From positions 38,924 through 102,923 of the forward strand of contig CAWGPP010000013.1 of assembly GCA_963824545.1 (NCBI GenBank): DNA of 64,000 nucleotides, written 5' to 3'. This stretch comes from an uncultured Actinomycetes bacterium (GTDB taxonomy: Bacteria; Actinomycetota; Actinomycetes; Streptosporangiales; Streptosporangiaceae). The notes beneath the pieces are model-generated. The model ran no database searches, was not told the DNA's origin, and saw nothing but the letters and a program-made list of their open reading frames with translations. How positions within the stretch are numbered: the stretch's first letter is position 1; each line of letters opens with the position of its first letter. Shown here one piece after another: positions 1 to 64,000 of this stretch. Both the position numbers and the translations under genes were made by a program.

Positions 1-62
1 ATTTCCTGGGGTTTACCGTGCCGTGTACCGGCAGCGTCACGCGCCCAAAGTGAGGGGGGGAA

Positions 63-1403
63 TTGGGCAGGCTCTCGCGGGCCACGTGGCTTTACATCGG
101 CACAGTGGTGGCCGCCGCCGCGTTCGTAATCGCCCGCAGCCCGTATCAGGGCATCTCATGGAGCCGTCTCGCGGTCCTCGCGGTTCTCTTTCTCGTATGT
201 GAGTCCGTGCCGACGGCGATTACGCCGCGCCGTGTGGCCTGGTCTCCCGGCTACGCCGCCACTCTCGCCTCCGTCGTCCTGCTCGGCCCGACCGGCGCCG
301 CGCTGGTCGGCGTGGTCAGCGCGTTCTGCCTGCGCCGCGGGCCCACCCCGCCGCAGCGGCTCTTCAACGGCGCGATGTACGCGCTCAGCGCGTATGGTGC
401 CGGGCGCGTGTTCCTGCTGCTCGGCGGTACCGTCGGTATCCCGGCGGGGAATTCGTCCCCGCGGATCATCGGCGCGTTCGTGGGCGCGGCGGCGGCGCAC
501 ATCATCGCCAACTACGGGCTCGTGGCCGGCGTGCTGCGGCTGACCAGCGCTCCCGACCGTGCCCAGCGGGGTGGCCGTGTCCTGGATCTGCGGCTCCCGC
601 TGCCCGACCTCGGGTACGCCGTCTTCGGCCTGCTGATCGCCGCCCTGTGGAGCGTCGTCGGGCCGTTCGCCGCGATCCTGGTGCTGATCCCGCTGTTCGT
701 GGCGCGCTGGGCGATCACCCAGTTCGCCGACCAGCAGCGCGCCTATGAGGCCACGCTGCGCGTGCTCTGCCAGGCGGTGGAGACGAAGGACTTCTACACC
801 CGGGGTCACAGTGAGCGGGTCTCGAGGGGCTCGGTGATGATCGCCCGCGCCATCGGGATGCGGCCGGAACGCGTCGAGGCCATCAGGTACGCGGGCATGC
901 TGCATGACGTCGGCAAGCTGGGAGTGCCGACCAAGGTCCTGCAGAAGACCGGCAAGCTGACCGAAGAGGAGTATGCCGCCATCCAGCTGCACCCGATGCG
1001 CGGGCTCGAGATCATCCGGGAGATCGGCTTCCTGGATGAGGCACTCGCCGGGATCATGCACCACCACGAGCGGATCGACGGCCGCGGCTACCCGATGGGC
1101 CTGGCCGGCGACGAGATCCCGGAGTTCGCCCGCGTGCTGGCCGTGGCGGACGCCTTCGACTGCATGACGTCCACCCGGTCCTACCGGGGGGCGCGGTCGC
1201 TGGAGGAGGCCATCACCGAGCTGCGCCGGTGCTCGGGAACCCAGTTCGACCCCGCGTTCGTCGATGCCCTCGTCGCCGCGGTCGAGCGGGAGGGCTGGCA
1301 CACTCCCGAGGTACCGGTGCCGCCGCCGGGTGAGCCGGTCGGGGCGGCCGCCCATGACCACGACGATCCGGCCGCGCCGTTGCGCGTGATGGGGAGCCGC
1401 TGA
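63..1403 (+). CDS. membrane-anchored HD-GYP domain phosphodiesterase
   Basis: 446-aa ORF with hydrophobic N-terminal half. C-terminal HD domain carries HDVGKLGVP and HHHERIDGRGYP motifs. Confidence 0.85.
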   Translation: MGRLSRATWLYIGTVVAAAAFVIARSPYQGISWSRLAVLAVLFLVCESVPTAITPRRVAWSPGYAATLASVVLLGPTGAALVGVVSAFCLRRGPTPPQRLFNGAMYALSAYGAGRVFLLLGGTVGIPAGNSSPRIIGAFVGAAAAHIIANYGLVAGVLRLTSAPDRAQRGGRVLDLRLPLPDLGYAVFGLLIAALWSVVGPFAAILVLIPLFVARWAITQFADQQRAYEATLRVLCQAVETKDFYTRGHSERVSRGSVMIARAIGMRPERVEAIRYAGMLHDVGKLGVPTKVLQKTGKLTEEEYAAIQLHPMRGLEIIREIGFLDEALAGIMHHHERIDGRGYPMGLAGDEIPEFARVLAVADAFDCMTSTRSYRGARSLEEAITELRRCSGTQFDPAFVDALVAAVEREGWHTPEVPVPPPGEPVGAAAHDHDDPAAPLRVMGSR

Positions 1404-1417
1404 CGTGCGGGGCACTC

Positions 1418-2707
1418 GTGAGCGTTAGTCAGAGCCGGCTAGCGACCACGGGCCTGCGGGCCCGTTCGCGCCGGTCAGGTGAGGGTCACGGCCAGCGCTT
1501 GCTCGTCGTGGCCTCCGCGCTGCTGGTCGCGGCCTGTATTGCGCAGTCGCTGGTGACCGGGGTGGCGGCCACCCGCAGCGCGATCGCCTTCGCGGCCCTG
1601 ATCGCGCTGGGCGAACTGCTCCGTCTCAACCTCCCGGGCGACCGGGAAGCGGCGCCGATCGGGACGGCCTGCGCGCTCGCCTACGCCCTGCTGATCAGGG
1701 TGGGCTCGGTTCCGGCCCGGCACTCCGCATTCCAGGTCGTGGCGGTCACCGGGGTCGGCATGGCGCTCGGCGCGCTGCCGCATCTGGCCGTGGGCCGCCC
1801 GGCCCGCACCGCGGACATGGCGACGCGGCTGCTCGCGGTGTCGTGTGCCGCGTTCGTGTTCCGCCCGCTGGCCGCCAGGCCCAGCATCGTCCGGCACTGG
1901 TGGGTGGCGCTGGCGGTGATGGCGCTGCTGATCGCGCTGGCCTGGCTGGTGGACGTGGTCATCGCCGCGATCATCAGGACCGCCGCGTTGCGGGCCAGGT
2001 TCTGGGTCACGTTCACCGACGAGTTCCGCGTGCTGGCCCCGCTGGGCGTGGCCGTGGGTGCCTCCGCGATGCTGATCTCGTTCGCGGCTGAGGCCATGGG
2101 CCTGCTCGCGGTGGCGGTATTTATCGCGCCGCTGCTGGTCACGCAGGTCGCTTTCCGCCGGTACGCCGGCATCCGGGCGACCTACCTGCAGACGGTGCGC
2201 GCGCTGGCGCGGGTGACCGAGATCGGCGGCTACGTCGAGACCGGCCACGCGGACCGGGTCAGCCGGCTCGCCGTGGCGGTCGGCCGGGAACTGGGCGTAC
2301 CCGAGCCGCAGCTGCTGGAACTGCAGTACGCGGCGCTGATCCACGACATCGGGCAGCTGTCGCTGCAGGACCCGATCCCCGGCGGGGCCACCGTGCTGGT
2401 GTCGCCGGACGACCAGCGGCGGATCGCCGAACTGGGCGCCGAGGTCATCGAGCAGGCCGACATGCAGGACAGCGTGGCTGAGATCGTCCGCCTGCAGAGC
2501 GAACCGTGCCGGGGCGAGCCACCGCTGAGCAGCCGGATCATCCGGGCCGTGAACGCCTTCGACGACCTGGTGGGCAGCTCCGCCGACGCGGCACGGGCCA
2601 CGGCGGTCATCGACCGGCTCCGGCTGGACGCCGGCGCCGAATACGACCCGGAGGTCGTCGGTGCCCTCGGCCGTATCATCGCCCGGCGGTCGGTGCTGCC
2701 CGCCTGA
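1418..2707 (+). CDS. membrane-anchored HD-domain protein, degenerate HD-GYP paralog
   Basis: 429-aa ORF directly after the first HD-GYP gene, with multiple TM helices. GHADRVSRLAV and LIHDIGQLS motifs are present but no HHExxDGxGYP. Confidence 0.7.
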   Translation: MSVSQSRLATTGLRARSRRSGEGHGQRLLVVASALLVAACIAQSLVTGVAATRSAIAFAALIALGELLRLNLPGDREAAPIGTACALAYALLIRVGSVPARHSAFQVVAVTGVGMALGALPHLAVGRPARTADMATRLLAVSCAAFVFRPLAARPSIVRHWWVALAVMALLIALAWLVDVVIAAIIRTAALRARFWVTFTDEFRVLAPLGVAVGASAMLISFAAEAMGLLAVAVFIAPLLVTQVAFRRYAGIRATYLQTVRALARVTEIGGYVETGHADRVSRLAVAVGRELGVPEPQLLELQYAALIHDIGQLSLQDPIPGGATVLVSPDDQRRIAELGAEVIEQADMQDSVAEIVRLQSEPCRGEPPLSSRIIRAVNAFDDLVGSSADAARATAVIDRLRLDAGAEYDPEVVGALGRIIARRSVLPA

Positions 2708-2818
2708 CCGGCCCCCGCCGATGCTGCCCGGCCGACCGGATCCGGCGGGTCCTATGCTGCTCAGTGCCTGGCAGCACCGGGGCCGGCGGCGGCGCCCGGG
2801 CGGGGAAGGGAGCGAGCG

Positions 2819-3031
2819 GTGACGGAGGTCCGAGCGGAGATGGTCGCGAACGTCTGGAAAGTGGTCGCCGCCGAGGGCCAGCAGGTCGGCGCGGGTGACA
2901 CCCTGGTGATCCTGGAATCCATGAAGATGGAGATCCCGGTGCTCGCCGAGGACGCGGGTACCGTGTCGAAGCTGCACGTGGCCGAGGGCGACGTCATCCA
3001 GGAGGGGGACCTGATCGCCGTGCTCGACTGA
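2819..3031 (+). CDS. small biotin/lipoyl-attachment carrier protein (TB7.3-like)
   Basis: 70 aa with biotinyl-lysine motif LESMKMEIPV. GTG start follows a GGGAAGGGAG ribosome-binding site. Same neighbourhood as M. tuberculosis Rv3221c. Confidence 0.85.
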   Translation: MTEVRAEMVANVWKVVAAEGQQVGAGDTLVILESMKMEIPVLAEDAGTVSKLHVAEGDVIQEGDLIAVLD

Positions 3032-3043
3032 GCGCCCGGCGGG

Positions 3044-4702
3044 TCAGACCCCCGTGGTCGAGCGCGGGTAGGCGATCTCCGGATCGGTGATGACGTTGAC
3101 CAGGTACGGGGCGCCCGCGGCCAGGGCCCGCCGCAGCGCCGGGCCGACCTGGCCCGGCTCGGTGACCAGTTCGCCCGCGCCACCGAGGGCTCGCACCACC
3201 TCGTCGTAACGGCAGGCTGGCTGGAGTCCGGCGGCGACGTCATACCCGTACAGTGCGCGCATCGGGTGCTTCTCCAGTCCCCAGCCGCCGTTGTTGCCGC
3301 AGATCATGACGACCGGGAGGCCATGCCGGACCAGCGTGTCGGCGTCCATCAGCGAGAAACCGGCCGCCCCGTCCCCGAGCAGCAGCACCACCTGGGCCGA
3401 CGGCCAGGCCAGCCGGGCCGCGATCGCGTAGCCGAGGCCGGTGCCCAGGCAGCCGAACGGACCCGGGTCGAGCCAGTGCCCCGGGCGGGCCGGTTCCACG
3501 TATTTGCCGGCGAACGAAACGAAGTCCCCGCCGTCGCCGATCACCACGGCGTCATCGGCGAGCAGCCGGGTCAGCTCACCATAGATCCGCATCGGGTGGA
3601 TCGGCCGCGCACCGCTGGCCAGCAGCCCGGCGTCCGCGGCGATCGCGGCCCGCGCCGTCTCCTGCAGCCGGCCCAGCCAGGCCGGCTGGGCTGGGGACGC
3701 GCCGGGCTCGGCGGCCAGCCCGGTGAAGAACGCGCTGAGATCGCCGGCCGCCGACCCGGCCAGTGGGCGGTGCGCCGCCAGCTGGCCGGGGGAATCGGCC
3801 ACGTGCACGACCCGGGCGGCCCCGTCGCCGTGGCCGAACTGCCCGTAGCCAAGCCGGAAGTCCAGCGGTGCGCCGGCCACCAGCACCAGGTCCGCCTCCC
3901 GGAACGCTATCGAGCGGGCCCGGGTGACCAGCAGCGGATGGCCCGGCGGGATGATGCCGCGGCCCTGGCCGTTGGCGATGACCGGGATCTGCAGCTGCTC
4001 GGCGGCCCGGCGGGCCGCGGATTCCGCGCCGTCCATCCAGACGTCCGAGCCGAGCACCAGGACCGGCCGCTCGGCCACGGCCAGCAGCCCGGCGATCTGG
4101 CTGATCGCCGCCGGGTCCGGCCCGGGCCGCGGCGCCGCGGCCGCGGCAGGCAGCTCGGTCTCGGCCTTGCCGTACAGCGCCTCGAGAGAGACGTCCAGGA
4201 ACACCGGCCCGCGGTGCGGTGCGGCCGCCAGCCGGAATGCCTCGTCCACCGAGGCCGCCACGTGCGCCGTCGTGTGCTCGGTCCAGGCCCGCTTGGTGAC
4301 CGGGGCCAGCAGCGGCGGATGGTCGATCTCCTGCAGGCTGCCCGCGCCCCAGCGGTAGTCGGGGGCCCGGCCGCCCAGCACGACGACCGGCGCGCCGTTG
4401 AAGTGCGCCGTCACGACCGCGCTGAGGCTGTTGGTCACGCCGGGGCCTGCCGTCACCACCGCCAGGCCCGGGGCCCGGGTCAGCCGGGCCGTCGCTTCCG
4501 CGGCGAACACCGCCGTCTGCTCGTGCCGGACGTCGATCAGCCGGAGTGGGGGATCCGCGTGCACGGCGGCGTCGTACAGCGGGAAAACGTGCCCGCCGGA
4601 CAGCGTGAACATGGCCGTGACGCCGTGCCGCCGTGCCGCCTCGACCGCCAGCGTCCCCCCGTGCCCGGCCAGGACCCGGGGGGACGGTGCGTCATCGCTC
4701 AC
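3044..4702 (-). CDS. thiamine-diphosphate-dependent enzyme (acetolactate synthase large-subunit-like)
   Basis: 552 aa with ThDP-binding motif LLLGDGAAGFSLMDADTLVRHGLPVVMICGNNGGWG. Confidence 0.85.
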   Translation of the reverse strand: MSDDAPSPRVLAGHGGTLAVEAARRHGVTAMFTLSGGHVFPLYDAAVHADPPLRLIDVRHEQTAVFAAEATARLTRAPGLAVVTAGPGVTNSLSAVVTAHFNGAPVVVLGGRAPDYRWGAGSLQEIDHPPLLAPVTKRAWTEHTTAHVAASVDEAFRLAAAPHRGPVFLDVSLEALYGKAETELPAAAAAPRPGPDPAAISQIAGLLAVAERPVLVLGSDVWMDGAESAARRAAEQLQIPVIANGQGRGIIPPGHPLLVTRARSIAFREADLVLVAGAPLDFRLGYGQFGHGDGAARVVHVADSPGQLAAHRPLAGSAAGDLSAFFTGLAAEPGASPAQPAWLGRLQETARAAIAADAGLLASGARPIHPMRIYGELTRLLADDAVVIGDGGDFVSFAGKYVEPARPGHWLDPGPFGCLGTGLGYAIAARLAWPSAQVVLLLGDGAAGFSLMDADTLVRHGLPVVMICGNNGGWGLEKHPMRALYGYDVAAGLQPACRYDEVVRALGGAGELVTEPGQVGPALRRALAAGAPYLVNVITDPEIAYPRSTTGV

Positions 4703-4812
4703 GCGGCGATGTTACCAGTGAGTTAACCGACGGGGGGAGAGCCGGGGCGTGCTCCCGACGCGGACGCGGCGGCGGGGACCGGCACCGGGCCGCTGCGGGC
4801 TGGCCCGGGGCG

Positions 4813-5511
4813 CTAGCCGGCGTCCGGTACGAACATCCCGCCGAGGGCGGGGGCCAGGCTGCGCCGGGCGGCGCCGAGGAAGGCGCCGCCGCGCAGCCGC
4901 CCGGATCCCTCCGGCAGCCTCCCGGCCAGCGGCTGGCCCGCCACGGTGGCCAGATCGCTCAGATTCGACCGCTCAGCCAGGCCCGGCTCGGCGGGCCAGC
5001 GGCCGATGATCACGCCCGCGCGGCTGAGTTTGCGCGCGGCCAGCGCCTCCAGCGTCAGGGCCGTGTGGTTGAGCGTGCCCAGGCCGGCCGCGGCCACGAT
5101 GAGCACCGGCGCGTCCAGCATGGCGGCCAGGTCCGCGACGGTCGATCCGGCCGGATCGTACCGGACCAGCAGCCCTCCGGCTCCCTCCACGATGACCAGA
5201 TCCCGGTCCTCGGCCAGCGCCGCGATGTAGCTCGCCGCCGCCCGCAGGTCCAGCGGAGGACGTCGCGCGGACCGCGCGGCCGCCTCGGGCGACAGCGGAT
5301 CCGGGTAGCGGGCAAGCTCGTGCAGGTCGGTCAGGCCGGTGCACGCGGCGACCGCGGCGAGATCGCCCGGCGCCCCCGGCGGCTCGCCGGTCTGGGCCGG
5401 CTTGACCACGGCGACACTTTCGGCGCGGGAGCACGCGAGTGCCGCGATGGCAGCCGTCGTGATGGTCTTGCCGACGTCCGTCCCCGTTCCGCTGACCACG
5501 AGCAGCCTCAC
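4813..5511 (-). CDS. bioD: dethiobiotin synthetase
   Basis: P-loop [14 protein letters not shown] start at 5511 overlaps the upstream gene's stop by 4 nt (GTGA). The ORF-track start at 5577 is probably too long. Confidence 0.85.
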
Positions 5512-6371
5512 CGGGGTAACCGCCGCAGCCGGGTAACGAACTTGTACCGGTCGCCGCGGTACCAGGACTGGGCCCACTCGACCGGCTCTCCGGTCACGTC
5601 CACCGCGTGCCGGGACAGCAGCAGCAGCGGCATGCCGGCGTCGACGCCCAGCAGGTCGGCGGTGTGCGGATCGGCCAGCACGGTCTCGATCGTTTCCTCG
5701 GCCTCGGTCAGCCGGACGCCGTAGGCGGAGCCGAGGGCCTCGTACAGCGAGCTGTGCCGGTTGAGCTGCTTGCGCAGGCCAGGGAAGCGGCGGGCGGGCA
5801 GGTGGGAGGTGTCTACCGACATCGGCTCGCCGTCGGCCAGCCGCAGCCGGTGGATGCGCAGCGCCCGGCCGCCGGGCCGGATGCCCAGCAGCAGGGCCAG
5901 GTCCTCGTCGGCGGCGATGTAGCCGATCTCCAGGATTCTCGTCTGCGGGTGCAGGCCGTGTGCCCGCATCCCTTCGGTGTAACTGGCCAGCTCCAGCGAC
6001 TGCGCCACCTTGGGCTTGGCCACGAACGTGCCCTTGCCCTGCTGGCGCACCAGGCGCCCCTCGACCACCAGCTCCGCCAGGGCCTGCCGGACCGTGGTGC
6101 GTGACGTACCGTAATCGCGGGCGAGCTCGCGTTCCGGCGGGACGGGGCTGCCCGGAATCATCGTTTCGATGAGCTCGAGCAGCTGGCGCTTGACCGTGTA
6201 GTACTTGGGCAGCCGGGGCAGCGGGCTCGGCAGCGCAACGCCGGGCGCGCTTTCCCTGACCGGGGCCGTGGCGGGGACCGTGGCTTGATGGCCGGGCCCG
6301 CCGGCTTTCTCCGGCGGGACCGAAGACATCGGGACGGGGGAGACGGTCATGGCCACTTCCTTCCCGCTCAT
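5508..6371 (-). CDS. GntR family transcriptional regulator, HutC/UTRA subfamily
   Basis: Winged-helix motif [38 protein letters not shown] plus a UTRA-like C-terminal domain. ATGA overlap with the bioF stop and GTGA overlap with the bioD start. Confidence 0.85.
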
Positions 6372-7531
6372 GCGGTTATCCGGACATGATCTCTCACCGC
6401 ACCCAGTGCGCGGAATGCCGAAGTGAGGTCAACTTCTGTGAGGTTGGCCCGGGCCGTCAGGCGCAGGCACGCGTGGCCGGAGGGAACCGAGGGTGGCCGG
6501 AAGCACCCCGCGCGGACGCCGAGGCGAGCGCAGATCCGCTGGGCCTCCAGGGCGGCGCCTGGTTCGCCGAGCGTGATCCGGACGACGGCGGCGGCCGGCG
6601 CCGTAACCTTAAAGCCCAGCTCCGCGGCCATAGCTGCGAGGCGCCGCGCGTTGGCCTGGGCCTGCCGGCCGAGGCCCGGCTCGCCGCGGACGATGGCCAG
6701 CGCGGCGCGGGCGGCCGCCACACTCGGCGGCGCCAGGCCCGTGTCGAAGATGAATGCCCGGCCCACGTCGACGAGCGTGCCGATGATCCCGGCCGCGCCG
6801 GTGACCGCGCCGCCCTGGCCGGCCAGTGACTTGGACAGGGTGAGCGTCCTGACCACGTGCGGATCACCCGCAATACCGGCCGCGGCGGCCACGCCGCGGC
6901 CGCCCGGGCCGAGCACGCCGAACGCGTGGGCCTCGTCCAGGACGAGCAGCGCCCCGTGCGCGCGGGCGGCCCGGTGCAGGTCGGCGACGGGGGCCTGGTT
7001 CCCGGAGACGGAGAACACCGTGTCGCTCACCACGATGGCCGCGGGCTCGGCGCGGCAGGCGAGAGCCTGCCCGACCGCACGGGGGTCGGCGTGCGGGGTG
7101 ACCACGACGCGGGCACGGGCCAGCCGGCAGGCGTCGATCAGCGAGGCGTGGTTCGCGGCGTCGGAAACGATGAGGACGCCCGGGCCGGCGCGGTCGGCAC
7201 CGAGGGCCTGCGCGAGGGCCGTGATGACCGCGAGGTTGGCCAGGTACCCCGAGGAGAAGACGAGCGCGGCGGCCGCCCCGCAGAACGCGGCCAGATCGTC
7301 TTCCAGCCCGGTGTGCAGTTCCGTTGTCCCGGTGACCAGGCGTGATCCGGTGGAACCGGTGCCCCACCGGCGCGCCGCGGCGGCCGCCGCCTCGGCCAGC
7401 CGCTCATCACCCGATAGCCCCAGGTAGTCGTTGGACGCTAGGTCGACGCTCCCGTCCGGGCCAGGTGCACGAGCGTGCAGGCGCCGGCCCAGGCCGCCGG
7501 CCTGGCGTGCCTGCGCGGCCTGCTCCAGCAT
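6368..7531 (-). CDS. bioF: 8-amino-7-oxononanoate synthase
   Basis: LASNDYLGL motif and PLP-lysine motif [11 protein letters not shown]. Start is ambiguous (ATG at 7531, 7600 or 7693); 7531 gives the typical ~387 aa. Confidence 0.85.
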
Positions 7532-7731
7532 CGCCAGCGGATCCGGCCGGGCCTGCCGCCGGGGTGGCTGTGCTGCTGGTTGCAGCGGGTGCGGCTTCAT
7601 GGGTCCTGATAGGTTTCCCCAGCGTGCGGCCGCCGTCAAGGGGGGAAGGGCCCGGGATCCCCGCGCCCAGCGGGGGAACGGGAACCCGTGCACGGCGGCA
7701 ATCAGGGCCCGGCGGGTGCGATGATGGACGG

Positions 7732-9252
7732 GTGCCCACGCTCACCGACCTGGCTAGCCGCCATACCAACCTGACCAGCGCAGACCTGGAGTGCCTGCAC
7801 GCGCTGGTGTCGGATTGGCAGCTCCTGGCCGACTTGTCGTTCGCCGATCTGATCCTATGGGCACCGGTCCGTGACGGTAGTGGCTGGGTGGCGCTGGCCC
7901 AGATGCGCCCGACCACCGGGCCCACCTCGTTCCAGGACGACGTGGTCGGGACGCTGGCCCAGCCGGGGGCCAGGATGCTGCTGGAGACGGCGCGGGACGA
8001 GCGCAGGATCTGGCGGGAGAGTGACCCGGACTGGACCACGGGCGTGCCCGTGCGTGCCGAGACCATCCCGGTGACCCGGGCAGGCCGGGTGATCGCCGTG
8101 ATCGAGCGGAACACCAACCTCAACTCCGCGCGCACGCCGAGCCGCCTGGAACTGACGTACCTGCAGGGTGCCGACGACCTGGCCCGGATGGTGGCCGAGG
8201 GGACGTTCCCGTTCGGCAGTGAGCTGGCCACGCTGGCCCGTTCGCCGCGCGTCGGTGACGGCCTGCTCCGCCTCGGCCGCGCCGGGCGCGTCACGTACGC
8301 GAGCCCCAACGCGCTGTCCGCGTTCCGCCGGCTCGGGCTGGCCACCGACCTGGTGGGCGCGGAGCTGGGGTCGCTGACCGCGAAGCTGTGCGCCTCCTGC
8401 GGCGGCCCGCTGGACGAGTCGCTGATGCTGGTGGCGTACGGCCGGGTCCCGCGCGATGCGGAGATGGAGGGCAACGGGTCGATCGTCCAGCTGCGCTCGA
8501 TCCCGCTCATCGTGGGCGGCAGCCGGACCGGGGCCCTGATCCTGGTGCGCGACGTGACCGAGCTGCGCCGCCGCGAACGTGAGCTGATGACCAAGGACGC
8601 AACGATCCGGGAGATCCATCACCGCGTCAAGAACAACCTGCAGACGGTGGCCGCGCTGCTCCGCCTGCAGGCCCGCAGGCTGCGCGGCCCGGAGGCGCGG
8701 GCGGCCCTCGAGGACGCGGTGCGCCGCGTCGGCTCGATCGCGATCGTGCACGAGACGCTCTCGCACGCGCCCGACGAGATCGTCGCCTTCGACGAGGTCG
8801 CGGACCGCGTCGTGATGATGGCCTCCGAGGTCGCCGGAACCGAGATCCGGGTCACACCCAAGCTGACCGGCACGTTCGGCCTGCTGCCGGCGTACATCGC
8901 GATGCCGCTCGCGCTGGTGCTGACCGAACTGCTGCAGAACGCGCTGCAGCATGGCTTCGCCTACCCCGAGCCGGTGGCCGGGGAGACGCAGCGGTCGACC
9001 GGCAGTGTGGAGGTCAGCGCCGTCCGCGGGACGGACCGGCTGACGGTCGTGGTCGTCGACGACGGGGTCGGGCTGCCGGAGGATTTCGATCCGGAGTCAT
9101 CCAGCTCGCTGGGGCTGCAGATCGTCCGGACGCTGGTGGTCGGCGAGCTGGGCGGCAAGCTGGAGATCACGCCCCGGGCGGAGGGCGGCACACAGGCACT
9201 CGTCGACCTGCCGGTAGCGGAGGACGACCGACCCGGCCCCGTCAGCGATTAG
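7732..9252 (+). CDS. pdtaS: soluble GAF/PAS sensor histidine kinase PdtaS-like
   Basis: H-box EIHHRVKNNLQTVAALLRLQ (HisKA_2 type) with a C-terminal HATPase. GTG at 7732 gives 506 aa. The longer ORF-track start overlaps bioF antisense. Lies next to whiB1 as in M. tuberculosis. Confidence 0.85.
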   Translation: MPTLTDLASRHTNLTSADLECLHALVSDWQLLADLSFADLILWAPVRDGSGWVALAQMRPTTGPTSFQDDVVGTLAQPGARMLLETARDERRIWRESDPDWTTGVPVRAETIPVTRAGRVIAVIERNTNLNSARTPSRLELTYLQGADDLARMVAEGTFPFGSELATLARSPRVGDGLLRLGRAGRVTYASPNALSAFRRLGLATDLVGAELGSLTAKLCASCGGPLDESLMLVAYGRVPRDAEMEGNGSIVQLRSIPLIVGGSRTGALILVRDVTELRRRERELMTKDATIREIHHRVKNNLQTVAALLRLQARRLRGPEARAALEDAVRRVGSIAIVHETLSHAPDEIVAFDEVADRVVMMASEVAGTEIRVTPKLTGTFGLLPAYIAMPLALVLTELLQNALQHGFAYPEPVAGETQRSTGSVEVSAVRGTDRLTVVVVDDGVGLPEDFDPESSSSLGLQIVRTLVVGELGGKLEITPRAEGGTQALVDLPVAEDDRPGPVSD

Positions 9253-9293
9253 CCGATGCGCCGGAGGCGACGCGCTGGGAGACGGTGCGGACG

Positions 9294-9563
9294 TCAGCCG
9301 GATACGGTCTGCGCGTGCGCCCGGGCCCGGAGCCGTAGCGTGCGCCGCTTCAGGGCCCGCCGTTCGTCCTCGCTCATTCCGCCCCACACGCCGGCGTCCT
9401 GGCCAGAGTCGATGGCCCAGTGCAGGCACGAGTCCATCACCGGACAACGATGACAAACACGCTTCGCTTCGTCGATCTGGAGAAGCGCAGGACCAGTGTT
9501 CCCGATGGGGAAGAACAGCTCAGGATCCACGTCACGGCAGGCGGCGTTATGGCGCCAGTCCAT
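9294..9563 (-). CDS. whiB1: WhiB-family Fe-S transcription factor, WhiB1/WblE ortholog
   Basis: MDWRHNAACRDVDPELFFP...CHRCPVMDSC...GVWGGMSEDERRALKRR, with four Cys and the GVWGG turn. Start taken at the internal ATG 9563 (89 aa). Confidence 0.9.
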   Translation of the reverse strand: MDWRHNAACRDVDPELFFPIGNTGPALLQIDEAKRVCHRCPVMDSCLHWAIDSGQDAGVWGGMSEDERRALKRRTLRLRARAHAQTVSG

Positions 9564-9635
9564 GAGGTCACTCCTTCGGGGCGCGACGGCCGCACGTCGG
9601 CTGCTTTGGCTCCCGTGCGTCCGGCTATCAAGGCT

Positions 9636-9651
9636 TGTGAATGATTTCACG
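9636..9651. promoter_or_regulatory. CRP/FNR-type binding site candidate (TGTGA-N6-TCACG)
   Basis: tgtgaatgatttcacg, 73 bp upstream of the whiB1 start codon. Confidence 0.5.
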
Positions 9652-9869
9652 AGCTATGCAACGTATCGATTTCAATTCTTTCCCATATAAAGCTGTGCCC
9701 GCTGGCGAGCTGCCCGGAGCTGCGTCTTAGCCCAGGCACACTTGGGAAATCCGGGAACGTGCCTGGTGCCGGTAACACCTGGCAGGGCTCCCGCCCGGCA
9801 TGGTTTAAAGCTTCTCAAGCGTGCCGCCGGGAACGCAAGAGGCCACAACAGTGATCTTCGGCAATTCAA

Positions 9870-9885
9870 TGTGACCTGAATCACA
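9870..9885. promoter_or_regulatory. CRP/FNR-type binding site candidate (perfect TGTGA-N6-TCACA)
   Basis: tgtgacctgaatcaca in the AT-rich whiB1 upstream intergenic region. Confidence 0.5.
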
Positions 9886-9936
9886 ATTAATGCCCGAACA
9901 GGTAGTTTGCAGCATGCAATATCCCGGGCGGCGGAC

Positions 9937-10896
9937 TCAGGCGATTACCCGCAGCGCCTTGGGCACCGAGCGAAATGTCACCGACGTCGCCTCACCGACG
10001 AACTCCCCGTCCACCTGCACGGCCGCCGGCCACGCCGAACGCATCGTGAGCTGCGGCTCATCGTGCCGGATCACCACGTATTTCCCGGCTGGCGCCCGGC
10101 CCGTCCACCCCATCATCTGGCGCATCGCGTTGAGGGTGGAAAATGTCCGCAGCCGCCGCAGCGCGAACACGTCGAGGCCGGTGTCGAACGACGCGGCCGG
10201 GGTGGGGCTGACCGGACGGCGGCCGACGTAGGACCAGGGTGTGGTGTTGGACACCAGCGCCATGCCGAGGGGCTCGATGACGGTTCCATCCGCCGTCTCC
10301 AGGGCCAGGCGTGGATGACGCCGGTCGGTGCGCAGGTAGTACTCGCGCAGCGCCATCCGCATGTACAGGCCGGGGGAGGCCTGCCCGCCGTGGGCGCGCT
10401 TGTCCTCTACCGCCCGGACGACCTCCGCGTCCCAGCCCAGCCCGGCGTTGAACGTGAAGTAACGGTCCCCGGCCAGGCCGAGCCCGATCGTCCGGGTGGT
10501 ACCGGCGGCCAGCCGGGCACCGATCACCTTGATGGCGTCGACCGGATCGGCGGGAACCCCGAGATCACGGGTGAAGACGTTGGCGTTCCCGCCCGGGATG
10601 GCGCCGATGGCGGGCAGTTGCGCGGCCGTCGCCGGCGAACGCTCCGCGCGGTCGGTGGCCGCCTGCATCAGCCCGTTGACCACCTCGTTGATCGTCCCGT
10701 CGCCGCTGAGCACCAGCAGCGCGTCCCTGCCCTCGGCGGCGGCCGCGGCGGCGATGTCCCGCGCGTGCCCCCGGTAACGTGTTTCCACCGTCTCGAGGTC
10801 GGCCTCGGCGGCCAGCGAGGCCGCGATGAAGTCCAGGATGGGTTTGGTCGTCGTGGTGGCCCGGGGGTTAACGATCAGCAGCGCGCGCACGCGCAT
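9937..10896 (-). CDS. diacylglycerol/lipid kinase family protein
   Basis: 319 aa with DAGK catalytic motif LLVLSGDGTINEVVNGL. Confidence 0.85.
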   Translation of the reverse strand: MRVRALLIVNPRATTTTKPILDFIAASLAAEADLETVETRYRGHARDIAAAAAAEGRDALLVLSGDGTINEVVNGLMQAATDRAERSPATAAQLPAIGAIPGGNANVFTRDLGVPADPVDAIKVIGARLAAGTTRTIGLGLAGDRYFTFNAGLGWDAEVVRAVEDKRAHGGQASPGLYMRMALREYYLRTDRRHPRLALETADGTVIEPLGMALVSNTTPWSYVGRRPVSPTPAASFDTGLDVFALRRLRTFSTLNAMRQMMGWTGRAPAGKYVVIRHDEPQLTMRSAWPAAVQVDGEFVGEATSVTFRSVPKALRVIA

Positions 10897-10918
10897 AGGC
10901 TAGTCCCGGGGAAGAAGG

Positions 10919-11482
10919 GTGCAATACATGCGACCACGTCCGCCGACGTTGCTGCTGGCCGCGGCGGTCCAGGGCGTCGAGGCTGCCGGGCTCCTGGCCG
11001 CCGCCGTGCTGAGCGCCGTGGACACCGCCGCCGGGCGTTCCTACGAGCGCAGCAGCGGGATCGCGCTGACCGTCATCGCGTTCGGCGCGGTGGGGATCGT
11101 TGCTTTCATCGCGTGGGGCATCTACCGTGTCCGGCGCTGGAGCCGGACACCCGCGCTGCTCACCCAGCTGTTCGTCGGGACCACCGGGGTCTACCTGCTG
11201 GAAGGCCACCGTCTCGACTGGGGCGTGCCGGCCCTCCTGCTGGCGATCGTCGGCTTTACCGGGCTCCTGCTCCCGCCCAGCCTCCGCGCCCTGGCCACCG
11301 GGCCGGCGAGCGCGGAGCCCGGGGAGGCAGCCGTCCCGCCCGCCGCCCAGCCAGCCGGCAAAGTCCCCGGCAAGGCCACCCAGGCCGCGGTGCGCAAGGA
11401 TCAGCCGGGCACCCGCCCGGCTCCCCCGGCGGCCAGGACCGCCCGCCCGTCGGGCAAGAAGGCATCCTCGCGCCGCCGCTGA
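10919..11482 (+). CDS. integral membrane protein with basic Pro/Ala-rich tail
   Basis: 187 aa with 4 predicted TM helices. High GC3. Confidence 0.6.
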   Translation: MQYMRPRPPTLLLAAAVQGVEAAGLLAAAVLSAVDTAAGRSYERSSGIALTVIAFGAVGIVAFIAWGIYRVRRWSRTPALLTQLFVGTTGVYLLEGHRLDWGVPALLLAIVGFTGLLLPPSLRALATGPASAEPGEAAVPPAAQPAGKVPGKATQAAVRKDQPGTRPAPPAARTARPSGKKASSRRR

Positions 11483-11500
11483 CCGCCGCCCGCAGCCGTC

Positions 11501-12391
11501 CTACTCGTCGGTGGTGAGGCCGTCGCGGAGCTGGGTCAGGGTCCGGGCCAGCAGGCGCGAAACGTGCATCTGGGAGATCCCCAGCTCGGCCGCGATCTGC
11601 GACTGGGTCAGGTTGCCGAAGAACCGGAGCAGCAGGATCTTCTTCTCCCGGGGTGGCAGGCGCTCGAGCAGCGGCTTGAGCGACTCCCGGTACTCGACGC
11701 CCTCGAGCGCCTCGTCGACGATGCCGAGTGAGTCGGCGACGGCGGGCGCGTCTTCATCGCCGGAGTCGGGTGCGTCCAGGGAGACCGTGGAATAGGCGTT
11801 AGCCGACTCCAGGCCCTCCAGCACGTCTTCCTCGCTCATTCGCAGGTGCGCCGCGAGCTCGCTGACGGTTGGCGCGCGTCCCTCGCGCTGGGCGAGCTCA
11901 CCGATCGCCTTGGTCAGCGAGAGCTTGAGCTCCTGCAGCCGGCGCGGCACGCGTACGGCCCAGCCCTTGTCCCGGAAGTGCCGTTTGATCTCGCCCACGA
12001 TGGTGGGCGTCGCGTACGTGGAGAACTCCACGCCACGCTCGAGGTCGAACCGGTCGATCGACTTGATCAGGCCGATGGTGGCCACCTGCGTCAGGTCGTC
12101 CAGCCACTCGCCCCGGTTGCGGAACCGCCGCGCCAGGTACTCGACCAGGGGCAAGTGCAGCTCTACCAGCGAGCCGCGGATCCGCTCCCGTTCCCGGCTG
12201 CCCTCCGGCAGGGCCGCGAGCCGCTCGAACAGTTCCCTGGCCCGGGCACGATCCGGGACGGCGTGGTCGTCCCGCGCGACAGCGGTGAGCGTGTCATCGG
12301 CGGGGCGCGCCTCGTACTCTTCCGTCACCCGGACGTCCTTTTCGGTCACCTGGACCTCGCTTTCGGTCACCCGGACCTCGAAATCTGCCAT
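11501..12391 (-). CDS. RNA polymerase sigma factor, SigB/SigF (group 3) family
   Basis: Regions 2-4: LIKSIDRFDLERGVEFSTYATPTIVGEIKRHFRD and LTQSQIAAELGISQMHVSRLL. ATG 12391 overlaps the stop of the upstream anti-sigma gene (TGATG). The ORF-track 416-aa version is over-extended. Confidence 0.85.
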   Translation of the reverse strand: MADFEVRVTESEVQVTEKDVRVTEEYEARPADDTLTAVARDDHAVPDRARARELFERLAALPEGSRERERIRGSLVELHLPLVEYLARRFRNRGEWLDDLTQVATIGLIKSIDRFDLERGVEFSTYATPTIVGEIKRHFRDKGWAVRVPRRLQELKLSLTKAIGELAQREGRAPTVSELAAHLRMSEEDVLEGLESANAYSTVSLDAPDSGDEDAPAVADSLGIVDEALEGVEYRESLKPLLERLPPREKKILLLRFFGNLTQSQIAAELGISQMHVSRLLARTLTQLRDGLTTDE

Positions 12392-12849
12392 CAAGACCCC
12401 GACGCCCCGCGCTGCTTCCGCAGCACGATGGCTACCCGGTCGTCCGGCTCCAGCCGCGAGTCGACGTCTCCGGCCAGCGCAGACAGCACGGTCCAGGCGA
12501 ACGTGTCCCTGGCCGGGGTGCGCGGCTGCGCCGCGACCACCGACACGGTGATCGTCATCTGGTCCGCGCCGAGATCGAAGTCGCATTCCAGGTTGGTGCC
12601 GGGGATGGCCTGGGCGAGCAGCATGGCGCAGGCTTCGTCGACGGCGATGCGCAGGTCCTCGATCTCGTCGAGGGTGAAGTCCAGCCGCGCGGCCAGGCCG
12701 GCGGTCGCGGTCCGCAGCACCGACAGGTACGCGCCCTCGGCGGGCATGCATACCCGGACGCGGTCGCGGGCATCGCGGTCGGCCGCGACCGCACCAGAGC
12801 CCGGCATGGCGCGCGGGCCGGTCTGCCTTGCGGTGGTCTCTTCGGTCAC
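12391..12849 (-). CDS. anti-sigma factor, RsbW/UsfX-like serine kinase
   Basis: 152 aa, small GHKL-like protein (LSVLRTATAGLAARLDFTLDEIEDLRIAVDEAC). Translationally coupled to the sigma factor. Confidence 0.75.
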   Translation of the reverse strand: MTEETTARQTGPRAMPGSGAVAADRDARDRVRVCMPAEGAYLSVLRTATAGLAARLDFTLDEIEDLRIAVDEACAMLLAQAIPGTNLECDFDLGADQMTITVSVVAAQPRTPARDTFAWTVLSALAGDVDSRLEPDDRVAIVLRKQRGASGS

Positions 12850-13139
12850 GTCACTCCTTCAGGCGGGCTGAGCCTGCCGGTCGCATGCAACCTATCGTCC
12901 GCGGCGCACCGGTTCCGGCGTGCCGCGGCGGCGATCAATGATCGCACGCGCGCGAGCGGGACGGGGCCACGCTGCCCCGGGGCAGACCGGGCAGCAGCGC
13001 CCGGAACTGACGCCACCGCCCGCCGCTCAGCTGGCGACCGGATGGGGTCAGGTTAGCGGCCCGCCGGTGCTGTGTGCGCCGGTCCGGGCCGGGGGATTAC
13101 TCCGAAAATACCCCGGATAACGCCGTCCGGATATACCGC

Positions 13140-13168
13140 GAGGGGCCGCGATCCTGTCGCGGCCCCTC
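13140..13168 (-). terminator. GC-rich hairpin downstream of sodN
   Basis: Perfect 12-bp stem gaggggccgcga / tcgcggcccctc with a 5-nt loop, 45 bp after the sodN stop. Confidence 0.55.
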
Positions 13169-13212
13169 CTACGGTGCGTCGGCGATGTGACTGCGGATGT
13201 GACTGCGGGCGG

Positions 13213-13623
13213 TCAGCCCTGCTTGGTCTCCCAGAAGATCTTGTTGATCTCGTCGATCTTCGCGAGCAGCCGATCGGCCACGGCCGGGTCGGTGCTGGAC
13301 TTGGTGCCGCCACCGCCGCCCGCCAGCTTCGTCGCCTCGTTGAACAGCGTGTTCAGCTGGGGGTACTTCTCGAAGTGCGGAGGCTTGAAGTAGTCGGTCC
13401 ACAGCACCCACAGGTGGTGCTTGACCAGTTCCGACCGCTGCTCCTTGATGATCAGCGCCCGGGCCCGGAACTCGGGGTCGGTGTTCTGCTGGTACTTCTC
13501 GTCGATCGCCTTGACGGATTCGGCCTCGATGCGGGCCTGCGCGGGGTCGTAGACGCCGCAGGGCAGGTCGCAGTGCGCATAGGCGACGGCCTTTGGTTCG
13601 AGCAGGCGTGCAAGCAGCCTCAT
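13213..13623 (-). CDS. sodN: nickel superoxide dismutase precursor
   Basis: Pro-peptide MRLLARLLEPKAVAYA followed by the Ni-hook HCDLPCGVYDP. ATG 13623 follows GGAAGGTGG. The ORF-track start is over-extended. Confidence 0.95.
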   Translation of the reverse strand: MRLLARLLEPKAVAYAHCDLPCGVYDPAQARIEAESVKAIDEKYQQNTDPEFRARALIIKEQRSELVKHHLWVLWTDYFKPPHFEKYPQLNTLFNEATKLAGGGGGTKSSTDPAVADRLLAKIDEINKIFWETKQG

Positions 13624-13704
13624 CGATCCACCTTCCGTAGTGTCTGTCAGGGATAACAGCACCGACACTACCCCGCGCACCCCAGCCGGCACCGGAGGGC
13701 CTCC

Positions 13705-14022
13705 ATGCAGTGGCCGCTGTTGCGGATCGCCGTCGCCGAGCGGTCCATGGAACCCGTGCTGTGGCCGGGGGACTGGCTGCTCGTCCGGCGGACCCGCCGG
13801 GTCCGGCCGGGGCAGATCGTGCTGGCCCGGCACCCCGGGCGCCCCACCCTGCTGCTCGTCAAGCGGGCCGGGCGGCGCGAGGCCGGTGGCTGGTGGCTGG
13901 AATCGGCGAACCCCGCCGCCGGCGCCGTGGACAGCGCGCGGTTCGGCGCGGTGCCGGACGAGCTGATCGAAGGGCGGGTCCTGCTCCGCTACTGGCCGCT
14001 TCGCCGCCGCGCCCGCCGCTGA
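13705..14022 (+). CDS. sodX: NiSOD maturation protease (S26 signal-peptidase-like)
   Basis: 105 aa with SMEPVLWPGDWLLV motif, divergent from sodN. Confidence 0.85.
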   Translation: MQWPLLRIAVAERSMEPVLWPGDWLLVRRTRRVRPGQIVLARHPGRPTLLLVKRAGRREAGGWWLESANPAAGAVDSARFGAVPDELIEGRVLLRYWPLRRRARR

Positions 14023-14144
14023 TCAGCCGTGCCATGCCGAACGGGCCGGGTGGCCCTCAGCCGTCCGCGCGGAGTGCTCCCGGCCGCGGGAAACGCGGAG
14101 ACCCCACCCTGGCGATCAGGATGGGGTCTCCGGCGCTCAGGCGG

Positions 14145-15818
14145 TCAGTGCTCGAGCCTCGGCTCCGGCGCCTCGCCGGCCTGCCGGTTCACCAGGTCCA
14201 GCATCTCGTTCCTGGGCAGCTTCACCCGCATCGCCCAGTAGTAGATGAGCAGGCTGAACCCGGCGACGGCCAGTATGTCCCACCAGAATGGGATGTTGAA
14301 GGTGTTGGTGGGCGCCTGCGGGTGCTTGTCGCTTGACGCCGCGCCGCTGTACTGGCCCTGCCAGGAGAGGATGCCCAGGCCGATCAGCCACGCCGGCAGC
14401 CACACCGCGGACTTCCAGTCCAGCGGCGGCCGCTGCGGGTCGAACGCCATGAACGCGCCCATGATCACGTACCCGAGCACCAGGACGATGCCGAGCTTCC
14501 AGACCACCTCGAAGCCCGACCAGTAGATGAGCAGGTCGGCGAAGATGAACGCGGCCGGGCCGAGCACGGCGGCGGCCGGCATCCGGTATGGCCGGGATGC
14601 CTCGGGAACCTGGCCGCGGAACGCGCCCAGGGACAGCGGGGCCCCGGCGTACATCAGTACGCTCGCACCGGTGATCAGGCCGACCAGCGAGTGCCAGCTG
14701 GGGAACGGCAGCAGGAAGAGCAGTCCGATCAGGAACGCGAAGATCAGCCCGACCCACGGGATGCCGTTCCGGTCCACCTTGCCGAAGATCTGCGGGTAGT
14801 ACCGGTTCCTGGCCAGGCTGTAGCTGACCCGCGACGTTCCGGTCGTGTAGATCAGGCCGGTGCCGGACGGCGAGACGAAGGCGTCAATCCGCAGGATCCA
14901 CGCCAGCCATCCGAGCGCGACCAGGCCCGCGAGACCGGCGAACGGCCCGGACAGGATGGCCGTGTTGGTGATGCCCGGGAAGCCCTTGCCCAGCAGGTTG
15001 GCGGGCATCGCGCCGATGAACGCGACCTGCAGCAGGATGTAGATCGCGGTGCCGATCAGGATGGCCAGGATGATCGCCCGCGGCAGGTTGCGCCCCGGGT
15101 TCTTGATCTCCCCGGCCAGCTGGTCAGCCTGCTCGAAGCCGGAGTAGGCGAAGATGACACCCGCGGCCGGGAGCGCGCCGAACAGGGCCTTGATCCCGCC
15201 CGGCATGAAGCCTGCTCCCCCGGCGGTGAAGTTGCCGCCGTGGAACTTGAACAGCAGCACGATGATCGCCAGGACCGGGACCGCGACCTTCCACTACGTG
15301 ATGACGTTGTTGACCCGGGCGAAGATGCGCATGGCCAGGAAGTTGACCGCAACGAAGACCGCCATCAGCACGATGGTGAACACGAAGCCGGCCCCAGTGA
15401 CGTTTTTCGTCGTCGTGTCGTAGAGGCCGGGCCAGAAGTAGGAGGCGTACTGCATGAACGCGAAGCACTCGATCGGCGCGATCGTCACCGCCTGCACATA
15501 GGAGAAGAAGCCGAACGAGATGCCTGCCACGCTGCCGAACGCGAAGTGCGGGAACCTGGCCGTTCCGCCGGAGACCGGGTACATCGCGCCGAGCTCGGCG
15601 TGGCAGAGCGCCAGGACGACAACCACGACTCCGGCGATGGCCCAGGCCAGGACGGCGGCTCCGCCCACCGCCTGCGCGGCGTACAGCGCGCCGAACAGCC
15701 ACCCCGAGCCGATGATCGACGTCTCGGACGCCCAAGTGGCCCCGATCAACCCGAGCTCTCGCTTGAGGCCGACGTCAGTCGGCCGGGTTACGGCGACCCC
15801 TGAAGTATCAGTTGCCAT
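14145..15818 (-). pseudogene. APC-family amino acid permease interrupted by an in-frame TAG
   Basis: ORFs 15294..15818 and 14145..15260 are in the same frame. They read ...ARVNNVIT*WKVAVPVLAIIVLLFKF, with the stop TAG at 15294-15296 where TGG (Trp) is expected. Confidence 0.8.
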
Positions 15819-16133
15819 GGTCGAGTCCTTTTCCGATCGTGCCCCGTGGGGCGGGTGCCACCCGCGTGTCGGATCGTCGCGTGATGCAGGTGCGCGTTGT
15901 GTGTGCGCTAAGTGAGAACATCGCAGAGATACGGCTCTGACCTGAGAAGCGCTGACTTGGCGTCGTTTCGGTAACGCAGGTCACAGACTTGTACCCCCCT
16001 TTGGGGCTCCATGTCCCTCCGGTCCGGCCACTGCTCCTTTGGGTGCCAGTAAGGGAATTACCCACTTGCCATTACCGACCGATGTCTGGCGCATTTCAAA
16101 GAGGTCGCAGGCGGGACGCGCACAGTGGCGGAC

Positions 16134-16712
16134 TTAGCCCTGCGCGGACTGTCCCGTTTCGGCCCCGGCTGAGCTGTTCCGCTGCCGGGCACGGAAAGCG
16201 GTGACGTTGGCCCGGTTCGCGCAGCGCTCGGAACAGTAACGGCGCGACCGGCTGGTGCTCGTGTCGATGAAGACGCCCTGACACGGGGCGGCCTGGCACA
16301 CGCCGAACCGCTCGATGCCGAGCTCGGTGACGCGCACCGCGAGCCCCATGGCGGCGCCGGCCGCGTAGTTGCCCGCGACGCTGCCGCTGTCTGTGAAATG
16401 GACGTGCCAGCGCTGGCCGTCGTGCCCCGACAGCTGGGGGTGCACCGGATGCCGGATGAGCAGCGAGTTCAGCCGCGCGGCGACCTCCTCGCCCTGTCTC
16501 TCGGCGCACGCGCTGAAGATCTTCCTGAACTCGGAACGGAGCGCGCGCAGCGCATCCAGGTCCCGGCGGGACGCGCTTCCGCTGAGATGCTCCCGGTCGG
16601 CCACGAGCGTGTGCAGGCCGTCCAGGGTGGCCAGCCGGTCGTGGTTGTCCTCGTTGTAGGAGGCCGTGTTGACGAGCCTGACGGCGAGTTCCGCGTATGT
16701 GGCGAGGTCCAC
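16134..16712 (-). CDS. CGNR zinc-finger domain protein (ABATE-type putative regulator)
   Basis: 192 aa with C-terminal CQAAPCQGVFIDTSTSRSRRYCSERCANRANVTAFRARQR. Confidence 0.8.
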   Translation of the reverse strand: MDLATYAELAVRLVNTASYNEDNHDRLATLDGLHTLVADREHLSGSASRRDLDALRALRSEFRKIFSACAERQGEEVAARLNSLLIRHPVHPQLSGHDGQRWHVHFTDSGSVAGNYAAGAAMGLAVRVTELGIERFGVCQAAPCQGVFIDTSTSRSRRYCSERCANRANVTAFRARQRNSSAGAETGQSAQG

Positions 16713-16959
16713 ATCCGCTCCCCGGGCTGCGGGAGAAGTCGTACGCCGGCCGATAGGGCGGCAAACCGTTATGTAATGGCCTGCCCGCCGTGCCGGGTCT
16801 TATACCCTCGCGTGCCGTGCGCCCGGCGCCGCCGTGACACAATGAGTTAACGGGTGACCCCCGAACGATCCGAAGACGGCCGCACGGCGCTGGCGTACCT
16901 GACCGCCCGCGCTGGCCACGAACGGAAATCTGTCCGGACACCGTGCCAAGGGGTTCACC

Positions 16960-18177
16960 ATGACACAGCTTTTGCCATCCCTCTTCTCCGCGCCGCCGGG
17001 CACTGCTGCCTGCGGCGATGCCCTGTCCGCCGATCCCGTGTTCCAGCTGCACCGGGGCGGCAAGATCGAAGTCAGCCTGTCGGTGCCGCTGGACGACCGG
17101 GATGACCTGTCGATGGCCTACACGCCCGGTGTGGCCCGGGTCTGCACCGCGATCGCCGACCAGCCGGAACTGGCCGGCGCCTACACCTGGGTGGCCAACA
17201 CGGTCGCCGTCGTCTCGGACGGCACTGCGGTGCTGGGCCTCGGAGACATCGGCCCCGCCGCCGCGATGCCGGTGATGGAGGGTAAGGCCGCGCTGCTCAA
17301 GCGGTTCGCCGGCGTCGACGCGGTGCCGCTGTGCCTGGCCTGCACCGACGTCGATGAGCTGGTCGAGACGGTCGCGGCCCTGGCGCCCAGTTTCGGCGGC
17401 ATCAATCTGGAGGACATCTCCGCGCCGCGGTGCTTCGAGGTGGAGGACCGGCTGCGCGAGCGGCTGGACATTCCCGTCTTCCACGACGACCAGCATGGGA
17501 CCGCCATCGTCACCCTCGCGGCCCTGCGCGGGGCGGCCCGGCTGACCGGCCGGGACCTCGGTGACCTGCGGGCCGTGATCGCCGGCGCCGGGGCGTCGGG
17601 CATCGCGGTGGCCCGGATCCTGCTCAGCGCGGGTATCGGGGACGTCGCGGTCTCCGACAGCAAGGGCATGGTCTACCGGGGCCGGGACAGCCTGAACCCG
17701 GTAAAGGCCGCGCTGGCGGAGGTCACCAACACCCGCCGCCTGGCGGGCTCGACGGAGGCGGCGCTGCGCGGCGCCGACGTGTTCATCGGCCTGTCCGGCG
17801 CGGCCGTGGCGGAGTCGGCGATCCCCTCGATGGCGCCCGGCGCCATCGTGTTCGCCCTGTCCAACCCCACCCCCGAGGTGTCGCCGGAAGCGGCCCACGT
17901 GCACGCCCGGGTGGTGGCGACGGGACGGAGCGACTTCCCGAACCAGATCAATAACGTGCTGGCCTTTCCCGGGGTGTTCCGCGGTGCGCTCGACGTCCGC
18001 GCCGCGGAGATCACCGAGGGGATGAAGCTCGCCGCGGCGGACGCCATCGCCGCGCTGGTCGTCGACGACCTGGCCCCCGGCTACGTGATCCCCGGCCCCT
18101 TCGACCCCCGGGTCGCCCCCGCCGTCGCGAACGCCGTCGCCACCCAGGCCCGCACCGAAGGCGTCGCCCGCACCTAG
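16960..18177 (+). CDS. NAD(P)-dependent malic enzyme
   Basis: [31 protein letters not shown] and the dinucleotide fold [10 protein letters not shown]. Confidence 0.9.
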
Positions 18178-18180
18178 CGC

Positions 18181-18231
18181 GAGGTTGGGGAGCAAACTCA
18201 GTCGTATTCCCTGACTTTGCTCCCCAACCTC
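18181..18231. terminator. 16-bp perfect hairpin after the malic enzyme gene
   Basis: gaggttggggagcaaa ... tttgctccccaacctc with a 19-nt loop, starting 4 nt after the stop codon. Confidence 0.5.
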
Positions 18232-18237
18232 CCCCGT

Positions 18238-18560
18238 GCGCCCGTTACCGGCCCAGCGATCCCGGGCCTTGGCCCGGGTGAGCGGCCGGTGCTATCGGCG
18301 AGCACCACATACGGGTTACGGCGAGGCGCCCGTTACCGGCCCAGCGAGCCGGGCCTTGGCCCGGGTGAGCGGCCGGTGCTATCGGCGAGCACCACATACG
18401 GGTTACGGCGAGGCGCCCGTTACCGGCCCAGCGAGCCGGGCCTTGGCCCGGGTGAGCGGCCGGTGCTATCGGCGAGCACCACATACGGGTTACGGCGAGG
18501 CGCCCGTTACCGGCCCAGCGAGCCGGGCCTTGTGCCCGGCGAGTGGCCGGTGTGTCGGCG
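18238..18560. repeat. tandem array of an 87-bp unit, about 3.6 copies
   Basis: Unit starts at 18238, 18326, 18413 and 18500. Copies are near-identical; the first carries 1 extra nt and the last is degenerate. Each unit holds hairpins ccgggcc-tt-ggcccgg and ggtgct-atcggcg-agcacc. Confidence 0.9.
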
Positions 18561-18642
18561 AGTTACCACCGCGCGGGCGCGGAGCGCAGCGGGGGGTCCG
18601 GGGGGTCGCCCCCCCGGGCTAACACAGCGATACTCTCATCCC

Positions 18643-19611
18643 ATGTTTGCTGTCACTGCTGCGCGTATCGACCAGGAAGATCCGCTGCACGGCCTCGAGC
18701 TGGGAGAGCGGCCCGAGCCGAAGGTGGCCGACGGCTGGACCACGGTCAGCGTGCGGGCCGCCTCGCTGAACCATCACGACCTGTGGACGCTGCGTGGCGT
18801 GGGCATTTCTCCCGACCGGCTGCCGATCGTGCTGGGCTGCGACGCGGCCGGGATCGACGAGGACGGCAACGAGGTCGTCGTGTACTCGGTGGTGGGCGAC
18901 CCCGACGCCGGGGACGGCGACGAGACGCTGGACCCGCGGCGCAGCCTGCTGTCGGAGCGGTACGACGGCACGTTCGCGGAACGGGTCGCGGTGCCGCGCC
19001 GCAACCTGGTACCCAAGCCGGCGGCGCTGTCGTTCGAGGAGGCCGCCTGCCTGCCCACCGCGTACCTGACGGCGTACCGGATGCTGTTCGTTAAGTCCGG
19101 GGCCCAGCCGGGGTCGACGCTGCTGGTCCAGGGGGCGAGCGGTGGCGTGGCCACCGCGCTGATCCTGCTCGGCCGGGCGGCCGGCTACCGGATCTGGGTG
19201 ACCAGCCGCAGTGCGGACAAGCGCCGCCTGGCCCTCGATCTGGGCGCGGATCAGGCGTTCGACTCCGGCGCGCGGCTGCCCGAGCGGGTGGACGTCGTGA
19301 TGGAGACCGTCGGCGCGGCGACCTGGGCGCACTCGGTGAAGTCCCTCAAGCCCGGCGGGCGGATCGTGATCTCCGGCGCGACCAGCGGCCACGCCCCGCC
19401 GGCTGAGCTGCAGCGGATCTTCTTCCTGCAGCTGTCCGTGGTCGGGTCGACCATGGGCACCCAGGGCGAGCTGGGCCGGCTGCTGCAGTTCTGCGAGCAG
19501 ACCGGCGTGCGTCCCCTGATCCATACCCGCGTGCCGCTGGCCGAGGCGCGCGAGGGCTTTGCGGCCCTGGCCCTGGGCGAGCAGTTCGGGAAGATCGTCT
19601 TTACGCTCTAG
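18643..19611 (+). CDS. zinc-type alcohol dehydrogenase / quinone oxidoreductase (MDR superfamily)
   Basis: Start taken at MFAVTAARIDQ. Cofactor fold VQGASGGVATALILLG. The upstream part of the 464-aa ORF is translated repeat DNA. Confidence 0.85.
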   Translation: MFAVTAARIDQEDPLHGLELGERPEPKVADGWTTVSVRAASLNHHDLWTLRGVGISPDRLPIVLGCDAAGIDEDGNEVVVYSVVGDPDAGDGDETLDPRRSLLSERYDGTFAERVAVPRRNLVPKPAALSFEEAACLPTAYLTAYRMLFVKSGAQPGSTLLVQGASGGVATALILLGRAAGYRIWVTSRSADKRRLALDLGADQAFDSGARLPERVDVVMETVGAATWAHSVKSLKPGGRIVISGATSGHAPPAELQRIFFLQLSVVGSTMGTQGELGRLLQFCEQTGVRPLIHTRVPLAEAREGFAALALGEQFGKIVFTL

Positions 19612-20503
19612 GGCCGGTCCGCGGCTCGGGGTCGGCGGGCGGTCCCTGCGTCTCGGCGTCCGGTGCCGGCCGGGCGTCCTGGGGGGCATGACCCGTGTCG
19701 AAGATCTCGCTCCGGACCCGGTCGAGCGTCTCGTCCAGGATGATCCGCAGCTCGGCGAGGGCGTCCTCACCGGCCGTCGCCCCCGACTGCCAGGCGAGCC
19801 GACTCAGGTCGCGGACGAAACCCTTCACCGTCTGCTCCAGGTCCTTCAGCAGCCCCGCGTCGGGTCCGCCATGCCCACCCGGCCAGCCTCGGCGCCCCGG
19901 CCAGTCAGCCCAGGCTGCCCAGGGGACACTCTCCCGGCCGGACCGGCCCTGCTCGCGTTCCTGCCGGGCCCATTCCTTCGCATCCTCGCGGATCCGCCGG
20001 GCCTGCTCTCGGGCCTCGTCGCGGACCCGGCGGGCGCGCTGCCTGGCCTCCTCCGCCGGCCCCCGGTCGCGGGCCAGCGCCGTGTCCGGCGACGCCTCGC
20101 CCGGCTCGTCCGGGCGGCGGGTGGTACGCGCGGCCCAGGTCAGCTCCTCGCGCAGGCTGCGCACGGTCTCCCGGACGTCTTCTTTGACCTCCCGGACGAT
20201 GTCCCGCACCGAGTCCGACAGTTCCTGCTCAAGCTCGGCCAGTTCGTCTTCGCGGTCCCGCAGTTCCTGGCGGCCCGCCTCGGTGATCCGGTAGACCTTC
20301 CGCCCGTCCATTTCGTCGTGCGTGACCAGGCCTTCCTCCTCCAGCCGGGCCAGCCGCGGGTAGATCGTCCCGGGCGAGGGGGCGTATACGCCCATGAACT
20401 GATCCCGCAGCAGCCGGATCACCTCATAGCCGTGCCGGGGCTCCTCGTCGAGCAGCCGGAGCAGGTAGAGCCGGAGCCTGCCGTGGCGGAAAACCGGACT
20501 CAT
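19601..20503 (-). CDS. PadR family transcriptional regulator with long charged C-terminal extension
   Basis: PRHGYEVIRLL...GTIYPRLARLEEEGLV. Confidence 0.85.
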   Translation of the reverse strand: MSPVFRHGRLRLYLLRLLDEEPRHGYEVIRLLRDQFMGVYAPSPGTIYPRLARLEEEGLVTHDEMDGRKVYRITEAGRQELRDREDELAELEQELSDSVRDIVREVKEDVRETVRSLREELTWAARTTRRPDEPGEASPDTALARDRGPAEEARQRARRVRDEAREQARRIREDAKEWARQEREQGRSGRESVPWAAWADWPGRRGWPGGHGGPDAGLLKDLEQTVKGFVRDLSRLAWQSGATAGEDALAELRIILDETLDRVRSEIFDTGHAPQDARPAPDAETQGPPADPEPRTGPRA

Positions 20504-21498
20504 CGACCGTCGCCCTTCGTCTGTGCGTCATCGTGGGCCCCCGCCCCGTCCGTGGGCGCCGCATCGGTGGCCGCCGCCCATGGGTCGCCCGCCGTCGCCG
20601 CGCCGTCCCCGGCCGGTGCCTCGCGCGAGCCGTCCCGCGGCGGGCCGCCGGCTGCGCGGTCCTGCGGTGGCGCGGCGCCCGCGGGGCGATCCGGCGCCGG
20701 CCGGGTGTGCGGCACGCGGCGGAGCAGCGTCACCCGGCCTGACAGCGTGGTGACCGAAATATGACCGGTCCCGGCGCCTAGCGTACCGTTCACCGAACGC
20801 GACGCAGCGGAGTGTGCGCTGCTGAGGCGGTCAAACTCGCTGAGCACGCGCCCCGAGGCGGACCGCAGGTTGACCCGCGCGTCCGGGTCGGCGGGCAGGC
20901 GCAGGGCGATGTCGGATGACACCGTGGTGACGCGCACGTTGCCCGGCTTACCGAGATGGACGTCGGCGGTCACGCTGCCGCTGACGGTCTTGGCGTCCAG
21001 CCGGTCCAGCGACCCGCCCGCGAGCGTGAGGTCACCGGACACGGAATTGAAGGTGACGCTGCCGCTGATGTCCTGCGCCTCGACGTCGCCCCCGACCGTG
21101 TGCGCATCCACGCTGCCGGCCAGGCCGTCCAGCGTGATCGCGCCGGAGACGCTGCGGACGGAGGTGCGCGCGGTGACCCCGGACAGCACCGCGGTCGCCG
21201 CGACCACGCCGACCTGCGCGGGGCAGTCTCGCGGCACCGTGACGGTCATCTCGGCGGAATGGCTGCGCGGCCGCAGCCATTCGAGCAGGCCGTCCCAGCT
21301 CAGATCCTCGTAACTGACGGTCAGCACACCGTCTTCGTGGCTCACAATCAGCGGCTGCCCGCTGATCCGGGTGATATCCAGCGCCGGGGTCTCGCTGGTG
21401 GCCAGGATGGCGACGGATCCGGCGATCGTCCGTACCTTCAGCGCGGTCACGTCGTCGAACGCGAGACGCATGGGCGCGTCCACCGTCCATTGCGGCAT
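20500..21498 (-). CDS. DUF4097-like beta-strand repeat protein (putative cell-envelope stress partner of PadR)
   Basis: 332 aa with repeated SG-V/I-T/S beta-strand units and a Pro/Ala-rich tail. ATGA overlap with the PadR gene. Confidence 0.65.
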   Translation of the reverse strand: MPQWTVDAPMRLAFDDVTALKVRTIAGSVAILATSETPALDITRISGQPLIVSHEDGVLTVSYEDLSWDGLLEWLRPRSHSAEMTVTVPRDCPAQVGVVAATAVLSGVTARTSVRSVSGAITLDGLAGSVDAHTVGGDVEAQDISGSVTFNSVSGDLTLAGGSLDRLDAKTVSGSVTADVHLGKPGNVRVTTVSSDIALRLPADPDARVNLRSASGRVLSEFDRLSSAHSAASRSVNGTLGAGTGHISVTTLSGRVTLLRRVPHTRPAPDRPAGAAPPQDRAAGGPPRDGSREAPAGDGAATAGDPWAAATDAAPTDGAGAHDDAQTKGDGR

Positions 21499-21643
21499 CG
21501 GCTGTCTCCTGTCCGCCGTGGCGTTCCGGCTTCCTGCATACTCACGATATATCTTGTGTTAACCGCGTCAAGATGTATCGTAACGCCGTGAGTGTCCCGG
21601 GGGACACCGCGCGTTCCCGGCCGGACCGGGAACGCGGGCCCTG

Positions 21644-21817
21644 TCATTCGTCGTCGTCGAGCCGGGCCAGCCAGGTGGCCAGCCGGTCCACCGCGGTGTC
21701 GAACTCCGGGTTCAAATCCACGAAGTCCCGCAGCCGCCCGGCTAGCCAGGACAGGGTGACCTGCTCATCGCCCCGCTGCTCGTCCAGTTCCTCGATGCCG
21801 CGGTCGGTGAAGTACAT
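21644..21817 (-). CDS. conserved 57-aa actinobacterial small protein (DUF6104-like)
   Basis: Not in the ORF track (<60 aa). MYFTDRGIEELDEQRGDEQVTLSWLAGRLRDFVDLNPEFDTAVDRLATWLARLDDDE. High GC3, immediately downstream of kgd. Confidence 0.65.
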   Translation of the reverse strand: MYFTDRGIEELDEQRGDEQVTLSWLAGRLRDFVDLNPEFDTAVDRLATWLARLDDDE

Positions 21818-21845
21818 CTGTTCTCCGTGCCGTTCCAGGGCCCGA

Positions 21846-24800
21846 TCAGGCCAGGGCCGCCTCGATCAGCTCCTTGTGCGTCGCGGCATGCTGCTTGGCC
21901 GATCCGGTCGCCGGTGCCGAGCTGGCCCGCAGCGATACGAGCTCCAGCCTCCGGCCCAGCAGTTCCGGCAGCCACAGCGCCATCCGCGGCCAGGCGCCCA
22001 TGTTTTCTGGCTCTTCCTGGGCCCACACGAGTTCCTCCGCCTGCGGGTACCGGGCCAGCTCGGCTTTGAGCTCGTTCAGCGGCAGCGGGTAGAGCCGCTC
22101 CACCCGGACGATCGCCGTCGTTGACCCAGCGGCGCGCCGTGCCACCAGGTCCCAGTAGATCTTGCCCGAGCAGAGCACGATCTTGCGCGCCCGCGCCGCG
22201 TCGAACTCGGCCGGCTCGCCGATCAGCGGCTGGAACCAGCCGCTGGTGAAGGCGGAGGCCGGCGACGTCGCCGCCTTCATCCGGAGCATCGACTTGGGCG
22301 TGAACACGATGAGCGGCTTGCGCCGCCCGGACATCCCCTGCCAGCGCAGCAGGTGGAAGTAGCTGGCCGGGGTGGTCGGCATCGCGACGGTCATGTTGTC
22401 CTGCGCGCAGAGGGTGAGGAACCTCTCGACCCGCGCCGAGGAGTGGTCGGGTCCCTGGCCCTCGTACCCGTGCGGCAGCAGCAGGACGACGCCGGAATGC
22501 TGCCCCCATTTCTGCTCGCCCGCGCTGATGAACTCGTCGATGATCGACTGGGCGCCGTTGAAGAAGTCGCCGAACTGGGCCTCCCAGGCCACCAGCGCGT
22601 CCTCCCGGGCCACGGAGTACCCGTACTCGAAGCCCACCGCCGCGAACTCCGACAACAGCGAGTCGTACACGTAGAACTTGCAGCTCCCGTTGTCGAACCG
22701 CTTGAGCGGCGTGTATTCGTTGCCGTTACGCCGGTCGACCACGACCGCGTGCCGCTGCCCGAACGTGCCACGCCGGCTGTCCTGCCCGACGAGCCGGACC
22801 GGATGGCCGTCCAGCAGCAGGCCGCCAAAGGCCAGCAGCTCACCGGTCGCCCAGTCGATGGTGTCCTCGGCGACCATGGCCGCGCGCCGGGCCAGCTGCG
22901 GCTGCAGCCGCGGATGCGGCGTGAAGCCGTCGGGCATGCTGACCTGGGTCTCGATCACCTGCTTGACGGTGTCGATCGTGATGGCCGTGTTGACGGCGGT
23001 GTGGTTGACCGGCCGTTCCTCGGGTTCCGGCCGGACGACCGCGCCCGGCTCGGGCGGCCGCTGCGTCGCCTCGCGCGTCTCGGTGAAGGCCCGTTCGAGC
23101 TGGCGCTGGTAGTCGCGCAGCGCCGCCTCGGCCTCCTCCATCGTGATGTCGCCCCGGCCGATCAGCGACTCGGTGTAGAGCTTCCGGGTGGAGCGCTTGG
23201 CCTCGATGAGGTCGTACATGAGCGGCTGGGTGAACGAGGGGTTGTCCGCCTCGTTGTGGCCGCGCCTGCGGTAGCAGACCATATCGATGACGACGTCCTT
23301 GTGGAAAGCCTGGCGGTACTCGAAGGCGAGCCTGCCGACCCGGACGACCGCCTCCGGGTCGTCCCCGTTCACGTGGAAGATCGGTGCCTGGATCATCCGG
23401 GCCACGTCGGTGGGGTACACGGTGGACCGGCCGGACTGCGGCCCGGTGGTGAAGCCGAGCTGGTTGTTGACCACGATGTGCACGGTGCCGCCGGTTCGGT
23501 AACCGCGCAGCTGGGACAGGTTCAGGGTCTCCGCGACCACCCCCTGCCCGGCGAACGCGGCGTCGCCGTGCATCAGCACGGGCAGCACCGTGAAGCCGCC
23601 GGAGCCGCCCTTGTCCAGGACGTCCTGCTTGGCCCGGACCACGCCCTCGAGCACCGGGTCGACGGCTTCCAGATGGCTGGGGTTGGCTACCAGCGTGGTG
23701 GTGATCTGCGAGCCGTCCGGGCTCTTGAACACCCCGTCCGCGCCGAGGTGGTACTTCACGTCGCCGGATCCCTGCGTGCTGCCGGGGTCCATGTTGCCCT
23801 CGAACTCGTTAAATATCTGCCCGTAGGACTTGCCCACGATATTGGCTAGCACGTTCAGCCGGCCGCGGTGCGCCATGCCCAGGACCGCCTCGTCCAGGCC
23901 CTCCTCCGCGGCTTCCGTGATCACCGCGTCCAGCAGCGGAATCAGCGACTCCGCGCCCTCGAGCGAGAACCGGCGCTGCCCGACGAACTTCGTCTGCAGG
24001 AACATCTCGAACGCCTCGGCGACGTTCAGGCGGGACAGGATGCGGATCTGCTCGTCATGTCCGGGCCGTTCGTGCGGCCGCTCGATCCGCGCCTGGATCC
24101 AGGCGCGCTCGTCCGGCTCCTGGATGTGCATGTACTCGACGCCGACCGTACGGCAGTAGGAGTCGCGCAGCACGCCGAGGATCTTGCGCAGCTTCATCAG
24201 CGGGCGGCCGCCGAAACCGCCGGTGGCGAATTCGCGCTCCAGGTCCCACAACGTCAGCCCGTGCTGGTTGATGTCCAGGTCGGGGTGCTTGCGCAGGGGG
24301 AACTCCAGCGGGTTGGTGTCGGCCATCAGGTGGCCGCGCACCCGGTAGGCGTGGATGAGTTCCTGCACCCGGGCGGCCTTGGTGATGTCGTCCTCGTGCC
24401 CGGCGGAGATGTCCTTGACCCAGCGGACCGGTTCGTACGGGATCTGAAGCGCGGTGAAGATGTCGTCGTAGAAGCCGTCCTCGCCCAGCAGCAGCTGGTG
24501 AATCCGGTTAAGGAACTCCCCGGACTGGGCACCCTGGATGATCCGGTGGTCGTACGTCGAGGTCAGCGTCACCTGGCGGCTGATGGCCAGCCGGGCCAGG
24601 GTCTCTTCCGCGGCGCCCTGGTAGGCGGCCGGGTATTCCATCGCCCCCACTCCCACGATGCAGCCCTGCCCCGGCATCAGCCGCGGGATGGAGTGGACGG
24701 TCCCGATCGTGCCCGGGTTGGTCAGGCTGATGGTCGTTCCCGCGAAATCCTCGACCGCCAGCTTGCCGATGCGCGCCTTGCGCACGACGTCCTCGTAGGC

Positions 24801-25796
24801 GGTCCAGAACTGCCGGAAATCCATGGTCTCCGCGCCCTTGATGTTGGGCACGAGCAGCTGGCGGGAGCCGTCGTCCTTGCTCACGTCGATGGCTATCCCG
24901 AGGTTGACCTGGTCGGGGGCCACCAGCACCGGCTTACCGTCGTCCTCGGCGAAGGAATCGTTCATGGCCGGCACGGCGTCCAGCGCCCGGACCACCGCGT
25001 ACCCGATCAGGTGGGTGAACGAGACCTTGCCGCCCCGGCCGCGCCGGAGATGGTTGTTGATCACGATGCGGTTGTCGATCAGCAGCTTGGCCGGGATGTC
25101 CCGGACGCTGGTCGCGGTGGGCACCACCAGGCTGCTGGCCATGTTCGAGGCCGTCCGCGCGGCTGTGCCGCGCAGCCGGTTCCGCTGCCCGGGCAGCCGG
25201 CCCGCGGCGGGCTGCGCCGCCGGAGGCTGTGCGGCCGGAGGCTGTGTCGGCGCGGGGGCGGCGGGCCTGGTCGGCCCGGAGCCGGGAGGGGCAGGCGCCC
25301 GGGCAGCCGCCGTGGCGGGCGCCGGAGCGGCCGGGGACGGGGGCGCGGCCGGGGGCGCCGGAGCGGCTGGGCTCACGGGTGCGGCCGGGGCGCTTGGCGC
25401 CGGGCTCGCGGGCGAAGCCGGGGCGGACGCCGCCGGGGCGGACGTCGCGCCGTTGGGGACGGCGGTTTCCTCGTCCGTGGTGGTGCCGGACCGGTAGTCA
25501 GAGAAGAAGCTCCACCAGGCCTGGTCGACGGATTCGGGGTCAGCGAGGTAGCGCTGGTATAGCTCGTCCACCAGCCACTGGTTCGCCCCGAAGTCGGACG
25601 CATTCAGGTGCGGATCGGTCGCGGGCGGCCCAGCCGTCCGGCCAGGCGTGCGCTCCGCCGCTGCGCTGGCCGCCTGACGAGGCTGCTGGCTTGCTCTGAG
25701 GGACCCGTCCGGGCTCGCGGCGGCCTGCGCCGCCCCCGTCCGGGCCTGCTCCGATTCGCTGAGGTCCGCGTTAGCACGCGTTGACTCAGAAGACAC
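21846..25796 (-). CDS. kgd: multifunctional 2-oxoglutarate decarboxylase/dehydrogenase E1 (Kgd/SucA)
   Basis: 1316 aa with an N-terminal Pro/Ala-rich linker, an E2-like acyltransferase core (YDHRIIQGA) and the E1o ThDP domains. Confidence 0.95.
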
Positions 25797-26247
25797 GGCG
25801 GATATCGCCCACTTCCGCAGTTTGAATGCGATCTTTGCTCGGCATCAAGATTACCTGGGAGTTCTGGCCCGGGGGCCTGAAGAAATTAAGGCCCGTCCGT
25901 AACGCCTGTGGCACCTGTCACCTCACGTGGCCTGTATGGCGAATGAGACGGCCGCCGCTCCCGTAGAACGGCGGCGCCAGGCACTGGGCCGCCCGTCCCA
26001 GGTTATGGGCAGAGTTTTGGGCAGTATGTGCGAAAAGTCTGCCCATAAGTGCCGAAGGCGCTGGGCGCCGGCCTGGCCCCGGGGCGCCTGGCCGGCGTCG
26101 GCATCCCTTGCGGTGTGGCCCTGAGCTGCAGCGACCTCGAATACCCGGTCCGATCACGATGCCGGAAGGTACGATCGCGGCGTAGGGGACATAGGCCACC
26201 ATCCGGTTTCGACGAGGCTTGTGCCCCGTCCAACTCCGAGGGAAAAG

Positions 26248-29200
26248 GTGAGTACGACAGGCAGCCCCTGGGATGGCGACGCCCGGCGTCCTCGCCGCGT
26301 GCGGATCCGTCGCCCCGACCATGGGGGAGCGGAAGCCTGGCGTGAGCCGGATTCCCCGGACGAATTCGGGCCCGGGCCGGCCCGCCGCTACACGCCTTCT
26401 GTGCCTGGCGAGCCGGGCACCGCCGGGGCCGTGCCGGGCTACCCGTACCCGCCAGAGTCGGCGTACCCGTACGAGCCGTCCGAGCCGTCCGAGGCGTACC
26501 CGTACGAGCCGTCGCCGCCGACGCATCCCGCCGGGCCGGGCTCCCCCTACGGACCCTCCGCCCCGGAGCCGGGCTACCTTGGCTACCCGGGCTACTCCGG
26601 TGAGGCCGGAGCAACGTACCCTTCCACGCCCTCCTATCCCTACGGGCAGACGCCTCCCCGCCCTGCGTCGGCCTCTGGTTACCCGTACGAACCGGAGGCG
26701 GCTTACCCGTACGAGCCCCAGCCGGCCCACCGCTACGAGCCGCCGGCGCCGTATACGTACGAGCCACCGGCCGCGTATCCCTACGAGCCGGCGCCGGCCT
26801 ATCCGTACGAGCCGCCGTCGGTGTACCCGTACGAGGCGCCGCGGACGGGATATCCGTACCCGGCGCGGCCACCGGCACCGGGACCTGGTTACCCGTACGC
26901 GTTGGAAGCCGCGCCTGGCGCGGCGCCGCAACCCTACGCGCCGGCACCGGGCCCGGGCGGCCTAGGCGGCCCGCCGTCGGCGGGCCCGCGCGCGCTTGCG
27001 GGCCCCGGCGAACGGGAGCAGCCCGGCCCGGGCAACGGCGAATATGGGCCGGGTTACCGGCCGGTTCCCGCCGGCAACGGCCAGAACCTCGCACGCTACG
27101 GCCCGCGGACCGCGGACCGCGGAGGTAATGCGGTGCCTGGCCCTTACGCCCCCTCAGCTCCGCCCGGCTACGGGCCGGCACCTGGTTACGGCGCGACAGA
27201 CGACACGGTCGCGTCAGCCCGCCCACCCGGGCGGCCGCCGGCACCACGCGAAAGCGCCCCCGGTTATGAGTTCGGTTACCCGGGCGACGCGCCCCCGCCG
27301 GGGCAGGCCGGCTTCGTCACGCTGGACGGAACCCCCGGTGACTTCGCCCGGCCGGACGGGGCTCCCGGCGGCCTTGATGACGACGCCGCCGCGTCCTACC
27401 GGACCCGGCCGACGGGGTACGCCTCCGCGCCGGCCATGACCCCGCCGGCCGGGCCGCCCGGTTCGGGACCGCCCGGGTTCGAGTTCCCCGGTTCCGGGCG
27501 GCCACGGGGCAACCGGACGGTGCCGCCGCCCCGGCGGCCGCTGCTGGCGCTCCCGGGCGGCCGGCCCGGTGACACCCGGGACCGGGACGGCCGAGGGGAC
27601 GGCGAGGATGGCCGGCCCGGAGCCGGCGGTACGCGATGGGAACGGCTGCGCGCCCTGGTCTCCTCGCCCCGGACGTCCGGCGGCGCCGCGGACAGCGCCG
27701 CCCCCTCACCGTTGTCCGCGGCCGGCGTCAAGCGGTGGGCGGTCCGCGCCGCGCTCCCGATGGTGTCCATGATCGCGGTCGGTGTCGCGGTCGTCGCGGC
27801 CTTCGGGGGCGGCGACGGCGGGATTGGCCCGGCGCCTGCGAACCTATCGGTGGGCTTCCCGCCCGCCACGCCGGCCGGAAACGACTTCACCACCACCCCG
27901 GCCGACGCGGCGCGTGGCATCAGCCAGGCCCTCACGCAGGTGGCCAGTTCCGGCTCGCTGGTGGTCGCGGCCGGCTCACAGGTCGGCGCGCGTATCGGCC
28001 GCGCGCAGTTCTTCGTCTCCGCCGACGGCGGCCGGACCTGGGCCCTCGGCACCGAACAGGCCGCTGGCGGCGGGGATCCGGCGCCCGGGCACCCGGCGAC
28101 CCTGATCGCGGGCGGTCAGGGCCAGTGGGCCGCGCTCGGGCCCAGCGCGATCTGGACCAGCCGCGACGGCATGGCCTGGACGCTGGCGTCGGCTCAGGGG
28201 ATCGCCCCGCTGCGGGACGGGGACCAGGTGAACGTGCTGCGCCGGACGGCCGGGGGCTTCCTCGCCGCCGGCGAGAACGTGCCGCCCGGAGATCCGGCGG
28301 CGGCGGGCCCCGTCGTCTGGACATCCGCCAACGGCGTCAACTGGCGTCGGCTCGGCGCGGCCCAGCTGCATCTGAAGGCCGGTGGCGGCACGGCCGGGGC
28401 TCTCACCTCCGCCGCTGTGGCCGGGAAGAACATCGTCGTTTCCGGTGTGACCACCGCCAACGTCGCTCAGGGCACGGTGCGCTCGTCCGGGGTGTGGCGG
28501 AGCACGGACAACGGCACGACCTGGACCGCGGTAACCGTTCCGGTCAGCAACGGGGCGACCGCGGCGGTCGGCGGGCTTGCGGCGACGGCGAACGGGCTGG
28601 TGGCCGTGCGGCCGGGCCAGTCCAAGGCCGGGACCGGCGCCGTGGTGTTCACGTCCGCCGACGGCGCGGCCTGGAAGTTCGCCGCCACCGTCACCGCCCA
28701 GGGTGGCGCCGGGCTCACCGTGGCCACCGTGGACGGCGGCCCGGCGGGTGCGGTGATCACCGGCAGCAGCGCCGGCAACCTGCTCGCGTTCACCAGCATC
28801 AGCGGCACGGCCTGGCGGCCGGTGGGCGTGCTGGGCAGCGCCACCGCCGGGACCATCGCGGCGGTAGCCGTGACCACCGGCGGCGCCGTCGTTGCCGCGG
28901 GCAGCACCGCGGCCGGGCCACTCGGCCAGCAGCCCACGCTGACCCTCGACAACGCGGGACGGCTCACCCCGGTCAACTTCGCGCGTATCCCGGGCGCCGT
29001 CGAGCCCCAGGTCGCCGTCGGCGGCATCGCGGCCGACGGCAGCAGCCAGGTGGCCGTCGGCAGCGCTAACGGCTTCCCCGCGACGTGGTTCTCCGCCAAC
29101 GCGGGAACCAGCTGGACGCGTGGCACCGGTGCGCCCGCGGCCGCGCTGACCCGGCCGGGCCTGCAGACGCTGACCAGCGTCGTGCACGGCATCGCGGGCT

Positions 29201-30045
29201 GGGTCGCGGTCGGGGGTGTCCAGGCCGCGACGGCCCAGCGCCCAGTCGTTGTCACTTCGGCGGCCGGCCAGGCCTGGCAGGCCGCCGACACTTCCCCCGC
29301 CTTCGCCGGCGCCGGGGTCTTCACCGTCGCCGCCGCGGCCGGCCGGGACGGTTATGTCATCGTCGGGCGCCAGCAGGTCGCGGGGCGCACGGTCGCCGCG
29401 GCCTGGTGGTCGGCCGGCCTCACCGGCTGGCAGCGGGGCACGGACGCGGCCGCCGGGGCGCTGGACGGGGCCGGGGTATCCCGGCAGATGCTGGCGGCCA
29501 CCGCGGACGCGGGTGGCTTCGTCGCCGTCGGGGCCGCTGGTGCCCGCCCGGCCGCGTGGATCTCGCCGGATGGCCGCACCTGGCGGCCGGTAACCCTCGC
29601 GCTGCCGATGAATTCGGTCCGGGCACAGCTCCAGCGGGTGACCATCAACGGCCGCCGGATCGTGGCCACGGGGATGTCAGCGACCTCAGGCGGCCAGACC
29701 GCGCCGTTCGCCGCGCTGTCCGTCAACGGCGGCGCCACCTGGACCGAGTCCCTGCTGCCGTCCCCCGGCGGGGCAGCCACCGTCAACGCGGTCACCGCGA
29801 CCGGCGCCGGGTTCACCGCCACCGGCACGTTCGGGGCCGACGGGCACCAGGATGTCGTCATCTGGACGGCGGCCGACGGGCTCAACTGGAAGACGAACTC
29901 CCCGTCGGTGACTGGCCTCGGCGGCCAGGGCATCCAGCAGATCACCGCGCTGACCGTCTCCGGCAGCACCCTGACCGGCGTCGGCTTCGCCGCCTCACCG
30001 ACCGGCGAAACCCCCACCATCTGGCGGTCCCCGATCCGGGGCTGA
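26248..30045 (+). CDS. large single-pass membrane protein: cytoplasmic Pro/Tyr-rich YPYEP repeats plus extracellular Asp-box (BNR) repeat region
   Basis: About 10 YPYEP-like repeats (aa ~70-230) and a TM helix PMVSMIAVGVAVVAAFGG. At least 9 S-x-D-x-G-x-[TA]-W boxes follow (SADGGRTW, SRDGMAW, STDNGTTW, SPDGRTW and others). Start is GTG 26248 after GAGGGAAAAG, or GTG 26221. Confidence 0.75.
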   Translation: MSTTGSPWDGDARRPRRVRIRRPDHGGAEAWREPDSPDEFGPGPARRYTPSVPGEPGTAGAVPGYPYPPESAYPYEPSEPSEAYPYEPSPPTHPAGPGSPYGPSAPEPGYLGYPGYSGEAGATYPSTPSYPYGQTPPRPASASGYPYEPEAAYPYEPQPAHRYEPPAPYTYEPPAAYPYEPAPAYPYEPPSVYPYEAPRTGYPYPARPPAPGPGYPYALEAAPGAAPQPYAPAPGPGGLGGPPSAGPRALAGPGEREQPGPGNGEYGPGYRPVPAGNGQNLARYGPRTADRGGNAVPGPYAPSAPPGYGPAPGYGATDDTVASARPPGRPPAPRESAPGYEFGYPGDAPPPGQAGFVTLDGTPGDFARPDGAPGGLDDDAAASYRTRPTGYASAPAMTPPAGPPGSGPPGFEFPGSGRPRGNRTVPPPRRPLLALPGGRPGDTRDRDGRGDGEDGRPGAGGTRWERLRALVSSPRTSGGAADSAAPSPLSAAGVKRWAVRAALPMVSMIAVGVAVVAAFGGGDGGIGPAPANLSVGFPPATPAGNDFTTTPADAARGISQALTQVASSGSLVVAAGSQVGARIGRAQFFVSADGGRTWALGTEQAAGGGDPAPGHPATLIAGGQGQWAALGPSAIWTSRDGMAWTLASAQGIAPLRDGDQVNVLRRTAGGFLAAGENVPPGDPAAAGPVVWTSANGVNWRRLGAAQLHLKAGGGTAGALTSAAVAGKNIVVSGVTTANVAQGTVRSSGVWRSTDNGTTWTAVTVPVSNGATAAVGGLAATANGLVAVRPGQSKAGTGAVVFTSADGAAWKFAATVTAQGGAGLTVATVDGGPAGAVITGSSAGNLLAFTSISGTAWRPVGVLGSATAGTIAAVAVTTGGAVVAAGSTAAGPLGQQPTLTLDNAGRLTPVNFARIPGAVEPQVAVGGIAADGSSQVAVGSANGFPATWFSANAGTSWTRGTGAPAAALTRPGLQTLTSVVHGIAGWVAVGGVQAATAQRPVVVTSAAGQAWQAADTSPAFAGAGVFTVAAAAGRDGYVIVGRQQVAGRTVAAAWWSAGLTGWQRGTDAAAGALDGAGVSRQMLAATADAGGFVAVGAAGARPAAWISPDGRTWRPVTLALPMNSVRAQLQRVTINGRRIVATGMSATSGGQTAPFAALSVNGGATWTESLLPSPGGAATVNAVTATGAGFTATGTFGADGHQDVVIWTAADGLNWKTNSPSVTGLGGQGIQQITALTVSGSTLTGVGFAASPTGETPTIWRSPIRG

Positions 30046-30174
30046 ACGGGTGGACACTCCTATCAATGTGCAAATTCTGCGGCTGTCACGGCAGGAACTG
30101 CACAAGTTCGGGAAGAGCGATCGTTAGTTGAGGGTCTGGTGGGCGGGGGCGGCCGGCAGGGATGCGGGACGCGC

Positions 30175-31005
30175 TCAGGGGCGGGCGGTCTCGCCCGCGG
30201 GCCCGAAGACGTCGGCCCGGCGGTGCTCGAGGCTCGGCAGGGTCGCGCGGACCCGCGCCGTGAAGTCAAGGTCCACCTCGCCGACGGCCACTCCCGGGTA
30301 TGGGCCCAGATCCAGCCGGACGGTACCGAGCGGGTCGATCAGCACGCTGCGGCCGATCCCGGTGGGCGCCCTGGTCGGCGGCTCGTCCGGGTCGGGCACC
30401 TGCCCGGCCGCGGCGACCCATACCGTGTTCTCGATGGCCCGGGCGCGGGCCAGCGTGATCCAGTGGTCTTCCTTGAACAGCCCGGCACCCCACGCCGCGG
30501 GCAGCACGATCAGGTCCGCGCCGCGCCCCGCCAGCAGCCGGGTCAGCTCGGGGAACCGCAGGTCATAGCAGAGCTGCAGGCCGGCCGTCAGCCCGGCCAG
30601 CTTGGCCAGCACCGGCTCACTGCCCGGCGCGATGAGGTCGGATTCGCGCTGGCCGAGCGCGTCGAACAGGTGCAGCTTGCGGTAGGCGGCCACCAGCTCA
30701 CCGGACCGGTCGAACGCGACGGCGGTATTGAACACGCGGCCGTCCGGGCCCGGCTCGAAAATCCCGGCCACCAGGGCCACGCCCGCCGCACGCGCCGCGG
30801 CGGCCAGCGCCGTGCCGAAGGGGCCGTCCGGTGGCGCCGCGACCGGCCGCGGATCACAGCCGAAGCGGATCTGCGTCGCTTCCGGGAAGACGGCGAGGTC
30901 CGCGCCGCGCGCCGCCGCTTCGGACAATGCCGAACGGACCCGGTCAAGATTGACCGACGGCTGGGAGCTGACCGGGATCTGGCCGAGTGCGACGCGCATG
31001 CGCAC
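30175..31005 (-). CDS. carbon-nitrogen hydrolase family protein (omega-amidase-like)
   Basis: 276 aa, MRVALGQI..., catalytic Cys context LQLCYDLRFPE. Confidence 0.85.
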   Translation of the reverse strand: MRMRVALGQIPVSSQPSVNLDRVRSALSEAAARGADLAVFPEATQIRFGCDPRPVAAPPDGPFGTALAAAARAAGVALVAGIFEPGPDGRVFNTAVAFDRSGELVAAYRKLHLFDALGQRESDLIAPGSEPVLAKLAGLTAGLQLCYDLRFPELTRLLAGRGADLIVLPAAWGAGLFKEDHWITLARARAIENTVWVAAAGQVPDPDEPPTRAPTGIGRSVLIDPLGTVRLDLGPYPGVAVGEVDLDFTARVRATLPSLEHRRADVFGPAGETARP

Positions 31006-31033
31006 AGCCTAAGCCGCCGCCGCGGCCTAGGCT

Positions 31034-34106
<3,073 letters not shown>

Positions 34107-34964
34107 CTTTCCCCGTGTCGGCCGGTATCCCGCCGCGGCCCGCCGGGCCGTCCCGTTGCTCCGCTCCCGGCGCCGGGGCCACCGCCGCCTCGTCCAGCCG
34201 CCTGATGGCGTAGACGATCACGCTCTTGCCGATGAGCGGGTTGAGGGCGCGCTCGGCCAGCCGCGTCGCGGCGGGCTGCCGCATGATGTCCCACACCAGC
34301 ATGCGGTGGTAGGCCTTCGCCAGCGGGTGATCGTCATTGCCCACGCCGACCAGGCATTTCAGCCACCAGTAGGGCGCGTGCAAGCCGTGCGCGTGATGGT
34401 GGCCGGTGATCGCGAAACCGGCCCGGCGCAGCTTGGCCTCCAGCTCCACCCGGGTGTAGATGCGTACGTGACCGCCCGGCACCTCGTGGTACTCGCGAGA
34501 CAGGCCCCAGCAGATCCGCTCGGGCAGCCAGGCCGGCACGGTGACGGCGGCGATGCCACCGGGCTTCAGCACCCGGGCGATCTCGTTGATGGCCTGCTGG
34601 TCGTCGAGGATGTGCTCGAACACCTCGGCCGCGATGATCCGGTCGAACGACCCGTCCGCGAACGGCATCGTGGTGGCGTCGCCGGACACGGCCGCGCTGG
34701 CCGCCGCCGTGGGCACCTGGCCCTCGGCGCGCATCGCCGCGCACATGCCCGCGACCGGGCGCAGTTCCGCCTCGTCCATGTCGAAGGCCACCACGTCCGC
34801 GCCGTGCCGGTACGCCTCGAACGCGTGCCGCCCGGCACCGCAGCCCACGTCCAGGACACGGTGCCCCGGCGCGATCCGGAGCCGGCTGTAATCGACGGTC
34901 AGCAAGGTTTCGTTCCTCCCGGCACCTGGTGGGCGTGACGCTGTGAGCGAGTGAGGCGGCGGTC

Positions 34965-36245
34965 TCAGCGCGCCCGGCGGCGGGCGGCGATGGCCCGTTC
35001 GTACCGGGCGGCGGTGGCCTGGGCGACCGCGGGCCACGCGAACTGCTCCTGCACCCGCCGCCAGGCCAGGCCGGACAGGCGGTCGCGTTCGCGTGGCGAA
35101 TCATGCAGCCGCCGCAGCGCCGTCGCCAGTTCCTCCGGGTCGCCCGGCGTCACCAGCACGGCGGCGTCCCCGGTGACCTCGGGCAGCGCGCCCGCGCGGC
35201 TGGCCACCAGCGGCGTGCCCGAGGCCATGTGCTCGACCGCCGGCAGCGAGAAGCCCTCGTACAGCGAAGGCACGACGGCGATCTCCGCGCTGGCCAGCAG
35301 CGCGGCCAGGTCGGCTTCTGGCAGGCCGGGGGTGAACCGGACCCGGTCGGCCAGCGAGAGCTCGGCGACCAGCCGCTCGGTCTCCCCGCGCGGGGCCGGC
35401 TTGCCGACCACCGTGAGGTGCACGTCGCGCTCGGTCGCGACCTTGGCGACGGCGCGGAGCAGCACGGCCACCCCCTTGACGGGGGAGTCGGCGCTGGCCA
35501 CGGTGACGATCCGGCCAGGAACGCGCGCGGTCGCGCGGGGCCCGCGGGGACGGAAGACGCGCGTGTCGACGCCGAGCGGGATGATGTCCACGCTCCCGGG
35601 GCGCAGCCCGAAGTCACGGTAGATGTCGCAGCGGGACGATTCGGAGACGGTGATGACCGGCCCGGCCTTGGCGGCCTGCCGCGCGACCCGGGCCTGCATC
35701 CGGACAAAGCTGTACCAGCGGCGCCGGGACAGCCGGGCCAGCCCCCGGGTGGCAGCCAGTTCGATCCGCCGGTCTACGCTGATCGGATGGTGGATGCTGG
35801 TGACCAGCGGCAGCCCCAGGCGGGGCACGCCGAGCAGCCCGTAGCCAAGCCCCTGGTTGTCGTGCACCACGTCGAAGCTGGCGCGCCGGGCGCGCAGTTC
35901 CCGCAGGGCACGCAGGCTGAACGTGAGCGGCTCGGGGAAGGCCCCCGTCCACATGGAGACGGTTTCCAGTACATCGATCCAGTCCCGGTACTCGTCCCGG
36001 CGCGGAGTGCGGAACGGATCCTCGTCCCGGTACAGGTCCAGGCTGGGCACCGGCCGCAGCGCCGGCCCCGGCTCCAGCTCCGGGTAGGGCTGCCCGGACA
36101 GCACCTCGACGGTATGCCCGAGCGCCGCGAGTTCCCTGCTCAGGTGGCGGACGTACACGCCCTGGCCGCCGCAGTGCGCCTTGCTGCGGTAGGACAGCAG
36201 TGCTACCCGGAGCGGGCGGCTCACGATGGTCACGCGGTTCACCAT
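34965..36245 (-). CDS. GT-B fold glycosyltransferase (GT4-like)
   Basis: 426 aa with motif EGFSLPAVEHMASGTPLVASRAGALPEV. Confidence 0.85.
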   Translation of the reverse strand: MVNRVTIVSRPLRVALLSYRSKAHCGGQGVYVRHLSRELAALGHTVEVLSGQPYPELEPGPALRPVPSLDLYRDEDPFRTPRRDEYRDWIDVLETVSMWTGAFPEPLTFSLRALRELRARRASFDVVHDNQGLGYGLLGVPRLGLPLVTSIHHPISVDRRIELAATRGLARLSRRRWYSFVRMQARVARQAAKAGPVITVSESSRCDIYRDFGLRPGSVDIIPLGVDTRVFRPRGPRATARVPGRIVTVASADSPVKGVAVLLRAVAKVATERDVHLTVVGKPAPRGETERLVAELSLADRVRFTPGLPEADLAALLASAEIAVVPSLYEGFSLPAVEHMASGTPLVASRAGALPEVTGDAAVLVTPGDPEELATALRRLHDSPRERDRLSGLAWRRVQEQFAWPAVAQATAARYERAIAARRRAR

Positions 36246-36309
36246 CCTCGTCCGCTCTGCCTGCGCACCTGAGGTCCTAGGCTGCGAACCTTACCATCGA
36301 GTAGTGGCA

Positions 36310-37023
36310 ATGCGGATGCGGAAACTGGGGCGCGTGATCCGCCGCCGGTACCTGACGGCGTCGGTCTTCCTGGCCGCTTTTCTGGCCGTCACGGCCATCG
36401 ACGCGGTCCTGCCGTCCCGCGACCGGCAGGCCCTGGCCGCCTGGGCGAGTACCAGCGTGGCGAACCTCGAACACCATCCGGTCGCCTCGCTGGTGCTGTC
36501 GGCCTTCATCGCCGGTGGTTCCGCCGCCATCTGGCCGGTGCTGATCGCGCTGGCCCTGTTCGGCGCCAACCGCGCGCTGGGCAGCGTGCGGGCCGCGGTG
36601 ATCTTTGCCGCCGCGCACGTGATCGGCACCCTCGTCAGCGAGGGCATCGTCGCCTACCGGGTGGACGCGGGGCTGCTCCCGGTGTCCTCCCGGCACCTGC
36701 TCGACGTCGGCCCCTCCTACGTCGTGGTGGCGGCGGCGGTCGTGGCGGTGGCGTCCGGCTCCTGGCCGGCCCGGGGAGCGGCGGCGCTGGACTTGGCTGT
36801 GCTGGTCATCGGCGGGCGGATTTTCGCCGGCCTCAGCTCGCTGGACGTGGCGGCGGTCGGTCACGTCACCGCGATGGCCGTCGCGGCCTGCGCGGTGCTC
36901 CTGCTGCGCGTGCGCGCGGCCCGGCGCGCCCGGCGGGCGGCGGCGGATCCGCCCAGCCCCCGCGGGATCCGGGTGCGGCGTTCTCAGCTCTGGCATGAAC
37001 CCATGCGAGAACTTACGATGTGA
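36310..37023 (+). CDS. integral membrane protein, unknown function
   Basis: Start at MRMRKLGRV, then about 6 TM helices and a basic tail. Confidence 0.6.
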   Translation: MRMRKLGRVIRRRYLTASVFLAAFLAVTAIDAVLPSRDRQALAAWASTSVANLEHHPVASLVLSAFIAGGSAAIWPVLIALALFGANRALGSVRAAVIFAAAHVIGTLVSEGIVAYRVDAGLLPVSSRHLLDVGPSYVVVAAAVVAVASGSWPARGAAALDLAVLVIGGRIFAGLSSLDVAAVGHVTAMAVAACAVLLLRVRAARRARRAAADPPSPRGIRVRRSQLWHEPMRELTM

Positions 37024-37059
37024 ATCAGTCTGTACACGTCGGTCAGCGAGCGAGGGACG

Positions 37060-37978
37060 ATGGAGGGCCGCGACGGCGAAAGCGTCCCTGCCGACGCTCT
37101 GCTCGGGCTGCTCGGCGGGCGCCGGCTGTCTCCCGCGCAGCGACGTATCGCCCAGTATCTGCTGGACCACATGCCCGATTCGGCCTTCCTGTCCAGCGTG
37201 CTGCTGGCCCAGCGGGCGGGGGTCAGCCAGCCGTCGGTCACCCGGTTCGCGGCCGCCCTGGGCTTTTCCGGTTATCCCGCGCTGCGCGAGGCGCTGCGCG
37301 CGATCGCGCTGGGGCTGCCGGTCTCTCACGCTCCCGGCGAACCAGGCGCGGCCGCCGTCACCGCGGGCCCAGGCGGCCGCCCGGCCGGGGATGCTCCGGG
37401 TAACGAGATGCAGGCTGCGGTGGCCGCCGAGATCGTCCATCTCCGCACGCTGCACGAGGGGCTGGCCGATACCCGGGCCGTCGCCGAACTGGGCCGCGAA
37501 CTGGCCGCCTCGGCGCCGCTGGCCGTGCTTGGCCACCGCCTGTCCGCGCCGCTGGCCCAGTATTTCGCGTACGCGGCCCGGCGGATTCCACCCCGATGTG
37601 CGCTGCCTCAGCTTCGGCGGCAGCGTCGTCTTTGACGCCCTGCTGCACGTGAGCGAGGCGGGCGGTCGCTGGCTGGTCGCGGTCGCCCTGCCCAGGTACC
37701 CGGCCGAGACGGTGCAGGCCCTCCGTTTCGCGCGGAGCCTCGGCATGCGCACCGCCGTCATCACCGACGTGCGTTTCGTGCCGTTCGCCGGCGACGCCGA
37801 CGTCCTGCTGACCGCCGGGGTGGGCACCGGCCTGGTCTTCGACCCGCACGCGGCACCGGCCGTGCTGGCCGCGGTGATCATCCAGGCCATGGCCGACGCG
37901 GAGCCCGCCCGGGCGCGGGCCCGGCTGCGTCATTACGAGCAGATGTCCGCCGGGCAGGGCGTCTTCCTGGACCGCTGA
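37060..37978 (+). pseudogene. MurR/RpiR family regulator with a +1 frameshift between HTH and SIS domains
   Basis: Frame 1 encodes the HTH_6 part up to ...YFAYAARRI. The SIS part HPDVRCLSFGGSVVFDAL...VITD continues in the next frame from 37589. There is one extra C in attCcacccc at about 37588. Confidence 0.75.
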
Positions 37979-38198
37979 CCGGCCCTGCCGTGGCTGTCCC
38001 GCTGGCATGGCGGCCCCTCCCGCACGTAACAAGTTCGCATACTCCGCAGGCCGTCGTCTTGACACCCTCTTCAGGGGTCAAGAGCATGAAGAGAACTATT
38101 CACCCCTGCCGTCCAGGTGAATCCTCGCTCGAGGTGGGCAGACGCCGAGGATAGATCACCGGTACGGACCTTCCGCCGACGACGAGCGAGGCCACGCT

Positions 38199-39344
38199 TT
38201 GATCACCTTCGAGAGCGTGACGAAGCGTTATCCCGGCGGAACGATCGCGGTTGACGCGCTGGACCTGGAGATCCCGGACGGGAAGACGATGGTCCTGGTC
38301 GGGCCCAGCGGCTGCGGCAAGACGACCACGCTGCGGATGATCAACCGGCTGATCGACCCGTCCGAGGGGCGGATTCTGCTGGACGGCAAGGACATCGCGC
38401 AGACCGAGGCGTCCCAGCTGCGGCGCGGGATCGGCTACGTGATCCAGCAGACCGGCCTGTTCCCGCACCGCACGATCGAGGACAACATCGCGACCGTGCC
38501 GCTGCTCAACGGGTGGCACAAGGCCAAGGCCCGCGACCGGGCCCGGGAGCTGATGGACCTGGTCGGCCTGGATCCGGCGATGGCGCGCCGCTACCCGTAC
38601 CAGCTGTCCGGCGGCCAGCAGCAGCGGGTCGGAGTGGCCCGCGCGCTCGCCGCCGACCCGCCCGTCCTGCTCATGGACGAGCCGTTCAGCGCGGTCGACC
38701 CGATTGTCCGGGGCACGCTGCAGGATGAGCTCATCCGGCTGCAGGGGGAACTGCACAAGACAGTGGTGCTCGTCACGCACGACGTGGAGGAGGCGATCAA
38801 GGTCGGGGACCAGGTCGCCGTCTTCTATCCGCACGGGAAGATCGCCCAGATCGATACGCCGGAGCACCTGCTCGGGGCCCCGGCCGACGACTACGTGGCG
38901 AGCTTCCTCGGCTTCGACCGCGGCATCCGCCGGCTGGCCTTCTTCCCCGCGGCCGGGCTCGACCTCGGGACCGGGACCGTGCTCGGTGACGACACCACGA
39001 TCGAGCAGGCCCGCCAGGCCGCCAAGCGGGCGGGTGAGTCGTGGGTGCTGGTCACCGACGCCGAACGGCAGCCGCGCGGCTGGGCCGCGCTGGCGGAGCT
39101 CGAATCCCGCGACGGGAACGAGACGCTCGGCCAGCTGACGCTGGCTCCCTACGGTCACACCTTCCGGGTGGGCCAGGACTCGCTGCGCGCGGCGCTGGAC
39201 GCGACCGTGCTGTCGCGCACCGGGCTCGCCGTCGGTGTCGACGCTGCGGGCCACGTCGTCGGGGTCACGTCCTACGAACGGCTGCGGGCCGCGATCCAGG
39301 CCGCTGAGGAGGCCGCCGACCGCGAAGGCGCCCGGACCTCATGA
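38199..39344 (+). CDS. osmoprotectant (glycine betaine/choline-type) ABC transporter ATP-binding protein
   Basis: Walker A GPSGCGKTT, signature LSGGQQQRV, Walker B LLMDEPFSAVD, and a C-terminal CBS-like extension. Confidence 0.85.
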   Translation: MITFESVTKRYPGGTIAVDALDLEIPDGKTMVLVGPSGCGKTTTLRMINRLIDPSEGRILLDGKDIAQTEASQLRRGIGYVIQQTGLFPHRTIEDNIATVPLLNGWHKAKARDRARELMDLVGLDPAMARRYPYQLSGGQQQRVGVARALAADPPVLLMDEPFSAVDPIVRGTLQDELIRLQGELHKTVVLVTHDVEEAIKVGDQVAVFYPHGKIAQIDTPEHLLGAPADDYVASFLGFDRGIRRLAFFPAAGLDLGTGTVLGDDTTIEQARQAAKRAGESWVLVTDAERQPRGWAALAELESRDGNETLGQLTLAPYGHTFRVGQDSLRAALDATVLSRTGLAVGVDAAGHVVGVTSYERLRAAIQAAEEAADREGARTS

Positions 39345-40036
39345 GCTGGGCCTGGGCGAATCGCGACCAGCTCGCGCACCTGCTGGTCTCGCACTTGTAC
39401 CTGGCCTTGATGCCGGTCCTGTTCGGCATCGTCGTGTCCATCCCGGTCGGCATCATGTGCGTGCGCTACCGCTGGACCTGGCCGCCCATTTTGAGCCTGA
39501 CCAGCATTTTCTACGCGTTGCCCTCGCTGGCCCTGTTTCTCGTCCTGATTGACTACACCGGCCTGACCGACTGGACGGTGATCATCCCGCTCACCCTGTT
39601 CTCGCTGTCGGTGCTGATCCCGAGCGTGGTGGACGGCCTCCGGTCGGTGCCGCAGCCGGTACGCCAGGCCGCGACCGCGATGGGCTTCGGCACGCTGCGC
39701 CTGACCGTGCAGGTCGAGCTGCCGCTCGCCATCCCGATCATCATCGCGGGCCTGCGGGTCGCCACCGTATCCAGCATCAGCCTGGTCAGCGTCGGCCAGC
39801 TGATCGGCATCGGCGGCCTCGGGCTACTTCTTCACCGACGGGTTGAGCAGCGCGACTTCCCGACCGAGATCTACGTCGCCCTGATCCTCATCGTTATCCT
39901 GGCCTTTCTCGCCGACGGGCTCCTGGTGCTGGCCCGCCGGTGGCTGACCCCATGGGAGAGAGCCCGCAGCGCACGCGACCGGCGGCGCGTTTTTTCCGCC
40001 GCCTGGCACGGTTCCCGCGCCGAGGGATCCATGTGA
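39341..40036 (+). CDS. osmoprotectant ABC transporter permease
   Basis: 231 aa BPD-type permease. ATGA overlap with the ATPase gene. Confidence 0.8.
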   Translation: MSWAWANRDQLAHLLVSHLYLALMPVLFGIVVSIPVGIMCVRYRWTWPPILSLTSIFYALPSLALFLVLIDYTGLTDWTVIIPLTLFSLSVLIPSVVDGLRSVPQPVRQAATAMGFGTLRLTVQVELPLAIPIIIAGLRVATVSSISLVSVGQLIGIGGLGLLLHRRVEQRDFPTEIYVALILIVILAFLADGLLVLARRWLTPWERARSARDRRRVFSAAWHGSRAEGSM

Positions 40037-40710
40037 GCTACTTCAGCATCGCCTGGCAATGGCTCGTCTCGGCCCAGCAGTGGCACGGCGGCAACGGCAT
40101 ACCCGTGCGGCTCGCGCAGCACCTGGCGTACACCGGCATCGCGCTGGGCATCGCCATCGTCATCGCGCTGCCCGCCGGGCTGGCCATGGGCCACCTGCGG
40201 CGCGGCGGCTTCGTCGTGGTCACGCTGGCCAACTTCGGCCGCGCGCTGCCCACCCTCGGCCTGCTGGTGCTGATCTTCGTGCTGACCTCCGGGTCGCCCG
40301 CCTCCTGGCTGGTCCCGCTGACGTTCCTGGCCATCCCGCCCATCCTGGTGAACACCTATGAGGGAGTGCTCGGGGTGGACGCTGATCTGACCGACGCGGC
40401 CCGCGGGATGGGCATGACCGAATGGCAGATCCTGCGCAAAGTCGAGATGCCGGTCGCGACGCCGCTCATCCTGCTCGGCCTGCGCATCTCCGCGATCCAG
40501 GTCGTCGCGACGGCCACGATCGCGGCCTACATCGGGCTCGGCGGTCTGGGCCGTTACATCATCGACGGCCTGGACCGCAGCGAATACAACGTGGTGGCCG
40601 GGGGAGCCGCCGTGATCGTCCTGCTCGCGCTCGCCATCCAGGCGCTCTTCATGCTGCTGCGATGGCTGATCGTCCCGGTGGGCCTGCGCCGCCAGGCGCA
40701 GGCCTCCTGA
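40033..40710 (+). CDS. osmoprotectant ABC transporter permease
   Basis: GTG 40033 overlaps the previous stop (GTGA). Multi-TM. Confidence 0.8.
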   Translation: MSYFSIAWQWLVSAQQWHGGNGIPVRLAQHLAYTGIALGIAIVIALPAGLAMGHLRRGGFVVVTLANFGRALPTLGLLVLIFVLTSGSPASWLVPLTFLAIPPILVNTYEGVLGVDADLTDAARGMGMTEWQILRKVEMPVATPLILLGLRISAIQVVATATIAAYIGLGGLGRYIIDGLDRSEYNVVAGGAAVIVLLALAIQALFMLLRWLIVPVGLRRQAQAS

Positions 40711-40748
40711 TAACGTCTTTTCCGATCTGAATTGAAGGGAAGACCCTT

Positions 40749-41720
40749 ATGCCTACCATGTCACCGCGCCGCGCCCGGCCGGGCGCGCCGAGCAGGAGAA
40801 CCGCCGCGGCCGGCACCGCCGCCGTCGCCGCCGCCTGCCTGGCCGTCGCCGCGTGCAGCAGCAGCGGCAGCAGCAAGCCCGCTTCCTCGTCCAACCCGCT
40901 CGCGCCGGCCGCCACCGGCGCCGTCGTCGTGGGCTCGGCGAACTTCCCGGAATCTGAGCTGCTCGGCCAGATCTACGCCGACGCGCTGCAAGGCAAGGGC
41001 GTCAAGGTCACGACCAAGTTCAACATCGGCACCCGCGAGGTCTACTACCCCGAGGTGGTCAAGGGCGCGATCACGGTCATGCCCGAGTACAACGGCGCCC
41101 TGCTGACCACGTCGGTGGACCCGAAGAGCACCGCGGCCAGCACCGAGGCGGTCAACGCGGAGCTGAAGGCCAAGCTGCCCAGCTCGGTGGAGATCCTCAG
41201 CTCTTCGTCCGCGCAGGACAAGGACTCGGTCACGGTCACCCAGGCGACCGCGACCAAGTACCACTTGACGTCGATCGCCGACCTGGCCCCGGTGGCGAAG
41301 GACTTCGTCTTCGGCGGGCCGCCGGAGTTCAAGACCCGCGCCGACGGCATCCCCGGGCTGCAGAAGAACTACGGCCTGACCTTCAAGTCCTTCAGCCCGC
41401 TGGACACGTCCGGCCCGATCACGATCACCGCGCTGCAGAGCGGGAAGGTCCAGGCGGCCGACGTGTTCACCACCACGCCGCAGATCGTCACCGACCACTT
41501 CGTCTCGCTCGCCGACCCGAAGAACAACTTCGCGGCGCAGAACGTGACGCCGCTCGTCTACACGAAGGGCGTGAACTCCACCATCGTCAGCACGCTGAAC
41601 GCGGTGTCCGCCGCGCTGACCACGGAAGCGCTGCTGCAGATGGACAAGGCCCTGACCATCGACCACGCCAGCTACACCCAGGTGGCCAGCGGCTTCCTCT
41701 CCCAGGAGGGCCTGAAGTAA
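40749..41720 (+). CDS. glycine betaine-type ABC substrate-binding lipoprotein
   Basis: 323 aa with lipobox LAVAAC and an OpuAC-like body (FPESELLGQIYA). Confidence 0.8.
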   Translation: MPTMSPRRARPGAPSRRTAAAGTAAVAAACLAVAACSSSGSSKPASSSNPLAPAATGAVVVGSANFPESELLGQIYADALQGKGVKVTTKFNIGTREVYYPEVVKGAITVMPEYNGALLTTSVDPKSTAASTEAVNAELKAKLPSSVEILSSSSAQDKDSVTVTQATATKYHLTSIADLAPVAKDFVFGGPPEFKTRADGIPGLQKNYGLTFKSFSPLDTSGPITITALQSGKVQAADVFTTTPQIVTDHFVSLADPKNNFAAQNVTPLVYTKGVNSTIVSTLNAVSAALTTEALLQMDKALTIDHASYTQVASGFLSQEGLK

Positions 41721-41782
41721 CGCGCCGAAACCAGATACCGGCGTGACGGTACGCGCCTGGCCCAGGCGGGCAATGATGGATC

Positions 41783-43474
41783 ATGCACACTGAATCGTCT
41801 GGGCCAGGAGCGGGCCCGCGCGCGGTCCGCGCCCCGCGCGGGACGGCGCTCTGCTGTCAGGGATGGCCGCAGGAGGCCGCCATGCGGATGCTGATGAACA
41901 ACCTCGATCCCGAGGTCGCCGAGCATCCGGACCAGCTCATTGTCTACGGCGGCTCCGGCCGCGCGGCCCGCAGCTGGGCCGCCTTTGACGCCATCGTGGC
42001 GTCGCTGCAGGGCCTGGCCGGCGATGAGACCCTGCTCGTCCAGTCCGGCAAGCCGGTCGGCATCGTGCGCACCCACGAGTGGGCGCCGCGGGTGCTGATC
42101 GCCAACTCGCTGCTCGTGCCGGAGTGGGCCACCTGGGAGGAGTTCCGCCGCCTGGAAGCCCTCGGCCTGACCATGTACGGCCAGATGACCGCGGGCTCGT
42201 GGATCTACATCGGCACGCAGGGCATCCTGCAGGGCACGTACGAGACCTTCGCCGCGGTCGCGGCGAAGCGGTTCGGCGGGACCCTCGCCGGGACGATCAC
42301 CCTCACCGCCGGGCTCGGCGGGATGGGCGGCGCGCAGCCGCTCGCGGTGACCATGAACGGCGGCGTGGCCCTCTGCGTGGAATGCGATCCGAGCCGGATC
42401 AGCCGCCGTATCGAGCAGGGCTACCTGGACGAGGCCGCCGACGGCCTGGACGATGCGGTGCGCCGCGCGATCGCGGCGCGCGACGCGGGCCGGCCGCTGT
42501 CCATCGGCGTGCTCGGCAACGCGGCGGACGTCCTACCGGCGCTGCTGGAGATGGGCTTCCCGGCCGACATCGTGACCGATCAGACGTCGGCGCACGACCC
42601 GCTGACCTACCTGCCCCGCGGCGTGGCCCTGGGGGACATGGCGGCGCTGCGCGCGGAGGACCCGGCCGGGTTCACCCGGCGGGCCGAGGAGTCCATGGCG
42701 ATCCACGTCGAGGCCATGGTCGGTTTCATGGACGCCGGCGCCGAGGTTTTCGACTACGGCAACTCGATCCGCGGCGAGGCGCAGAAGGCCGGCTACCGCC
42801 GCGCCTTCGACTTCCCCGGCTTCGTGCCGGCCTACATCCGGCCGCTGTTCTGCGAGGGCAAGGGGCCGTTCCGCTGGGCCGCGCTGTCCGGCGACCCGGG
42901 GGACATCGCGGCGACCGACGCCGCGGTGCTCGACCTGTTCCCTGCCAACGAGCCGCTGGCCCGCTGGATCCGGATGGCCCAGGAGAAGGTGCACTATCAG
43001 GGGCTCCCGGCCCGGATCTGCTGGCTCGGCTACGGCGAGCGGAACCTGGCCGGGGAACGGTTCAACGATCTCGTCCGGCGCGGCGACGTCAGCGCGCCGA
43101 TCGTGCTCGGCCGCGACCATCTGGACTGCGGCTCGGTCGCCTCCCCGTACCGCGAGACCGAGAGCATGGCGGACGGCTCGGACGCGATCGCGGACTGGCC
43201 GATCCTCAACGCCCTGGTCAACACCGCGTCCGGCGCGTCGTGGGTCAGCGTGCACCACGGCGGCGGCGTCGGCATCGGCCGGTCCATCCACGCCGGCCAG
43301 GTGTGCGTGGCAGACGGCACGGACCTGGCCGCGGCCAAGCTCGAACGGGTCCTCACCAACGATCCGGGGATGGGTGTGATGAGGCACGCCGACGCGGGAT
43401 ACGAGATCGCGGAGAAGGTCGCGGCCGAGCGCGGCGTGCGCATCCCGATGGCGCCGGCGGCGCCCGCGCGATGA
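41783..43474 (+). CDS. hutU: urocanate hydratase
   Basis: 563 aa with [21 protein letters not shown] and [14 protein letters not shown]. Confidence 0.95.
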
Positions 43475-45042
43475 AGGGACCCGGACGTGCCGGGCACGCG
43501 CCCCGCGGGCCCGCCGCCGCGGGACCGGGCCGGTCCGGCCACGGGCCGCCCGCCCCCGTCGGCGACTGGCCGCCCGGCGTGCCGGATCCCGGCCGGCTCG
43601 GCCCTGATGCCGATCCGGCCGCCGGGGGCGGTACCCGGCGCTGGCACGCGGAATTCGCCTGGCTGCCCGCCGGCGGGGTCCAGCGCGACGTGCTGATCGA
43701 GGCGGCCGGGGACCGCTTCACCGCCGTCAAGCCCGGCGTTCCACGCGACGGCCTGCCGGCCGGCACGCATACGCTCACCGGGCTGACCCTGCCCGGCCTG
43801 GCCAACGCGCACTCCCACGCGTTCCACCGGGGCCTCCGCGGCTCCGTGGAGGCCGACGAGGGCACGTTCTGGACGTGGCGGACGCGAATGTACCGGCTCG
43901 CCGCCGCGCTGGACCCGGCCAGCTACTATGCGCTGGCCCGCGCGGTGTACGCCGAGATGACGCTGGCCGGCATCACCTGCGTCGGCGAGTTCCACTACCT
44001 GCACCACGGTCCCGGCGGGGCGCCCTACGCCGACCCCAACGAGATGGGGCGGGCGCTGCTGCGGGCCGCGGCGGACGCCGGGCTGCGGATCACGCTGCTC
44101 GACACCTGCTATCTGTCGGCGGGCCTGCGCCCGGACGGCACCTCCCGGCCACTGCGGGACGTGCAGCTGCGGTTCGGTGACGGGGACGCCGCCCGGTGGG
44201 CGGCGCGGGTGGCCGGCCTGGGCGCCGACGCCCGCGGGCGGCTGAGCCCCACCGCGCGGGCGGGCGCGGCCATCCATTCGGTCCGTGCGGTCCCGCCGGG
44301 CCAGATGCACGAGGTGATGAGCTGGTCGCATGCGTACGGCGCGCCGGTTCACGCGCACCTGTCCGAGCAGCCCGCCGAGAACGAGGAGTGCCTGGCCGCG
44401 TACGGCCGCACCCCCGCCCAGGTGCTCAACGACGCGGGCGCGCTCGGCCCGCGCAGCACCGTCGTGCACGCCACGCACCTGCTGCGCGAGGACATCGACG
44501 TGCTCGGGGCGACCCAGACGTCATGCTGCCTGTGCCCGACCACCGAGGCGGACCTGGCCGACGGGATCGGGCCGGCCCGGGCCCTGGCTGCGGCGGGCTG
44601 CCCGATCAGCCTGGGCAGCGATAGTAACGCGGTGATCGACCTGCTCGCCGAGGCACGCTGGCTGGAACTGACGCAGCGGCTGGCGAGCAGGCGGCGTGTC
44701 CACTTCACCGCGGGTGAACTCGCCCGCGCCGCCACCGTGGCCGGTCACGCCTGCCTGGGCTGGCCTGGCGCCGGGGAGATCATGCCCGGTGCGCTGGCCG
44801 ACCTGGTCACGATCGGGCTGGACAGCCCGCGGCTGGCGGGTGCCGGGCTGGCCGCCGGCCCCGGCGTTGATGAGGCGGCCGCCGTCCTGGACAGCGTGGT
44901 GTTCGCCGCCACCGCGGCCGATGTCCGGCACGTGGTCGTCGGCGGGCGGGACGTGGTCCGCGACGGGCGTCACCTGCTCGTGGCCGACGTCCCGGGGGAG
45001 CTGGCCAGCTCCATCCGCTCCGTGCTGGCGGGCCCGGGGTGA
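43471..45042 (+). CDS. hutF: formimidoylglutamate deiminase (amidohydrolase superfamily)
   Basis: [15 protein letters not shown] metal-binding motif. ATGA overlap with hutU. The first ~60 aa are Pro/Gly-rich, so the true start may be further downstream. Confidence 0.75.
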
Positions 45043-45049
45043 CCGGCGG

Positions 45050-46252
45050 ATGAGCACGCTGATCACGAACATCGGGGAGCTGGTGACGAACGCCCCGGCG
45101 GACGGCCCCGGCGCCGGACCGGGGGAGTTCGCGCTCCTCACCGCGGCCGCCCTGGTCATCGACGGCGGCACGATCACCTGGACCGGTGCCGCGGGCCAGG
45201 CCCCCGCCGCCGACGACATCGTGGACGCGGCCGGGCGTGCCGTCCTGCCGGGATTCGTTGACTCGCACGCCCACCTCGTCTTCGCCGGCGAGCGCGGCGG
45301 CGAGTTCGCCGCGCGGATGGCCGGGCAGCCCTACACGGCCGGCGGCATCACCGCGACGGTCATGGCGACCCGGGCCGCCTCCGACGTGACGCTCCGGGCC
45401 GGCCTGCGCCGGCTGGCCGACGAGATGCTCCGCCAGGGCACGACGACGTACGAATGCAAGTCGGGCTACGGGCTGACCGTGCGGGACGAGGCGCGCAGCC
45501 TGATGCTGGCCGCCGAGGTCACCCCCGAGTCCACGTACCTGGGAGCGCACGTCGTCCCGCCGGAGTTCGCCGGCGACACCGCGGGGTACCTGGACCTGGT
45601 GTGCGGCCCGATGCTGGACGCGTGCGCACCGTACGCCCGGTGGATCGACGTGTTCTGCGAGGACGGCGCGTTCGGCGCCGGCGAGGCGGCCGCCGTGCTG
45701 GCCGCCGGGCGGGCGCGTGGCCTGCTCCCGCGCGTGCACGCAGGGCAGCTCGGGCCCGGGCCGGGTGTCCGTGTCGCGGTGCAGGCCGGCGCGGCCTCCG
45801 CCGACCACTGCACCTACCTGACCGATGCGGACGTCGACCTGCTCGCGTCCTCTGGCACGGTTGCCACGCTGCTGCCCGGGGTCGAGTTCTCCTGCCGTCA
45901 GCCGTACCCGGACGCGCGGCGGCTGCTCGGCGCGGGCGTCACCGTGGCCATCGCCACCGACTGCAACCCCGGGTCGTGCTACACGTCGAGCATGGCGCTG
46001 TGCGTCGCGCTGGCCGTCCGCGAGATGGGCATGACCACGCGGGAAGCGGTCTGGTCGGCAACCGCCGGCGGCGCCCGCGCGCTGCGCCGGGCCGATGTGG
46101 GGTACCTCGGCGCCGGTGCCCGGGCCGACGTGCTGATGCTCGACGCCCCCTCGCACACCTACCTGGCGTACCGGCCCGGCGTGCCGCTGACCGCCGCCGT
46201 CTGGCGCGAGGGCCGCCTGGCCGCCGCGCGCCCGCAGGTTCTGGCCCGCTGA
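45050..46252 (+). CDS. hutI: imidazolonepropionase
   Basis: [14 protein letters not shown]..., HxH motif [10 protein letters not shown], 400 aa. Confidence 0.9.
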
Positions 46253-46443
46253 CGGGCCCCGGCGCACCGGGCCGACCAGGGCCGACGAGGGCCGACGACG
46301 GCCGATGAGGATCCGGCCGCCGTTTCGTCATACCCCTCGGGCATGCTAGCCAAGAGCGTTTTTTTCGTTCGCGGCCAGGAGCGCATTGGCGTAGGTTTCA
46401 TGGCGCGCGGCCGGCCACGGGGCAGCGGGCCGCTGAGGAGGGT

Positions 46444-47487
46444 GTGGTGTCACAAAACGGCTCAGGACCGGCGATTCTCGTGGAGAACCTGACGAAATCG
46501 TTCGGCGAGGTGCACGCGCTGCGCGGGATTGACCTGTCGGTGCCGCGCGGGACGGTGCTCGGCGTGCTCGGCCCGAACGGCGCGGGCAAGACGACCGCCG
46601 TGCGCATCCTGACGACGTTGCTACAGCCGGACGCGGGGCGCGCTCTGGTGGAGGGACACGACGTGGTGCGGCAGGCGTCCGCCGTCCGCCGCTCGATCGG
46701 GCTGTCCGGGCAGTCCGCCGCCATCCAGCTGGAGCTGACCGGCCGGGAGAATCTGGAGATCATCGGGCGGCTGTACCACCTGGACCGCAAGGCCACCAGA
46801 GCCCGCGCCGCCGAACTGCTGGAGCAGTTCGACCTGTCGGACGCGGCCGACCGGCCGGCCAAGGGCTTCTCCGGCGGCATGCAGCGCCGCCTGGACCTGG
46901 CCGCCAGCCTGGTCGGCCTGCCCAAGGTGCTGTTCCTGGACGAGCCGACCACCGGCCTCGACCCGCGGTCCCGGCTCGGCATGTGGGAGATCATCCGGTC
47001 CCTGGTGGCTGGGGGCACGACGCTGCTGCTGACCACCCAGTACCTGGACGAGGCCGACGAGCTGGCCAACGAGATCGTGGTCATCGATCGCGGCCTGGTG
47101 ATCGCGGCCGGCACCTCGGCCGAGCTCAAGGGCCGTATCGGCGGCGACGTGCTGGAGTTCACCGTCCCGGACCGCCCCCGGGTGCCGGACGCGGTCACGG
47201 CCGTGGCCAAGCTGGCCGAGGGTGACCCGCACGTCGATGAGGGGACCGGCGTGGTGAGCGTGGGCGTCGGCGGCAACGGCTCCGAGGCGCTCGTCCAGGC
47301 CGTCCGCGCCCTGGACGACGCCGGCGTCGAGACCAGCGGGCTGGGCCTGCGCCGCCCCTCGCTGGACGACGTGTTCCTGGCCCTGACGGGGCACGCCGCC
47401 GAGGACGAGGACCAGGGCGGCAAGCGCCGCCGCGGCCGCCGTAAGGGGCCCGAGAACGTCGACAACGTGGAGAGGGCATCGTCATGA
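46444..47487 (+). CDS. ABC exporter ATP-binding protein (DrrA-like)
   Basis: GPNGAGKTT, FSGGMQRRL, LFLDEPTTGLD. Confidence 0.85.
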   Translation: MVSQNGSGPAILVENLTKSFGEVHALRGIDLSVPRGTVLGVLGPNGAGKTTAVRILTTLLQPDAGRALVEGHDVVRQASAVRRSIGLSGQSAAIQLELTGRENLEIIGRLYHLDRKATRARAAELLEQFDLSDAADRPAKGFSGGMQRRLDLAASLVGLPKVLFLDEPTTGLDPRSRLGMWEIIRSLVAGGTTLLLTTQYLDEADELANEIVVIDRGLVIAAGTSAELKGRIGGDVLEFTVPDRPRVPDAVTAVAKLAEGDPHVDEGTGVVSVGVGGNGSEALVQAVRALDDAGVETSGLGLRRPSLDDVFLALTGHAAEDEDQGGKRRRGRRKGPENVDNVERASS

Positions 47488-48302
47488 CCGCCATCGCCGT
47501 GCAGCCGCTGCGGGACGACAGCCCGAGCCTGCCCACCCAGGCCCGCTGGGCCGTTACCGACACCCTCACCATCGCCAAACGGAACCTGCTGGTCTGGGCG
47601 CGGGTCCCGGCCTACATCGTGTTCACCGTGATCCAGCCGGTCATCTTCGTGCTGATGTTCCGGTACGTCTTCGGCGGTGCGATCCATGTGCCCGTCAAGG
47701 GCGGCTACGTCAACTTCCTGATGCCCGGCATCATCGCCCAGACCGCCGCGTTCGCTAGCTTCGGCACGGCCATCGCACTGGCTCAGGAGCTGCAGAAGGG
47801 GGTCATCGACCGGCTGCGGTCGATGCCGATGGCGCGTTCCGCGGTGCTGGCCGGTCGGCTGGTGGCGGACACCGGCCGGATGACGGTGACCATCCTGGTC
47901 GTGGTCGGGGTCGGCTACGCGGTGGGTTTCCGGTTCGAGGGCGGGGCGCTGGCGGCCATCGCCATGATCCTGCTGTCCATCCTGTTCGGGGTCTCGATCT
48001 GCCTCATCGCCGCGTACACCGGCCTGGCCATCGGCGACGAGGAGTCGGTGCAGGCCTTCGGGCTGATCTGGCTGTTCCCGATCACGTTCCTCAGCTCGGC
48101 GTTCGTGCCCATCGCGACCATGCCGGGCTGGCTGCAGGCCTTCGCCAACAACCAGCCGGTCACGTACGTTGTCGACACGATGCGCGCCCTGGCGCTGGGC
48201 CTCCCGATCGGGGGGAACCTGTGGAAGAGCCTGGCCTGGCTGGCCGGGATCTTCATCGTCTTCGGGCCGCTTGCCGTCCGCGCCTACAAGCGCGCCGCGT
48301 AG
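47484..48302 (+). CDS. ABC-2 type exporter permease (DrrB-like)
   Basis: 272 aa with 6 TM helices. ATGA overlap with the ATPase gene. Confidence 0.8.
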   Translation: MTAIAVQPLRDDSPSLPTQARWAVTDTLTIAKRNLLVWARVPAYIVFTVIQPVIFVLMFRYVFGGAIHVPVKGGYVNFLMPGIIAQTAAFASFGTAIALAQELQKGVIDRLRSMPMARSAVLAGRLVADTGRMTVTILVVVGVGYAVGFRFEGGALAAIAMILLSILFGVSICLIAAYTGLAIGDEESVQAFGLIWLFPITFLSSAFVPIATMPGWLQAFANNQPVTYVVDTMRALALGLPIGGNLWKSLAWLAGIFIVFGPLAVRAYKRAA

Positions 48303-48312
48303 ATCTGCCAGA

Positions 48313-48347
48313 GGCCCCCGGGCGGCGCGGAAACACCGCCGGGGGCC
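48313..48347. terminator. GC-rich hairpin between convergent genes
   Basis: ggcccccgg(g)cgg ... ccgccgggggcc, a 12-bp stem with one bulge. Confidence 0.5.
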
Positions 48348-48396
48348 CGGTTCAGGTCATCCGTATTCGATCGCCGTGGCGGTCGCCAGGATCTTC

Positions 48397-48822
48397 TCAA
48401 CCTTCTTGACCTTGATCTTCTTCACGCGCTGCCCTCCCTTCCCGTGCTCGCCGGTGCCCGCGGTGATCGCGGATGAAGGTGAACGCTGCGGTCGCGGGCG
48501 GCACCAGAGCGGCGCACCCGGACACCAGGACCGCCCAGAAGCCGGGATGCGCCGGTGTGCTGTGCAGCAGCCCCGTGACGACCCACCGGATGATCGAGAG
48601 GATCAGCGGGGCGAAGAACCGCACGAAATAGAACGCCACCAGGATCAGCCCAGCGGCCTGGACCCAGCCGTACCACCGGGCCGCGGCGAGGTCGCGCGGG
48701 CCGGCCGCGTCCAGCTCGGCTTTCTCCGCCGTGGTGAGCCGGCGGTACCGGCGCGCCATCCGCAGCCGGCTGATCCGGGTCAGGTTCACGCAGCCCAGGC
48801 CGACCGCGAGCACCGCGTACAC
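48397..48822 (-). CDS. hypothetical membrane protein
   Basis: 141 aa with 3-4 hydrophobic helices. No recognised motif. Confidence 0.45.
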   Translation of the reverse strand: MYAVLAVGLGCVNLTRISRLRMARRYRRLTTAEKAELDAAGPRDLAAARWYGWVQAAGLILVAFYFVRFFAPLILSIIRWVVTGLLHSTPAHPGFWAVLVSGCAALVPPATAAFTFIRDHRGHRRAREGRAAREEDQGQEG

Positions 48823-48887
48823 GTCGGTCCGGTTTGTTAACGGATATCCAACTCCGGCCCCGGCGCGGGCGCAATCACCACGGCGGC

Positions 48888-49457
48888 TCAGCGGAGCGCC
48901 GGATAGCGGCCGCGGAACCTGATCAGCGGATCGCCCGATGGCGCCTGGTACGGGACCGCGAGCACGCGGGCCATGATGACCAGGTGATCTCCGGCCGGGA
49001 GGCGCTTGGCGACCTCACATTCCAGCGCGGCCAGGCCGCCGTGGGGGATCAGCGCGCCGGACAGCAAGCCGCGTGTGTGCGGCACCGCGTCCAGCATCCG
49101 CCGGGCGTTCGGCCGTCCCGCGACCGCGAAACGGCCCGCCAGCATGCGCTGGCTCGCGGCCAGCAGGCAGACGGCGAACCGGTCCACCGCCCCGCCGGCC
49201 CGCCCCGGCCCGGCCGGCGTGCCGTCCGGGGTGACGCCGCCGAGCAGTTCGGCGGGGTAGGACGCGGCCATCAGTGAGACGAGCACCAGCGGAGGGTCCA
49301 GCGAGATGGGGCAGAACGCGGTGACCGTCGTGCCGATGTCATCGCGGCCATCCGCGATCGTGACCAGCGTGACGCCGGCCGCGTAGGCGGACAGCACGCC
49401 GGAAAAGCCAGCCGGGGCGGCAGCGGCGGCACGCCCGTGATCGGCGCGTTCGGTCAA
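48888..49457 (-). CDS. flavin reductase-like FMN-binding domain protein
   Basis: 189 aa, GVTLVTIADGRDDIGTTVTAFCPISLDPPLVLVSL. Confidence 0.75.
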   Translation of the reverse strand: MTERADHGRAAAAAPAGFSGVLSAYAAGVTLVTIADGRDDIGTTVTAFCPISLDPPLVLVSLMAASYPAELLGGVTPDGTPAGPGRAGGAVDRFAVCLLAASQRMLAGRFAVAGRPNARRMLDAVPHTRGLLSGALIPHGGLAALECEVAKRLPAGDHLVIMARVLAVPYQAPSGDPLIRFRGRYPALR

Positions 49458-49482
49458 TCGATTCTCCAGAAGCCGGGCAGCA

Positions 49483-51213
49483 TCAGCGGCCCGTACGGCG
49501 ACAGGCCCGCCTGCGCCGCCAGCTGCCAGGCCGGCCCCAGGCCTCGGCGAGTGGCCCGAGCCCGGGGACCAGGCTGGGCATCAGCCCGGCCACGAGAGAC
49601 GGCAGGCCGCCGGCCGCCTGCGCCGCGCGGTCCTCGCTCGATTCGTGCGGGCGCAGCTGATCCAGCGGGGTGACCCGCGGGAAGGCCCGGAGCGGTGCGT
49701 CCGCGGGCAGGCCGCCCCGGCGCCGGGCCGCCTGCGCCGCCTCCGCCAGCCCGCCGAGCGAGTCGGCCAGGCCGTTCTGCACGGCGTCGGCGCCGGTCCA
49801 GACGCGTCCCCGGGCCACCTCCCGCACCCGCTCGCCGGACATCCCGCGGCCGTCCGCCACCTTGCTGGTGAAGTCGGCGTAGATGTGGTCCAGCCATGCG
49901 TTGACGATGGCCCATTCGTCTTCGCTGAACGGGTGGATCGGGCCGAACATCCGCCCGTGCGCGCCCTCGGTCACCCGGTCGGTGGTGATCCCGGCCCGGC
50001 TCAGCAGGTCCTCGACGACGGGCTTGCCGGTCACCACGCCGATCGATCCGGTGATCGTCCCCGGCTGCGCGATGATCTCGTCCGCGGCCATCGCGATGTA
50101 GTACCCGCCGGACGCCGCGACGTCGCCCATGGACACCACGACCGGCGTGCCGCCGGCCCGGGCGCGCACGACTTCGCGCCAGATCGTGTCGGACGCCGTG
50201 GATGAGCCGCCGGGGCTGTTGACCCGGAGCAGGATGGCCGCCGCGCGCTCGTCGGCGGCCGCAGCGCGCACCGCACCGGCCACGGTGTCGGAACCGATGG
50301 CGGGCCCGGACATCGGTCCCCGGCCGCTGCGGCCCTGCCGGATCGGCCCGGAGGCGTAGATGACCGCCACGTACCGCTGGCGGGGGTTCGGCAGCTGGCG
50401 GGCCCGCTGCGCCAGGGTGCGCGTCCGCTGATATCGCCCCACGTACTGCAGGATCGCTTCCGGCCCGGCCTGCGCGCGGACCGCCGCGTAGACCTCGTCG
50501 CGGTAGCCCACCACGTCGACGAGGCCTTCGGCGAGCGCTTGGTGCGGCAGGAACGGGCCACGGTCCAGCAGGGCCCGCGCCTCGGCCGGCGTCTTCCCGC
50601 GCCGTTCGGCGATAGCGCTGGTGAGCTGCCCGGCGATGGACGCGGCCAGGTGGGCGTTTTCCTCCCGGGCGGGCGCGGTGAAGCCGCGTTCGGTCAGCGG
50701 ATGCGCTGCCGTCTTGTACTCCTCCCGCTGGGCGGCCTCGAAGCTGATCCCGGCCTTGTCCAGCGCGGACCGGAGAAACAGCTGCTCGACCGTGATGCCG
50801 GTGAGCCCCAGGGCGCCGGACGGCTGCAGGTAGATCTGGTCGAACGCGGTGGCGAGGTAGTAGGGCATGTTCCCCTGCGAGAACTCCCCGAACGATTCGG
50901 CCCAGGCGTACGCCGGCTTGCCCGACGCGCGGAACCGCCCCACGGCCTCCCGCAGTTCCTGCACCGTGGCCAGGCCGAGGTGCTGGCCACCGACCTTGGC
51001 GATGAGCGCCTTGACCCGGCGGTCATCCTCGGCCCGCCGCAGGCCGTCGAGTACGTCGGCGAGCCGCGTCTTGTGCCGGGACAGCAGGGCCGCCACCGGG
51101 TCGGCCGGCGGCCCTTCCGCGATGCCCTGCGTGAGATCCAGTTCGAGGATCAGCGGCGCGGTCCGCCGCTGGCACAGTTTGGTGATCTGCCCGGCAAACA
51201 TCGCATCGACCAT
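49483..51213 (-). CDS. sppA: signal peptide peptidase SppA (67K type)
   Basis: 576 aa with two ClpP/crotonase-like halves and the active-site context GDVAASGGYYIAMAAD. Confidence 0.9.
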   Translation of the reverse strand: MVDAMFAGQITKLCQRRTAPLILELDLTQGIAEGPPADPVAALLSRHKTRLADVLDGLRRAEDDRRVKALIAKVGGQHLGLATVQELREAVGRFRASGKPAYAWAESFGEFSQGNMPYYLATAFDQIYLQPSGALGLTGITVEQLFLRSALDKAGISFEAAQREEYKTAAHPLTERGFTAPAREENAHLAASIAGQLTSAIAERRGKTPAEARALLDRGPFLPHQALAEGLVDVVGYRDEVYAAVRAQAGPEAILQYVGRYQRTRTLAQRARQLPNPRQRYVAVIYASGPIRQGRSGRGPMSGPAIGSDTVAGAVRAAAADERAAAILLRVNSPGGSSTASDTIWREVVRARAGGTPVVVSMGDVAASGGYYIAMAADEIIAQPGTITGSIGVVTGKPVVEDLLSRAGITTDRVTEGAHGRMFGPIHPFSEDEWAIVNAWLDHIYADFTSKVADGRGMSGERVREVARGRVWTGADAVQNGLADSLGGLAEAAQAARRRGGLPADAPLRAFPRVTPLDQLRPHESSEDRAAQAAGGLPSLVAGLMPSLVPGLGPLAEAWGRPGSWRRRRACRRTGR

Positions 51214-51322
51214 GCGGCCAGCTTAGGCGGCCACGTTCGCGGCGCGGAGAGGCGCGGGTCCCCGATTGCCACGTGACCGGGTTATCGTCGGTCCATCAGC
51301 GCTAAACGGGAGAGGCCGGGCG

Positions 51323-51910
51323 ATGACCGCAGGCAACGATGCCAGCCTTCATAACGGCCCCGGTGGCGAGTCCGGCCACGGGCCGGAGCTGACCGTCATC
51401 GTGGATGGCGCCAACGTGGTGGGCTCACGCCCCGACGGCTGGTGGCGGGACCGGGCCGGAGCCGCGGTCCGCCTGCACGACGAGCTGGCCAAGCTGGCGG
51501 CGCGCGGTGCCGCCGGCATCCCGGCGGAGCAACTGGCCACCGACGCTGATCGCGGGCCCGGGCGCCCCGGCGCGGGCGTCCGGCCCGGTCCCCCCGCCCT
51601 GGTCACCGTCGGGGTGATCCTGGTGCTGGAAGGAGCGGCCCGGGCGGCGGGGCCGCGGATCGCCGAACGTGCCCGGGTGGCGGCCCAGACCGCGCCGCGG
51701 TCCGCGAACGTCAGCCGGCCGGGCGAGGGGGACGGCGGGACGGTCCAGGTCGTGTCCGCACCGGGTTCCGGCGACGACGAAATCGTCCGGCTGGCCCGGG
51801 CCCGGCCCGGCCGCCGCATCGTCGTGACGGCCGACCGTGAACTGCGCCGCCGCTGCCTGGCCGTGGGGGCGCAGGTGGCCGGGCCGTCCTGGCTGTATGC
51901 CTTGCTGTGA
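51323..51910 (+). CDS. NYN/PIN-like domain protein (YacP-like)
   Basis: LTVIVDGANVVGSRPDGWWRDRAGA ... SGDDEIVRLA ... VVTADRELRRR. ATG 51323 follows GGGAGAGG. Confidence 0.6.
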   Translation: MTAGNDASLHNGPGGESGHGPELTVIVDGANVVGSRPDGWWRDRAGAAVRLHDELAKLAARGAAGIPAEQLATDADRGPGRPGAGVRPGPPALVTVGVILVLEGAARAAGPRIAERARVAAQTAPRSANVSRPGEGDGGTVQVVSAPGSGDDEIVRLARARPGRRIVVTADRELRRRCLAVGAQVAGPSWLYALL

Positions 51911-52018
51911 CATGGATCCCGATGCCTTGCTGTGATATGGATCCCGGTGCCGTACCGGCGGTGGCGGCCGCGCAGCGCATAGTCTGAGAGGGCCCCCCGA
52001 AAGCCCCCTCCACCGAAA

Positions 52019-52261
52019 ATGCTGATGGTTGCGCTCATTGTTCTCCTTGTCCTCCTGCTCGCCCTTGCGGTGGCCGTCGTCGACCGCAGTACGAAGGCCA
52101 GAAAGCGGGCCCGCCGCCGTCGTCAGGCCGAAAAACGCCTGGCCGCAGCCGCGGCCGGGGCTGAGGCCAGGGAACAGGAGCGAAGAGCCCGCCAGGAGGC
52201 GAGCGCCGCGCTGACGTCGGTCATGCCGGCCATCCACGATCGCGGCCCCCGCCGCGTCTGA
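52019..52261 (+). CDS. small single-TM protein with Arg/Lys/Glu-rich tail
   Basis: 80 aa, MLMVALIVLLVLLLALAVAVV then a charged helix. High GC3, no clear RBS. Confidence 0.45.
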   Translation: MLMVALIVLLVLLLALAVAVVDRSTKARKRARRRRQAEKRLAAAAAGAEAREQERRARQEASAALTSVMPAIHDRGPRRV

Positions 52262-52310
52262 CTCCTGCTCCGGCCGTGTCCCCGTGCCGCGGGGGCGGCA
52301 TGATGGCAGG

Positions 52311-52802
52311 ATGAAGATCGTCGCGCTGTCGGATACGCACGCGCCCTGGCGCTGGCGATCGTGCCCGCCGCGGGTCGCGGCGCACCTGCGCGGGGCCGAC
52401 CTCATCCTGCACGCCGGCGATGTATGCACCGTCGGCGTGCTCGAAGAGCTGTCCGCCTACGCGCCGGTCCGGGTCGTGCTGGGCAACAACGACGGCCCGG
52501 ACGTCGCGGCCTGGGGTGCCCCTGAGACCGTCCAGTTTGACCTGGACGGGCTCCAGCTGGCCATGATCCACGACAGCGGCCAGGCGGCCGGGCGCATCGC
52601 GCGGATGCGCCGCCGCTTCCCGGGCGCCGGGCTGGTGGTGTTCGGCCACTCACATATCCCGCTCGACCAGTCCGCCGACGGCTTGCGCATCTTCAACCCC
52701 GGCTCACCCACCGACCGCCGCCGCCAGCCGCGCGGCACGATCGGCCTGCTCACGATCTCGGCGGGCCGCCTCCGGCAGGCCCGCATCGTCCCGGTCAGCT
52801 GA
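52311..52802 (+). CDS. metallophosphoesterase (YfcE/MJ0936 family)
   Basis: MKIVALSDTHAP, HAGD, GNND, GHSH motifs. Confidence 0.85.
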   Translation: MKIVALSDTHAPWRWRSCPPRVAAHLRGADLILHAGDVCTVGVLEELSAYAPVRVVLGNNDGPDVAAWGAPETVQFDLDGLQLAMIHDSGQAAGRIARMRRRFPGAGLVVFGHSHIPLDQSADGLRIFNPGSPTDRRRQPRGTIGLLTISAGRLRQARIVPVS

Positions 52803-52946
52803 CCGTCCCTCAGTGAACGTACATCTTTTTTGTGAGCAGTGCTCTTGACAGATTGCGCAGTAACGGTGTTAGCTGCTCTTGAGACAGAGCAGTGCTCTCG
52901 AACCGGGCCGGGCCCAGCCGGGAGCACGGAACCAAGGAGGCCCACC

Positions 52947-53405
52947 ATGACCGAGACGCCGCAGCACTACCAGGAGGCGGGCTGGTTCACCCGCAATGTG
53001 TTCAACAAGGCCGTCGCCGGCCTGACCGGGCTGGGCATCCCCATCATGGGGTCGCGCATCCTGGCCGTCCGGGGCCGTAAGAGCGGCGAGTGGCGCACCA
53101 CGCCGGTCAATCTCCTGATCATCGACGGCCATCGCTACCTGGTCGCACCGCGCGGCCACACGCAGTGGGTCCGCAACCTGAGGGTCTCCGGCCAGGGTGA
53201 GCTGCGCCTCGGGCGGCGGGTGGAGCCGTTCACCGCCGAGGAGGTCTCCGACGACGCCAAGCCCGCGATCTTGCGCGCCTACCTGCGCCGGTGGAAGGCC
53301 GAGGTCGGCGTGTTCTTCGGTGGCGTTGGCCCGGACTCCCCGGAGACCGAGCTGCGCCGGATTTCTCCCGACCACCCGGTCTTCAAGATCAGCGGCGCGG
53401 CCTGA
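52947..53405 (+). CDS. deazaflavin (F420H2)-dependent nitroreductase family protein (DDN-like)
   Basis: ATG 52947 follows AAGGAGG. RKSGEWRTTPVNLL..DGHRYLVAPRGHTQWVRNL. Confidence 0.8.
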   Translation: MTETPQHYQEAGWFTRNVFNKAVAGLTGLGIPIMGSRILAVRGRKSGEWRTTPVNLLIIDGHRYLVAPRGHTQWVRNLRVSGQGELRLGRRVEPFTAEEVSDDAKPAILRAYLRRWKAEVGVFFGGVGPDSPETELRRISPDHPVFKISGAA

Positions 53406-53588
53406 AGGCAGTCGGCTCGCAGGGCCGCCGCGGCTCCTGGCCTCTGCCGTCCGGCCGCTTCGCCAGCAGGCCGGCGCGTGGTCAGCGGCGGGATCGCGGC
53501 GAACTTCCCCTCGGGCTTTTGCGCTTCGGCTGGGCTGGCTCTGCGCGTCCGCCCGGGGCGCCTGATGCCGCGGGCGGACGCGCACCGG

Positions 53589-53750
53589 GTTATTGGCTTG
53601 AGCGATGGGATACGTGGCCGGCCGCGGCTTGGTGGTGCCGCGCGGGAGGGGAAGGGCGGGACCGCGCCCAGGGACTGGCAGCCATCACGAACGATGCGAT
53701 CAGGGTCAAGGCCGCACTTGTTGCGCGTGCTGTTGCCGGTGTACTGGTCA
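53589..53750 (-). CDS. candidate 53-aa secreted mini-protein downstream of RHH paralog 1
   Basis: Not in the ORF track. GAGGAGG lies 8 nt before the ATG. MTSTPATARATSAALTLIASFVMAASPWA is signal-peptide-like, followed by the His/Pro-rich RSRPSPPARHHQAAAGHVSHRSSQ. Confidence 0.35.
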
Positions 53751-53802
53751 TCTCCGTTGCCTCCTCGTGGCCGGCGCTCTCGCGGCTCTGGCTAGCCGTG
53801 TG

Positions 53803-54186
53803 TCAGAGCAGTTTGAGCAGGTTGGCATGGCCGTCCTGGCGGACGATGATTTCTGCCCCGGCGTTGAGCACAGCGTCGATGTACTCGTAGAGGGACAGTG
53901 CCCTGTTGACGATGTCGGTCCTGGATAGGTCGGTTCTGTCGTGGGTGCGCTGAAGGTCTGCTGCCGCCTTGTCAATGAGCGGAACAGTTATCTGGTCCGC
54001 TACGGGGGCCAGTTCCCGTAGCGGACCAGAGCTGCCGGTGCTATGTGGCGCTTCCCCGGCCTGCTCGGGTGCGCAATCGGCCGTGGCTGATGGTGGGTCT
54101 GCAGCTGGGCCGGATGCCGCCCCTGCGGTATCCGGCGGCGCTGCCGCCACGAGACGCGGCGTGGCGCCGTGTGTACGACCACCCAT
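53803..54186 (-). CDS. ribbon-helix-helix-like small DNA-binding protein, island paralog 1
   Basis: ATG 54186 follows GGGAGG. C-terminal 60 aa (ITVPLIDKAAADLQRTHDRTDLSRTDIVNRALSLYEYIDAVLNAGAEIIVRQDGHANLLKLL) align with 55347..55610 and 63052..63288. Confidence 0.7.
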   Translation of the reverse strand: MGGRTHGATPRLVAAAPPDTAGAASGPAADPPSATADCAPEQAGEAPHSTGSSGPLRELAPVADQITVPLIDKAAADLQRTHDRTDLSRTDIVNRALSLYEYIDAVLNAGAEIIVRQDGHANLLKLL

Positions 54187-54366
54187 GGTTGTCCCTACCT
54201 CCCTGATGTTGACGGACAGGATCGTCTCCCGCACTACGGAGATGCACTATACAGTCAATGTGCAGCATAAATGTAGAGCCCCGTGTGGTAAATAGATGTA
54301 GTTCAGCTGTCTCTGATACAGCTATACTGACGAAATGTGTCGGCTGCTGCCTGACAGGAGGTGCCC

Positions 54367-54612
54367 ATGGAGCCGCCAGAAAGCCTCCCCGCCGGTGCCG
54401 GACTGCCCAACCAGGGTGGCGAGAAGCCTGCTGCGGACCGGCCGGCCGAGCCTGTGCTGGCACTGCAGGCGCCGACGGCAGCGGCTGAACTCGTCCTCAT
54501 ATTGCTTCCGCCTGACCATGAAGTCATCGCTCGGGACCGCTGGCCCGCACGGCTGCTCCGGCATGGCCTCCACGCGGCCTGGCGGGGGATCGGCGGTGGC
54601 CCCAGGGGGTAA
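54367..54612 (+). CDS. 81-aa motif protein A (PTAAAELVLILLP)
   Basis: CAGGAGG lies 5 nt before the ATG, with a TATACT -10 box at 54323. Divergent from RHH paralog 1. Motif at 54472..54510. Confidence 0.55.
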   Translation: MEPPESLPAGAGLPNQGGEKPAADRPAEPVLALQAPTAAAELVLILLPPDHEVIARDRWPARLLRHGLHAAWRGIGGGPRG

Positions 54613-54857
54613 GGGGATACTGTCGCACCAGTTCGGGCGGTCGCGAAGCACTCGCTGCATATGTTCGGCTTGTTCGTTCTTTCCGGCACTGCCAACGTCT
54701 TGTATCTACCGGGAGTAGCTATCCGGCCGCGAACTATGATAGCTAATTGTTCACTCTGACTCTGCTGTACAAAGCTAATATTCGATGTTAGGTTCGACTT
54801 CAGTCCAGTCGATGTCGCAACTTGGTCCGCACCTTGAGGCTGAGAAGGGGAGGGAAC

Positions 54858-54989
54858 ATGGGAAAGGTGGCGCAAAGCCTGGCAGGCTTCTCTGACGACG
54901 ACGATTACGGGCCATCTGGGGATACTGAGCAGCCCTCCCCGATGGCTGAGCTGGCCATAAGGCTGGAGCGCGTAGAACCCGGCCAGTGA
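54858..54989 (+). CDS. 43-aa acidic motif protein E (PSPMAELAIRLERVEP)
   Basis: Not in the ORF track. GAAGGGGAGGG precedes the ATG. MGKVAQSLAGFSDDDDYGPSGDTEQPSPMAELAIRLERVEPGQ. Confidence 0.45.
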   Translation: MGKVAQSLAGFSDDDDYGPSGDTEQPSPMAELAIRLERVEPGQ

Positions 54990-55141
54990 CTGAGGCCGGG
55001 GCTGCCCCGGCTTGTGCAGGCTGGCGTCTGGGGTAAGGGGTCTGCTGCCCAGTCATCCGATCCGCAGGCCAGGGCGGGCATCTCGGTGTGCGCTTCGCAT
55101 GGCATATCGCAGCTGACGAGACCCAAAACGGCCAATCTAGC

Positions 55142-55194
55142 ATATGGTTCCCAGAACCATATATTGACTGGCCCCCAGGTGACGCATGTATGCT
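55142..55194 (+). promoter_or_regulatory. 21-bp palindrome abutting a TTGACT / TATGCT promoter upstream of RHH paralog 2
   Basis: atatggttc-cca-gaaccatat (55142..55162), then TTGACT (55164..55169) and TATGCT (55189..55194). Confidence 0.45.
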
Positions 55195-55346
55195 AACAGT
55201 ACACGCAACGAGACAGGGCTGGCCTGCAATACAGGTGGGCCCTGTCTGCAACAGCTACAGCTTCACCTGACAACAGGTGTGCGCTGGTGATGCGGCGAGA
55301 GGGCCCTTGATGCGGATACCTGCTTGCCCTGAGAGGAGGAACCGCG

Positions 55347-55610
55347 ATGGCTACCAACGCGGGCAGTAGGGCGGAGAAGGACGATGGCACCCGGGCGCAG
55401 GGGGCGATAGACCGGATCACCGTTGCTCTGATCCGGAGGGCGGCAGAAGATCTCCAGGCCCTCCAGGACAGGACTGGCTATTCCAAGACGGACATTGTGA
55501 ACCGTGCGATCACGATGTACGAGTTCATCGACGCCCAGCAGAAGGCGGGGAAGGATCTGCTGGTGCGTGACCCGAAGACCGAGAAGACCGAGCTCGTCCG
55601 GTTCTTGTAG
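55347..55610 (+). CDS. ribbon-helix-helix-like small DNA-binding protein, island paralog 2
   Basis: 87 aa. GAGAGGAGG precedes the ATG. ITVALIRRAAEDLQALQDRTGYSKTDIVNRAITMYEFIDAQQKAGKDLLVRDPKTEKTELVRFL. Confidence 0.75.
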   Translation: MATNAGSRAEKDDGTRAQGAIDRITVALIRRAAEDLQALQDRTGYSKTDIVNRAITMYEFIDAQQKAGKDLLVRDPKTEKTELVRFL

Positions 55611-55750
55611 ACCGCGGCTGCTGGGCCGACAGGAACGGTCCCGGCCTGGTACGGCATTGTCAGTGCGGGCATGCAGGCCGTGGGAGGGTATCCAGGATCT
55701 GCCGTCACGCATGCGTATGGATGCCCTCCTGCCCTATAGCTCGATAACTG

Positions 55751-55788
55751 GCACCCACCTGGGCTTAGCCTGGATGTGGTGCTTTTTT
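55751..55788 (+). terminator. hairpin plus T6 tract downstream of RHH paralog 2
   Basis: gcacccac ... gtggtgc followed by tttttt. A T-run is rare in this high-GC DNA. Confidence 0.4.
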
Positions 55789-55816
55789 GCTGCTGGGTGC
55801 TCTCTGCTCCCAGGGA

Positions 55817-56128
55817 CTACTCGGGCATCCTCCCTTCTGCCTGGCCTGACTGATCCGGGGTCCGGGCCTGACTGGAGAGGGCAATCAGCGCTGCCCCCAC
55901 AAACGCGAGCCCAAGCTCGGCCATGGCCAGGACGGTAAGGCTGGAACTGGCACGCAACGTGAGAACCGCGCCAGCGATTCCCATCGTGACGCACGTCAGA
56001 ATCCCGAACGCACCGATGAAATGACTGGTTTCGGCGAACGGAACGGTTCCTTCTGCAGTTACCCGTGTGGGCTGGACCTCGATCTTGAGCTGGGCGGCTG
56101 GGGTAGGCCGCTCAGCGGGGTCGGTCAT
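55817..56128 (-). CDS. 103-aa 2-TM membrane protein F with N-terminal motif (PTPAAQLKIEVQP)
   Basis: AAGGAGG lies 8 nt before ATG 56128. Two hydrophobic helices (FIGAFGILTCVTMGIAGAVL, LAMAELGLAFVGAALIAL). Confidence 0.65.
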   Translation of the reverse strand: MTDPAERPTPAAQLKIEVQPTRVTAEGTVPFAETSHFIGAFGILTCVTMGIAGAVLTLRASSSLTVLAMAELGLAFVGAALIALSSQARTPDQSGQAEGRMPE

Positions 56129-56304
56129 TAAGGGGTGCCTCCTTGAGAGTCGGTAAAGGGGGCCCGGCGCGTGCATCTAGGTCGTAGAGACCGGGTGGAT
56201 GGCCGCCTGCAGCCATGCCGTGGTATGGCCTGGACTGCTCGTCGCCTGAGGGCATCGGTGACGAGCCCTCTGGAACGGCCTTAAGCAGCTGTTGACTGCT
56301 TCAA

Positions 56305-56334
56305 AAGCTAGTTTAATACATGTATAAGCTGCAA
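56305..56334 (-). promoter_or_regulatory. sigma70-like promoter for membrane protein F (TTGCAG-18-TAGCTT)
   Basis: Read on the minus strand in an AT-rich stretch that also contains the palindrome tacatgta. Confidence 0.35.
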
Positions 56335-56706
56335 TCTAGCCGTACGCAGCCGTGATGTACGGCCGACCAGGCAAGCGGGAGCGCGCGGCCGCCGACCAGG
56401 CGGCCTCGGGCCGCTGATGGCGAGTCCCAGAGTCGGGCAGCCCGGCCACGGCGCCTGCCGCACCCTTGATCTTCCTCTGTCTCACTGGCATGCCTTCGTG
56501 TGCCGGGACAACCTGCTCAGCGTCGTTCTGCCCCTTGAACAGGCCAGTTGGCCACCACTCAGATGTCCGCGCAGCGGGGGGCCTGATGGCACGCCGTACG
56601 GGGACGGCGGCCGCAAGCAGAAAGCAAGGAACCGTCACCATCCGGCGCCGGACCAGTCAGCACGCCCCGGGCGTATATCTGCTGTAAAAATTATGCTGAT
56701 TAGATG

Positions 56707-56735
56707 TTGTACTTGCTGAAGGGTGATGCTAGATT
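56707..56735 (+). promoter_or_regulatory. sigma70-like promoter TTGTAC-17-TAGATT (module copy 1)
   Basis: Preceded by ctgtaaaaa and tagatgttg. Homologous to the module at 63775..63830. Confidence 0.45.
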
Positions 56736-57194
56736 GATGGCAGAACGAAGGGAGGTTGAGCAGTAAGAGCTGTAAAATGAGCAGCTTGCGGCTGCCTCAT
56801 ACGTCACTTTCACCGTGCCCATCACCTGGGGCTACCAAGGAGGTGAACCCCCGCAGGGAAGCCAGGGACGCCGGTTCCGCTCCCACTTCGCCAGGCGGAG
56901 CCGGCGTCCCGCGGCGGCACCTGAACTATCGACCCATTCGTCAGCAGGCAAAGACATCCCGGGCTGGCCTGGCGGCCAGCCCTTCCCGCTAGCAGCAGGC
57001 CGGAAGGCCGGAAAGGAGAACGTCAATGACCACGATCTCTATTTATGAGCGCCATGGGCTGCCTGGTACGCCGGCCATGCCGGCTAGCCGCAGCAGCCCT
57101 GGGTGTCGCTACCGGGGCGCCCGGGCCCACGGAAGGGCGCGGGACCTCCCTGGTACTGGGATCTGGGCCGGGCTGCCCGAAAGGAGGAATCGTC

Positions 57195-57449
57195 ATGATC
57201 ACGCTGTACCTGATCATCGCGGTGGCGCTGGTCGCTGCCGGCGCCGTCGCGGGCTTCATGGTGGTGGTCTCGTGGGGAATTCATCGTGAGGAAGCCCGCT
57301 ACAGCATGACGATTCACCCGCCGGGCCGGGTCGCGGCCGGGGTGCGGGTCGCGAACGGCATGCACGCCCGCTTCCCGGGAGTCATCCAGGAAGCCCGGTA
57401 TTACCGCCAGGATTTCCGCCCTCCCGGTCCGGGGGCGACGATCCGGTGA
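57195..57449 (+). CDS. 84-aa single-TM small protein
   Basis: AAGGAGG lies 7 nt before the ATG. MITLYLIIAVALVAAGAVAGFMVVVSW... An in-frame upstream ATG at 57045 would give 134 aa. Confidence 0.6.
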   Translation: MITLYLIIAVALVAAGAVAGFMVVVSWGIHREEARYSMTIHPPGRVAAGVRVANGMHARFPGVIQEARYYRQDFRPPGPGATIR

Positions 57450-57593
57450 TCGTGGCTTGTGCCTGCGGAGGCCAGCAGCTGGCCGGGGCGTCTAAGGCCT
57501 CGGCCAGCTGCCCTGACGGCGTCGCGGGATAACAAAGTGGACAGCGTCCACTAAATGCCGGGGGGCTCGCGATGAGCAGGAACAGGACTGGGG

Positions 57594-58034
57594 ATGCGGC
57601 GGGCCCAGCGCTCACCGCGCGTGTTCGACGCGTCGGCAACGCAGGCGCGCCGGTGGTGGAACCTCGCCGCGATCGCCCGCGACCTGGACGGCACGGTCGC
57701 CCTCTACGCCGACCGCAGCGACGAGGACCCGAATACAGTCAGCACATCGGTGCAGTCCTCCTCGACGGCCTACGCTGCGGAGCTACGCGGCGGCCTCCCA
57801 CGCGCTGACTTCGGCAACGCCGCTCCTCGGCGAGGCGTGAGTGCACCCAAATGCGGGAGCGGACCCGCACGGACAGCCGCCTCACCGTCAGCACCGACGT
57901 GCAGGGTGCGCCAGTGCGGGCTGCCGCATCACGACCATCGTAGGGCGGGGTTGCTCTGGGTGGTCAAAGTAGCGCATATCGTGACAGCCCGGGGAGCTCC
58001 TGGACGGGCATGCCGATCCCCTCGCCGGCGCTGA
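57594..58034 (+). CDS. hypothetical protein with degenerate motif copy (STAYAAELRGGLP); possibly decayed
   Basis: Good GC3 only in the first ~80 codons. Motif-like segment at 57762..57800. The 3' part looks non-coding. Confidence 0.3.
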   Translation: MRRAQRSPRVFDASATQARRWWNLAAIARDLDGTVALYADRSDEDPNTVSTSVQSSSTAYAAELRGGLPRADFGNAAPRRGVSAPKCGSGPARTAASPSAPTCRVRQCGLPHHDHRRAGLLWVVKVAHIVTARGAPGRACRSPRRR

Positions 58035-58111
58035 TGGAGCACATCGGGACCCGGTTCCGTAGGGCGGTGGCGTCTTACCCGTCATCCAACGGGATCCGTG
58101 GGTGAGGTCCG

Positions 58112-58323
58112 GTGACCTGCTACCTGGACCTCGGCCGCCCGGAGAACGTCGAGATCATCTTCGGCCGGCCCCTGCACCCCCCGGCCAGATGGCCTACGAC
58201 CTGCGCAGGCTTCGCCTCGCCAGCCTCATCAGGCGCATCGAGGCACCCGACGGCATTCTTCTGGCCGCTCGGGGTTTCCTGGACGCTCCCCTGAAGGGTA
58301 TGATGACGCTTGTCGACGTTTGA
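58112..58323 (+). pseudogene. frameshifted, internally deleted remnant of a multi-copy actinobacterial hypothetical-protein family
   Basis: The two frames read YLDLGRPENVEIIFGR and QMAYDLRRLRLASLIRRIEAPDG. From memory, these strings lie over 100 aa apart in intact family members. Confidence 0.4.
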
Positions 58324-58468
58324 AGACATACGTAGACGGGCTAGAAATGGCGATCAGCGGCGAAGCCCAGCGCGCGAGACAACTGCATGAAGGGAAGGGT
58401 CATGACCGGACACTGCGTGAGTCCCGGCGTCACCAGCAAACCGGGAAACGGATTGTCACGGAAAGTAA

Positions 58469-58485
58469 CCTTAAGGACCTTAAGG
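58469..58485. promoter_or_regulatory. two tandem palindromic octamers CCTTAAGG-A-CCTTAAGG
   Basis: Located 23 nt upstream of ATG 58508. Confidence 0.4.
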
Positions 58486-58507
58486 AAGAGAAAGAGAAGC
58501 AGGCCCA

Positions 58508-58891
58508 ATGAACATCTCCGATCCAGCCGTCCCCTCCGGCCGGGATGACGAGGAACCTACCTCTGCCGCGGAACTTGTGATCCTCCCGGCCCGCATTTTC
58601 GGCCGTTTGAAAGGCAGCCGGAACCGCGAGACGGGAAGGCGCCCGCCGCGCTGGCCGCGAGTGCGCCTGCACTCAGCGGCGCCGCAGGCCCGCGTTAAGA
58701 ACTCCGCTTCCGCCGTACCCGCGCAGGCAGATCCGCCCGCCGCGGAGGCGCCCACAACTGCCGCGGAGCTCACGGTGATCCTCCTGCCTTATTCTTTTGC
58801 CCGCAGGCCCTGCCAGGCTGGGCCGAAGAACGGAAGAGCAGGACAAAGCCCGCGCCGATGGACGCGGCCGCCCGGCTCCGGTCCGCCGTGA
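58508..58891 (+). CDS. 127-aa basic protein carrying two motif copies (PTSAAELVILP, PTTAAELTVILLP)
   Basis: Purine-rich GAGAAAGAGAAG precedes the ATG. Motifs at 58556..58588 and 58751..58789. Upstream of the tandem-Phd gene. Confidence 0.55.
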   Translation: MNISDPAVPSGRDDEEPTSAAELVILPARIFGRLKGSRNRETGRRPPRWPRVRLHSAAPQARVKNSASAVPAQADPPAAEAPTTAAELTVILLPYSFARRPCQAGPKNGRAGQSPRRWTRPPGSGPP

Positions 58892-58961
58892 CCGGCAGGG
58901 CGTTTGGGGGGCAGCACCCGAGAGGCCTAGCCTGGGTGCGTTGCACAGGAAGAGCGTTGCC

Positions 58962-59711
58962 ATGGAAACAATCAGCATCCGCAACCTGCGAGGGAAGGCA
59001 CTTCGCGAGAAAGCAGCGAGCGGCAAGCCGCTAGCGATAACTAACCACCGTGCCCTGATCGGTGTCCTCATTCCCGTCGCGGCGGCCTGGGTCGAGCAGC
59101 TCATTGACTACAACTGGTCACACGTCCGGCAGAGCATCGCGGAAGGCGACCGGGCGCTCGCGGAAGGCCAGCCGATGATCAGGCTGGAGGACGTGTTTCC
59201 CGCCGTCGGCGATTCTGCCCCCGGCCCGGGGCCCGTACCTGATATGCCGGAAACAATGGCGGCGCCGCTCTTCGCGGCACTGACCGGTGAGGCGCTTGCC
59301 CAGTCTGCTGGGGGCCAGGAGGTTCTCGAGCAGCTGCGATCGGCGCTAGCTCCTCCCCGGCCACACGGAGCCGAGGGAGATAGCCCGACGTCCGTGCGTA
59401 CCGTGCGGATCGGTGACCTCTCCGCTGGTCTGATCGAAAAGGCGGGTCAGGCGGGACAGACGCTGGCGATTACGCATGAGCGGGAGCTAATCGGGATCAT
59501 GATCCCTGTCACCCAGGGGCTGGTGGAATTCCTCATCGAGCAGAACGTTTCCCGCGCCCTAGCCAACATCACCCGCGGTGAAATGCAGCTCCGGGTCACC
59601 GGCAAGCTGACCAGTCTCGATGAGGTACTTGATCCGCCGGAGAAGAATCCAGGCTCGCCCTCCCCGCCAGCGGCCGCTTCCAGGGATGACTGCGCCGCGG
59701 CCCAACCTTGA
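58962..59711 (+). CDS. single-chain tandem Phd/YefM-like antitoxin-fold protein
   Basis: Two internal repeats: METISIRNLRGKALREKAASGKPLAITNHRALIGVLIPV..WVEQLIDYNWSHVRQSIAEGD and VRTVRIGDLSAGLIEKAGQAGQTLAITHERELIGIMIPV..LVEFLIEQNVSRALANITRGE. Confidence 0.6.
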   Translation: METISIRNLRGKALREKAASGKPLAITNHRALIGVLIPVAAAWVEQLIDYNWSHVRQSIAEGDRALAEGQPMIRLEDVFPAVGDSAPGPGPVPDMPETMAAPLFAALTGEALAQSAGGQEVLEQLRSALAPPRPHGAEGDSPTSVRTVRIGDLSAGLIEKAGQAGQTLAITHERELIGIMIPVTQGLVEFLIEQNVSRALANITRGEMQLRVTGKLTSLDEVLDPPEKNPGSPSPPAAASRDDCAAAQP

Positions 59712-59799
59712 TAAGGTGGCCTGGCGTTTCCCGCAGCAGCGAGATTGTGAAGGTTCCGGCATCCCGGCGGAAGCCCCCTCCGGGGAACGCTGACCCGGG

Positions 59800-60225
59800 T
59801 TACGGCAGGCGCGGCGGCACAGAACGGGTGAACGCCGCCGTGGCCGACAAGATGTCGAAGACATAGACGCCCTTGTCGGCAGCATACCCATGCTCGTGCC
59901 GCCACCACTTAAGCTCATGGCTGTCCATAGGGCGGTGAACCGCCGTATAGCCTCCATGGCTGAGTGGAGTGGCGGTGTAGATCACGCCGTCCGGCGCCGC
60001 CTCGGCAGAGCGGCCCCGCCAAGCCCGCATATCGGAGTCATACCGGACTTCCATATGGGCATTCGGGCCTGCTATGAGTTCGTGCCGCAACGCTTCGCCG
60101 AGTTGACGCCGGCGTTCCCCCGTCAGGCGCAAGATCGCCACGAGCGCCGCCGGCCCCAGCGCCACTTCGTAGGCATGCGTTAACCCAGCATGCGTCATCA
60201 ATCCGCCCCCCAAGATCTTTAACAT
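59800..60225 (-). CDS. hypothetical 141-aa protein, weakly RelE/ParE-like in pattern
   Basis: AAGGTGGGG precedes ATG 60225. Convergent with the tandem-Phd gene and downstream of membrane protein D. No firm motif. Confidence 0.4.
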   Translation of the reverse strand: MLKILGGGLMTHAGLTHAYEVALGPAALVAILRLTGERRRQLGEALRHELIAGPNAHMEVRYDSDMRAWRGRSAEAAPDGVIYTATPLSHGGYTAVHRPMDSHELKWWRHEHGYAADKGVYVFDILSATAAFTRSVPPRLP

Positions 60226-60461
60226 CCTGCCCCACCTTATGAGCAGAAAGAATAAAGCCTGAGACAAGCTCACGACAATGATGTGAGAAAATCGGCAATC
60301 AAGCCAAAGGTGACAATAACTGATAAATCATCTCATTTCATTAACTCATGCTGACCCGCTTGCAGCACCGACGGTGACGTGCCCGCTGGCCGGCTGATGC
60401 AGACCAAGGGCACATCTTCCAGCGTCGCGGGGTCGCGGGCGGCCGCCGCCGCGTCGGCGGC

Positions 60462-60899
60462 TTACTTCGCCCGGTGAAGCGCACGGACAATGGCAAAGAC
60501 GCCGGCCGGTAGCAACAGGCCCCCGATGGTCACCCACGCCGGTGCGCCGACGGCCGCGGCGGTGCCCGCGATGAAACAGCCGGAAATAGTAAGCAGGACA
60601 GCGGCGATGGCCGTGGCCAGCGAAGATCCGCCGAATGTCTCTGTGCCCAGCTTTATAGACATTCCGCCGAGCCAGCCCGGGGCCTTGAACTCGAAGTTGC
60701 ACCGCTCGGGCAGAAGGACCACATGGAGTTCGGCCTTGGCGCTGGGCTGTTCGTCCCCGGCCGGCCTCTGCGGGGGGTGCGGGCTGGGTACGGCGGGGGG
60801 CCTGGCCACGGCTAGCTCTTCCGCGGACAGGTCAGCGGCCCGTGCAGGAGCACTGGCCGGCGTATGTACATGGAACCTCCTGTTGAGACGGTGTGCCAT
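60462..60899 (-). CDS. 145-aa 2-TM membrane protein D with motif copies (PSAKAELHVVLLP and degenerate SAEELAVARPP)
   Basis: Motif at 60708..60746, then ~25 aa and two hydrophobic helices (LATAIAAVLLTISGCFIAG, WVTIGGLLLPAGVFAIV). Same architecture as 55817..56128. Confidence 0.6.
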   Translation of the reverse strand: MAHRLNRRFHVHTPASAPARAADLSAEELAVARPPAVPSPHPPQRPAGDEQPSAKAELHVVLLPERCNFEFKAPGWLGGMSIKLGTETFGGSSLATAIAAVLLTISGCFIAGTAAAVGAPAWVTIGGLLLPAGVFAIVRALHRAK

Positions 60900-61048
60900 G
60901 GATACGCATAGAATATCTGTAAACTAGCTGGAAGACAAGCAGTGATTAACTGCGTTCACCGTCCTAACCCGATGAACGGGCGCCGAGCGGCCCCTCTGCG
61001 GAGCTCTGCACGGTGCAAAGGCCTGTGTCGGCTGCCGCTGCCGATTAT

Positions 61049-62506
61049 TTATCCGGCGGCGGCGGGAGCGGCGGCAGCGGCGCGTCGAGAACTGGGCCCG
61101 CAGCTGTCGAGCCGCAGTGCGTGCTCGATGAAGCTCTCCAGTACGCACACGGCGACGGCCTCAGCTCCCAGCAGTGCGGCATCCTGTGGGTTCGCCGGGA
61201 ATGGACGGACCCTGAGGTAATCGGGATCGCTGCTTCCCGCGAACGCCCGGGTGACCTCTGTTCTGACCGCGGCGAGGTAAGCGGCGGCAGCGGTATCGGG
61301 CTTCGGTTCAGCGAGGGCGGCAGGCAGGTAAGTGATGATCCTGTTGGGATTGACGGTGTTACTGACATGGGCCAGGGCGCGGCCAAGAGCAGCGCCGCTA
61401 CGCGCGAAGATCTCCTGTGCTCGCTGGAACTCCGGGCTGAGCGAATCGATCTCGCTTATCTGCTCCAGGGTGCCGCCGAGTTCCTCCTCGATTCGGCGCG
61501 GAGGCGCAAACGTGTCGACATGCCCGAACTGACCGCAGGGGCAGCGCGCCTTGAATCCACTGCCCATAGGGTCCTGAGATTCGGGCTCCTGGCCCGGGGC
61601 GAAGCCGACGGCGAGATGGCCTATTTCCATGGCCCGGCCATTGCCCCCCCGGCGCAGCCGGCCGTCCATGACCAGGCCGCCGCCGACTCCCTCATCAAAG
61701 ACACCGACCACTACGAGATCCGGCTCGGTGTAGTGGATCTGCTGGGTGGCCAGCACCGCCAAGGCGTTGACGTCGTTCTCAACTATCACGGGGATGGGCC
61801 GCTCGAAGCACGGGTCAGCCTCGAAGAGGTGGTGCAGCTTCTCTGCCAGCGAGACGGGACGCACGGACCGGTCGTTCGACTGCGGCATGACCTGGCCGTT
61901 ATAAGCGGGTGCCGCAACTTCCACACCCATCCCGAACAGCCGCAATGGTTCCAGCCCGCGGTCTGCTCTGTCCTTGTCACACGCGTTCTTGAGCAACGTC
62001 ACGTGCCGGTGTGCGAGTTCAGCTACCTGGTCCCAGCTGTCAGCCGGGTCGTGGGCTTTGCCGAGCACTCGCGAGCTGTCCAGCCCGAACAACGCTGTTG
62101 TTACGTGCGTAGGCCGTTCTTTGGCCTGCATCACCTTTACCCCTGCGGTCGCATACAGGCTCCCCAGGCGAAGCGGTGAGAGGGTCCGGCCATCGGAGTT
62201 GCGCAGGAGCTTCTCGCCGTCTTCAAGCAGGCCCTCGTCGATCAGTGCCTTTACTGCCTTGCTGACCGTGCCTTGGGGAATAGCGCGCTGGTCGACGACG
62301 CGGCGGGCCGCGGGGTTACCGGCCGAGATCTGCACCCGGGATGTCTCCTCCGGCGCCCGCAAGGATGTGCGCGCCAGCACCTCGCCCAGGACCTCCTGGC
62401 CAATGCCCGAGTGCCTGACGAGTTTGTCCAGCAGATGCTGAAACTGGTCGTGCTGCATAGCCAGACCACCCTGCTCCCGCGGCCCATGAACGATCTCTGT
62501 AGGCAT
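61049..62506 (-). CDS. ROK family transcriptional regulator
   Basis: 485 aa with N-terminal wHTH (VSKAVKALIDEGLLEDG), a ROK sugar-kinase fold (DEGVGGGLVMDGRLRRG) and zinc motif CPCGQFGHVD. Confidence 0.8.
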   Translation of the reverse strand: MPTEIVHGPREQGGLAMQHDQFQHLLDKLVRHSGIGQEVLGEVLARTSLRAPEETSRVQISAGNPAARRVVDQRAIPQGTVSKAVKALIDEGLLEDGEKLLRNSDGRTLSPLRLGSLYATAGVKVMQAKERPTHVTTALFGLDSSRVLGKAHDPADSWDQVAELAHRHVTLLKNACDKDRADRGLEPLRLFGMGVEVAAPAYNGQVMPQSNDRSVRPVSLAEKLHHLFEADPCFERPIPVIVENDVNALAVLATQQIHYTEPDLVVVGVFDEGVGGGLVMDGRLRRGGNGRAMEIGHLAVGFAPGQEPESQDPMGSGFKARCPCGQFGHVDTFAPPRRIEEELGGTLEQISEIDSLSPEFQRAQEIFARSGAALGRALAHVSNTVNPNRIITYLPAALAEPKPDTAAAAYLAAVRTEVTRAFAGSSDPDYLRVRPFPANPQDAALLGAEAVAVCVLESFIEHALRLDSCGPSSRRAAAAAPAAAG

Positions 62507-62576
62507 ATTATTCCCAACTGAGATAATGGGAAAACGAGGCTTGCAAAAAGATCTTTAGCTTTTTCCGGCATCCGAC

Positions 62577-62605
62577 TTGCAGTGAGAATGTCATGTGAGT
62601 AGGTT
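62577..62605 (+). promoter_or_regulatory. sigma70-like promoter TTGCAG-17-TAGGTT upstream of motif protein G
   Basis: Exact 17-nt spacer. Divergent from the ROK gene. Confidence 0.4.
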
Positions 62606-62658
62606 CATATTACCCTGCTCGACCGCGCGGGGCGAACAAACAGAGGGGAGCGGCGACG

Positions 62659-62838
62659 GTGAAGTGCTCACAGGAGGGAACGACCGCCACCCGGCGAGCA
62701 CGGGCCGGCTGCCCTACGCGGGCCGTGCACGCCAGGGGAGGCGACTCATCCAGGCAAGAACGACCGGGCGGCGAGGAGCCAACGTTGTCCGCGGAGATGA
62801 CGATCAGGGTCGTGCCCATCCCGGACGAGGACGCATAG
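62659..62838 (+). CDS. 59-aa motif protein G (EEPTLSAEMTIRVVPIP, C-terminal)
   Basis: Not in the ORF track (59 aa). GTG start lies 9 nt after GAGGGGAG. Ends ...QERPGGEEPTLSAEMTIRVVPIPDEDA. The listed minus ORF 62610..62939 is its antisense. Confidence 0.45.
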   Translation: MKCSQEGTTATRRARAGCPTRAVHARGGDSSRQERPGGEEPTLSAEMTIRVVPIPDEDA

Positions 62839-63051
62839 GCACCAGCCCCCCGCGGCCAGCCAGCGGCAGCTGCCCACAGCAGTGATAGGGCATCAAGGGC
62901 GGCCCAGCAGGGACGCCGTCCCCAGAGTCTCGAAGGCATCTCAGCGGCGCCGCCGAACGGCTTGCCTCGCTGCGTGCACAGAAAGGGGCCTTCCCCGCGG
63001 CACCAAAGCGGCAGGGATTTCCCTCTGGCGTCTGATCCCCCGTGAAGCCAG

Positions 63052-63288
63052 CTACAGGATTACGACGGCCTGGGTCTCTCCTGTCGCCTTGTCCCGGATG
63101 AGCACCTCCCGGCCGGCGCTGATCTGGGTGTCGATGAAGTCATACAAGGTGATCGCGCGATTCGCGAGATCTGTCTTGGACAAGTTGGTCCTGTTCTGAA
63201 GGCGCTGGAGTTCCTCCGCGACCTTTGGTACCAGGGCAACCGTGATTCGCTCAACAACCGGTGTGTGGTTGTCCGCGGTGGCGGCCAT
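63052..63288 (-). CDS. ribbon-helix-helix-like small DNA-binding protein, island paralog 3
   Basis: ATG 63288 follows GGAAGGAG. 78 aa: ITVALVPKVAEELQRLQNRTNLSKTDLANRAITLYDFIDTQISAGREVLIRDKATGETQAVVIL. Confidence 0.75.
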   Translation of the reverse strand: MAATADNHTPVVERITVALVPKVAEELQRLQNRTNLSKTDLANRAITLYDFIDTQISAGREVLIRDKATGETQAVVIL

Positions 63289-63440
63289 CGTGAATCTCCT
63301 TCCAAGGACCCCAGAGCACGCCCTGGGCCCCCGCTTGGCCAGTATCAGACCATCGAGCGGTCCGGTGCGGAGGCTTGTTGTGGATCCGGCTACCGAATGT
63401 TGCATGAAGTAGCGGCCGATGTTGTGCATCGAAGCTGCTT

Positions 63441-63463
63441 CGTTGCTATCCACGATAGCAACG
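63441..63463. promoter_or_regulatory. 23-bp perfect palindrome upstream of RHH paralog 3
   Basis: cgttgctatc-cac-gatagcaacg (10-bp arms, 3-nt spacer). On the minus strand it overlaps a TGTACA-16-TATCGT promoter candidate. Confidence 0.5.
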
Positions 63464-63801
63464 CCTGTGCGGTTGTACAGACCGTCGACAGAAAATTACT
63501 GTAAAAATACTCCATTCCCCTGACCAACTTCGCAGCTTATCTCTGCCAGAGGCTCCACTGAACAGGACCTTCCTCCTTGCCTCTCCAGGCCGGAAGGCAT
63601 CCTGGCGGCTGTGCCGTCATATGGCCCCCTTCGGCCGGCTGAGCCATCGCCGTAGCCTGGCGACCCGTGGTTAACCCGCCGCGCGATGCTCTCGCCGCTT
63701 TGCGTGCTCGCGGGGGCAGGCAGCAGGCGGCTCGGACCGCAAGCTGCCCAGGGGCAGAGCCGTTAGCATGTCTTCTCTGTAAAAAAACTGCACTCTAGAT
63801 G

Positions 63802-63830
63802 TTGCTAGACTGCTTTCAGCGCTGTATATT
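63802..63830 (+). promoter_or_regulatory. sigma70-like promoter TTGCTA-17-TATATT (module copy 2)
   Basis: Preceded by ctgtaaaaaaactgcactctagatgttg, matching the 56680..56735 module. Confidence 0.5.
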
Positions 63831-63943
63831 CATGTCAATGCCTCACAGAAAAACTGGTTGAGGGGAGGAGGGAAGGCAGTCACAAGCTGCTAGCGAGTAT
63901 GCCAGGTACAGCCGGGGCGACGACCCCCAAGGAGGTGAACAGC

Positions 63944-64000
63944 ATGACCGCCAGCCTGGCCAGGAACGTTGCGTGGCCACAGGCAGCGGGCGGCCGTATC
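63944..64000 (+). CDS. 5' end of an unknown gene running off the window
   Basis: CCAAGGAGGTGAAC lies 3 nt before the ATG (the AAGGAGG core 7 nt before it). MTASLARNVAWPQAAGGRI... The same CCAAGGAGGTGAAC string occurs at 56834..56847. Confidence 0.45.
   Translation, partial: MTASLARNVAWPQAAGGRI

Follow-up and report, generated by a model that had tools for sequence, protein, structure and literature searches.

A variably present low-G+C island in a Streptosporangiaceae genome, probably the decayed remnant of an actinomycete integrative element

At its right-hand end, a stretch of 64,000 nucleotides (the window) from an uncultured Streptosporangiaceae bacterium changes character just after a gene of the DDN family. 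An initial annotation, made from the sequence by eye, took the last 10.4 kb for a compositionally distinct accessory island with promoter-rich intergenic DNA and decayed genes. The question is whether this DNA was really acquired and, if so, from what kind of element.

A low-G+C insertion and its limits

The change of sequence after the DDN-family gene is confirmed by measurement. G+C falls from 72.3% (1-53588) to 64.1% (53589-64000), with a Mann-Whitney p of 2.6e-11 between core and island in 500-nt windows and a maximum likelihood change point for G+C along the window at 53680; in the aquaporin gene to the right of the island it is back at 71-75%. Codon usage shifts too, as had been claimed, GC3 going from 0.89 in the core (0.887 +/- 0.039, minimum 0.81, in 38 long ORFs) to 0.75 in the island (mean 0.745, range 0.68-0.84, in 12 genes), and both statistics thus differ strongly from the flanking DNA. 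Genes are indeed widely spaced, with called genes covering 51% of 53590-64000 and intergenic DNA within the island at 62.7% G+C. A/T runs were said never to occur in the preceding 53 kb, which is nearly so (one stretch of at least 8 in the first 53.6 kb, five in the last 10.4 kb). The promoter sites reported at about 56707, 62577 and 63802 are present. A consensus scan finds three sites in the island, a density of 0.29 per kb, where the core has 0.02 per kb; this enrichment is real but explained by base composition (1.7 +/- 1.4 sites in shuffles of the same region), so that "promoter-rich" is right relative to the core and says no more than composition predicts. An AGGAGG-type ribosome-binding site before nearly every gene was an overstatement: a GGAGG-type Shine-Dalgarno sequence precedes 8 of the 13 candidate genes (all except p127, p249, p157, p145 and the ROK gene, described below).

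The right border was said to lie beyond the window, and rightward extension places it there. In extended coordinates (the window plus the reverse complement of contig L002, the two being overlapping metagenome contigs), the island runs from 53515 to 66631, or 13,117 bp, between the DDN-family gene on its left and the aquaporin gene on its right; the part inside the window (53515..64000) is delimited by composition and by alignment with the relative L051. In L051 the site is empty, with DDN directly beside the aquaporin gene and 260 nt between them, and the alignment stops at 53514 and restarts at extended position 66632. Gene order in L051 is that of the window (SppA, p214, p80, metallophosphoesterase, DDN), with 97-99% nucleotide identity in the SppA region and amino acid identities of 97% (SppA), 93% (metallophosphoesterase), 87% (DDN) and 95% (aquaporin). 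DDN also lies beside the aquaporin gene in two more distant relatives (L053 and L056; DDN 83-88% identical in amino acids), and in two others that are likewise more distant the site is taken up instead by an intact 5-formyl-THF cyclo-ligase-like gene (L052 and L054). A further relative, L005/L131, carries an orthologous island (80-84% nucleotide identity) at another chromosomal site, collinear with the window over 53573-60301 and a second time at the p620 end, and flanked by ABM/DUF1707/HpcH genes and MerR/SnoaL/amidohydrolase genes, none of which is found in the window. The island junctions are seen in three independent assemblies from different samples (the window, L001 and L002) and are therefore no assembly artefact. 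The low-G+C stretch is a real insertion, accessory, and missing at the same site in near-identical relatives. Far from being syntenic in all relatives, the region is absent from three and located elsewhere in a fourth, which together with the composition shift supports the distinct accessory island first proposed.

A flanking direct repeat does exist, contrary to the initial annotation, to which it was invisible because the right copy falls outside the window, 2.6 kb past its end. A 46-nt segment of L051 (5552-5597), single-copy in this empty site, matches both ends of the island. The left copy, an imperfect, attL-like 46-bp repeat at 53469..53514 found by alignment with L051, resembles on the minus strand the 3' end of the 5-formyl-THF cyclo-ligase-like gene that is intact in L052. 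The two copies are identical at 37 of 46 positions, or only 80% (shuffles give 24.4 +/- 1.3, maximum 29), and their location is not a tRNA gene; the earlier statement that the region holds no tRNA gene applies to the whole 64-kb window. Compared with the empty-site copy, the right copy shows 3 differences and the left copy 9, which fits an attR that is mostly chromosomal and an attL that is mostly element-derived. No internal att-like copies were found within the island, the repeat sequence is absent altogether from L053 and L056, and a search of the island ends in L005/L131 revealed no repeat. An inverted-repeat search shows, immediately within the left boundary (53542..53584), a G+C-rich hairpin whose arms are 18 nt long; the relative's island has a hairpin of differing sequence at the same place.

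Cargo and decay

Small DNA-binding proteins and membrane proteins, all of uncharacterised families, fill much of the island. Profile searches with Pfam, NCBIfam, PADLOC and PHROGs found no integrase, transposase, replication or transfer genes, so that the lack of integrase and transposase noted earlier holds over the whole extended island. Four paralogs are ribbon-helix-helix-like (RHH1-RHH4). RHH1 (53803..54186, minus strand; 80% amino acid identity to its L005 ortholog) is the terminal gene, transcribed outward to the left junction; it and the 78-aa RHH3 (63052..63288, minus strand) were placed by paralog alignment. RHH4 (63944-64192) is cut by the window end, and its start region (63802..64000, plus strand) carries a promoter-like TTGCTA-17-TATATT according to promoter scan and ORF. 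The reference member, RHH2 (55347..55610, plus strand; 87 aa), has 125 homologs in a homolog search, with a Pfam domain in none. Its mismatches against the relative at codon positions 1/2/3 number 3/5/14, which indicates purifying selection, and it is preceded by a promoter (TTGACT ... TATGCT) and a structured leader of about 150 nt (55164..55346, plus strand, from alignment and RNA folding; -65.9 kcal/mol, z = -2.9) that are nearly invariant between the two and more conserved than the coding sequence. Profile matches to RHH proteins are weak and none reached significance (CopG, E = 0.2; a designed RHH protein, E = 0.01; Pfam RHH_1 and PSK_trans_fac); PHROG matches to "transcriptional repressor" families are also weak (E = 5e-4 to 0.05). 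The family has the right length and the predicted strand-helix-helix core ("RITVAL ... SKTDIVNRAI") of CopG/Arc/MetJ repressors and RHH antitoxins, but differs from them in a conserved C-terminal extension of about 25 residues ("LLVRD..TGE...V.FL") and in having no adjacent toxin gene. In almost all of 42 genome loci, the RHH genes lie in local low-G+C patches.

In one recurrent module an RHH gene is followed by a gene for a small membrane protein, and convergent with these is the gene of a 620-aa ARM/HEAT-like protein. The latter, p620 (64632-66494, minus strand, beyond the window), is assigned from the AlphaFold model of a cluster representative (P0121, 90% identical; pLDDT 87.5), an all-alpha solenoid; one homolog, a single case among more than 450 clusters, bears a TIR domain at its N-terminus (E = 2e-20), in an unchanged gene arrangement. 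Past RHH4 and beside p620, also beyond the window, is a 46-aa membrane protein, whose paralog is an 84-aa single-pass membrane protein with a "GIHxxE.AYS" motif (57195..57449, plus strand; mismatches 4/2/10 by codon position). Convergent with RHH2 is p103 (55817..56128, minus strand; 103 aa), with two C-terminal membrane helices predicted from sequence, and the RHH-p103 pair is found again in L005, L009, L010, L026 and L038. A second recurrent module pairs p249 (58962..59711, plus strand) with the convergent p157 (59800..60198, minus strand; 132 aa from a conserved start), a partnership conserved in L005, L009, L015, L023, L026 and L028. By AlphaFold model and homologs, p249 has two beta-alpha-beta-beta-alpha domains in tandem, resembling antitoxins of the Phd/YefM type, with a disordered linker between them; its 300 homologs include many that JGI names "antitoxin of toxin-antitoxin stability system," its best structural matches in Foldseek, all weak, are Phd, YefM and RelB, and its mismatches by codon position are 16/22/60. 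Both domains share the element order of Phd/YefM type II antitoxins, but in p249 the domain is duplicated in tandem within a single chain of 249 aa, and p157 is convergent, not co-transcribed, with no toxin family matched (no Pfam or PDB match for its family of 80 clusters at 50% identity). A ROK-family regulator (61049..62506, minus strand; 485 aa; PF00480, E = 6e-20; NagC/Mlc-like partial matches), missing from the relative's island, is an addition to these lineage-specific modules. The 145-aa p145 (60462..60899, minus strand) has an "AKAEL-VVLLP" motif, two predicted C-terminal membrane helices and no family match. Coding status is doubtful for an 81-aa ORF with an "AAEL-V-LLP" motif (54367..54612, plus strand, called in L001), whose differences from the relative show hardly any codon-position bias and include gaps totalling 45 nt, and for the 127-aa p127 (58508..58891, plus strand; two "AAEL" motifs), whose mismatches of 13/17/19 lack third-position bias. 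The whiJ/abaA-like clusters and conservons of Streptomyces are likewise lineage-specific small-gene modules, rich in DNA-binding proteins and present in many copies per genome. The modules described here resemble them in being lineage-specific, repeated and DNA-binding-rich, but consist of unrelated protein families and ride on a variably present insertion.

One module in the window is visibly degraded when set beside its counterpart in L005. The promoter, leader and ribosome-binding site at 56700..56851 (plus strand) are orphans of an RHH gene lost at 56848/56851, which the relative keeps (L005 11531-11770); of the L006 protein, no more than residues 3-17 can still be aligned, to 56807-56851. 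A window-specific 745-bp segment (57504..58249), with no homolog anywhere searched, replaces the relative's 628-aa p620-family gene. It covers most of 58112-58323, formerly read as a frameshifted gene remnant, whose derivation from a known gene is not borne out by searches of Pfam, NCBIfam, plasmids and all fetched loci. Decayed genes in the island are supported instead by the two losses relative to L005.

Origin and competing explanations

We estimate a probability of about 0.7 that this is a horizontally acquired, non-autonomous 13.1-kb island, left over in decayed, att-flanked (CIME-like) form from an actinomycete integrative element. An ancestor of AICE type would have inserted between the DDN-family and aquaporin genes, at the relic 3' end of the 5-formyl-THF cyclo-ligase-like gene, and would have lost its integration, replication and transfer modules while keeping attL-/attR-like ends. 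CIMEs were defined in Firmicutes (PMC5704250, 2017). The island resembles them in the direct repeats that flank it and occur only once at the empty site, in its lack of integrase and transfer genes and in its internal decay; it departs from them in that the repeats are imperfect and placed within the relic 3' end of a protein-coding gene. For AICEs, te Poele et al. 2008 (PMC2440964) define the modules, the att identity segments and the remnants; the elements compared are pSAM2, SLP1 and pMEA300 and the remnants Sco3997 and Sare1208. Actinomycete host, a size of 10-20 kb, att-like repeats, regulators and small membrane proteins are shared with AICEs, some of which carry phd genes (compare p249), but the four modules that define an AICE (int/xis, rep, traB-type transfer, Kor-type regulator) are all missing from the island, and its target is not a tRNA gene.

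The link to AICEs is drawn because the RHH-like family of about 87 aa, with four paralogs here, recurs at AICE ends. In cultured Streptosporangiaceae (Streptosporangium, Sphaerisporangium), the RHH gene is int-proximal and att-proximal, between tyrosine integrase and tRNA att site, in elements with RepSA or Prim-Pol/DUF3987. For example, L041 has the order Prim-Pol, DUF3987, tyrosine integrase, RHH, tRNA-Tyr, and L037 the order RepSA (E = 8e-163), integrase, RHH. In L035, RHH is the last gene of a low-G+C island between 35-nt tRNA-Thr repeats, and L034 has 47-nt tRNA-Thr repeats. RHH1 is similarly the outermost gene, pointing at the junction. A tRNA 3' end or copy faces RHH from 160-310 nt upstream in 4 of about 33 loci (L011, L034, L035, L041); two further loci have a tRNA 390-610 nt from RHH in the opposite geometry. 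In the MAG loci L012 and L017 the neighbouring tRNA is wrongly oriented for 3'-end integration. Relics of integrase, excisionase, Rep or TraB were not detectable in the island, so that the argument for AICE descent is one gene family plus geometry. None of the cultured genomes with RHH next to integrase yielded a member of the p620, p249 or p157 families, and the cargo may thus be unrelated to AICEs.

Nucleotide identity to L051, 97-99% further out, is 87-92% within DDN and drops to 56% over the 100 nt next to the junction; on the right side it is likewise low for about 200 nt. Such divergence, rising toward the junction, fits homologous recombination at least as well as site-specific integration: a tract larger than the island, with part of the flank, would have been imported from a diverged donor that already carried the island here, and no site-specific recombinase would have acted in this genome. 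This is a real if tentative possibility; it leaves unexplained both the original placement between two copies of the 46-bp sequence and the other locus in L005, and it describes spread within the population, compatible with descent from an integrative element and no replacement for it. That the island is ancestral, the empty sites being secondary deletions through recombination of one 46-bp repeat with the other, is improbable: direct repeats can mediate precise deletion and the empty-site copy could be recombinant, but that copy is close to the right one rather than a left/right hybrid, three relatives at different distances are empty (two of them without the repeat sequence), the cyclo-ligase gene is intact at the site in L052 and L054, and the orthologous island of L005 lies at another locus. 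The region would be accessory all the same. A native low-G+C regulatory locus, inherited vertically without transfer, would account for the many regulators (RHH, ROK, Phd-like) and for the low G+C of RHH loci across the genomes examined, which could come from AT-rich regulatory DNA being functionally constrained; it is refuted by the empty site in L051, with its 97-99% identical flanks, and disfavoured by the other location in another relative.

Strain variability, a mobile element, multi-paralog modules with membrane proteins, the Phd/YefM-like protein and the one TIR-bearing homolog of p620 would all suit a defence island, in which RHH, membrane protein and p620 (possibly p249/p157) form a system of anti-phage or abortive-infection type, and both the variability and the low G+C would result from the turnover usual at such loci. 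We regard this as doubtful, since PADLOC models match no island protein, the TIR fusion occurs just once, p620 is modelled as a plain solenoid without enzymatic domain, and restriction, nuclease, helicase and NTPase genes are absent nearby. Small repressor-like proteins, low coding density and the weak PHROG matches could also point to a prophage or phage satellite, a very unlikely reading that is largely refuted: structural, terminase, portal and lysis genes are absent, RHH2 is unmatched in 50,697 phage genomes, and IMG/VR gave three RHH matches in two contigs and none for p620.

As a CIME-like remnant of an integrative element, the island would need an integrase in trans, or homologous recombination through its flanks, for any further movement. 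The most likely role of its cargo, a tentative suggestion, would be in conflict or in a self-regulated maintenance of the element; the small repressors would then control strong promoters whose leaders are conserved, and the membrane proteins and the solenoid protein would serve as effectors or sensors.

The island between the DDN and aquaporin genes

Past the DDN gene, G+C falls from 72.3% (positions 1-53588) to 64.1% (53589-64000), with the single best change point at 53680; the G+C of 500-nt windows differs between the two parts with p = 2.6e-11. GC3 is 0.887 +/- 0.039 in 38 long core ORFs (none below 0.81) and averages 0.745 in 12 island genes. The initial annotation, which proposed an accessory island distinct in G+C and codon usage, was correct, and the object is an ordinary genomic island. 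Called genes cover 51% of it, and its intergenic G+C is 62.7%. Several finer claims stand in part. A/T stretches of at least 8, said never to occur in the preceding 53 kb, number five in the 10.4-kb island against one in the 53.6-kb core. A GGAGG-type RBS, credited to nearly every gene, is carried by 8 of 13 candidates but not by the other five. Promoter-like sites are 15 times denser in the island than in the core, but the three found there are no excess over shuffles of the island itself (1.7 +/- 1.4). As had been reported, the window contains no tRNA gene and (using Pfam, NCBIfam and PHROGs) no integrase or transposase. No tRNA gene was found on contig L002 (see below), and no Rfam match at 52-64 kb rises above noise.

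The ROK regulator and the third ribbon-helix-helix-like (RHH) protein, RHH3, were found encoded on two metagenome contigs from two other samples (L001 and L002), which match the window at 99.9% identity over 11-13 kb and overrun its right end. Joining the window to the reverse complement of L002 gives extended coordinates that are the same as those of the window up to 64000. The added sequence completes a fourth RHH paralog (RHH4, 63944-64192, + strand), followed beyond 64000 by a 46-aa membrane protein (p46TM) and by the gene for a 620-aa protein (p620, 64632-66494, - strand). To the right of p620, G+C recovers to 71-75% at an aquaporin (MIP) gene.

The DDN protein, searched against JGI metagenome contigs, retrieved the empty site. 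Contig L051 encodes, in order, SppA (97% amino acid identity), p214 (94%), p80 (100%), a metallophosphoesterase (93%), DDN (87%) and then the aquaporin (95%), with 260 nt between DDN and aquaporin and no island. Nucleotide alignment stops at window position 53514 and picks up again at extended position 66632, so the island is 53515-66631, or 13,117 bp. It is flanked by a 46-bp imperfect direct repeat (left copy 53469-53514, right copy 66632-66677) that is single-copy in the empty site, where L051 5552-5597 matches both island ends. The two copies agree at 37 of 46 positions, against 24.4 +/- 1.3 (maximum 29) in 200 shuffles of the junction regions (z ~9); relative to the empty-site copy, the right copy has three differences and the left copy nine. 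The core pattern is GGT.AGC.GCGGGATCG.GGCGA.CTTC.CCTCGG. Within the window alone no flanking repeat can be found, the right copy being outside, and it was extension past the right border, where the initial annotation had pointed, that located it. No internal att-like copies, which would be a sign of tandem accretion, occur in the island.

DDN adjoins the aquaporin also in the more distant L053 and L056, so that the comparison with relatives finds the island variably present: the site is occupied in the window, L001 and L002, and empty in L051, L053 and L056. The repeat sequence corresponds, in L052 and L054, to the 3' end of an intact convergent gene whose 257-aa product belongs to the 5-formyl-THF cyclo-ligase family (TIGR02727, E = 3e-7); just the last codons of this gene are left in L051 and the window. 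The insertion target is what remains of a cyclo-ligase-like gene at its 3' end, with no tRNA gene adjoining.

Divergence from L051 rises towards both junctions. Across window positions 52900-53514, DDN is 87-92% identical at the nucleotide level and the next 100 nt 56%, compared to 97-99% in genes 1-3 kb away. This pattern suggests a recombination tract taking in the flank and, since it is seen on both sides, that within the population the island travels with some of its flank through homologous recombination. The neighbourhood is also an apparent insertion hotspot, as two other loci carry insertions beside DDN: the metallophosphoesterase and DDN genes, ~150 nt apart in the window, are separated by 3.8 kb in L055 (2835-6605) and 5.7 kb in L057 (1949-7614). 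The content of these insertions has no similarity to island proteins.

A second location and internal decay

The closest homolog of RHH2 (55347..55610, + strand), at 92% amino acid identity, lies on L005/L006, a locus extended by L131. Homology of this relative to the window begins at 53573, is collinear to 60301 at 80-84% nucleotide identity, and appears again at the p620 end (67%). On one side the relative's island borders ABM, DUF1707, HpcH, SnoaL and ABC-transporter genes, and on the other MerR/GyrI-like, SnoaL and amidohydrolase genes; the window has none of them. In this lineage the island has changed locus at least once. The relative's copy has no convincing terminal repeats (best 18 nt, E = 0.019). 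A tandem duplication of an ~87-bp unit (CTACCCGAAAATAGGTGCCGATGATGCTGATGGTGCTAACGAGGCATTTATACGCC...) at ~23244-23415 of the merged L005 and L131 sequence sits exactly at the G+C rise that marks its right end.

The two copies differ in content. The relative has an additional RHH gene and a 628-aa p620 paralog; of the former the window retains the promoter and leader alone (56700-56851), and in place of the latter it has an unrelated 745-bp segment (57504-58249). The small protein p145, the ROK gene, RHH3 and RHH4 are found in the window, with other paralogs in their place in the relative. Many other loci keep the order RHH, small membrane protein, convergent p620, which marks the middle module of the window as a degraded copy. 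The earlier claim of decayed genes therefore holds for this module, with its RHH gene lost and its p620 paralog replaced, but not for the remnant originally singled out (58112-58323), which, like the 745-bp segment, matches nothing in Pfam, NCBIfam, PLSDB plasmids or any fetched locus. The motifs "YDLRRLR" and "LDLGRPEN" may belong to an IS-like actinobacterial protein, a resemblance on which no claim here is built. Near-identical assemblies also differ by frameshifts (3-5 gap openings over 11-13 kb); these may be assembly or sequencing errors and should not be counted as decay.

Substitution patterns against the relative indicate purifying selection on RHH2, on the tandem Phd/YefM-like protein p249 and on the small protein p84TM. 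No such selection is seen for p127, p81, p43 or a 53-aa ORF at the left end (53590-53751), whose 11/11/10 pattern speaks against its being coding. A motif, A-[AEK]-[EQ]-L-x-[IV]-x-[LV]-[LQE]-P, follows a proline/acidic-rich N-terminus in five ORFs (54367-54612, 54858-54989, 55817-56128, 58508-58891 and 60462-60899), with instances AAELVLILLP, MAELAIRLERV, AAQLKIEVQP, AAELVILP, AAELTVILLP and AKAELHVVLLP; two of these ORFs run on into membrane helices and three lack a coding-type substitution pattern.

An RHH-like family at the ends of AICE-type elements

All four RHH paralogs share the core "RITVAL ... LQ ... SKTDIVNRAI ... Y.FID ... LLVRD..TGE". We detected 125 homologs, all unnamed. The only matches of the paralogs are weak ones, in Pfam (RHH_1, E = 0.055; PSK_trans_fac, E = 0.029) and among PDB profiles (a designed RHH, E = 0.0097; CopG, E = 0.2). 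The RHH2 promoter and its ~150-nt leader (55164-55346) are almost 100% identical between window and relative, compared to 92% for the coding sequence. A strong hairpin (GACAGGGCUGGCCUG...CAGGUGGGCCCUGUC) lies within the leader, which folds with z = -2.9 and could act as a cis-regulatory RNA or be bound by a protein. A palindrome upstream of the RHH2 promoter was set aside, as the relative does not conserve it. Comparison of the upstream regions of 64 RHH genes turned up no shared operator, the RBS (AGGAGGTGA) being the one recurrent motif.

A scan of one genome per species finds the family in 42 loci, nearly all from Streptosporangiaceae MAGs or from cultured Streptosporangium, Sphaerisporangium and Actinomadura, and the RHH gene is almost always within a local low-G+C patch. 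Among 80 low-G+C ORFs near RHH genes, the Pfam families seen most often are GntR/UTRA (8), XRE/DUF5753 (4), GNAT (4) and integrase (2). One such locus, L017, has an ARAGORN tmRNA call (13797-14231) in a stretch of 36-54% G+C at the end of a MAG contig of otherwise 60-72%; the stretch may be foreign, or a chimera at the contig's end.

In several genomes the RHH gene stands at the end of an integrative element. Sphaerisporangium sp. B11E5 encodes Prim-Pol, DUF3987, a tyrosine integrase, RHH and tRNA-Tyr, with the tRNA 3' end facing RHH, and Streptosporangium sp. G11 encodes RepSA (E = 8e-163), an integrase and RHH. In S. carneum RHH is the last gene of a low-G+C stretch between 35-nt repeats of the tRNA-Thr 3' end, with no integrase, and in S. 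fragile 47-nt tRNA-Thr repeats lie next to the RHH gene. From these arrangements we conclude that the family is an att-proximal gene of AICE-type elements (as defined by modules and att segments in PMC2440964). RHH1 in the window is likewise the outermost gene, directed at the junction. The S. fragile repeat is an exact copy of the tRNA-Thr(CGT) 3' end (L034 10366-10412 and 14187-14233) around a 3.8-kb element that encodes a SUKH/SMI1-KNR4 immunity-type protein and adjoins the RHH gene, an arrangement resembling tandem accretion at one tRNA.

Class of element and cargo

The island is an acquired, variably present segment with att-like repeats and no mobility genes. It contains no integrase or transposase (Pfam, NCBIfam, PHROGs) and has neither the AICE integration/excision module (tyrosine or serine integrase, Xis) nor the replication module (RepSA, RepAM, Prim-Pol) present in the RHH-bearing B11E5 and G11 loci. 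FtsK/TraB-type transfer and spd genes are absent, there is no P-loop translocase, and the small membrane proteins match no family. AICE att segments overlap a tRNA 3' end, whereas the island's repeat is imperfect and outside any tRNA. A phage origin is rejected: the RHH family is rare in viral contigs and absent from phage genomes. On plasmids it has only distant matches, on two from Streptomyces. The only link to ICEs or IMEs is the RHH family itself, found at int/att ends of AICE-type elements, plus internal decay. CIMEs keep attL and attR, and the island has a putative att-like repeat at both ends, single-copy in the empty site. The island would appear to have arisen from an integrative element by decay, fitting the CIME definition (PMC5704250), and its further spread would need a helper integrase or homologous recombination.

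Among the island proteins submitted to Pfam, NCBIfam, PADLOC and PHROGs, only the ROK regulator has a significant match (PF00480, E = 6e-20; NagC/Mlc models over residues 70-392; MarR_2 weak); it combines the sugar-kinase-like and N-terminal DNA-binding domains of the ROK family. Many of the 300 homologs of p249 carry the JGI name "antitoxin of toxin-antitoxin stability system." Its model has two beta-alpha-beta-beta-alpha domains, with the Phd/YefM order of secondary structure in both halves; the best Foldseek matches (Phd, YefM, RelB) are non-significant (E >= 0.33, target-normalised TM 0.47-0.66 for single domains). Its conserved partner p157 (80 clusters at 50% identity) is convergent, where a type II system has a co-transcribed toxin of a known family (Doc, YoeB, RelE/ParE). 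Neither Pfam (searched with 45 family members), NCBIfam nor PDB profiles match p157, and hhalign against approximate RelE1 and ParE sequences gives a probability of at most 1.7%.

The p620 family has more than 450 clusters (90% identity) in soil metagenomes. A 90% identical cluster representative is modelled as an all-alpha ARM/HEAT-like solenoid (pLDDT 87.5, pTM 0.90); a PDB sequence search is empty, and Foldseek gives only generic importin/ARM/HEAT matches (TM <= 0.31). An RRNPP-like architecture (N-terminal HTH plus peptide-binding TPR) was discarded, with nothing beyond a TPR_6 match at E = 0.1. One homolog, P0224 (JGI sample 3300047160, 4855-nt contig), has an N-terminal TIR_2 domain (E = 2e-20) and the usual 85-aa gene next to it, convergent and overlapping; no other domain fusion is listed for the best 120 of the more than 450 clusters. 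The module of RHH, single-pass membrane protein and convergent p620 is often accompanied by p249 and p157. None of these five protein families is covered by a Pfam, NCBIfam or PADLOC model, numerous as p620 and p249 are in soil metagenomes.

The most economical guess is that the cargo serves self-regulation and maintenance or conflict functions. That it is an anti-phage system is a reading to which the single TIR fusion points, but PADLOC lends it no support, finding none of its families in ten island proteins (a set outside which fall RHH1, RHH3, p81, p43 and p46TM). More specifically, and in our estimate improbably, the module could represent a novel conflict system (anti-phage/abortive-infection or addiction) carried by elements of uncultured Streptosporangiales, in which the solenoid would sense an invader or loss of the element, the membrane protein would act as effector, and the RHH family would double as an att-proximal control gene of integrative elements.

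Metagenome contigs show its occupied and empty sites, its att-like repeats and an ortholog at another locus, which makes the island a clean case in an uncultured soil actinomycete; it shows that islands lacking an integrase are in circulation among Streptosporangiales. It is notable mainly for its abundant, wholly unannotated cargo families and for connecting one of them, the widespread RHH-like family, with the integrase/att end of AICE-type elements. The RHH-like, 620-aa solenoid, tandem Phd/YefM-like and p157 families are abundant in soil metagenomes, carry no annotation, and are reasonable targets for functional studies of how actinomycete elements are maintained or of defence in these bacteria.

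Follow-up and report, generated by a model that had tools for sequence, protein, structure and literature searches.

Four paralogous genes in a low-GC island, par1 to par4, appear to encode an uncatalogued family of small ribbon-helix-helix (RHH)-type DNA-binding proteins with a conserved C-terminal β-hairpin, an assignment that is supported but not proven. Phased arrays of CAAC(A/G) boxes precede par2, par3, and the conserved neighbor gene c14, which suggests a cross-talking set of repressors. Our preferred reading, to which we give a probability of roughly 0.6, is that these proteins are cooperative autorepressors that share DNA-reading residues and regulate one another; we infer the whole of this mechanism, from dimerization and DNA binding to the assignment of paralogs to sites and repression. 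Below, the window is the entire 64,000-nucleotide stretch that was analyzed.

Table 1. Genes, promoter blocks, and box arrays of the island (window coordinates).
Feature	Position	Strand	Description
par1	53803..54186	-	127 aa; 65-aa Ala/Pro-rich N-terminal tail, then RHH-like core and hairpin
par2 (A-type)	55347..55610	+	87 aa; convergent with 2-TM gene c6
par3 (C-type)	63052..63288	-	78 aa; divergent from par4
par4 (B-type)	63944..64192	+	82 aa; window ends at 64000, inside the gene
c6	55817..56131	-	103-aa 2-TM protein
m84	57195..57449	+	small single-pass membrane protein
c4	58962..59711	+	249 aa; internal tandem repeat of YefM/Phd-like N-terminal motif
c5	59800..60273	-	157 aa; conserved convergent partner of c4
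m145	60462..60899	-	membrane protein; N-terminal motif common to c6
ROK-family regulator	61049..62506	-	also in related islands L010 and L042
c14	64636..66498		620-aa alpha-solenoid protein; convergent with par4; beyond window end
par4 promoter block	63777..63830	+	conserved in B-type genes; CTGTAAAAA, then TGTTGC, N17, TATATT
second B-type promoter block	56682..56740	+	CTGTAAAAA...TGTTGT...TAGATT; upstream of m84
box array 5' of par2	55206..55275	+	CAACG 55206, CAATA 55227, CAACA 55249, CAACA 55271
box array 5' of par3	63376..63463	-	boxes 63376-80, 63398-402, 63420-24, 63441-45 (+ strand coordinates)

A reading of the window made from its sequence only (the sequence-only reading) had listed three paralogs. 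Those three open reading frames and the peptide strings quoted for them were confirmed, and independent gene calls (matching ENA contigs) gave the same lengths for par1, par2, and par3; the actual count, however, is four, since par4 crosses the end of the window. Homology among the paralogs is far above chance, with pairwise BLASTP identities of 38 to 60% (E = 1e-10 to 1e-22, database size set to 2e7) and E values of 1e-29 to 1e-42 against the family HMM. The gap-free alignment claimed for all of them holds for par2 and par3 over 67 aa, whereas par1, whose hairpin turn lacks 2 residues, can be aligned only with a 2-aa gap or, gap-free, over just 53 to 56 aa. This most divergent copy has the strand QITVPL rather than RITVAL. 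Its 65-aa N-terminal extension was correctly described, but the approximately 20 aa given for the others become 23 (par2) and 14 (par3). The paralogs are old subfamilies that occupy fixed positions beside the same neighbor genes in other genomes, and recent local duplication is rejected; the proposed "modular, duplicated regulatory unit" is therefore right only in part.

Each gene had also been credited with its own promoter and ribosome-binding site (RBS). Preceding the start codons are GGGAGG for par1 (RBS; ATG at 54186), GAGAGGAGGAA for par2, and GGAAGGAGA for par3. Support for separate promoters is only indirect: a sigma-70-like promoter block was found for par4, where TGTTGC is an inverted box at -35, but a search of par1 to par3 revealed no consensus promoter. 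The block upstream of m84 is followed by a B-type RBS but lacks an RHH open reading frame.

The family comprises approximately 1,600 clusters at 50% identity, mainly from Streptosporangiaceae and soil metagenome-assembled genomes, and has no entry in Pfam, NCBIfam, PHROGs, or PADLOC; it maps to no characterized antitoxin or partition regulator. Near-invariant in 42 homologs are R23, I24, T25, V26, A27, and L28, together with L36, T43, S46, T48, D49, N52, R53, A54, and Y58. Fusions to a TIR domain occur in one family member and in one c14 homolog.

The RHH fold is supported, though not proven, in that it is consistent with everything that we tested. The expected layout, in which an N-terminal strand of alternating polar and hydrophobic residues leads into helix A and a G-x-S/T/N turn connects this helix to helix B, is present in the family as R-I-T-V-A-L, a helix at residues 30 to 43, G-L/Y-S, and a helix at residues 47 to 66. 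An AF2 monomer model places both helices and a hairpin at residues 71 to 84, all with pLDDT of >90, and leaves residues 22 to 28 as coil (pLDDT of ~66), as an RHH strand lacking its partner should be. No match to an RHH family or structure reached significance in Pfam, NCBIfam, or the PDB, and NCBIfam profiles left the family unmatched altogether. The subthreshold matches to Pfam RHH_1 (E = 0.017 for par3 and P0129; 15.5 bits versus a cutoff of 20.5) and to CopG (1b01; E = 0.7 against the PDB) keep the correct register from the strand through both helices and the G-x-S loop; CopG aligns over residues 22 to 58, with RITVAL opposite RLTITL and GLSKT opposite GLSKS. Weak matches were also obtained to the designed RHH protein 2mdv (E = 0.015) and, for par2, to PSK_trans_fac (Rv0623-like, VapB; E = 0.029; 15.7 bits versus a cutoff of 28.3). 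Foldseek returned nothing significant from the PDB, where the nominal top matches were HU/IHF at a TM of ~0.4 and Arc (1par) scored a TMt of 0.65 yet an E value of 2. Among its BFVD matches, a phage protein annotated as CopG-type RHH had a TMt of 0.77 (rmsd = 2.6, E = 0.47), and phage proteins without a name, 62 to 79 aa long, reached a TMt of 0.65 to 0.82 (rmsd = 2.3 to 3.4, E = 3e-3 to 9e-2).

The arrays consist of three to five CAAC(A/G) boxes every 21 to 22 bp and lie upstream of par2, par3, and homologs. The par2 boxes are spaced by 21, 22, and 22 bp and sit 72 to 141 nt 5' of the ATG. Upstream of par3, four boxes on the minus strand are 21 to 22 bp apart, with an inverted box at 63459-63 supplying the other half of the palindrome CGTTGCTATCcacGATAGCAACG. 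This palindrome, at 63441, had been proposed as a binding site along with two others; it consists of two inverted CAACG boxes that close the phased array and belongs to a recurring signal, whereas those at 55142 and 54716 are unconserved in related loci. Forward boxes number 45, against 25.5 ± 5.3 expected, and the distances between pairs cluster at 21 to 22, 42 to 44, and 64 to 65 bp. There are 21 phased pairs, compared with 0.36 in shuffles and 1.73 at random positions (0/1000 and 0/2000 trials reached 21).

A three-box pattern matched three times in the 64-kb window (0.00 expected), always upstream of par2 or par3. All these statistics are post hoc, since box and distance classes were picked once the alignments had been viewed. 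Across ~560 kb of loci, it matched upstream of RHH genes in L004, L010, L014, and L042 and at c14 starts in L014; a single exception, in L009, falls within an unrelated gene. In L004, an RHH gene with a three-box array stands alone, the other island genes being absent, so that no factor other than the RHH gene is shared by all arrays. In the c14 upstream regions of five loci, the -10 element (TAGATT/TAAATT) sits between in-phase boxes. By a strict box definition, ~9 of the ~44 family genes examined have a phased array, and the copies examined from cultured Streptosporangium have none. Arrays were found only with R(I/V)TVAL strands and never with the RITVGL or RITVSL variants, an association that plain relatedness may explain.

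Under the autorepressor reading, each protein would form a dimer through the strand R-I-T-V-A-L, and R23, T25, and A27 would read the short box CAAC(A/G). These residues align with R4, T6, and T8 of CopG, which are its base-contacting residues. Several dimers would load cooperatively on the three to five boxes, all on one face of the DNA; the hairpin and/or the N-terminal tails may supply the dimer-dimer contacts. Because arrays lie 65 to 140 nt upstream of A- and C-type genes, we propose that par2 and par3 are autorepressed through their own arrays. We propose likewise that c14 and B-type genes (par4) are repressed, since in-phase boxes bracket the c14 -10 element and an inverted box overlaps the B-type -35. 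As par2, par3, and par4 share their reading residues, their products are predicted to act on the same boxes, in competition or in cooperation, which would make them a cross-regulating set; par1 (Q/T/P) may instead have acquired another specificity or work solely in heterodimers. A close parallel is CopG (RepA of pMV158; RHH_1, PF01402), which shares the strand, helix, G-L-S-K loop, helix order, the reading positions (R/T/A in the family), small size, and, as predicted for the family, autorepression by several dimers on one operator overlapping the promoter. Unlike CopG, to which its match stays below threshold, the family combines a helix B of 20 residues with the conserved hairpin and with N-terminal tails of 14 to 65 aa; it resides in a chromosomal island rather than in plasmid copy control, and its boxes are direct repeats rather than a 13-bp pseudopalindrome.

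Against the autorepressor reading stands the 21- to 22-bp period, which is long if RHH dimers of ~9 kDa are to touch directly, and the boxes may instead serve as promoter elements or be bound by a different factor whose gene lies elsewhere. If they belonged to an alternative sigma factor or another regulator, the RHH proteins would have their true operators elsewhere, for example at local palindromes. ECF sigma promoters typically have AAC-containing -35 elements, arrays occur in front of only a minority of family genes, and the window contains perfect palindromes at 55141-55163 and 54717-54746. We nevertheless consider this explanation unlikely: three to five in-phase copies are not promoter architecture, arrays accompany RHH genes even where the other island genes are missing (L004), and the palindromes are not conserved across loci. 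Also disfavored, and decidedly improbable in our judgment, is that the paralogs are RHH-type type II antitoxins whose hairpin neutralizes a nearby toxin such as c6, m84, or c14. Such antitoxins usually join an RHH domain to a C-terminal tail that binds the partner (ParD, FitA, and RHH-VapB, e.g., Rv0623-like), they are likewise common in accessory DNA with multiple paralogs per genome, and the weak PSK_trans_fac match of par2, the small 1-TM open reading frame 3' of B-type genes on the same strand, the TIR fusions, and the YefM/Phd-like tandem protein c4 would all fit. However, no tightly linked, co-directional, co-transcribed partner is present: c6, c14, and (in L007) c4 are convergent with their RHH neighbors, m84 homologs follow B-type genes in other loci only after 170 to 310 nt, and many family members are solitary beside unrelated genes. 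Moreover, the neighbors match no toxin family in Pfam, NCBIfam, PADLOC, or PHROG, the family profile exceeds threshold for none of ParD, FitA, and RHH-VapB, and the compact, conserved hairpin is well ordered in the AF2 monomer, unlike the usually disordered toxin-binding tails.

Two further readings are disfavored. The sites of ParR, ParG, and omega typically take the form of direct-repeat arrays, and ~20 to 22 bp is the size of iterons and of pSK41 parC repeats; the island, moreover, is low in GC and occupies different genomic contexts in different genomes. A role in partition or iteron binding for a mobile element, with centromere- or iteron-like arrays, is nonetheless very improbable, given that the island and its relatives contain no ParA, ParM, Rep, relaxase, FtsK-like Tra, or integrase gene, that flanking direct repeats were not found, and that the family is almost missing from plasmids (2 weak matches in 72,556 records) and absent from the phage records searched. 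The arrays are also placed as operators would be, directly upstream of genes and around a -10 element. Like omega (pSM19035) and ParG (TP228), the family combines a disordered N-terminal tail before the strand with short nonpalindromic boxes, direct and inverted, in arrays upstream of several genes, and one protein type is predicted to control several promoters; in contrast to them, it has a period of two helical turns instead of abutting heptads or boxes (7 to 8 bp), no ParA-type partner gene, and several paralogs sharing reading residues instead of one regulator. The pSK41 ParR, with 20-bp tandem repeats and a dimer of dimers, offers a period that fits two dimers per unit and is compatible with cooperative, filament-like loading, but the family arrays are short and at promoters, no ParM or centromere function is evident around them, and no sequence similarity to ParR was detected. 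That the proteins are HU/IHF-like nucleoid-associated DNA benders instead of sequence-specific repressors deserves scarcely any credence. Although IHF/HU chains head the Foldseek PDB matches (E = 0.08 to 0.5, prob up to 0.97) and share a superficially similar helix-helix-hairpin order, TM is only 0.35 to 0.43 with an rmsd of 10 to 13 Å, Pfam PF00216 is unmatched, RITVAL has no counterpart in HU, and the hairpin strands have only 4 residues; the CopG register fits the strand and both helices, and the small phage proteins and the annotated RHH protein match better structurally.

The island to which the sequence-only reading referred is real: GC content is 0.62 to 0.66, against 0.72 to 0.75, from ~53.6 kb to ~66.5 kb, and this segment of a Streptosporangiaceae-like genome carries all four paralogs. 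Its parts, which have no family assignment except for ROK, form a conserved module of small membrane proteins, the 620-aa alpha-solenoid protein, the tandem-repeat protein (c4, which co-occurs with c5), and the ROK regulator. The gene c6 lies convergent and 3' of A/C-type RHH genes in L007, L008, and L014, with unconfirmed c6-like open reading frames in L034 to L036, and par4 is followed by a small 1-TM open reading frame and then c14. One family of small membrane proteins is marked by an N-terminal (E/D)xPTxAAxLx(I/V) motif.

More tentatively, and with considerable doubt, we suggest that the four paralogs might control a gene system of 8 to 13 kb in Streptosporangiales that moves horizontally and is new to description, in which competition or heterodimers would set the threshold for release. 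Its parts would be the c14-type protein, two small membrane families, the tandem YefM-like protein with its partner, and ROK. If so, the released function would be membrane-active or NAD-linked and possibly abortive-infection-like, with rare fusions of TIR to members of both the RHH family and c14 as the sole hint of the latter, and the phased arrays, with their two-turn period, would be operators common to several repressors whose DNA-reading residues are identical.

The sequence-only reading had placed three ribbon-helix-helix (RHH)-like regulators in this DNA, and all three ORFs (par1, par2, and par3) are present in the window with the coordinates and protein sequences that it gave; a plausible Shine-Dalgarno sequence precedes each, in line with the proposed RBSs. 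Their C-terminal 62 to 67 residues are 38 to 60% identical, with BLASTP E values of 1e-10 to 1e-22, indicating that they are true paralogs. The alignment is not entirely gap-free as first described, however, because the hairpin turn of par1 is two residues shorter, and an HMM search of the contig extended past the window revealed a fourth paralog, par4, beyond the three first counted. Several copies within a few kilobases are a common arrangement among the related loci that we fetched, with four RHH copies in L007 and L015, three in L010, L014, and L037, and two in L008, L012, L017, L034, and L042. Locus L037, from another MAG, carries a divergent RHH pair (7549..7851, minus strand, and 7974..8300, plus strand) immediately 5' of a DEAD/DUF3516 helicase gene. 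The gene finder missed the minus-strand copy of this pair, so family copy numbers based on gene calls are underestimates.

Features of the island in window coordinates; lengths of par1 to par3 are from gene calls on matching ENA metagenome contigs
Feature	Position	Strand	Description
par1	53803..54186	-	127 aa
par2 (A-type)	55347..55610	+	87 aa
par3 (C-type)	63052..63288	-	78 aa
par4 (B-type)	63944..64192	+	82 aa; divergent from par3; truncated at window end
Candidate par2 array	boxes 55206, 55227, 55249, 55271		Upstream of par2; one three-box pattern match
Candidate par3 array	boxes 63376, 63398, 63420, 63441	-	Upstream of par3; two overlapping three-box pattern matches
Perfect palindrome	55141..55163		ATATGGTTCccaGAACCATAT; 1.1-kb par1-par2 intergenic region
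Perfect palindrome	54717..54746		TAGCTATC-N14-GATAGCTA; same region
Orphan B-type promoter	56682..56850		Full block CTGTAAAAA...TGTTGT...TAGATT plus B-type RBS CCAAGGAGGTGAAC
c14	about 64636..66498 (L029 6791..8653)		620 aa; outside window
c4	58962..59711	+	249 aa; internal tandem duplication
c6 (second set)	55817..56131	-	Motif AERPTPAAQLKIEV, running on into TM helices
m145 (second set)	60462..60899	-	Motif PSAKAELHVVLLP, running on into TM helices
Second-set ORF	62659..62838	+	59 aa; homologue in L042
Second-set ORF	54361..54612	+	Shared N-terminal motif
Second-set ORF	58508..58891	+	Shared N-terminal motif

In an alignment of 42 family sequences, R23, I24, T25, V26, A27, and L28 are near-invariant, L36, T43, S46, T48, D49, N52, R53, A54, and Y58 are also conserved, and the tail follows the pattern LLVRD..TGE.Q.V..L. 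The AF2 model contains two helices (residues 30 to 43 and 47 to 66) followed by a hairpin (71 to 74/81 to 84), all with pLDDT above 90; residues 22 to 28 are unpaired in this monomer, as an RHH strand lacking its partner should be. Three profile matches, to RHH_1 (E = 0.017), a designed RHH protein (E = 0.015), and CopG, fell below threshold. In the last of these, CopG residues 3 to 39 correspond to family positions 22 to 58 (RLTITL versus RITVAL and GLSKS versus GLSKT). Foldseek comparison with BFVD recovered unnamed phage proteins of 62 to 79 aa that match the whole chain (TMt 0.65 to 0.82, RMSD 2.3 to 3.4) and an annotated CopG-type RHH protein (TMt 0.77), while the PDB yielded nothing significant, with weak matches to HU/IHF and Arc only. 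Although none of the profile matches is significant, all are in full register, and the RHH fold suggested earlier, here modeled as an RHH core with a C-terminal hairpin, is supported but not proven.

Searching with par2 gave 125 proteins, roughly 85 to 90 aa long, none of them named or carrying a Pfam domain, and a profile search run exhaustively yielded 1,604 clusters (50% identity) at E ≤ 1e-3 and 457 at E ≤ 1e-10, for which the source databases supply no names. Close relatives occur in many soil MAGs and, among reference genomes, in Streptosporangiaceae (Streptosporangium and Sphaerisporangium) and the related Actinomadura, as well as in Amycolatopsis and Arthrobacter. No Pfam, NCBIfam, PHROGs, or PADLOC model covers the family, and when the paralogs and all conserved neighbors were compared with these four collections, only ROK scored above threshold. 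The family is absent from phage records and almost absent from plasmid records, where the two matches, on linear plasmids of Streptomyces, are weak and carry the annotation hypothetical. A literature search found no paper on it. The par1 to par4 proteins represent a new, uncatalogued family, probably inside the well-known RHH superfamily, to which it would add an extra hairpin, a multi-paralog layout, and candidate operator arrays with a two-turn spacing.

A tree of all copies from the fetched loci placed par2, par3, and par4 in separate subfamilies that all have orthologues in other genomes, and par1, whose strand reads QITVPL, as an outlier. Two gene orders recur across loci: after an A- or C-type gene comes c6, a convergent gene for a 2-TM protein, and after a B-type gene come a small 1-TM ORF (m84 type) and then the convergent c14 gene. 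A ROK regulator is often present in related loci, and in L042 the same genes lie in other chromosomal surroundings. The earlier idea of a modular, duplicated unit is partly borne out: the module is conserved, but its paralogs are old subfamilies, as judged from the tree and the recurring neighbors. On one MAG contig (L014 860..13350), the module forms an inverted duplication in the order c5/c4, c14, RHH, c6, RHH, then RHH, c6, m84, c14.

The GC content of the window, otherwise 0.69 to 0.76, drops to 0.62 to 0.66 from about 53.6 kb to the window end, and this low-GC island continues to about 66.5 kb, ending after c14; beyond it GC is normal again, with MIP and amylase genes. No tRNA or recombinase gene lies in the island, neither direct repeats nor att-like sites flank its borders, and no Rfam family was found. 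One sample has an IS256-type transposase (Transposase_mut; L003 1758..3041) inserted 5' of the par2 box array, between a 43-aa ORF and par2, indicating that the island is polymorphic between samples.

Upstream alignments revealed repeated CAAC(A/G) boxes before A- and C-type genes. Across 41 nonredundant upstream regions, forward boxes, a motif chosen post hoc, numbered 45, against 25.5 ± 5.3 in shuffles. Distances between boxes in these regions cluster at 21 to 22, 42 to 44, and 64 to 65 bp; with these classes set post hoc, there were 21 phased pairs against 0.36 in shuffles or 1.73 at random positions, a number never equaled in 1,000 and 2,000 trials. A three-box pattern with 16- to 17-bp gaps, likewise built on a box defined post hoc, matched three times in the window against 0.00 expected. 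Elsewhere, it lies upstream of RHH genes in L004, L010, L014, and L042 and, twice, at c14 starts in L014.

B-type genes share a different upstream block, CTGTAAAAA, TGTTGCA, N17, and TAnnnT, which a consensus scan also recovered at 63802 to 63830. The orphan copy at 56682 has neither a start codon nor an RHH ORF behind its RBS, and no remnant RHH ORF was recognized by eye; this stretch could be what is left of an RHH-B gene, or the promoter could have come to serve m84 (57195), which encodes a small membrane protein. Among the palindromes previously proposed as operators, the one at 63441 consists of the last par3-array box plus an inverted box, but those at 55141 and 54717 have no conserved counterparts in related loci. 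Perfect inverted repeats 5' of family genes vary between loci, and palindromes were rejected as shared operators. The motifs AGCWGCT and GATAGC showed no specific enrichment, and raw k-mer enrichment reflected partly composition and partly the conserved B-type promoter.

The reading that we favor, with a probability of roughly 0.6, is that the par proteins are cooperative RHH repressors that recognize CAAC(A/G). R23, T25, and A27, which align with the residues of CopG that contact bases in the CopG-DNA structure, would read the box, and repressors would load on one DNA face every two helical turns. Under this proposal, par2 and par3 would be autorepressed and c14 and B-type promoters repressed too; because par2 to par4 share the putative reading residues, cross-regulation is expected. 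Whereas the RHH systems studied so far involve one repressor, several paralogs here would share arrays spaced two helical turns apart. The boxes may instead belong to another factor or a promoter, which we regard as the least improbable of the alternatives but still unlikely. In upstream regions of c14 from five loci, a TAGATT/TAAATT hexamer sits between in-phase boxes; under a strict definition, arrays accompany only about one-fifth of family genes, and one three-box match in L009 lies within an unrelated gene. Arrays were seen only with R(I/V)TVAL strands, and in L004 a solitary RHH gene has a three-box array while all other island genes are absent, which leaves the RHH gene as the one gene that accompanies the arrays throughout.

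Rivals that concern the proteins themselves fare less well. We consider it somewhat more doubtful still that they are antitoxins, a role disfavored by gene orientation, spacing, and solitary copies; the first two led us to reject a toxin-antitoxin reading. Partition or iteron proteins are very improbable, given the absence of any NTPase or replication gene. An HU-like function is the most remote: HU/IHF heads the PDB Foldseek list, but the structural fit is poor (TM about 0.4, RMSD above 10 Å), and this identity was rejected.

The c14 protein has more than 445 unnamed homologues and a confident all-alpha solenoid model (pLDDT 89, pTM 0.92), for which Foldseek returned only generic ARM/HEAT solenoids (TM below 0.3), uninformative on function. 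A TIR_2 domain occurs in one c14 homologue (P0370, 809 aa) and, as an RHH-TIR fusion, in one RHH family member (P0188). The c4 gene always pairs with the convergent c5, and each half of its product opens with a YefM/Phd-like motif, (I/V)RxLRG...GKPLAITNHRALIGVLIPV and VRIGDLSA...GQTLAITHERELIGIMIPV; c4 had no Pfam match, and PDB sequence searches with c14 and c4 found none. Five ORFs of the island, the second set of paralogs, share the N-terminal motif (E/D)xPTx(A/S)AxLx(I/V)x(V/L), which is kept in c6 homologues from other loci.

For this family, which comprises about 1,600 clusters and is common in soil actinomycetes, there is now a proposed fold, together with candidates for its DNA box and its regulon. 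If the par proteins are ordinary local autorepressors, the gain is a new family annotation only. Several old paralogs with the same putative reading residues sharing one island and candidate two-turn operator arrays would be an unusual regulatory design. The arrays also tie the regulators to conserved unassigned genes, notably those for the 620-aa solenoid and the membrane proteins, and thus may offer an experimental entry point to them in Streptosporangiaceae.

Follow-up and report, generated by a model that had tools for sequence, protein, structure and literature searches.

The window (the whole stretch of 64,000 nt analysed here) carries a recurrent peptide motif, hereafter the tag, in six proteins. 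The genes for these proteins are interleaved with those for an RHH-like paralog family and other putative regulators, as follows.

53803..54234, (-): RHH-like paralog 1, 50–58% identical to the other paralogs
54367..54612, (+): p81/p83, motif protein; motif at 54472–54510 (PTAAAELVLILLP), HMM 20.2 bits
54858..54989, (+): p43, mini-ORF; motif at 54933–54971, HMM 26.9 bits
55347..55610, (+): RHH-like paralog 2, convergent with 2TM-A; dN/dS 0.16
55817..56131, (-): 2TM-A, motif protein of 104 aa; motif at 56069–56107 (PTPAAQLKIEVQP)
57195..57449, (+): TM134 family, 1-TM protein, no motif; dN/dS 0.17 counted from MITLY
58508..58891, (+): p127, basic protein; motifs at 58556–58588 (21.9 bits) and 58751–58789 (27.9 bits)
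58962..59711, (+): tPhd, tandem Phd/YefM-like protein downstream of p127; dN/dS 0.21
59800..60198, (-): P157 family protein, convergent with tPhd
60462..60899, (-): 2TM-B, motif protein of 145 aa; motif at 60708–60746 (PSAKAELHVVLLP), HMM 31.1 bits
61049..62506, (-): ROK-family regulator (PF00480 at 6e-20), upstream of 2TM-B on the same strand
62659..62838, (+): p59, mini-protein; motif at 62779–62817 (PTLSAEMTIRVVP), HMM 25.0 bits
63052..63288, (-): RHH-like paralog 3, 55–62% identical to paralogs 2 and 4
63944..64000, (+): RHH-like paralog 4, start only; the window end interrupts the gene

Definition of the tag and its copies in the window

We refined the consensus to the 15 residues E-x-P-[TS]-x-x-A-x-L-x-[IV]-x-[LV]-x-P, in which an acidic lead-in is followed by a single β-strand with prolines on either side. 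A profile HMM detected exactly seven copies (20–31 bits), all within 54.3–62.9 kb, and none in the remaining 54 kb of the window; the best reversed-sequence decoy scored 9–10 bits. The regular expression [PS][TS]..A[EQ][LM].[VIL] gave seven matches in 54.4–62.8 kb and, over all six frames, a single weak match elsewhere in the window. The preliminary description had counted eight to nine instances in 8.4 kb. All of the stretches listed there are present in open frames at the coordinates given, but two copies that it called degenerate do not score with the profile, which leaves seven. One of them (57762–57800) lies in a 146-aa ORF that carries a frameshift in L001 and lacks conservation in L040; this ORF is therefore not a gene. 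The other, SAEELAVARPP, does not qualify as a copy by the profile, yet the four 2TM-B homologs keep it.

The A-E-L core proposed earlier holds for its A, which belongs with the upstream E at P-2 to the better-conserved positions, but the E of the core can give way to Q, K, R, A or N. Conservation is about 99% at the Thr/Ser position (T in 58 and S in 26 of 85 non-redundant copies), which is surrounded by P at -1, E/D at -3, A at +3, and L at +5, with conservation reaching +7, +9, and +11 (I/V, L/V, and P). In composition, L, A, P, and E make up 13–15% each, and N, G, and Q make up 0.4%, 1.5%, and 2.3%, respectively.

Proteins carrying the tag

The motif is indeed borne by small soluble proteins and by two 2-TM membrane proteins; its placement near the C-terminus of the mini-proteins had to be corrected, as the motif is an N-terminal tag. 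In regards to p81/p83, GGAGG lies 5 nt ahead of ATG 54367, which is most likely the start of the 83-aa ORF and gives 81 aa; in comparison with L040, its N-terminus and motif are conserved and its C-terminus is frameshift-prone (dN/dS 0.37). The 43-aa mini-protein has an SD-like site (GGGGAGGG), and gene finders report it in four near-identical contigs (L001, L129, and L130 among them), but it is the weakest gene call because indels disrupt it in the 80%-identical relative L040, where dN/dS is about 1.6 (1.56). The 127-aa basic protein, which begins in an ATGA overlap with the stop codon of the ORF upstream, was the top match of the exhaustive profile search (P0209). Both of its motifs score, as described before, and its relatives P0229, P0241, and P0242 retain both copies and the tail RPWTRPPGAGPP. 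In the case of the 59-aa mini-protein, GAGGGGAG is located upstream of the GTG start, and six of the seven substitutions relative to L001 fall at codon position 3. Its gene is convergent with that of RHH-like paralog 3.

The 2TM-A gene has AAGGAGG ahead of its ATG, and the family comprises 84 clusters, in which E7, P9, A13, and L15 rank with the most conserved residues. In its AlphaFold2 model, 2TM-A has a confident TM hairpin preceded by disordered residues 1–30 (pLDDT ~50), and the tag is thus predicted to be unstructured on its own. A search of 5.8 billion proteins gave four homologs of 2TM-B, and the motif is present in all four. The two 2-TM proteins had been taken to be of identical architecture; they belong to separate families (84 clusters for 2TM-A versus 4 for 2TM-B).

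Neighbouring genes without the motif

The PF00480 match bears out the ROK regulator, and the order ROK, 2TM-B is retained in L004 and L005. The tandem-Phd assignment is supported below the Pfam cut-off only, by PF02604 matches in 3 of 12 domain copies (best E 2.7e-4). A motif protein gene followed by tPhd and a convergent P157 gene is a recurring order; in L128, P157 is convergent with an RHH-like gene rather than tPhd. P157 has 25 invariant columns across 10 homologs, and searches of Pfam and PDB gave no match. Members of the TM134 family are present at more than 18 loci, where their genes normally follow an RHH-like gene on its downstream side.

Recurrence of the tag outside the window

Among 114 related loci retrieved from the RHH-like genes (Streptosporangiaceae MAGs, soil metagenomes, and one Streptosporangium plasmid), the motif scores 10 bits or more 141 times, so that it does recur beyond this locus. 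Reversed-sequence decoys were scored with this profile for the 80 metagenome loci; none reached 10 bits, whereas 83 real copies in those loci did. The carriers include two unrelated 2-TM families, mini-proteins with cationic amphipathic tails, a TIR protein (TIR_2 match at 3e-20), an ECF sigma factor, and acidic motif-only mini-proteins with two to three tandem tag copies. In the tandem proteins (net charge -4 to -15), pseudo-repeats follow one another at a modal spacing of 24 aa, with Pro-rich linkers between them. P0004 retains only the N-terminus and motif of 2TM-B, with a different TM region behind. The tag is therefore modular and occupies the cytoplasmic N-terminus of small proteins that are otherwise unrelated.

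Selection on the peptide

We determined the information content by codon position for the 85 non-redundant copies and obtained 14.8, 16.1, and 7.1 bits at positions 1, 2, and 3, respectively. All codons of Ala, Pro, and Thr are used, Ser is drawn from both of its families (TCN and AGC), and Leu from both CTN and TTG. An alignment of 65 2TM-A sequences has few near-invariant positions, and the motif residues belong to these; they are also retained in nearly all of the 84 clusters, and the motif is conserved across families at 40–50% protein identity. These results establish, at the level of sequence comparison, that the tag is selected as a peptide, as had been proposed from synonymous differences between copies.

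The opposite reading, in which there is no protein feature at all and the motif reflects a DNA or RNA element (an operator or a structured RNA) or GC-rich chance, could draw on three copies that share 69–77% identity over 26 nt. These three are the only copies alike at the nucleotide level, and a shared nucleotide repeat does not account for the motif. The free third codon position and the synonymous codon spectrum indicate a peptide, SD sites and start codons lie upstream of the motif frames, conservation persists across the divergent families, an Rfam search gave no match, and the decoy counts speak against chance. This reading is effectively refuted, and we regard it as extremely improbable.

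The RHH-like family and its association with the tag

The RHH paralogs of the preliminary description do form one family (50–62% identity), but their RHH identity is weakly supported by profiles and models. The best Pfam match of the family has an E value of 0.03, and none of the 125 homolog clusters of paralog 2 has a Pfam domain of its own. In the AlphaFold2 model of paralog 2 (pLDDT >90), an N-terminal arm leads into two helices, and the chain ends in a β-hairpin. Foldseek returned nothing below E 0.15, with Arc at TM 0.58. The conserved core of paralog 1 is the C-terminal ~65 aa (dN/dS 0.53 versus L040), and its true start may lie downstream of 54234. Paralog 3 spans 78 aa from an internal ATG and is called as 78 aa in L001. 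Paralog 4 was found by tblastn with the full L001 copy (L001 2606–2854), residues 1–19 of which match at 63944..64000.

In both search directions, every retrieved locus has RHH-like paralogs of this family, usually within 0.5 kb of the motif, and the expected co-occurrence is thus supported. The median gap from motif to nearest RHH-like gene was 641 bp in the RHH-first loci, and about one-third of the RHH loci have no motif in the sequence surveyed. When 2TM-A or motif-only proteins were used for retrieval, an RHH-like gene adjoined in almost every case; the sole distant case is the second 2TM-A copy of L042, approximately 5 kb away. The 2TM-type genes are convergent with the RHH-like gene in 21 of 23 cases, and short motif forms are located 57–190 bp upstream of it on the same strand or are convergent. 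In L043, a two-gene 2TM-A/RHH cassette lies between core genes.

The N-terminal arm and strand of the RHH-like proteins have a register like that of the motif (P at -6, hydrophobic residues at 0, 2, 4, and 5, and P at +6), and the RHH-like protein of L020 has a motif-like N-terminal extension. The same register was chosen by hhalign in a weak alignment (P = 0.04, probability 1.3%).

Possible functions of the tag

Pfam, NCBIfam, PHROGs, PADLOC, and PDB sequences gave nothing at curated threshold for the motif proteins, in agreement with the earlier statement that no described family or system is known to have this signature. Because no protein-family library tested describes the tag or its proteins, together they look like an undescribed protein-docking system. 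We tentatively regard the motif as a lineage-specific short linear interaction tag. With similar reserve, we propose that it is a β-strand docking handle that ties membrane or effector proteins, together with competitor peptides, to RHH-like regulators. The strand would dock by β-augmentation onto a common partner, most probably the co-encoded RHH-like protein, with the C-terminal β-hairpin or the N-terminal ribbon (P...h-x-h-x-h-h-P, as in the motif) as the candidate site. Docking would couple membrane-anchored or effector proteins to the regulators via sequestration or neutralisation, as in toxin–antitoxin or anti-sigma logic, and the soluble motif-only proteins would serve as multivalent competitors.

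Docking is suggested by the selection on the peptide, by the confident, exposed β-hairpin that ends the RHH-like model, by the modularity of the tag (2TM-A, 2TM-B, TIR_2, ECF sigma factor, and cationic tails), and by its disorder in the 2TM-A model. The RHH-like proteins are suggested as partners by their adjoining genes in either search direction, by the shared register, and by the L020 extension; the strong acidity of the motif-only tandems fits binding to a basic DNA-binding protein. Against this stand the weakness of the register match, the RHH loci surveyed without motif, and the weak support for the RHH identity itself. Adjacent motif/RHH-like pairs were too few for covariation analysis. 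Furthermore, the motif protein stands beside a Phd-like protein in module B and beside a ROK regulator in module C, and these pairings and the tagged ECF sigma factor indicate that the constant partner could be a host factor.

That possibility is developed in one of two live rivals, neither of which we consider likely. The tag would be a site for a host housekeeping factor, either a phospho-acceptor of a Hanks-type Ser/Thr kinase, with FHA docking, or a degron or cleavage site at the N-terminus, and its phosphorylation or proteolysis would govern a regulon of small membrane proteins and regulators. The conserved Thr/Ser and its surroundings resemble mycobacterial kinase sites, which have a Thr acceptor and hydrophobic residues at +3 and +5 (PMC3138270), and the tag is predicted to be disordered and cytoplasmic. 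Recognition by one host factor would also explain why tagged proteins adjoin RHH-like, Phd-like, ROK, and sigma proteins alike. However, the quoted preferences are those of Mycobacterium, not of the family of these organisms, and conservation to +7, +9, and +11 exceeds them; kinase, FHA, phosphatase, and protease genes do not recur across the loci examined, and the strict linkage to RHH islands is left without explanation. The other live rival, homotypic β-strand co-assembly, assumes that motif-bearing proteins bind one another through the tag by amyloid-like or steric-zipper templating or plain strand pairing, such that soluble single- or tandem-copy proteins nucleate or block oligomerisation of 2-TM, TIR, or other effectors, much as in HET-s/NWD2, BASS, and Bab/Agp signalling. 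Several motif proteins per island (six proteins with seven copies in the window), pseudo-repeats like those of BASS and HET-s effectors, fusion to TIR and membrane-active modules, predicted disorder in the monomer, and filamentous actinomycete hosts, shared with BASS, are consistent with it. The composition is nevertheless opposite to that of BASS motifs, which are rich in Q, N, and G and poor in P, L, and K. The tag is also a single short proline-bracketed strand at the effector N-terminus, not the C-terminus, and the tandem forms are highly charged. No NLR/STAND partner with the motif was seen in the loci examined; the only STAND-like neighbour among them is in L128, where the motif was detected in a mini-protein alone.

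The tag is always encoded in low-GC islands of soil actinomycetes that also carry RHH-like paralogs, and these islands may serve in addiction, in defence or exclusion, or in developmental control. Their proneness to recombination (IS insertion, RHH deletion, and integrase or resolvase neighbours) could favour a further, rather improbable reading, in which the tag is an evolutionary remnant: a copy of the RHH-like N-terminal arm and ribbon strand, recombined as 5′ gene segments onto neighbouring ORFs and kept as a generic strand at the N-terminus, without a shared partner. The shared register, also chosen by hhalign, agrees with such an origin, but the likeness is weak, the position best conserved in the motif (A at -2) holds D/E in 94% of RHH proteins, and these have R where the motif has E at -1. 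The near-invariance of the motif in the 65 aligned 2TM-A sequences and the existence of motif-only tandem proteins argue for a function of the peptide itself.

Conservation of the motif as a peptide

We detected seven copies of a 15-residue tag, E-x-P-[TS]-x-x-A-x-L-x-[IV]-x-[LV]-x-P, on small proteins encoded at 54.4–62.8 kb of the window. The core regular expression gave seven matches in this region and one weak match in a six-frame translation of the remaining 54 kb. The profile HMM gave exactly seven window matches of 20–31 bits, all within the island described below, and the top score of reversed-sequence decoys was 9–10 bits. The preliminary description had counted eight to nine copies. 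Every peptide that it listed was found in an open frame of the window, and seven of the copies stand, whereas two fell below scoring. One of these is STAYAAELRGGLP (57762–57800), whose 146-aa ORF is frameshifted in L001 (a contig 97% identical to the window that reaches 2.8 kb beyond its end) and unconserved in L040 (an 80–84% identical relative). The other is SAEELAVARPP, which did not score as a motif copy, though it is kept in homologs of the tagged 145-aa 2-TM protein 2TM-B. In the refined consensus, the E of "AEL" is frequently Q, K, R, A, or N. The column counts over 85 copies were 63 for E(−3), 73 for P(−1), 84 for T/S, 83 for A(+3), and 75 for L(+5). The 15-aa core in 76 non-redundant copies was composed mainly of L (15.4%), A (14.2%), P (13.3%), and E (12.8%), and N (0.4%), G (1.5%), and Q (2.3%) were rare.

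Likeness at the DNA level was found between only three copies (69–77% over 26 nt). In 85 non-redundant copies, codon positions 1 and 2 carried 14.8 and 16.1 bits of information, respectively, and position 3 carried 7.1 bits. All synonymous codons of the invariant residues were in use, including both Ser codon families and CTN and TTG for Leu. The first two codon positions are thus informative with the third free and synonymous codons varied, which indicates that conservation acts on the peptide. The earlier exclusion of a shared DNA repeat therefore holds, and an operator is ruled out on the same evidence. A scan of the window gave no match to Rfam families or tRNA, which rules out a known RNA as the source of the motif. 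A nucleic-acid element as the explanation of the tag is effectively excluded. The beta-clamp-binding motif is QLxLxL; this identity was rejected because E, K, R, or A is far commoner than Q at its first position.

Island setting and window genes

The GC content is 69–76% up to approximately 53.5 kb and then 62–66% to the window end. This drop indicates that the tag cluster lies within a compositionally distinct island, the edge of which is marked by the following features.

Features at the island edge
52839–53405: last core gene, F420H2_quin_red-like; the island starts beyond this gene and the hairpin
53400–54000: island boundary, GC 0.70–0.75 to 0.62–0.66
53542–53584: hairpin of 18 nt, 94%-complementary, after the last core gene

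No tRNA or integrase was found at 53400–54000. Near-identical copies of the island are present in several ENA metagenome assemblies, and two contigs (L129 and L130) hardly differ from the window. L001 contains an IS256-family transposase (PF00872) at 11908–13337, between p43 (a tagged mini-protein) and the second RHH-like paralog; the insertion point corresponds to window positions ~55065–55073, and the window, L129, and L130 lack the insertion.

A phage or plasmid origin was rejected on four negative results. The window DNA gave no megablast match in PLSDB, and a strict DNA pattern matched IMG/VR only by chance, in low-GC contigs, with no actinobacterial match among them. The window proteins tested gave no meaningful match in PHROGs or PADLOC. 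A holin or lysis cassette was likewise rejected: neither lysin nor phage structural genes were found in the window island or the related loci, and no PHROG match was meaningful.

Window ORFs were assessed by comparison with L040. The four RHH-like paralogs are small putative DNA-binding proteins, the last of which is cut by the window end.

Conservation of window ORFs (dN/dS, window against L040)
RHH-like 2, second RHH-like paralog: dN/dS 0.16
58962–59711 (+), tPhd, tandem Phd/YefM-like protein: dN/dS 0.21
57195–57449 (+), TM134, untagged 1-TM protein, counted from MITLY: dN/dS 0.17
55817–56131 (−), 2TM-A, tagged 104-aa 2-TM protein: dN/dS 0.60, without indels; AAGGAGG ahead of ATG
p127, protein with two tags: dN/dS 0.58; single 1-nt indel in L040, possibly an assembly error
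54367 (start ATG), p81/p83, tagged protein: dN/dS 0.37; N-terminus and motif kept; GGAGG 5 nt ahead of the ATG
p59, tagged protein: codon position 3 holds 6 of 7 substitutions against L001
p43, tagged mini-protein: dN/dS 1.56, broken in L040; weakest gene call
56336–56641, 101-aa ORF, and 57594–58034, 146-aa ORF: unconserved; rejected as genes

The last two ORFs are not regarded as genes because they are not conserved. Upstream of p127, a 63-aa ORF (58320–58511) showed moderate conservation in L040, where it has two 1-nt indels (dN/dS 0.58). Its stop and the p127 start overlap as ATGA at 58508–58511, which suggests translational coupling.

Recurrence of the motif outside the window

The motif was found to recur beyond this locus, as the preliminary description had required: 141 copies (10 bits or more) were detected in 114 non-redundant loci, 79 of which contain at least one. 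An alignment of RHH-like cores retrieved 26 loci among the GTDB species genomes, nearly all from Streptosporangiaceae or soil actinomycete MAGs; the exceptions were a Sphaerisporangium isolate and Streptosporangium sp. CA-135522, in which the module (L033) lies on a 458-kb plasmid. JGI soil metagenomes yielded 382 further RHH-like loci, and the 80 of these that were examined contained 83 motif copies that scored 10 bits or more, a score that no decoy copy reached.

Searched exhaustively with a profile of the motif alignment (E 1e-3 or better), 1.84 billion representative proteins gave 39 matches, ~35 of which are apparently genuine. These proteins reach significance because each carries 2–3 tandem tags. 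They are 48–255 aa long with a modal copy spacing of 24 aa and are mostly strongly acidic (net charge −4 to −15). The best match was p127 of the window itself, the relatives of which retain both tags and a conserved RPWTRPPGAGPP tail. Four matches (P0211, P0234, P0240, and P0243) were rejected as false positives, being long repeat proteins that are significant only through many weak repeats; one example is a 1743-aa adhesin-like protein with repeated GTAAELTVTVNP. Small ORFs in two RHH-like loci contain three tandem tags (L061, 18502–18897 (+)) and two tandem tags (L077, 140–355 (−)), also spaced 24 aa, and the same class was recovered by the exhaustive search. Only four homologs of 2TM-B were found among 5.8 billion proteins, and the motif is kept in all four; one of them (P0004) shares the N-terminus and the motif and then continues into a different TM region.

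Architectures of the tagged proteins

The distance of the tag from the start codon is 7–60 residues, and the modules behind it are unrelated. The two 2-TM proteins noted in the preliminary description, here 2TM-A and 2TM-B, are indeed tagged, and the tag there is N-terminal. The 2TM-A family comprises 84 clusters, all annotated as hypothetical and without a Pfam domain, and E7, P9, A13, and L15 of the tag rank among its most conserved positions. The second TM helix of 2TM-A (55817–56131 (−), residues ~68–73) contains an invariant A-E-L with a buried Glu, a tripeptide identical to the tag core.

Further tagged types are 2TM-B, other 2-TM types, a strand-plus-helix family, and short proteins with cationic amphipathic tails (e.g., ...RLWRRRSQRSE and ...RWLRLARKCSR). 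One locus (L031) encodes a tag-TIR fusion with the tag at residues 19–38, ahead of a TIR_2 domain at residues 55–186 (PF13676, 73.4 bits against a cut-off of 28, E 3e-20). ECF sigma factors with a tag and a long TM-containing C-terminus were found in two loci (L023 and L122). A RiPP leader, secretion, or sorting signal was rejected because the tagged TIR and sigma proteins are cytoplasmic, as presumably is the tagged end of the 2-TM proteins; no recurrent maturation enzyme was found, and tails unlike core peptides also speak against a RiPP leader. Among 163 RHH-like proteins, only one (L020, 9854–10198 (+)) has a tag-like N-terminal extension (RDSSDPSAAARLEIRK, 12.5 bits), and this protein may be a natural tag-RHH fusion.

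Gene neighbourhood

The co-occurrence of the tag with the RHH-like family was borne out by both RHH-first and tag-first retrieval. Loci retrieved with 2TM-A (L037, L040, L041, L042, and L043) and with tandem-tag proteins (L124, L126, and L128) adjoin RHH-like genes, and the median distance from a tag to an RHH-like gene was 641 bp. In 21 of 23 cases, a gene of the 2TM type and an RHH-like gene are convergent. The short tagged ORFs either show this convergent arrangement too or are found upstream at 57–190 bp, on the same strand.

Three modules were distinguished. In module A, TM134 lies behind an RHH-like gene on the same strand, and the adjoining 2TM-A is convergent with another RHH-like gene (TM134 <- RHH <-, 2TM-A -> <- RHH); in L043 all that is left of it is a cassette of two genes, 2TM-A and RHH, flanked by gatCAB and ligA. 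Module B consists of a small tagged protein, the tandem Phd-like gene (RHH-like in L128), and a convergent gene for P157 (59800–60198 (−) in the window). Module C consists of a ROK regulator followed by 2TM-B.

TM134 belongs to a strongly conserved, untagged 1-TM family found in more than 18 loci, usually in an operon behind an RHH-like gene, and may be a core partner of 2TM-A. An extra RHH-like gene lies between 2TM-A and TM134 in L040 (9021–9224), L011, L012, L021, and L023. The window and L001 are without this second gene, and window 56336–57045 is non-conserved there, with the spurious 101-aa ORF.

The neighbours of homologs of 2TM-B (L002, 1077–3543) and 2TM-A (L042, 11206–20306) are an integrase, a resolvase, Tn3- or IS-type transposases, a NaeI-like gene, and a trypsin-like protease, which indicates that tag modules travel with mobile DNA. 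In L128 (4485–9591), a tandem-tag -> RHH -> <- P157 module adjoins genes for a 716-aa HTH-TIR_2 protein, a 984-aa STAND-like NTPase of AAA_16-TPR architecture, and a radical SAM protein, and this setting looks like a defence island.

Family identity and predicted structures

None of the tagged families matched Pfam at the curated threshold, in agreement with the earlier view that no known family is involved, and neither did TM134 or P157. The window proteins tested also gave no curated-threshold match in NCBIfam, PHROGs, or PADLOC (P157 in the first two libraries), and no known toxin family was recognised in 2TM-A, 2TM-B, p127, p83, or P157 with Pfam, NCBIfam, PHROGs, and, for all but P157, PADLOC. 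PDB sequence searches gave nothing relevant for the proteins searched. P157 has 25 invariant positions, including YTATPLS and HRPM, and in every case its gene converges with one of the Phd-like or RHH-like type. It had no meaningful PDB-sequence match with a single sequence or a family profile, and its assignment as a ParE/RelE-like toxin from N-terminal likeness by eye was unsupported by Pfam and the PDB profile search.

The best Pfam match of the RHH-like family was PSK_trans_fac (an RHH-type VapB family) at E 0.029, below the cut-off, and the PDB profile search with this family gave nothing relevant. The AlphaFold2 monomer model (71 sequences) predicted an extended segment at 21–29, helices at 30–43 and 47–66, and a confident C-terminal beta-hairpin. 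Foldseek against the PDB found nothing below E 0.15, with IHF/HU ranking first; TMt values were 0.58 for Arc (1bdv) and 0.54 for Reg576. From these weak Pfam and Foldseek matches, the identity of the paralogs as ribbon-helix-helix proteins is plausible but unproven. For tPhd, PF02604 was matched by three of the 12 domain copies, the best at E 2.7e-4, which is below the Pfam threshold; the window copy gave E 0.14 (12.4 bits, cut-off 29.8), and VapB46 was matched in the PDB profile search at E 0.33.

In the AlphaFold2 model of 2TM-A (65-sequence alignment), the TM hairpin had a pLDDT of 72–84, and residues 1–30 including the tag were predicted to be disordered (~50). The tag, conserved yet apparently disordered, looks like an interaction motif.

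Discussion

We tentatively propose that the tag is a docking handle that binds a common partner by beta-augmentation. The tag strand on membrane-anchored or effector proteins would dock onto this partner, most probably the RHH-like protein, and the acidic multivalent tandem-tag proteins would bind it as competitors. The motif, the selection on it, its modularity, its genomic linkage, and its predicted disorder are shown by the analysis, whereas binding, the partner's identity, and any toxicity are inferred. The N-terminal arm and strand of 122 RHH-like proteins read P(−6)-x-x-x-[DE]-R-I(0)-T-V-A-L-I-P(+6), and the tag reads P(−6)-[TS]-x-x-A-E-L(0)-x-I-x-L-L-P(+6) in the same register. The exact register was recovered by hhalign, at only P = 0.04. 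The same likeness bears on an origin of the tag as a remnant of RHH 5′ gene segments, which we consider highly improbable.

Among known concepts, RHH/Phd toxin-antitoxin (TA) modules, effector-associated adaptor domains, and BASS motifs come closest; each follows the same logic as the tag, which nevertheless departs from their defining features. As in the amyloid signalling motifs (BASS1–11, HET-s/NWD2, and Bab/Agp), a short motif with a predicted beta-strand recurs on the products of adjacent genes in filamentous actinomycetes, 2–3 pseudo-repeats with Pro-rich linkers occur in part of the members (~35 proteins, with two copies in p127), and membrane-active or TIR modules are attached. The pseudo-repeats and effector fusions would fit homotypic or amyloid-like assembly through the tag, but the composition and position are opposite to those of BASS, and we judge such assembly unlikely. 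BASS motifs are ~25 aa long, with Q, N, G, V, and I over-represented and K, P, and L under-represented, and they lie at the effector C-terminus and at the N-terminus of the adjoining NLR/STAND protein. In contrast, the tag is ~15 aa, rich in L, A, P, and E, almost without N, G, and Q, and, unlike BASS and HET-s motifs, N-terminal on the effector-like 2TM-A, 2TM-B, TIR, and sigma proteins. No NLR/STAND gene carries the tag; the sole AAA_16-TPR neighbour is that of L128, where no copy was detected outside the mini-protein. The amyloid systems also differ in that the tag modules have no NLR/STAND partner and no Bell/HeLo domain, and their constant neighbour is the RHH-like protein.

A kinase or degron site for a host factor is about as unlikely as such assembly. 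Thr as the acceptor, acidic −3, Pro −1, and hydrophobic +3/+5 residues are preferred by mycobacterial kinases (PMC3138270, PMC7164672). The tag resembles Hanks-kinase/FHA sites in having a Thr with these neighbours in a disordered N-terminal region, and E(−3), P(−1), T, A(+3), and L(+5) agree with mycobacterial kinase preferences as a pattern match only. However, its strand-like conservation runs 6 residues further, and it is tied to a single kind of gene setting. Among the called genes of the related loci, none matched Pkinase or FHA in Pfam.

The docking proposal has further parallels among regulatory systems. The modules resemble type II and tripartite TA systems with an RHH or Phd/YefM antitoxin: small RHH- or Phd-like proteins are paired with small, possibly toxic proteins, many paralogous modules lie in low-GC, mobile-looking islands, and a third small component is found upstream of the antitoxin-like gene. 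Unlike TA operons, the pairs are mostly convergent (21 of 23 for the 2TM type, and P157 with tPhd or an RHH-like gene), co-direction is confined to short motif ORFs upstream of RHH-like genes, and a known toxin family is absent from the tagged modules. TA systems are not known to have a tag that unrelated "toxin" families share. Effector-associated adaptor domains are reportedly folded, tens of residues long, and tied to STAND NTPases and similar proteins, whereas the tag is a single disordered strand without an NTPase. Both are modules common to varied effectors and regulators of multicellular bacteria, with a presumed recruitment role (Death-like, TRADD-N, and EADs; PMC8195603). The ROK -> 2TM-B operon, and more generally a cytoplasmic N-terminal peptide on a small membrane protein beside an RHH-like, ROK, or ECF sigma protein, recall membrane sequestration of transcription factors, a likeness in architecture only. 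Anti-sigma factors and the ROK repressor Mlc held by PtsG act by such sequestration. Neither an anti-sigma domain nor a PTS domain is present here.

A wider reading is a peptide-addressed toxin-antitoxin or anti-repressor network with many paralogous modules per genome, which would be a new regulatory or conflict system; we hold it to be rather doubtful. The portable 15-residue handle would let the RHH-like family capture, silence, or be silenced by an open-ended cargo of membrane-active peptides, 2-TM proteins, TIR proteins, and sigma factors, and the acidic tandem-handle mini-proteins would be competitive anti-repressors or anti-antitoxins. To judge from its fusion partners (TIR, ECF sigma, and membrane-active tails), the tag may serve in conflict, addiction, or a stress switch. 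We rated the islands as a variation on a shared recruitment module in TA-like or conflict islands, and a new peptide-addressed regulatory system as having a small but real chance.

Should the docking-handle model hold, the tag would stand as a rare case among bacteria of a portable short linear motif that wires unrelated small proteins, mostly <150 aa and some <60 aa, to one regulator family, and it would provide a rule for finding functional mini-proteins missed by gene callers and domain libraries. The 2TM-A, 2TM-B, TM134, P157, p127, and tandem-tag mini-protein families are defined here and unannotated in the libraries tested, and together with them a recurrent island architecture is defined in Streptosporangiaceae, a natural-product-rich group. 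One module is plasmid-borne in a cultured Streptosporangium strain, so that direct experiments are possible.
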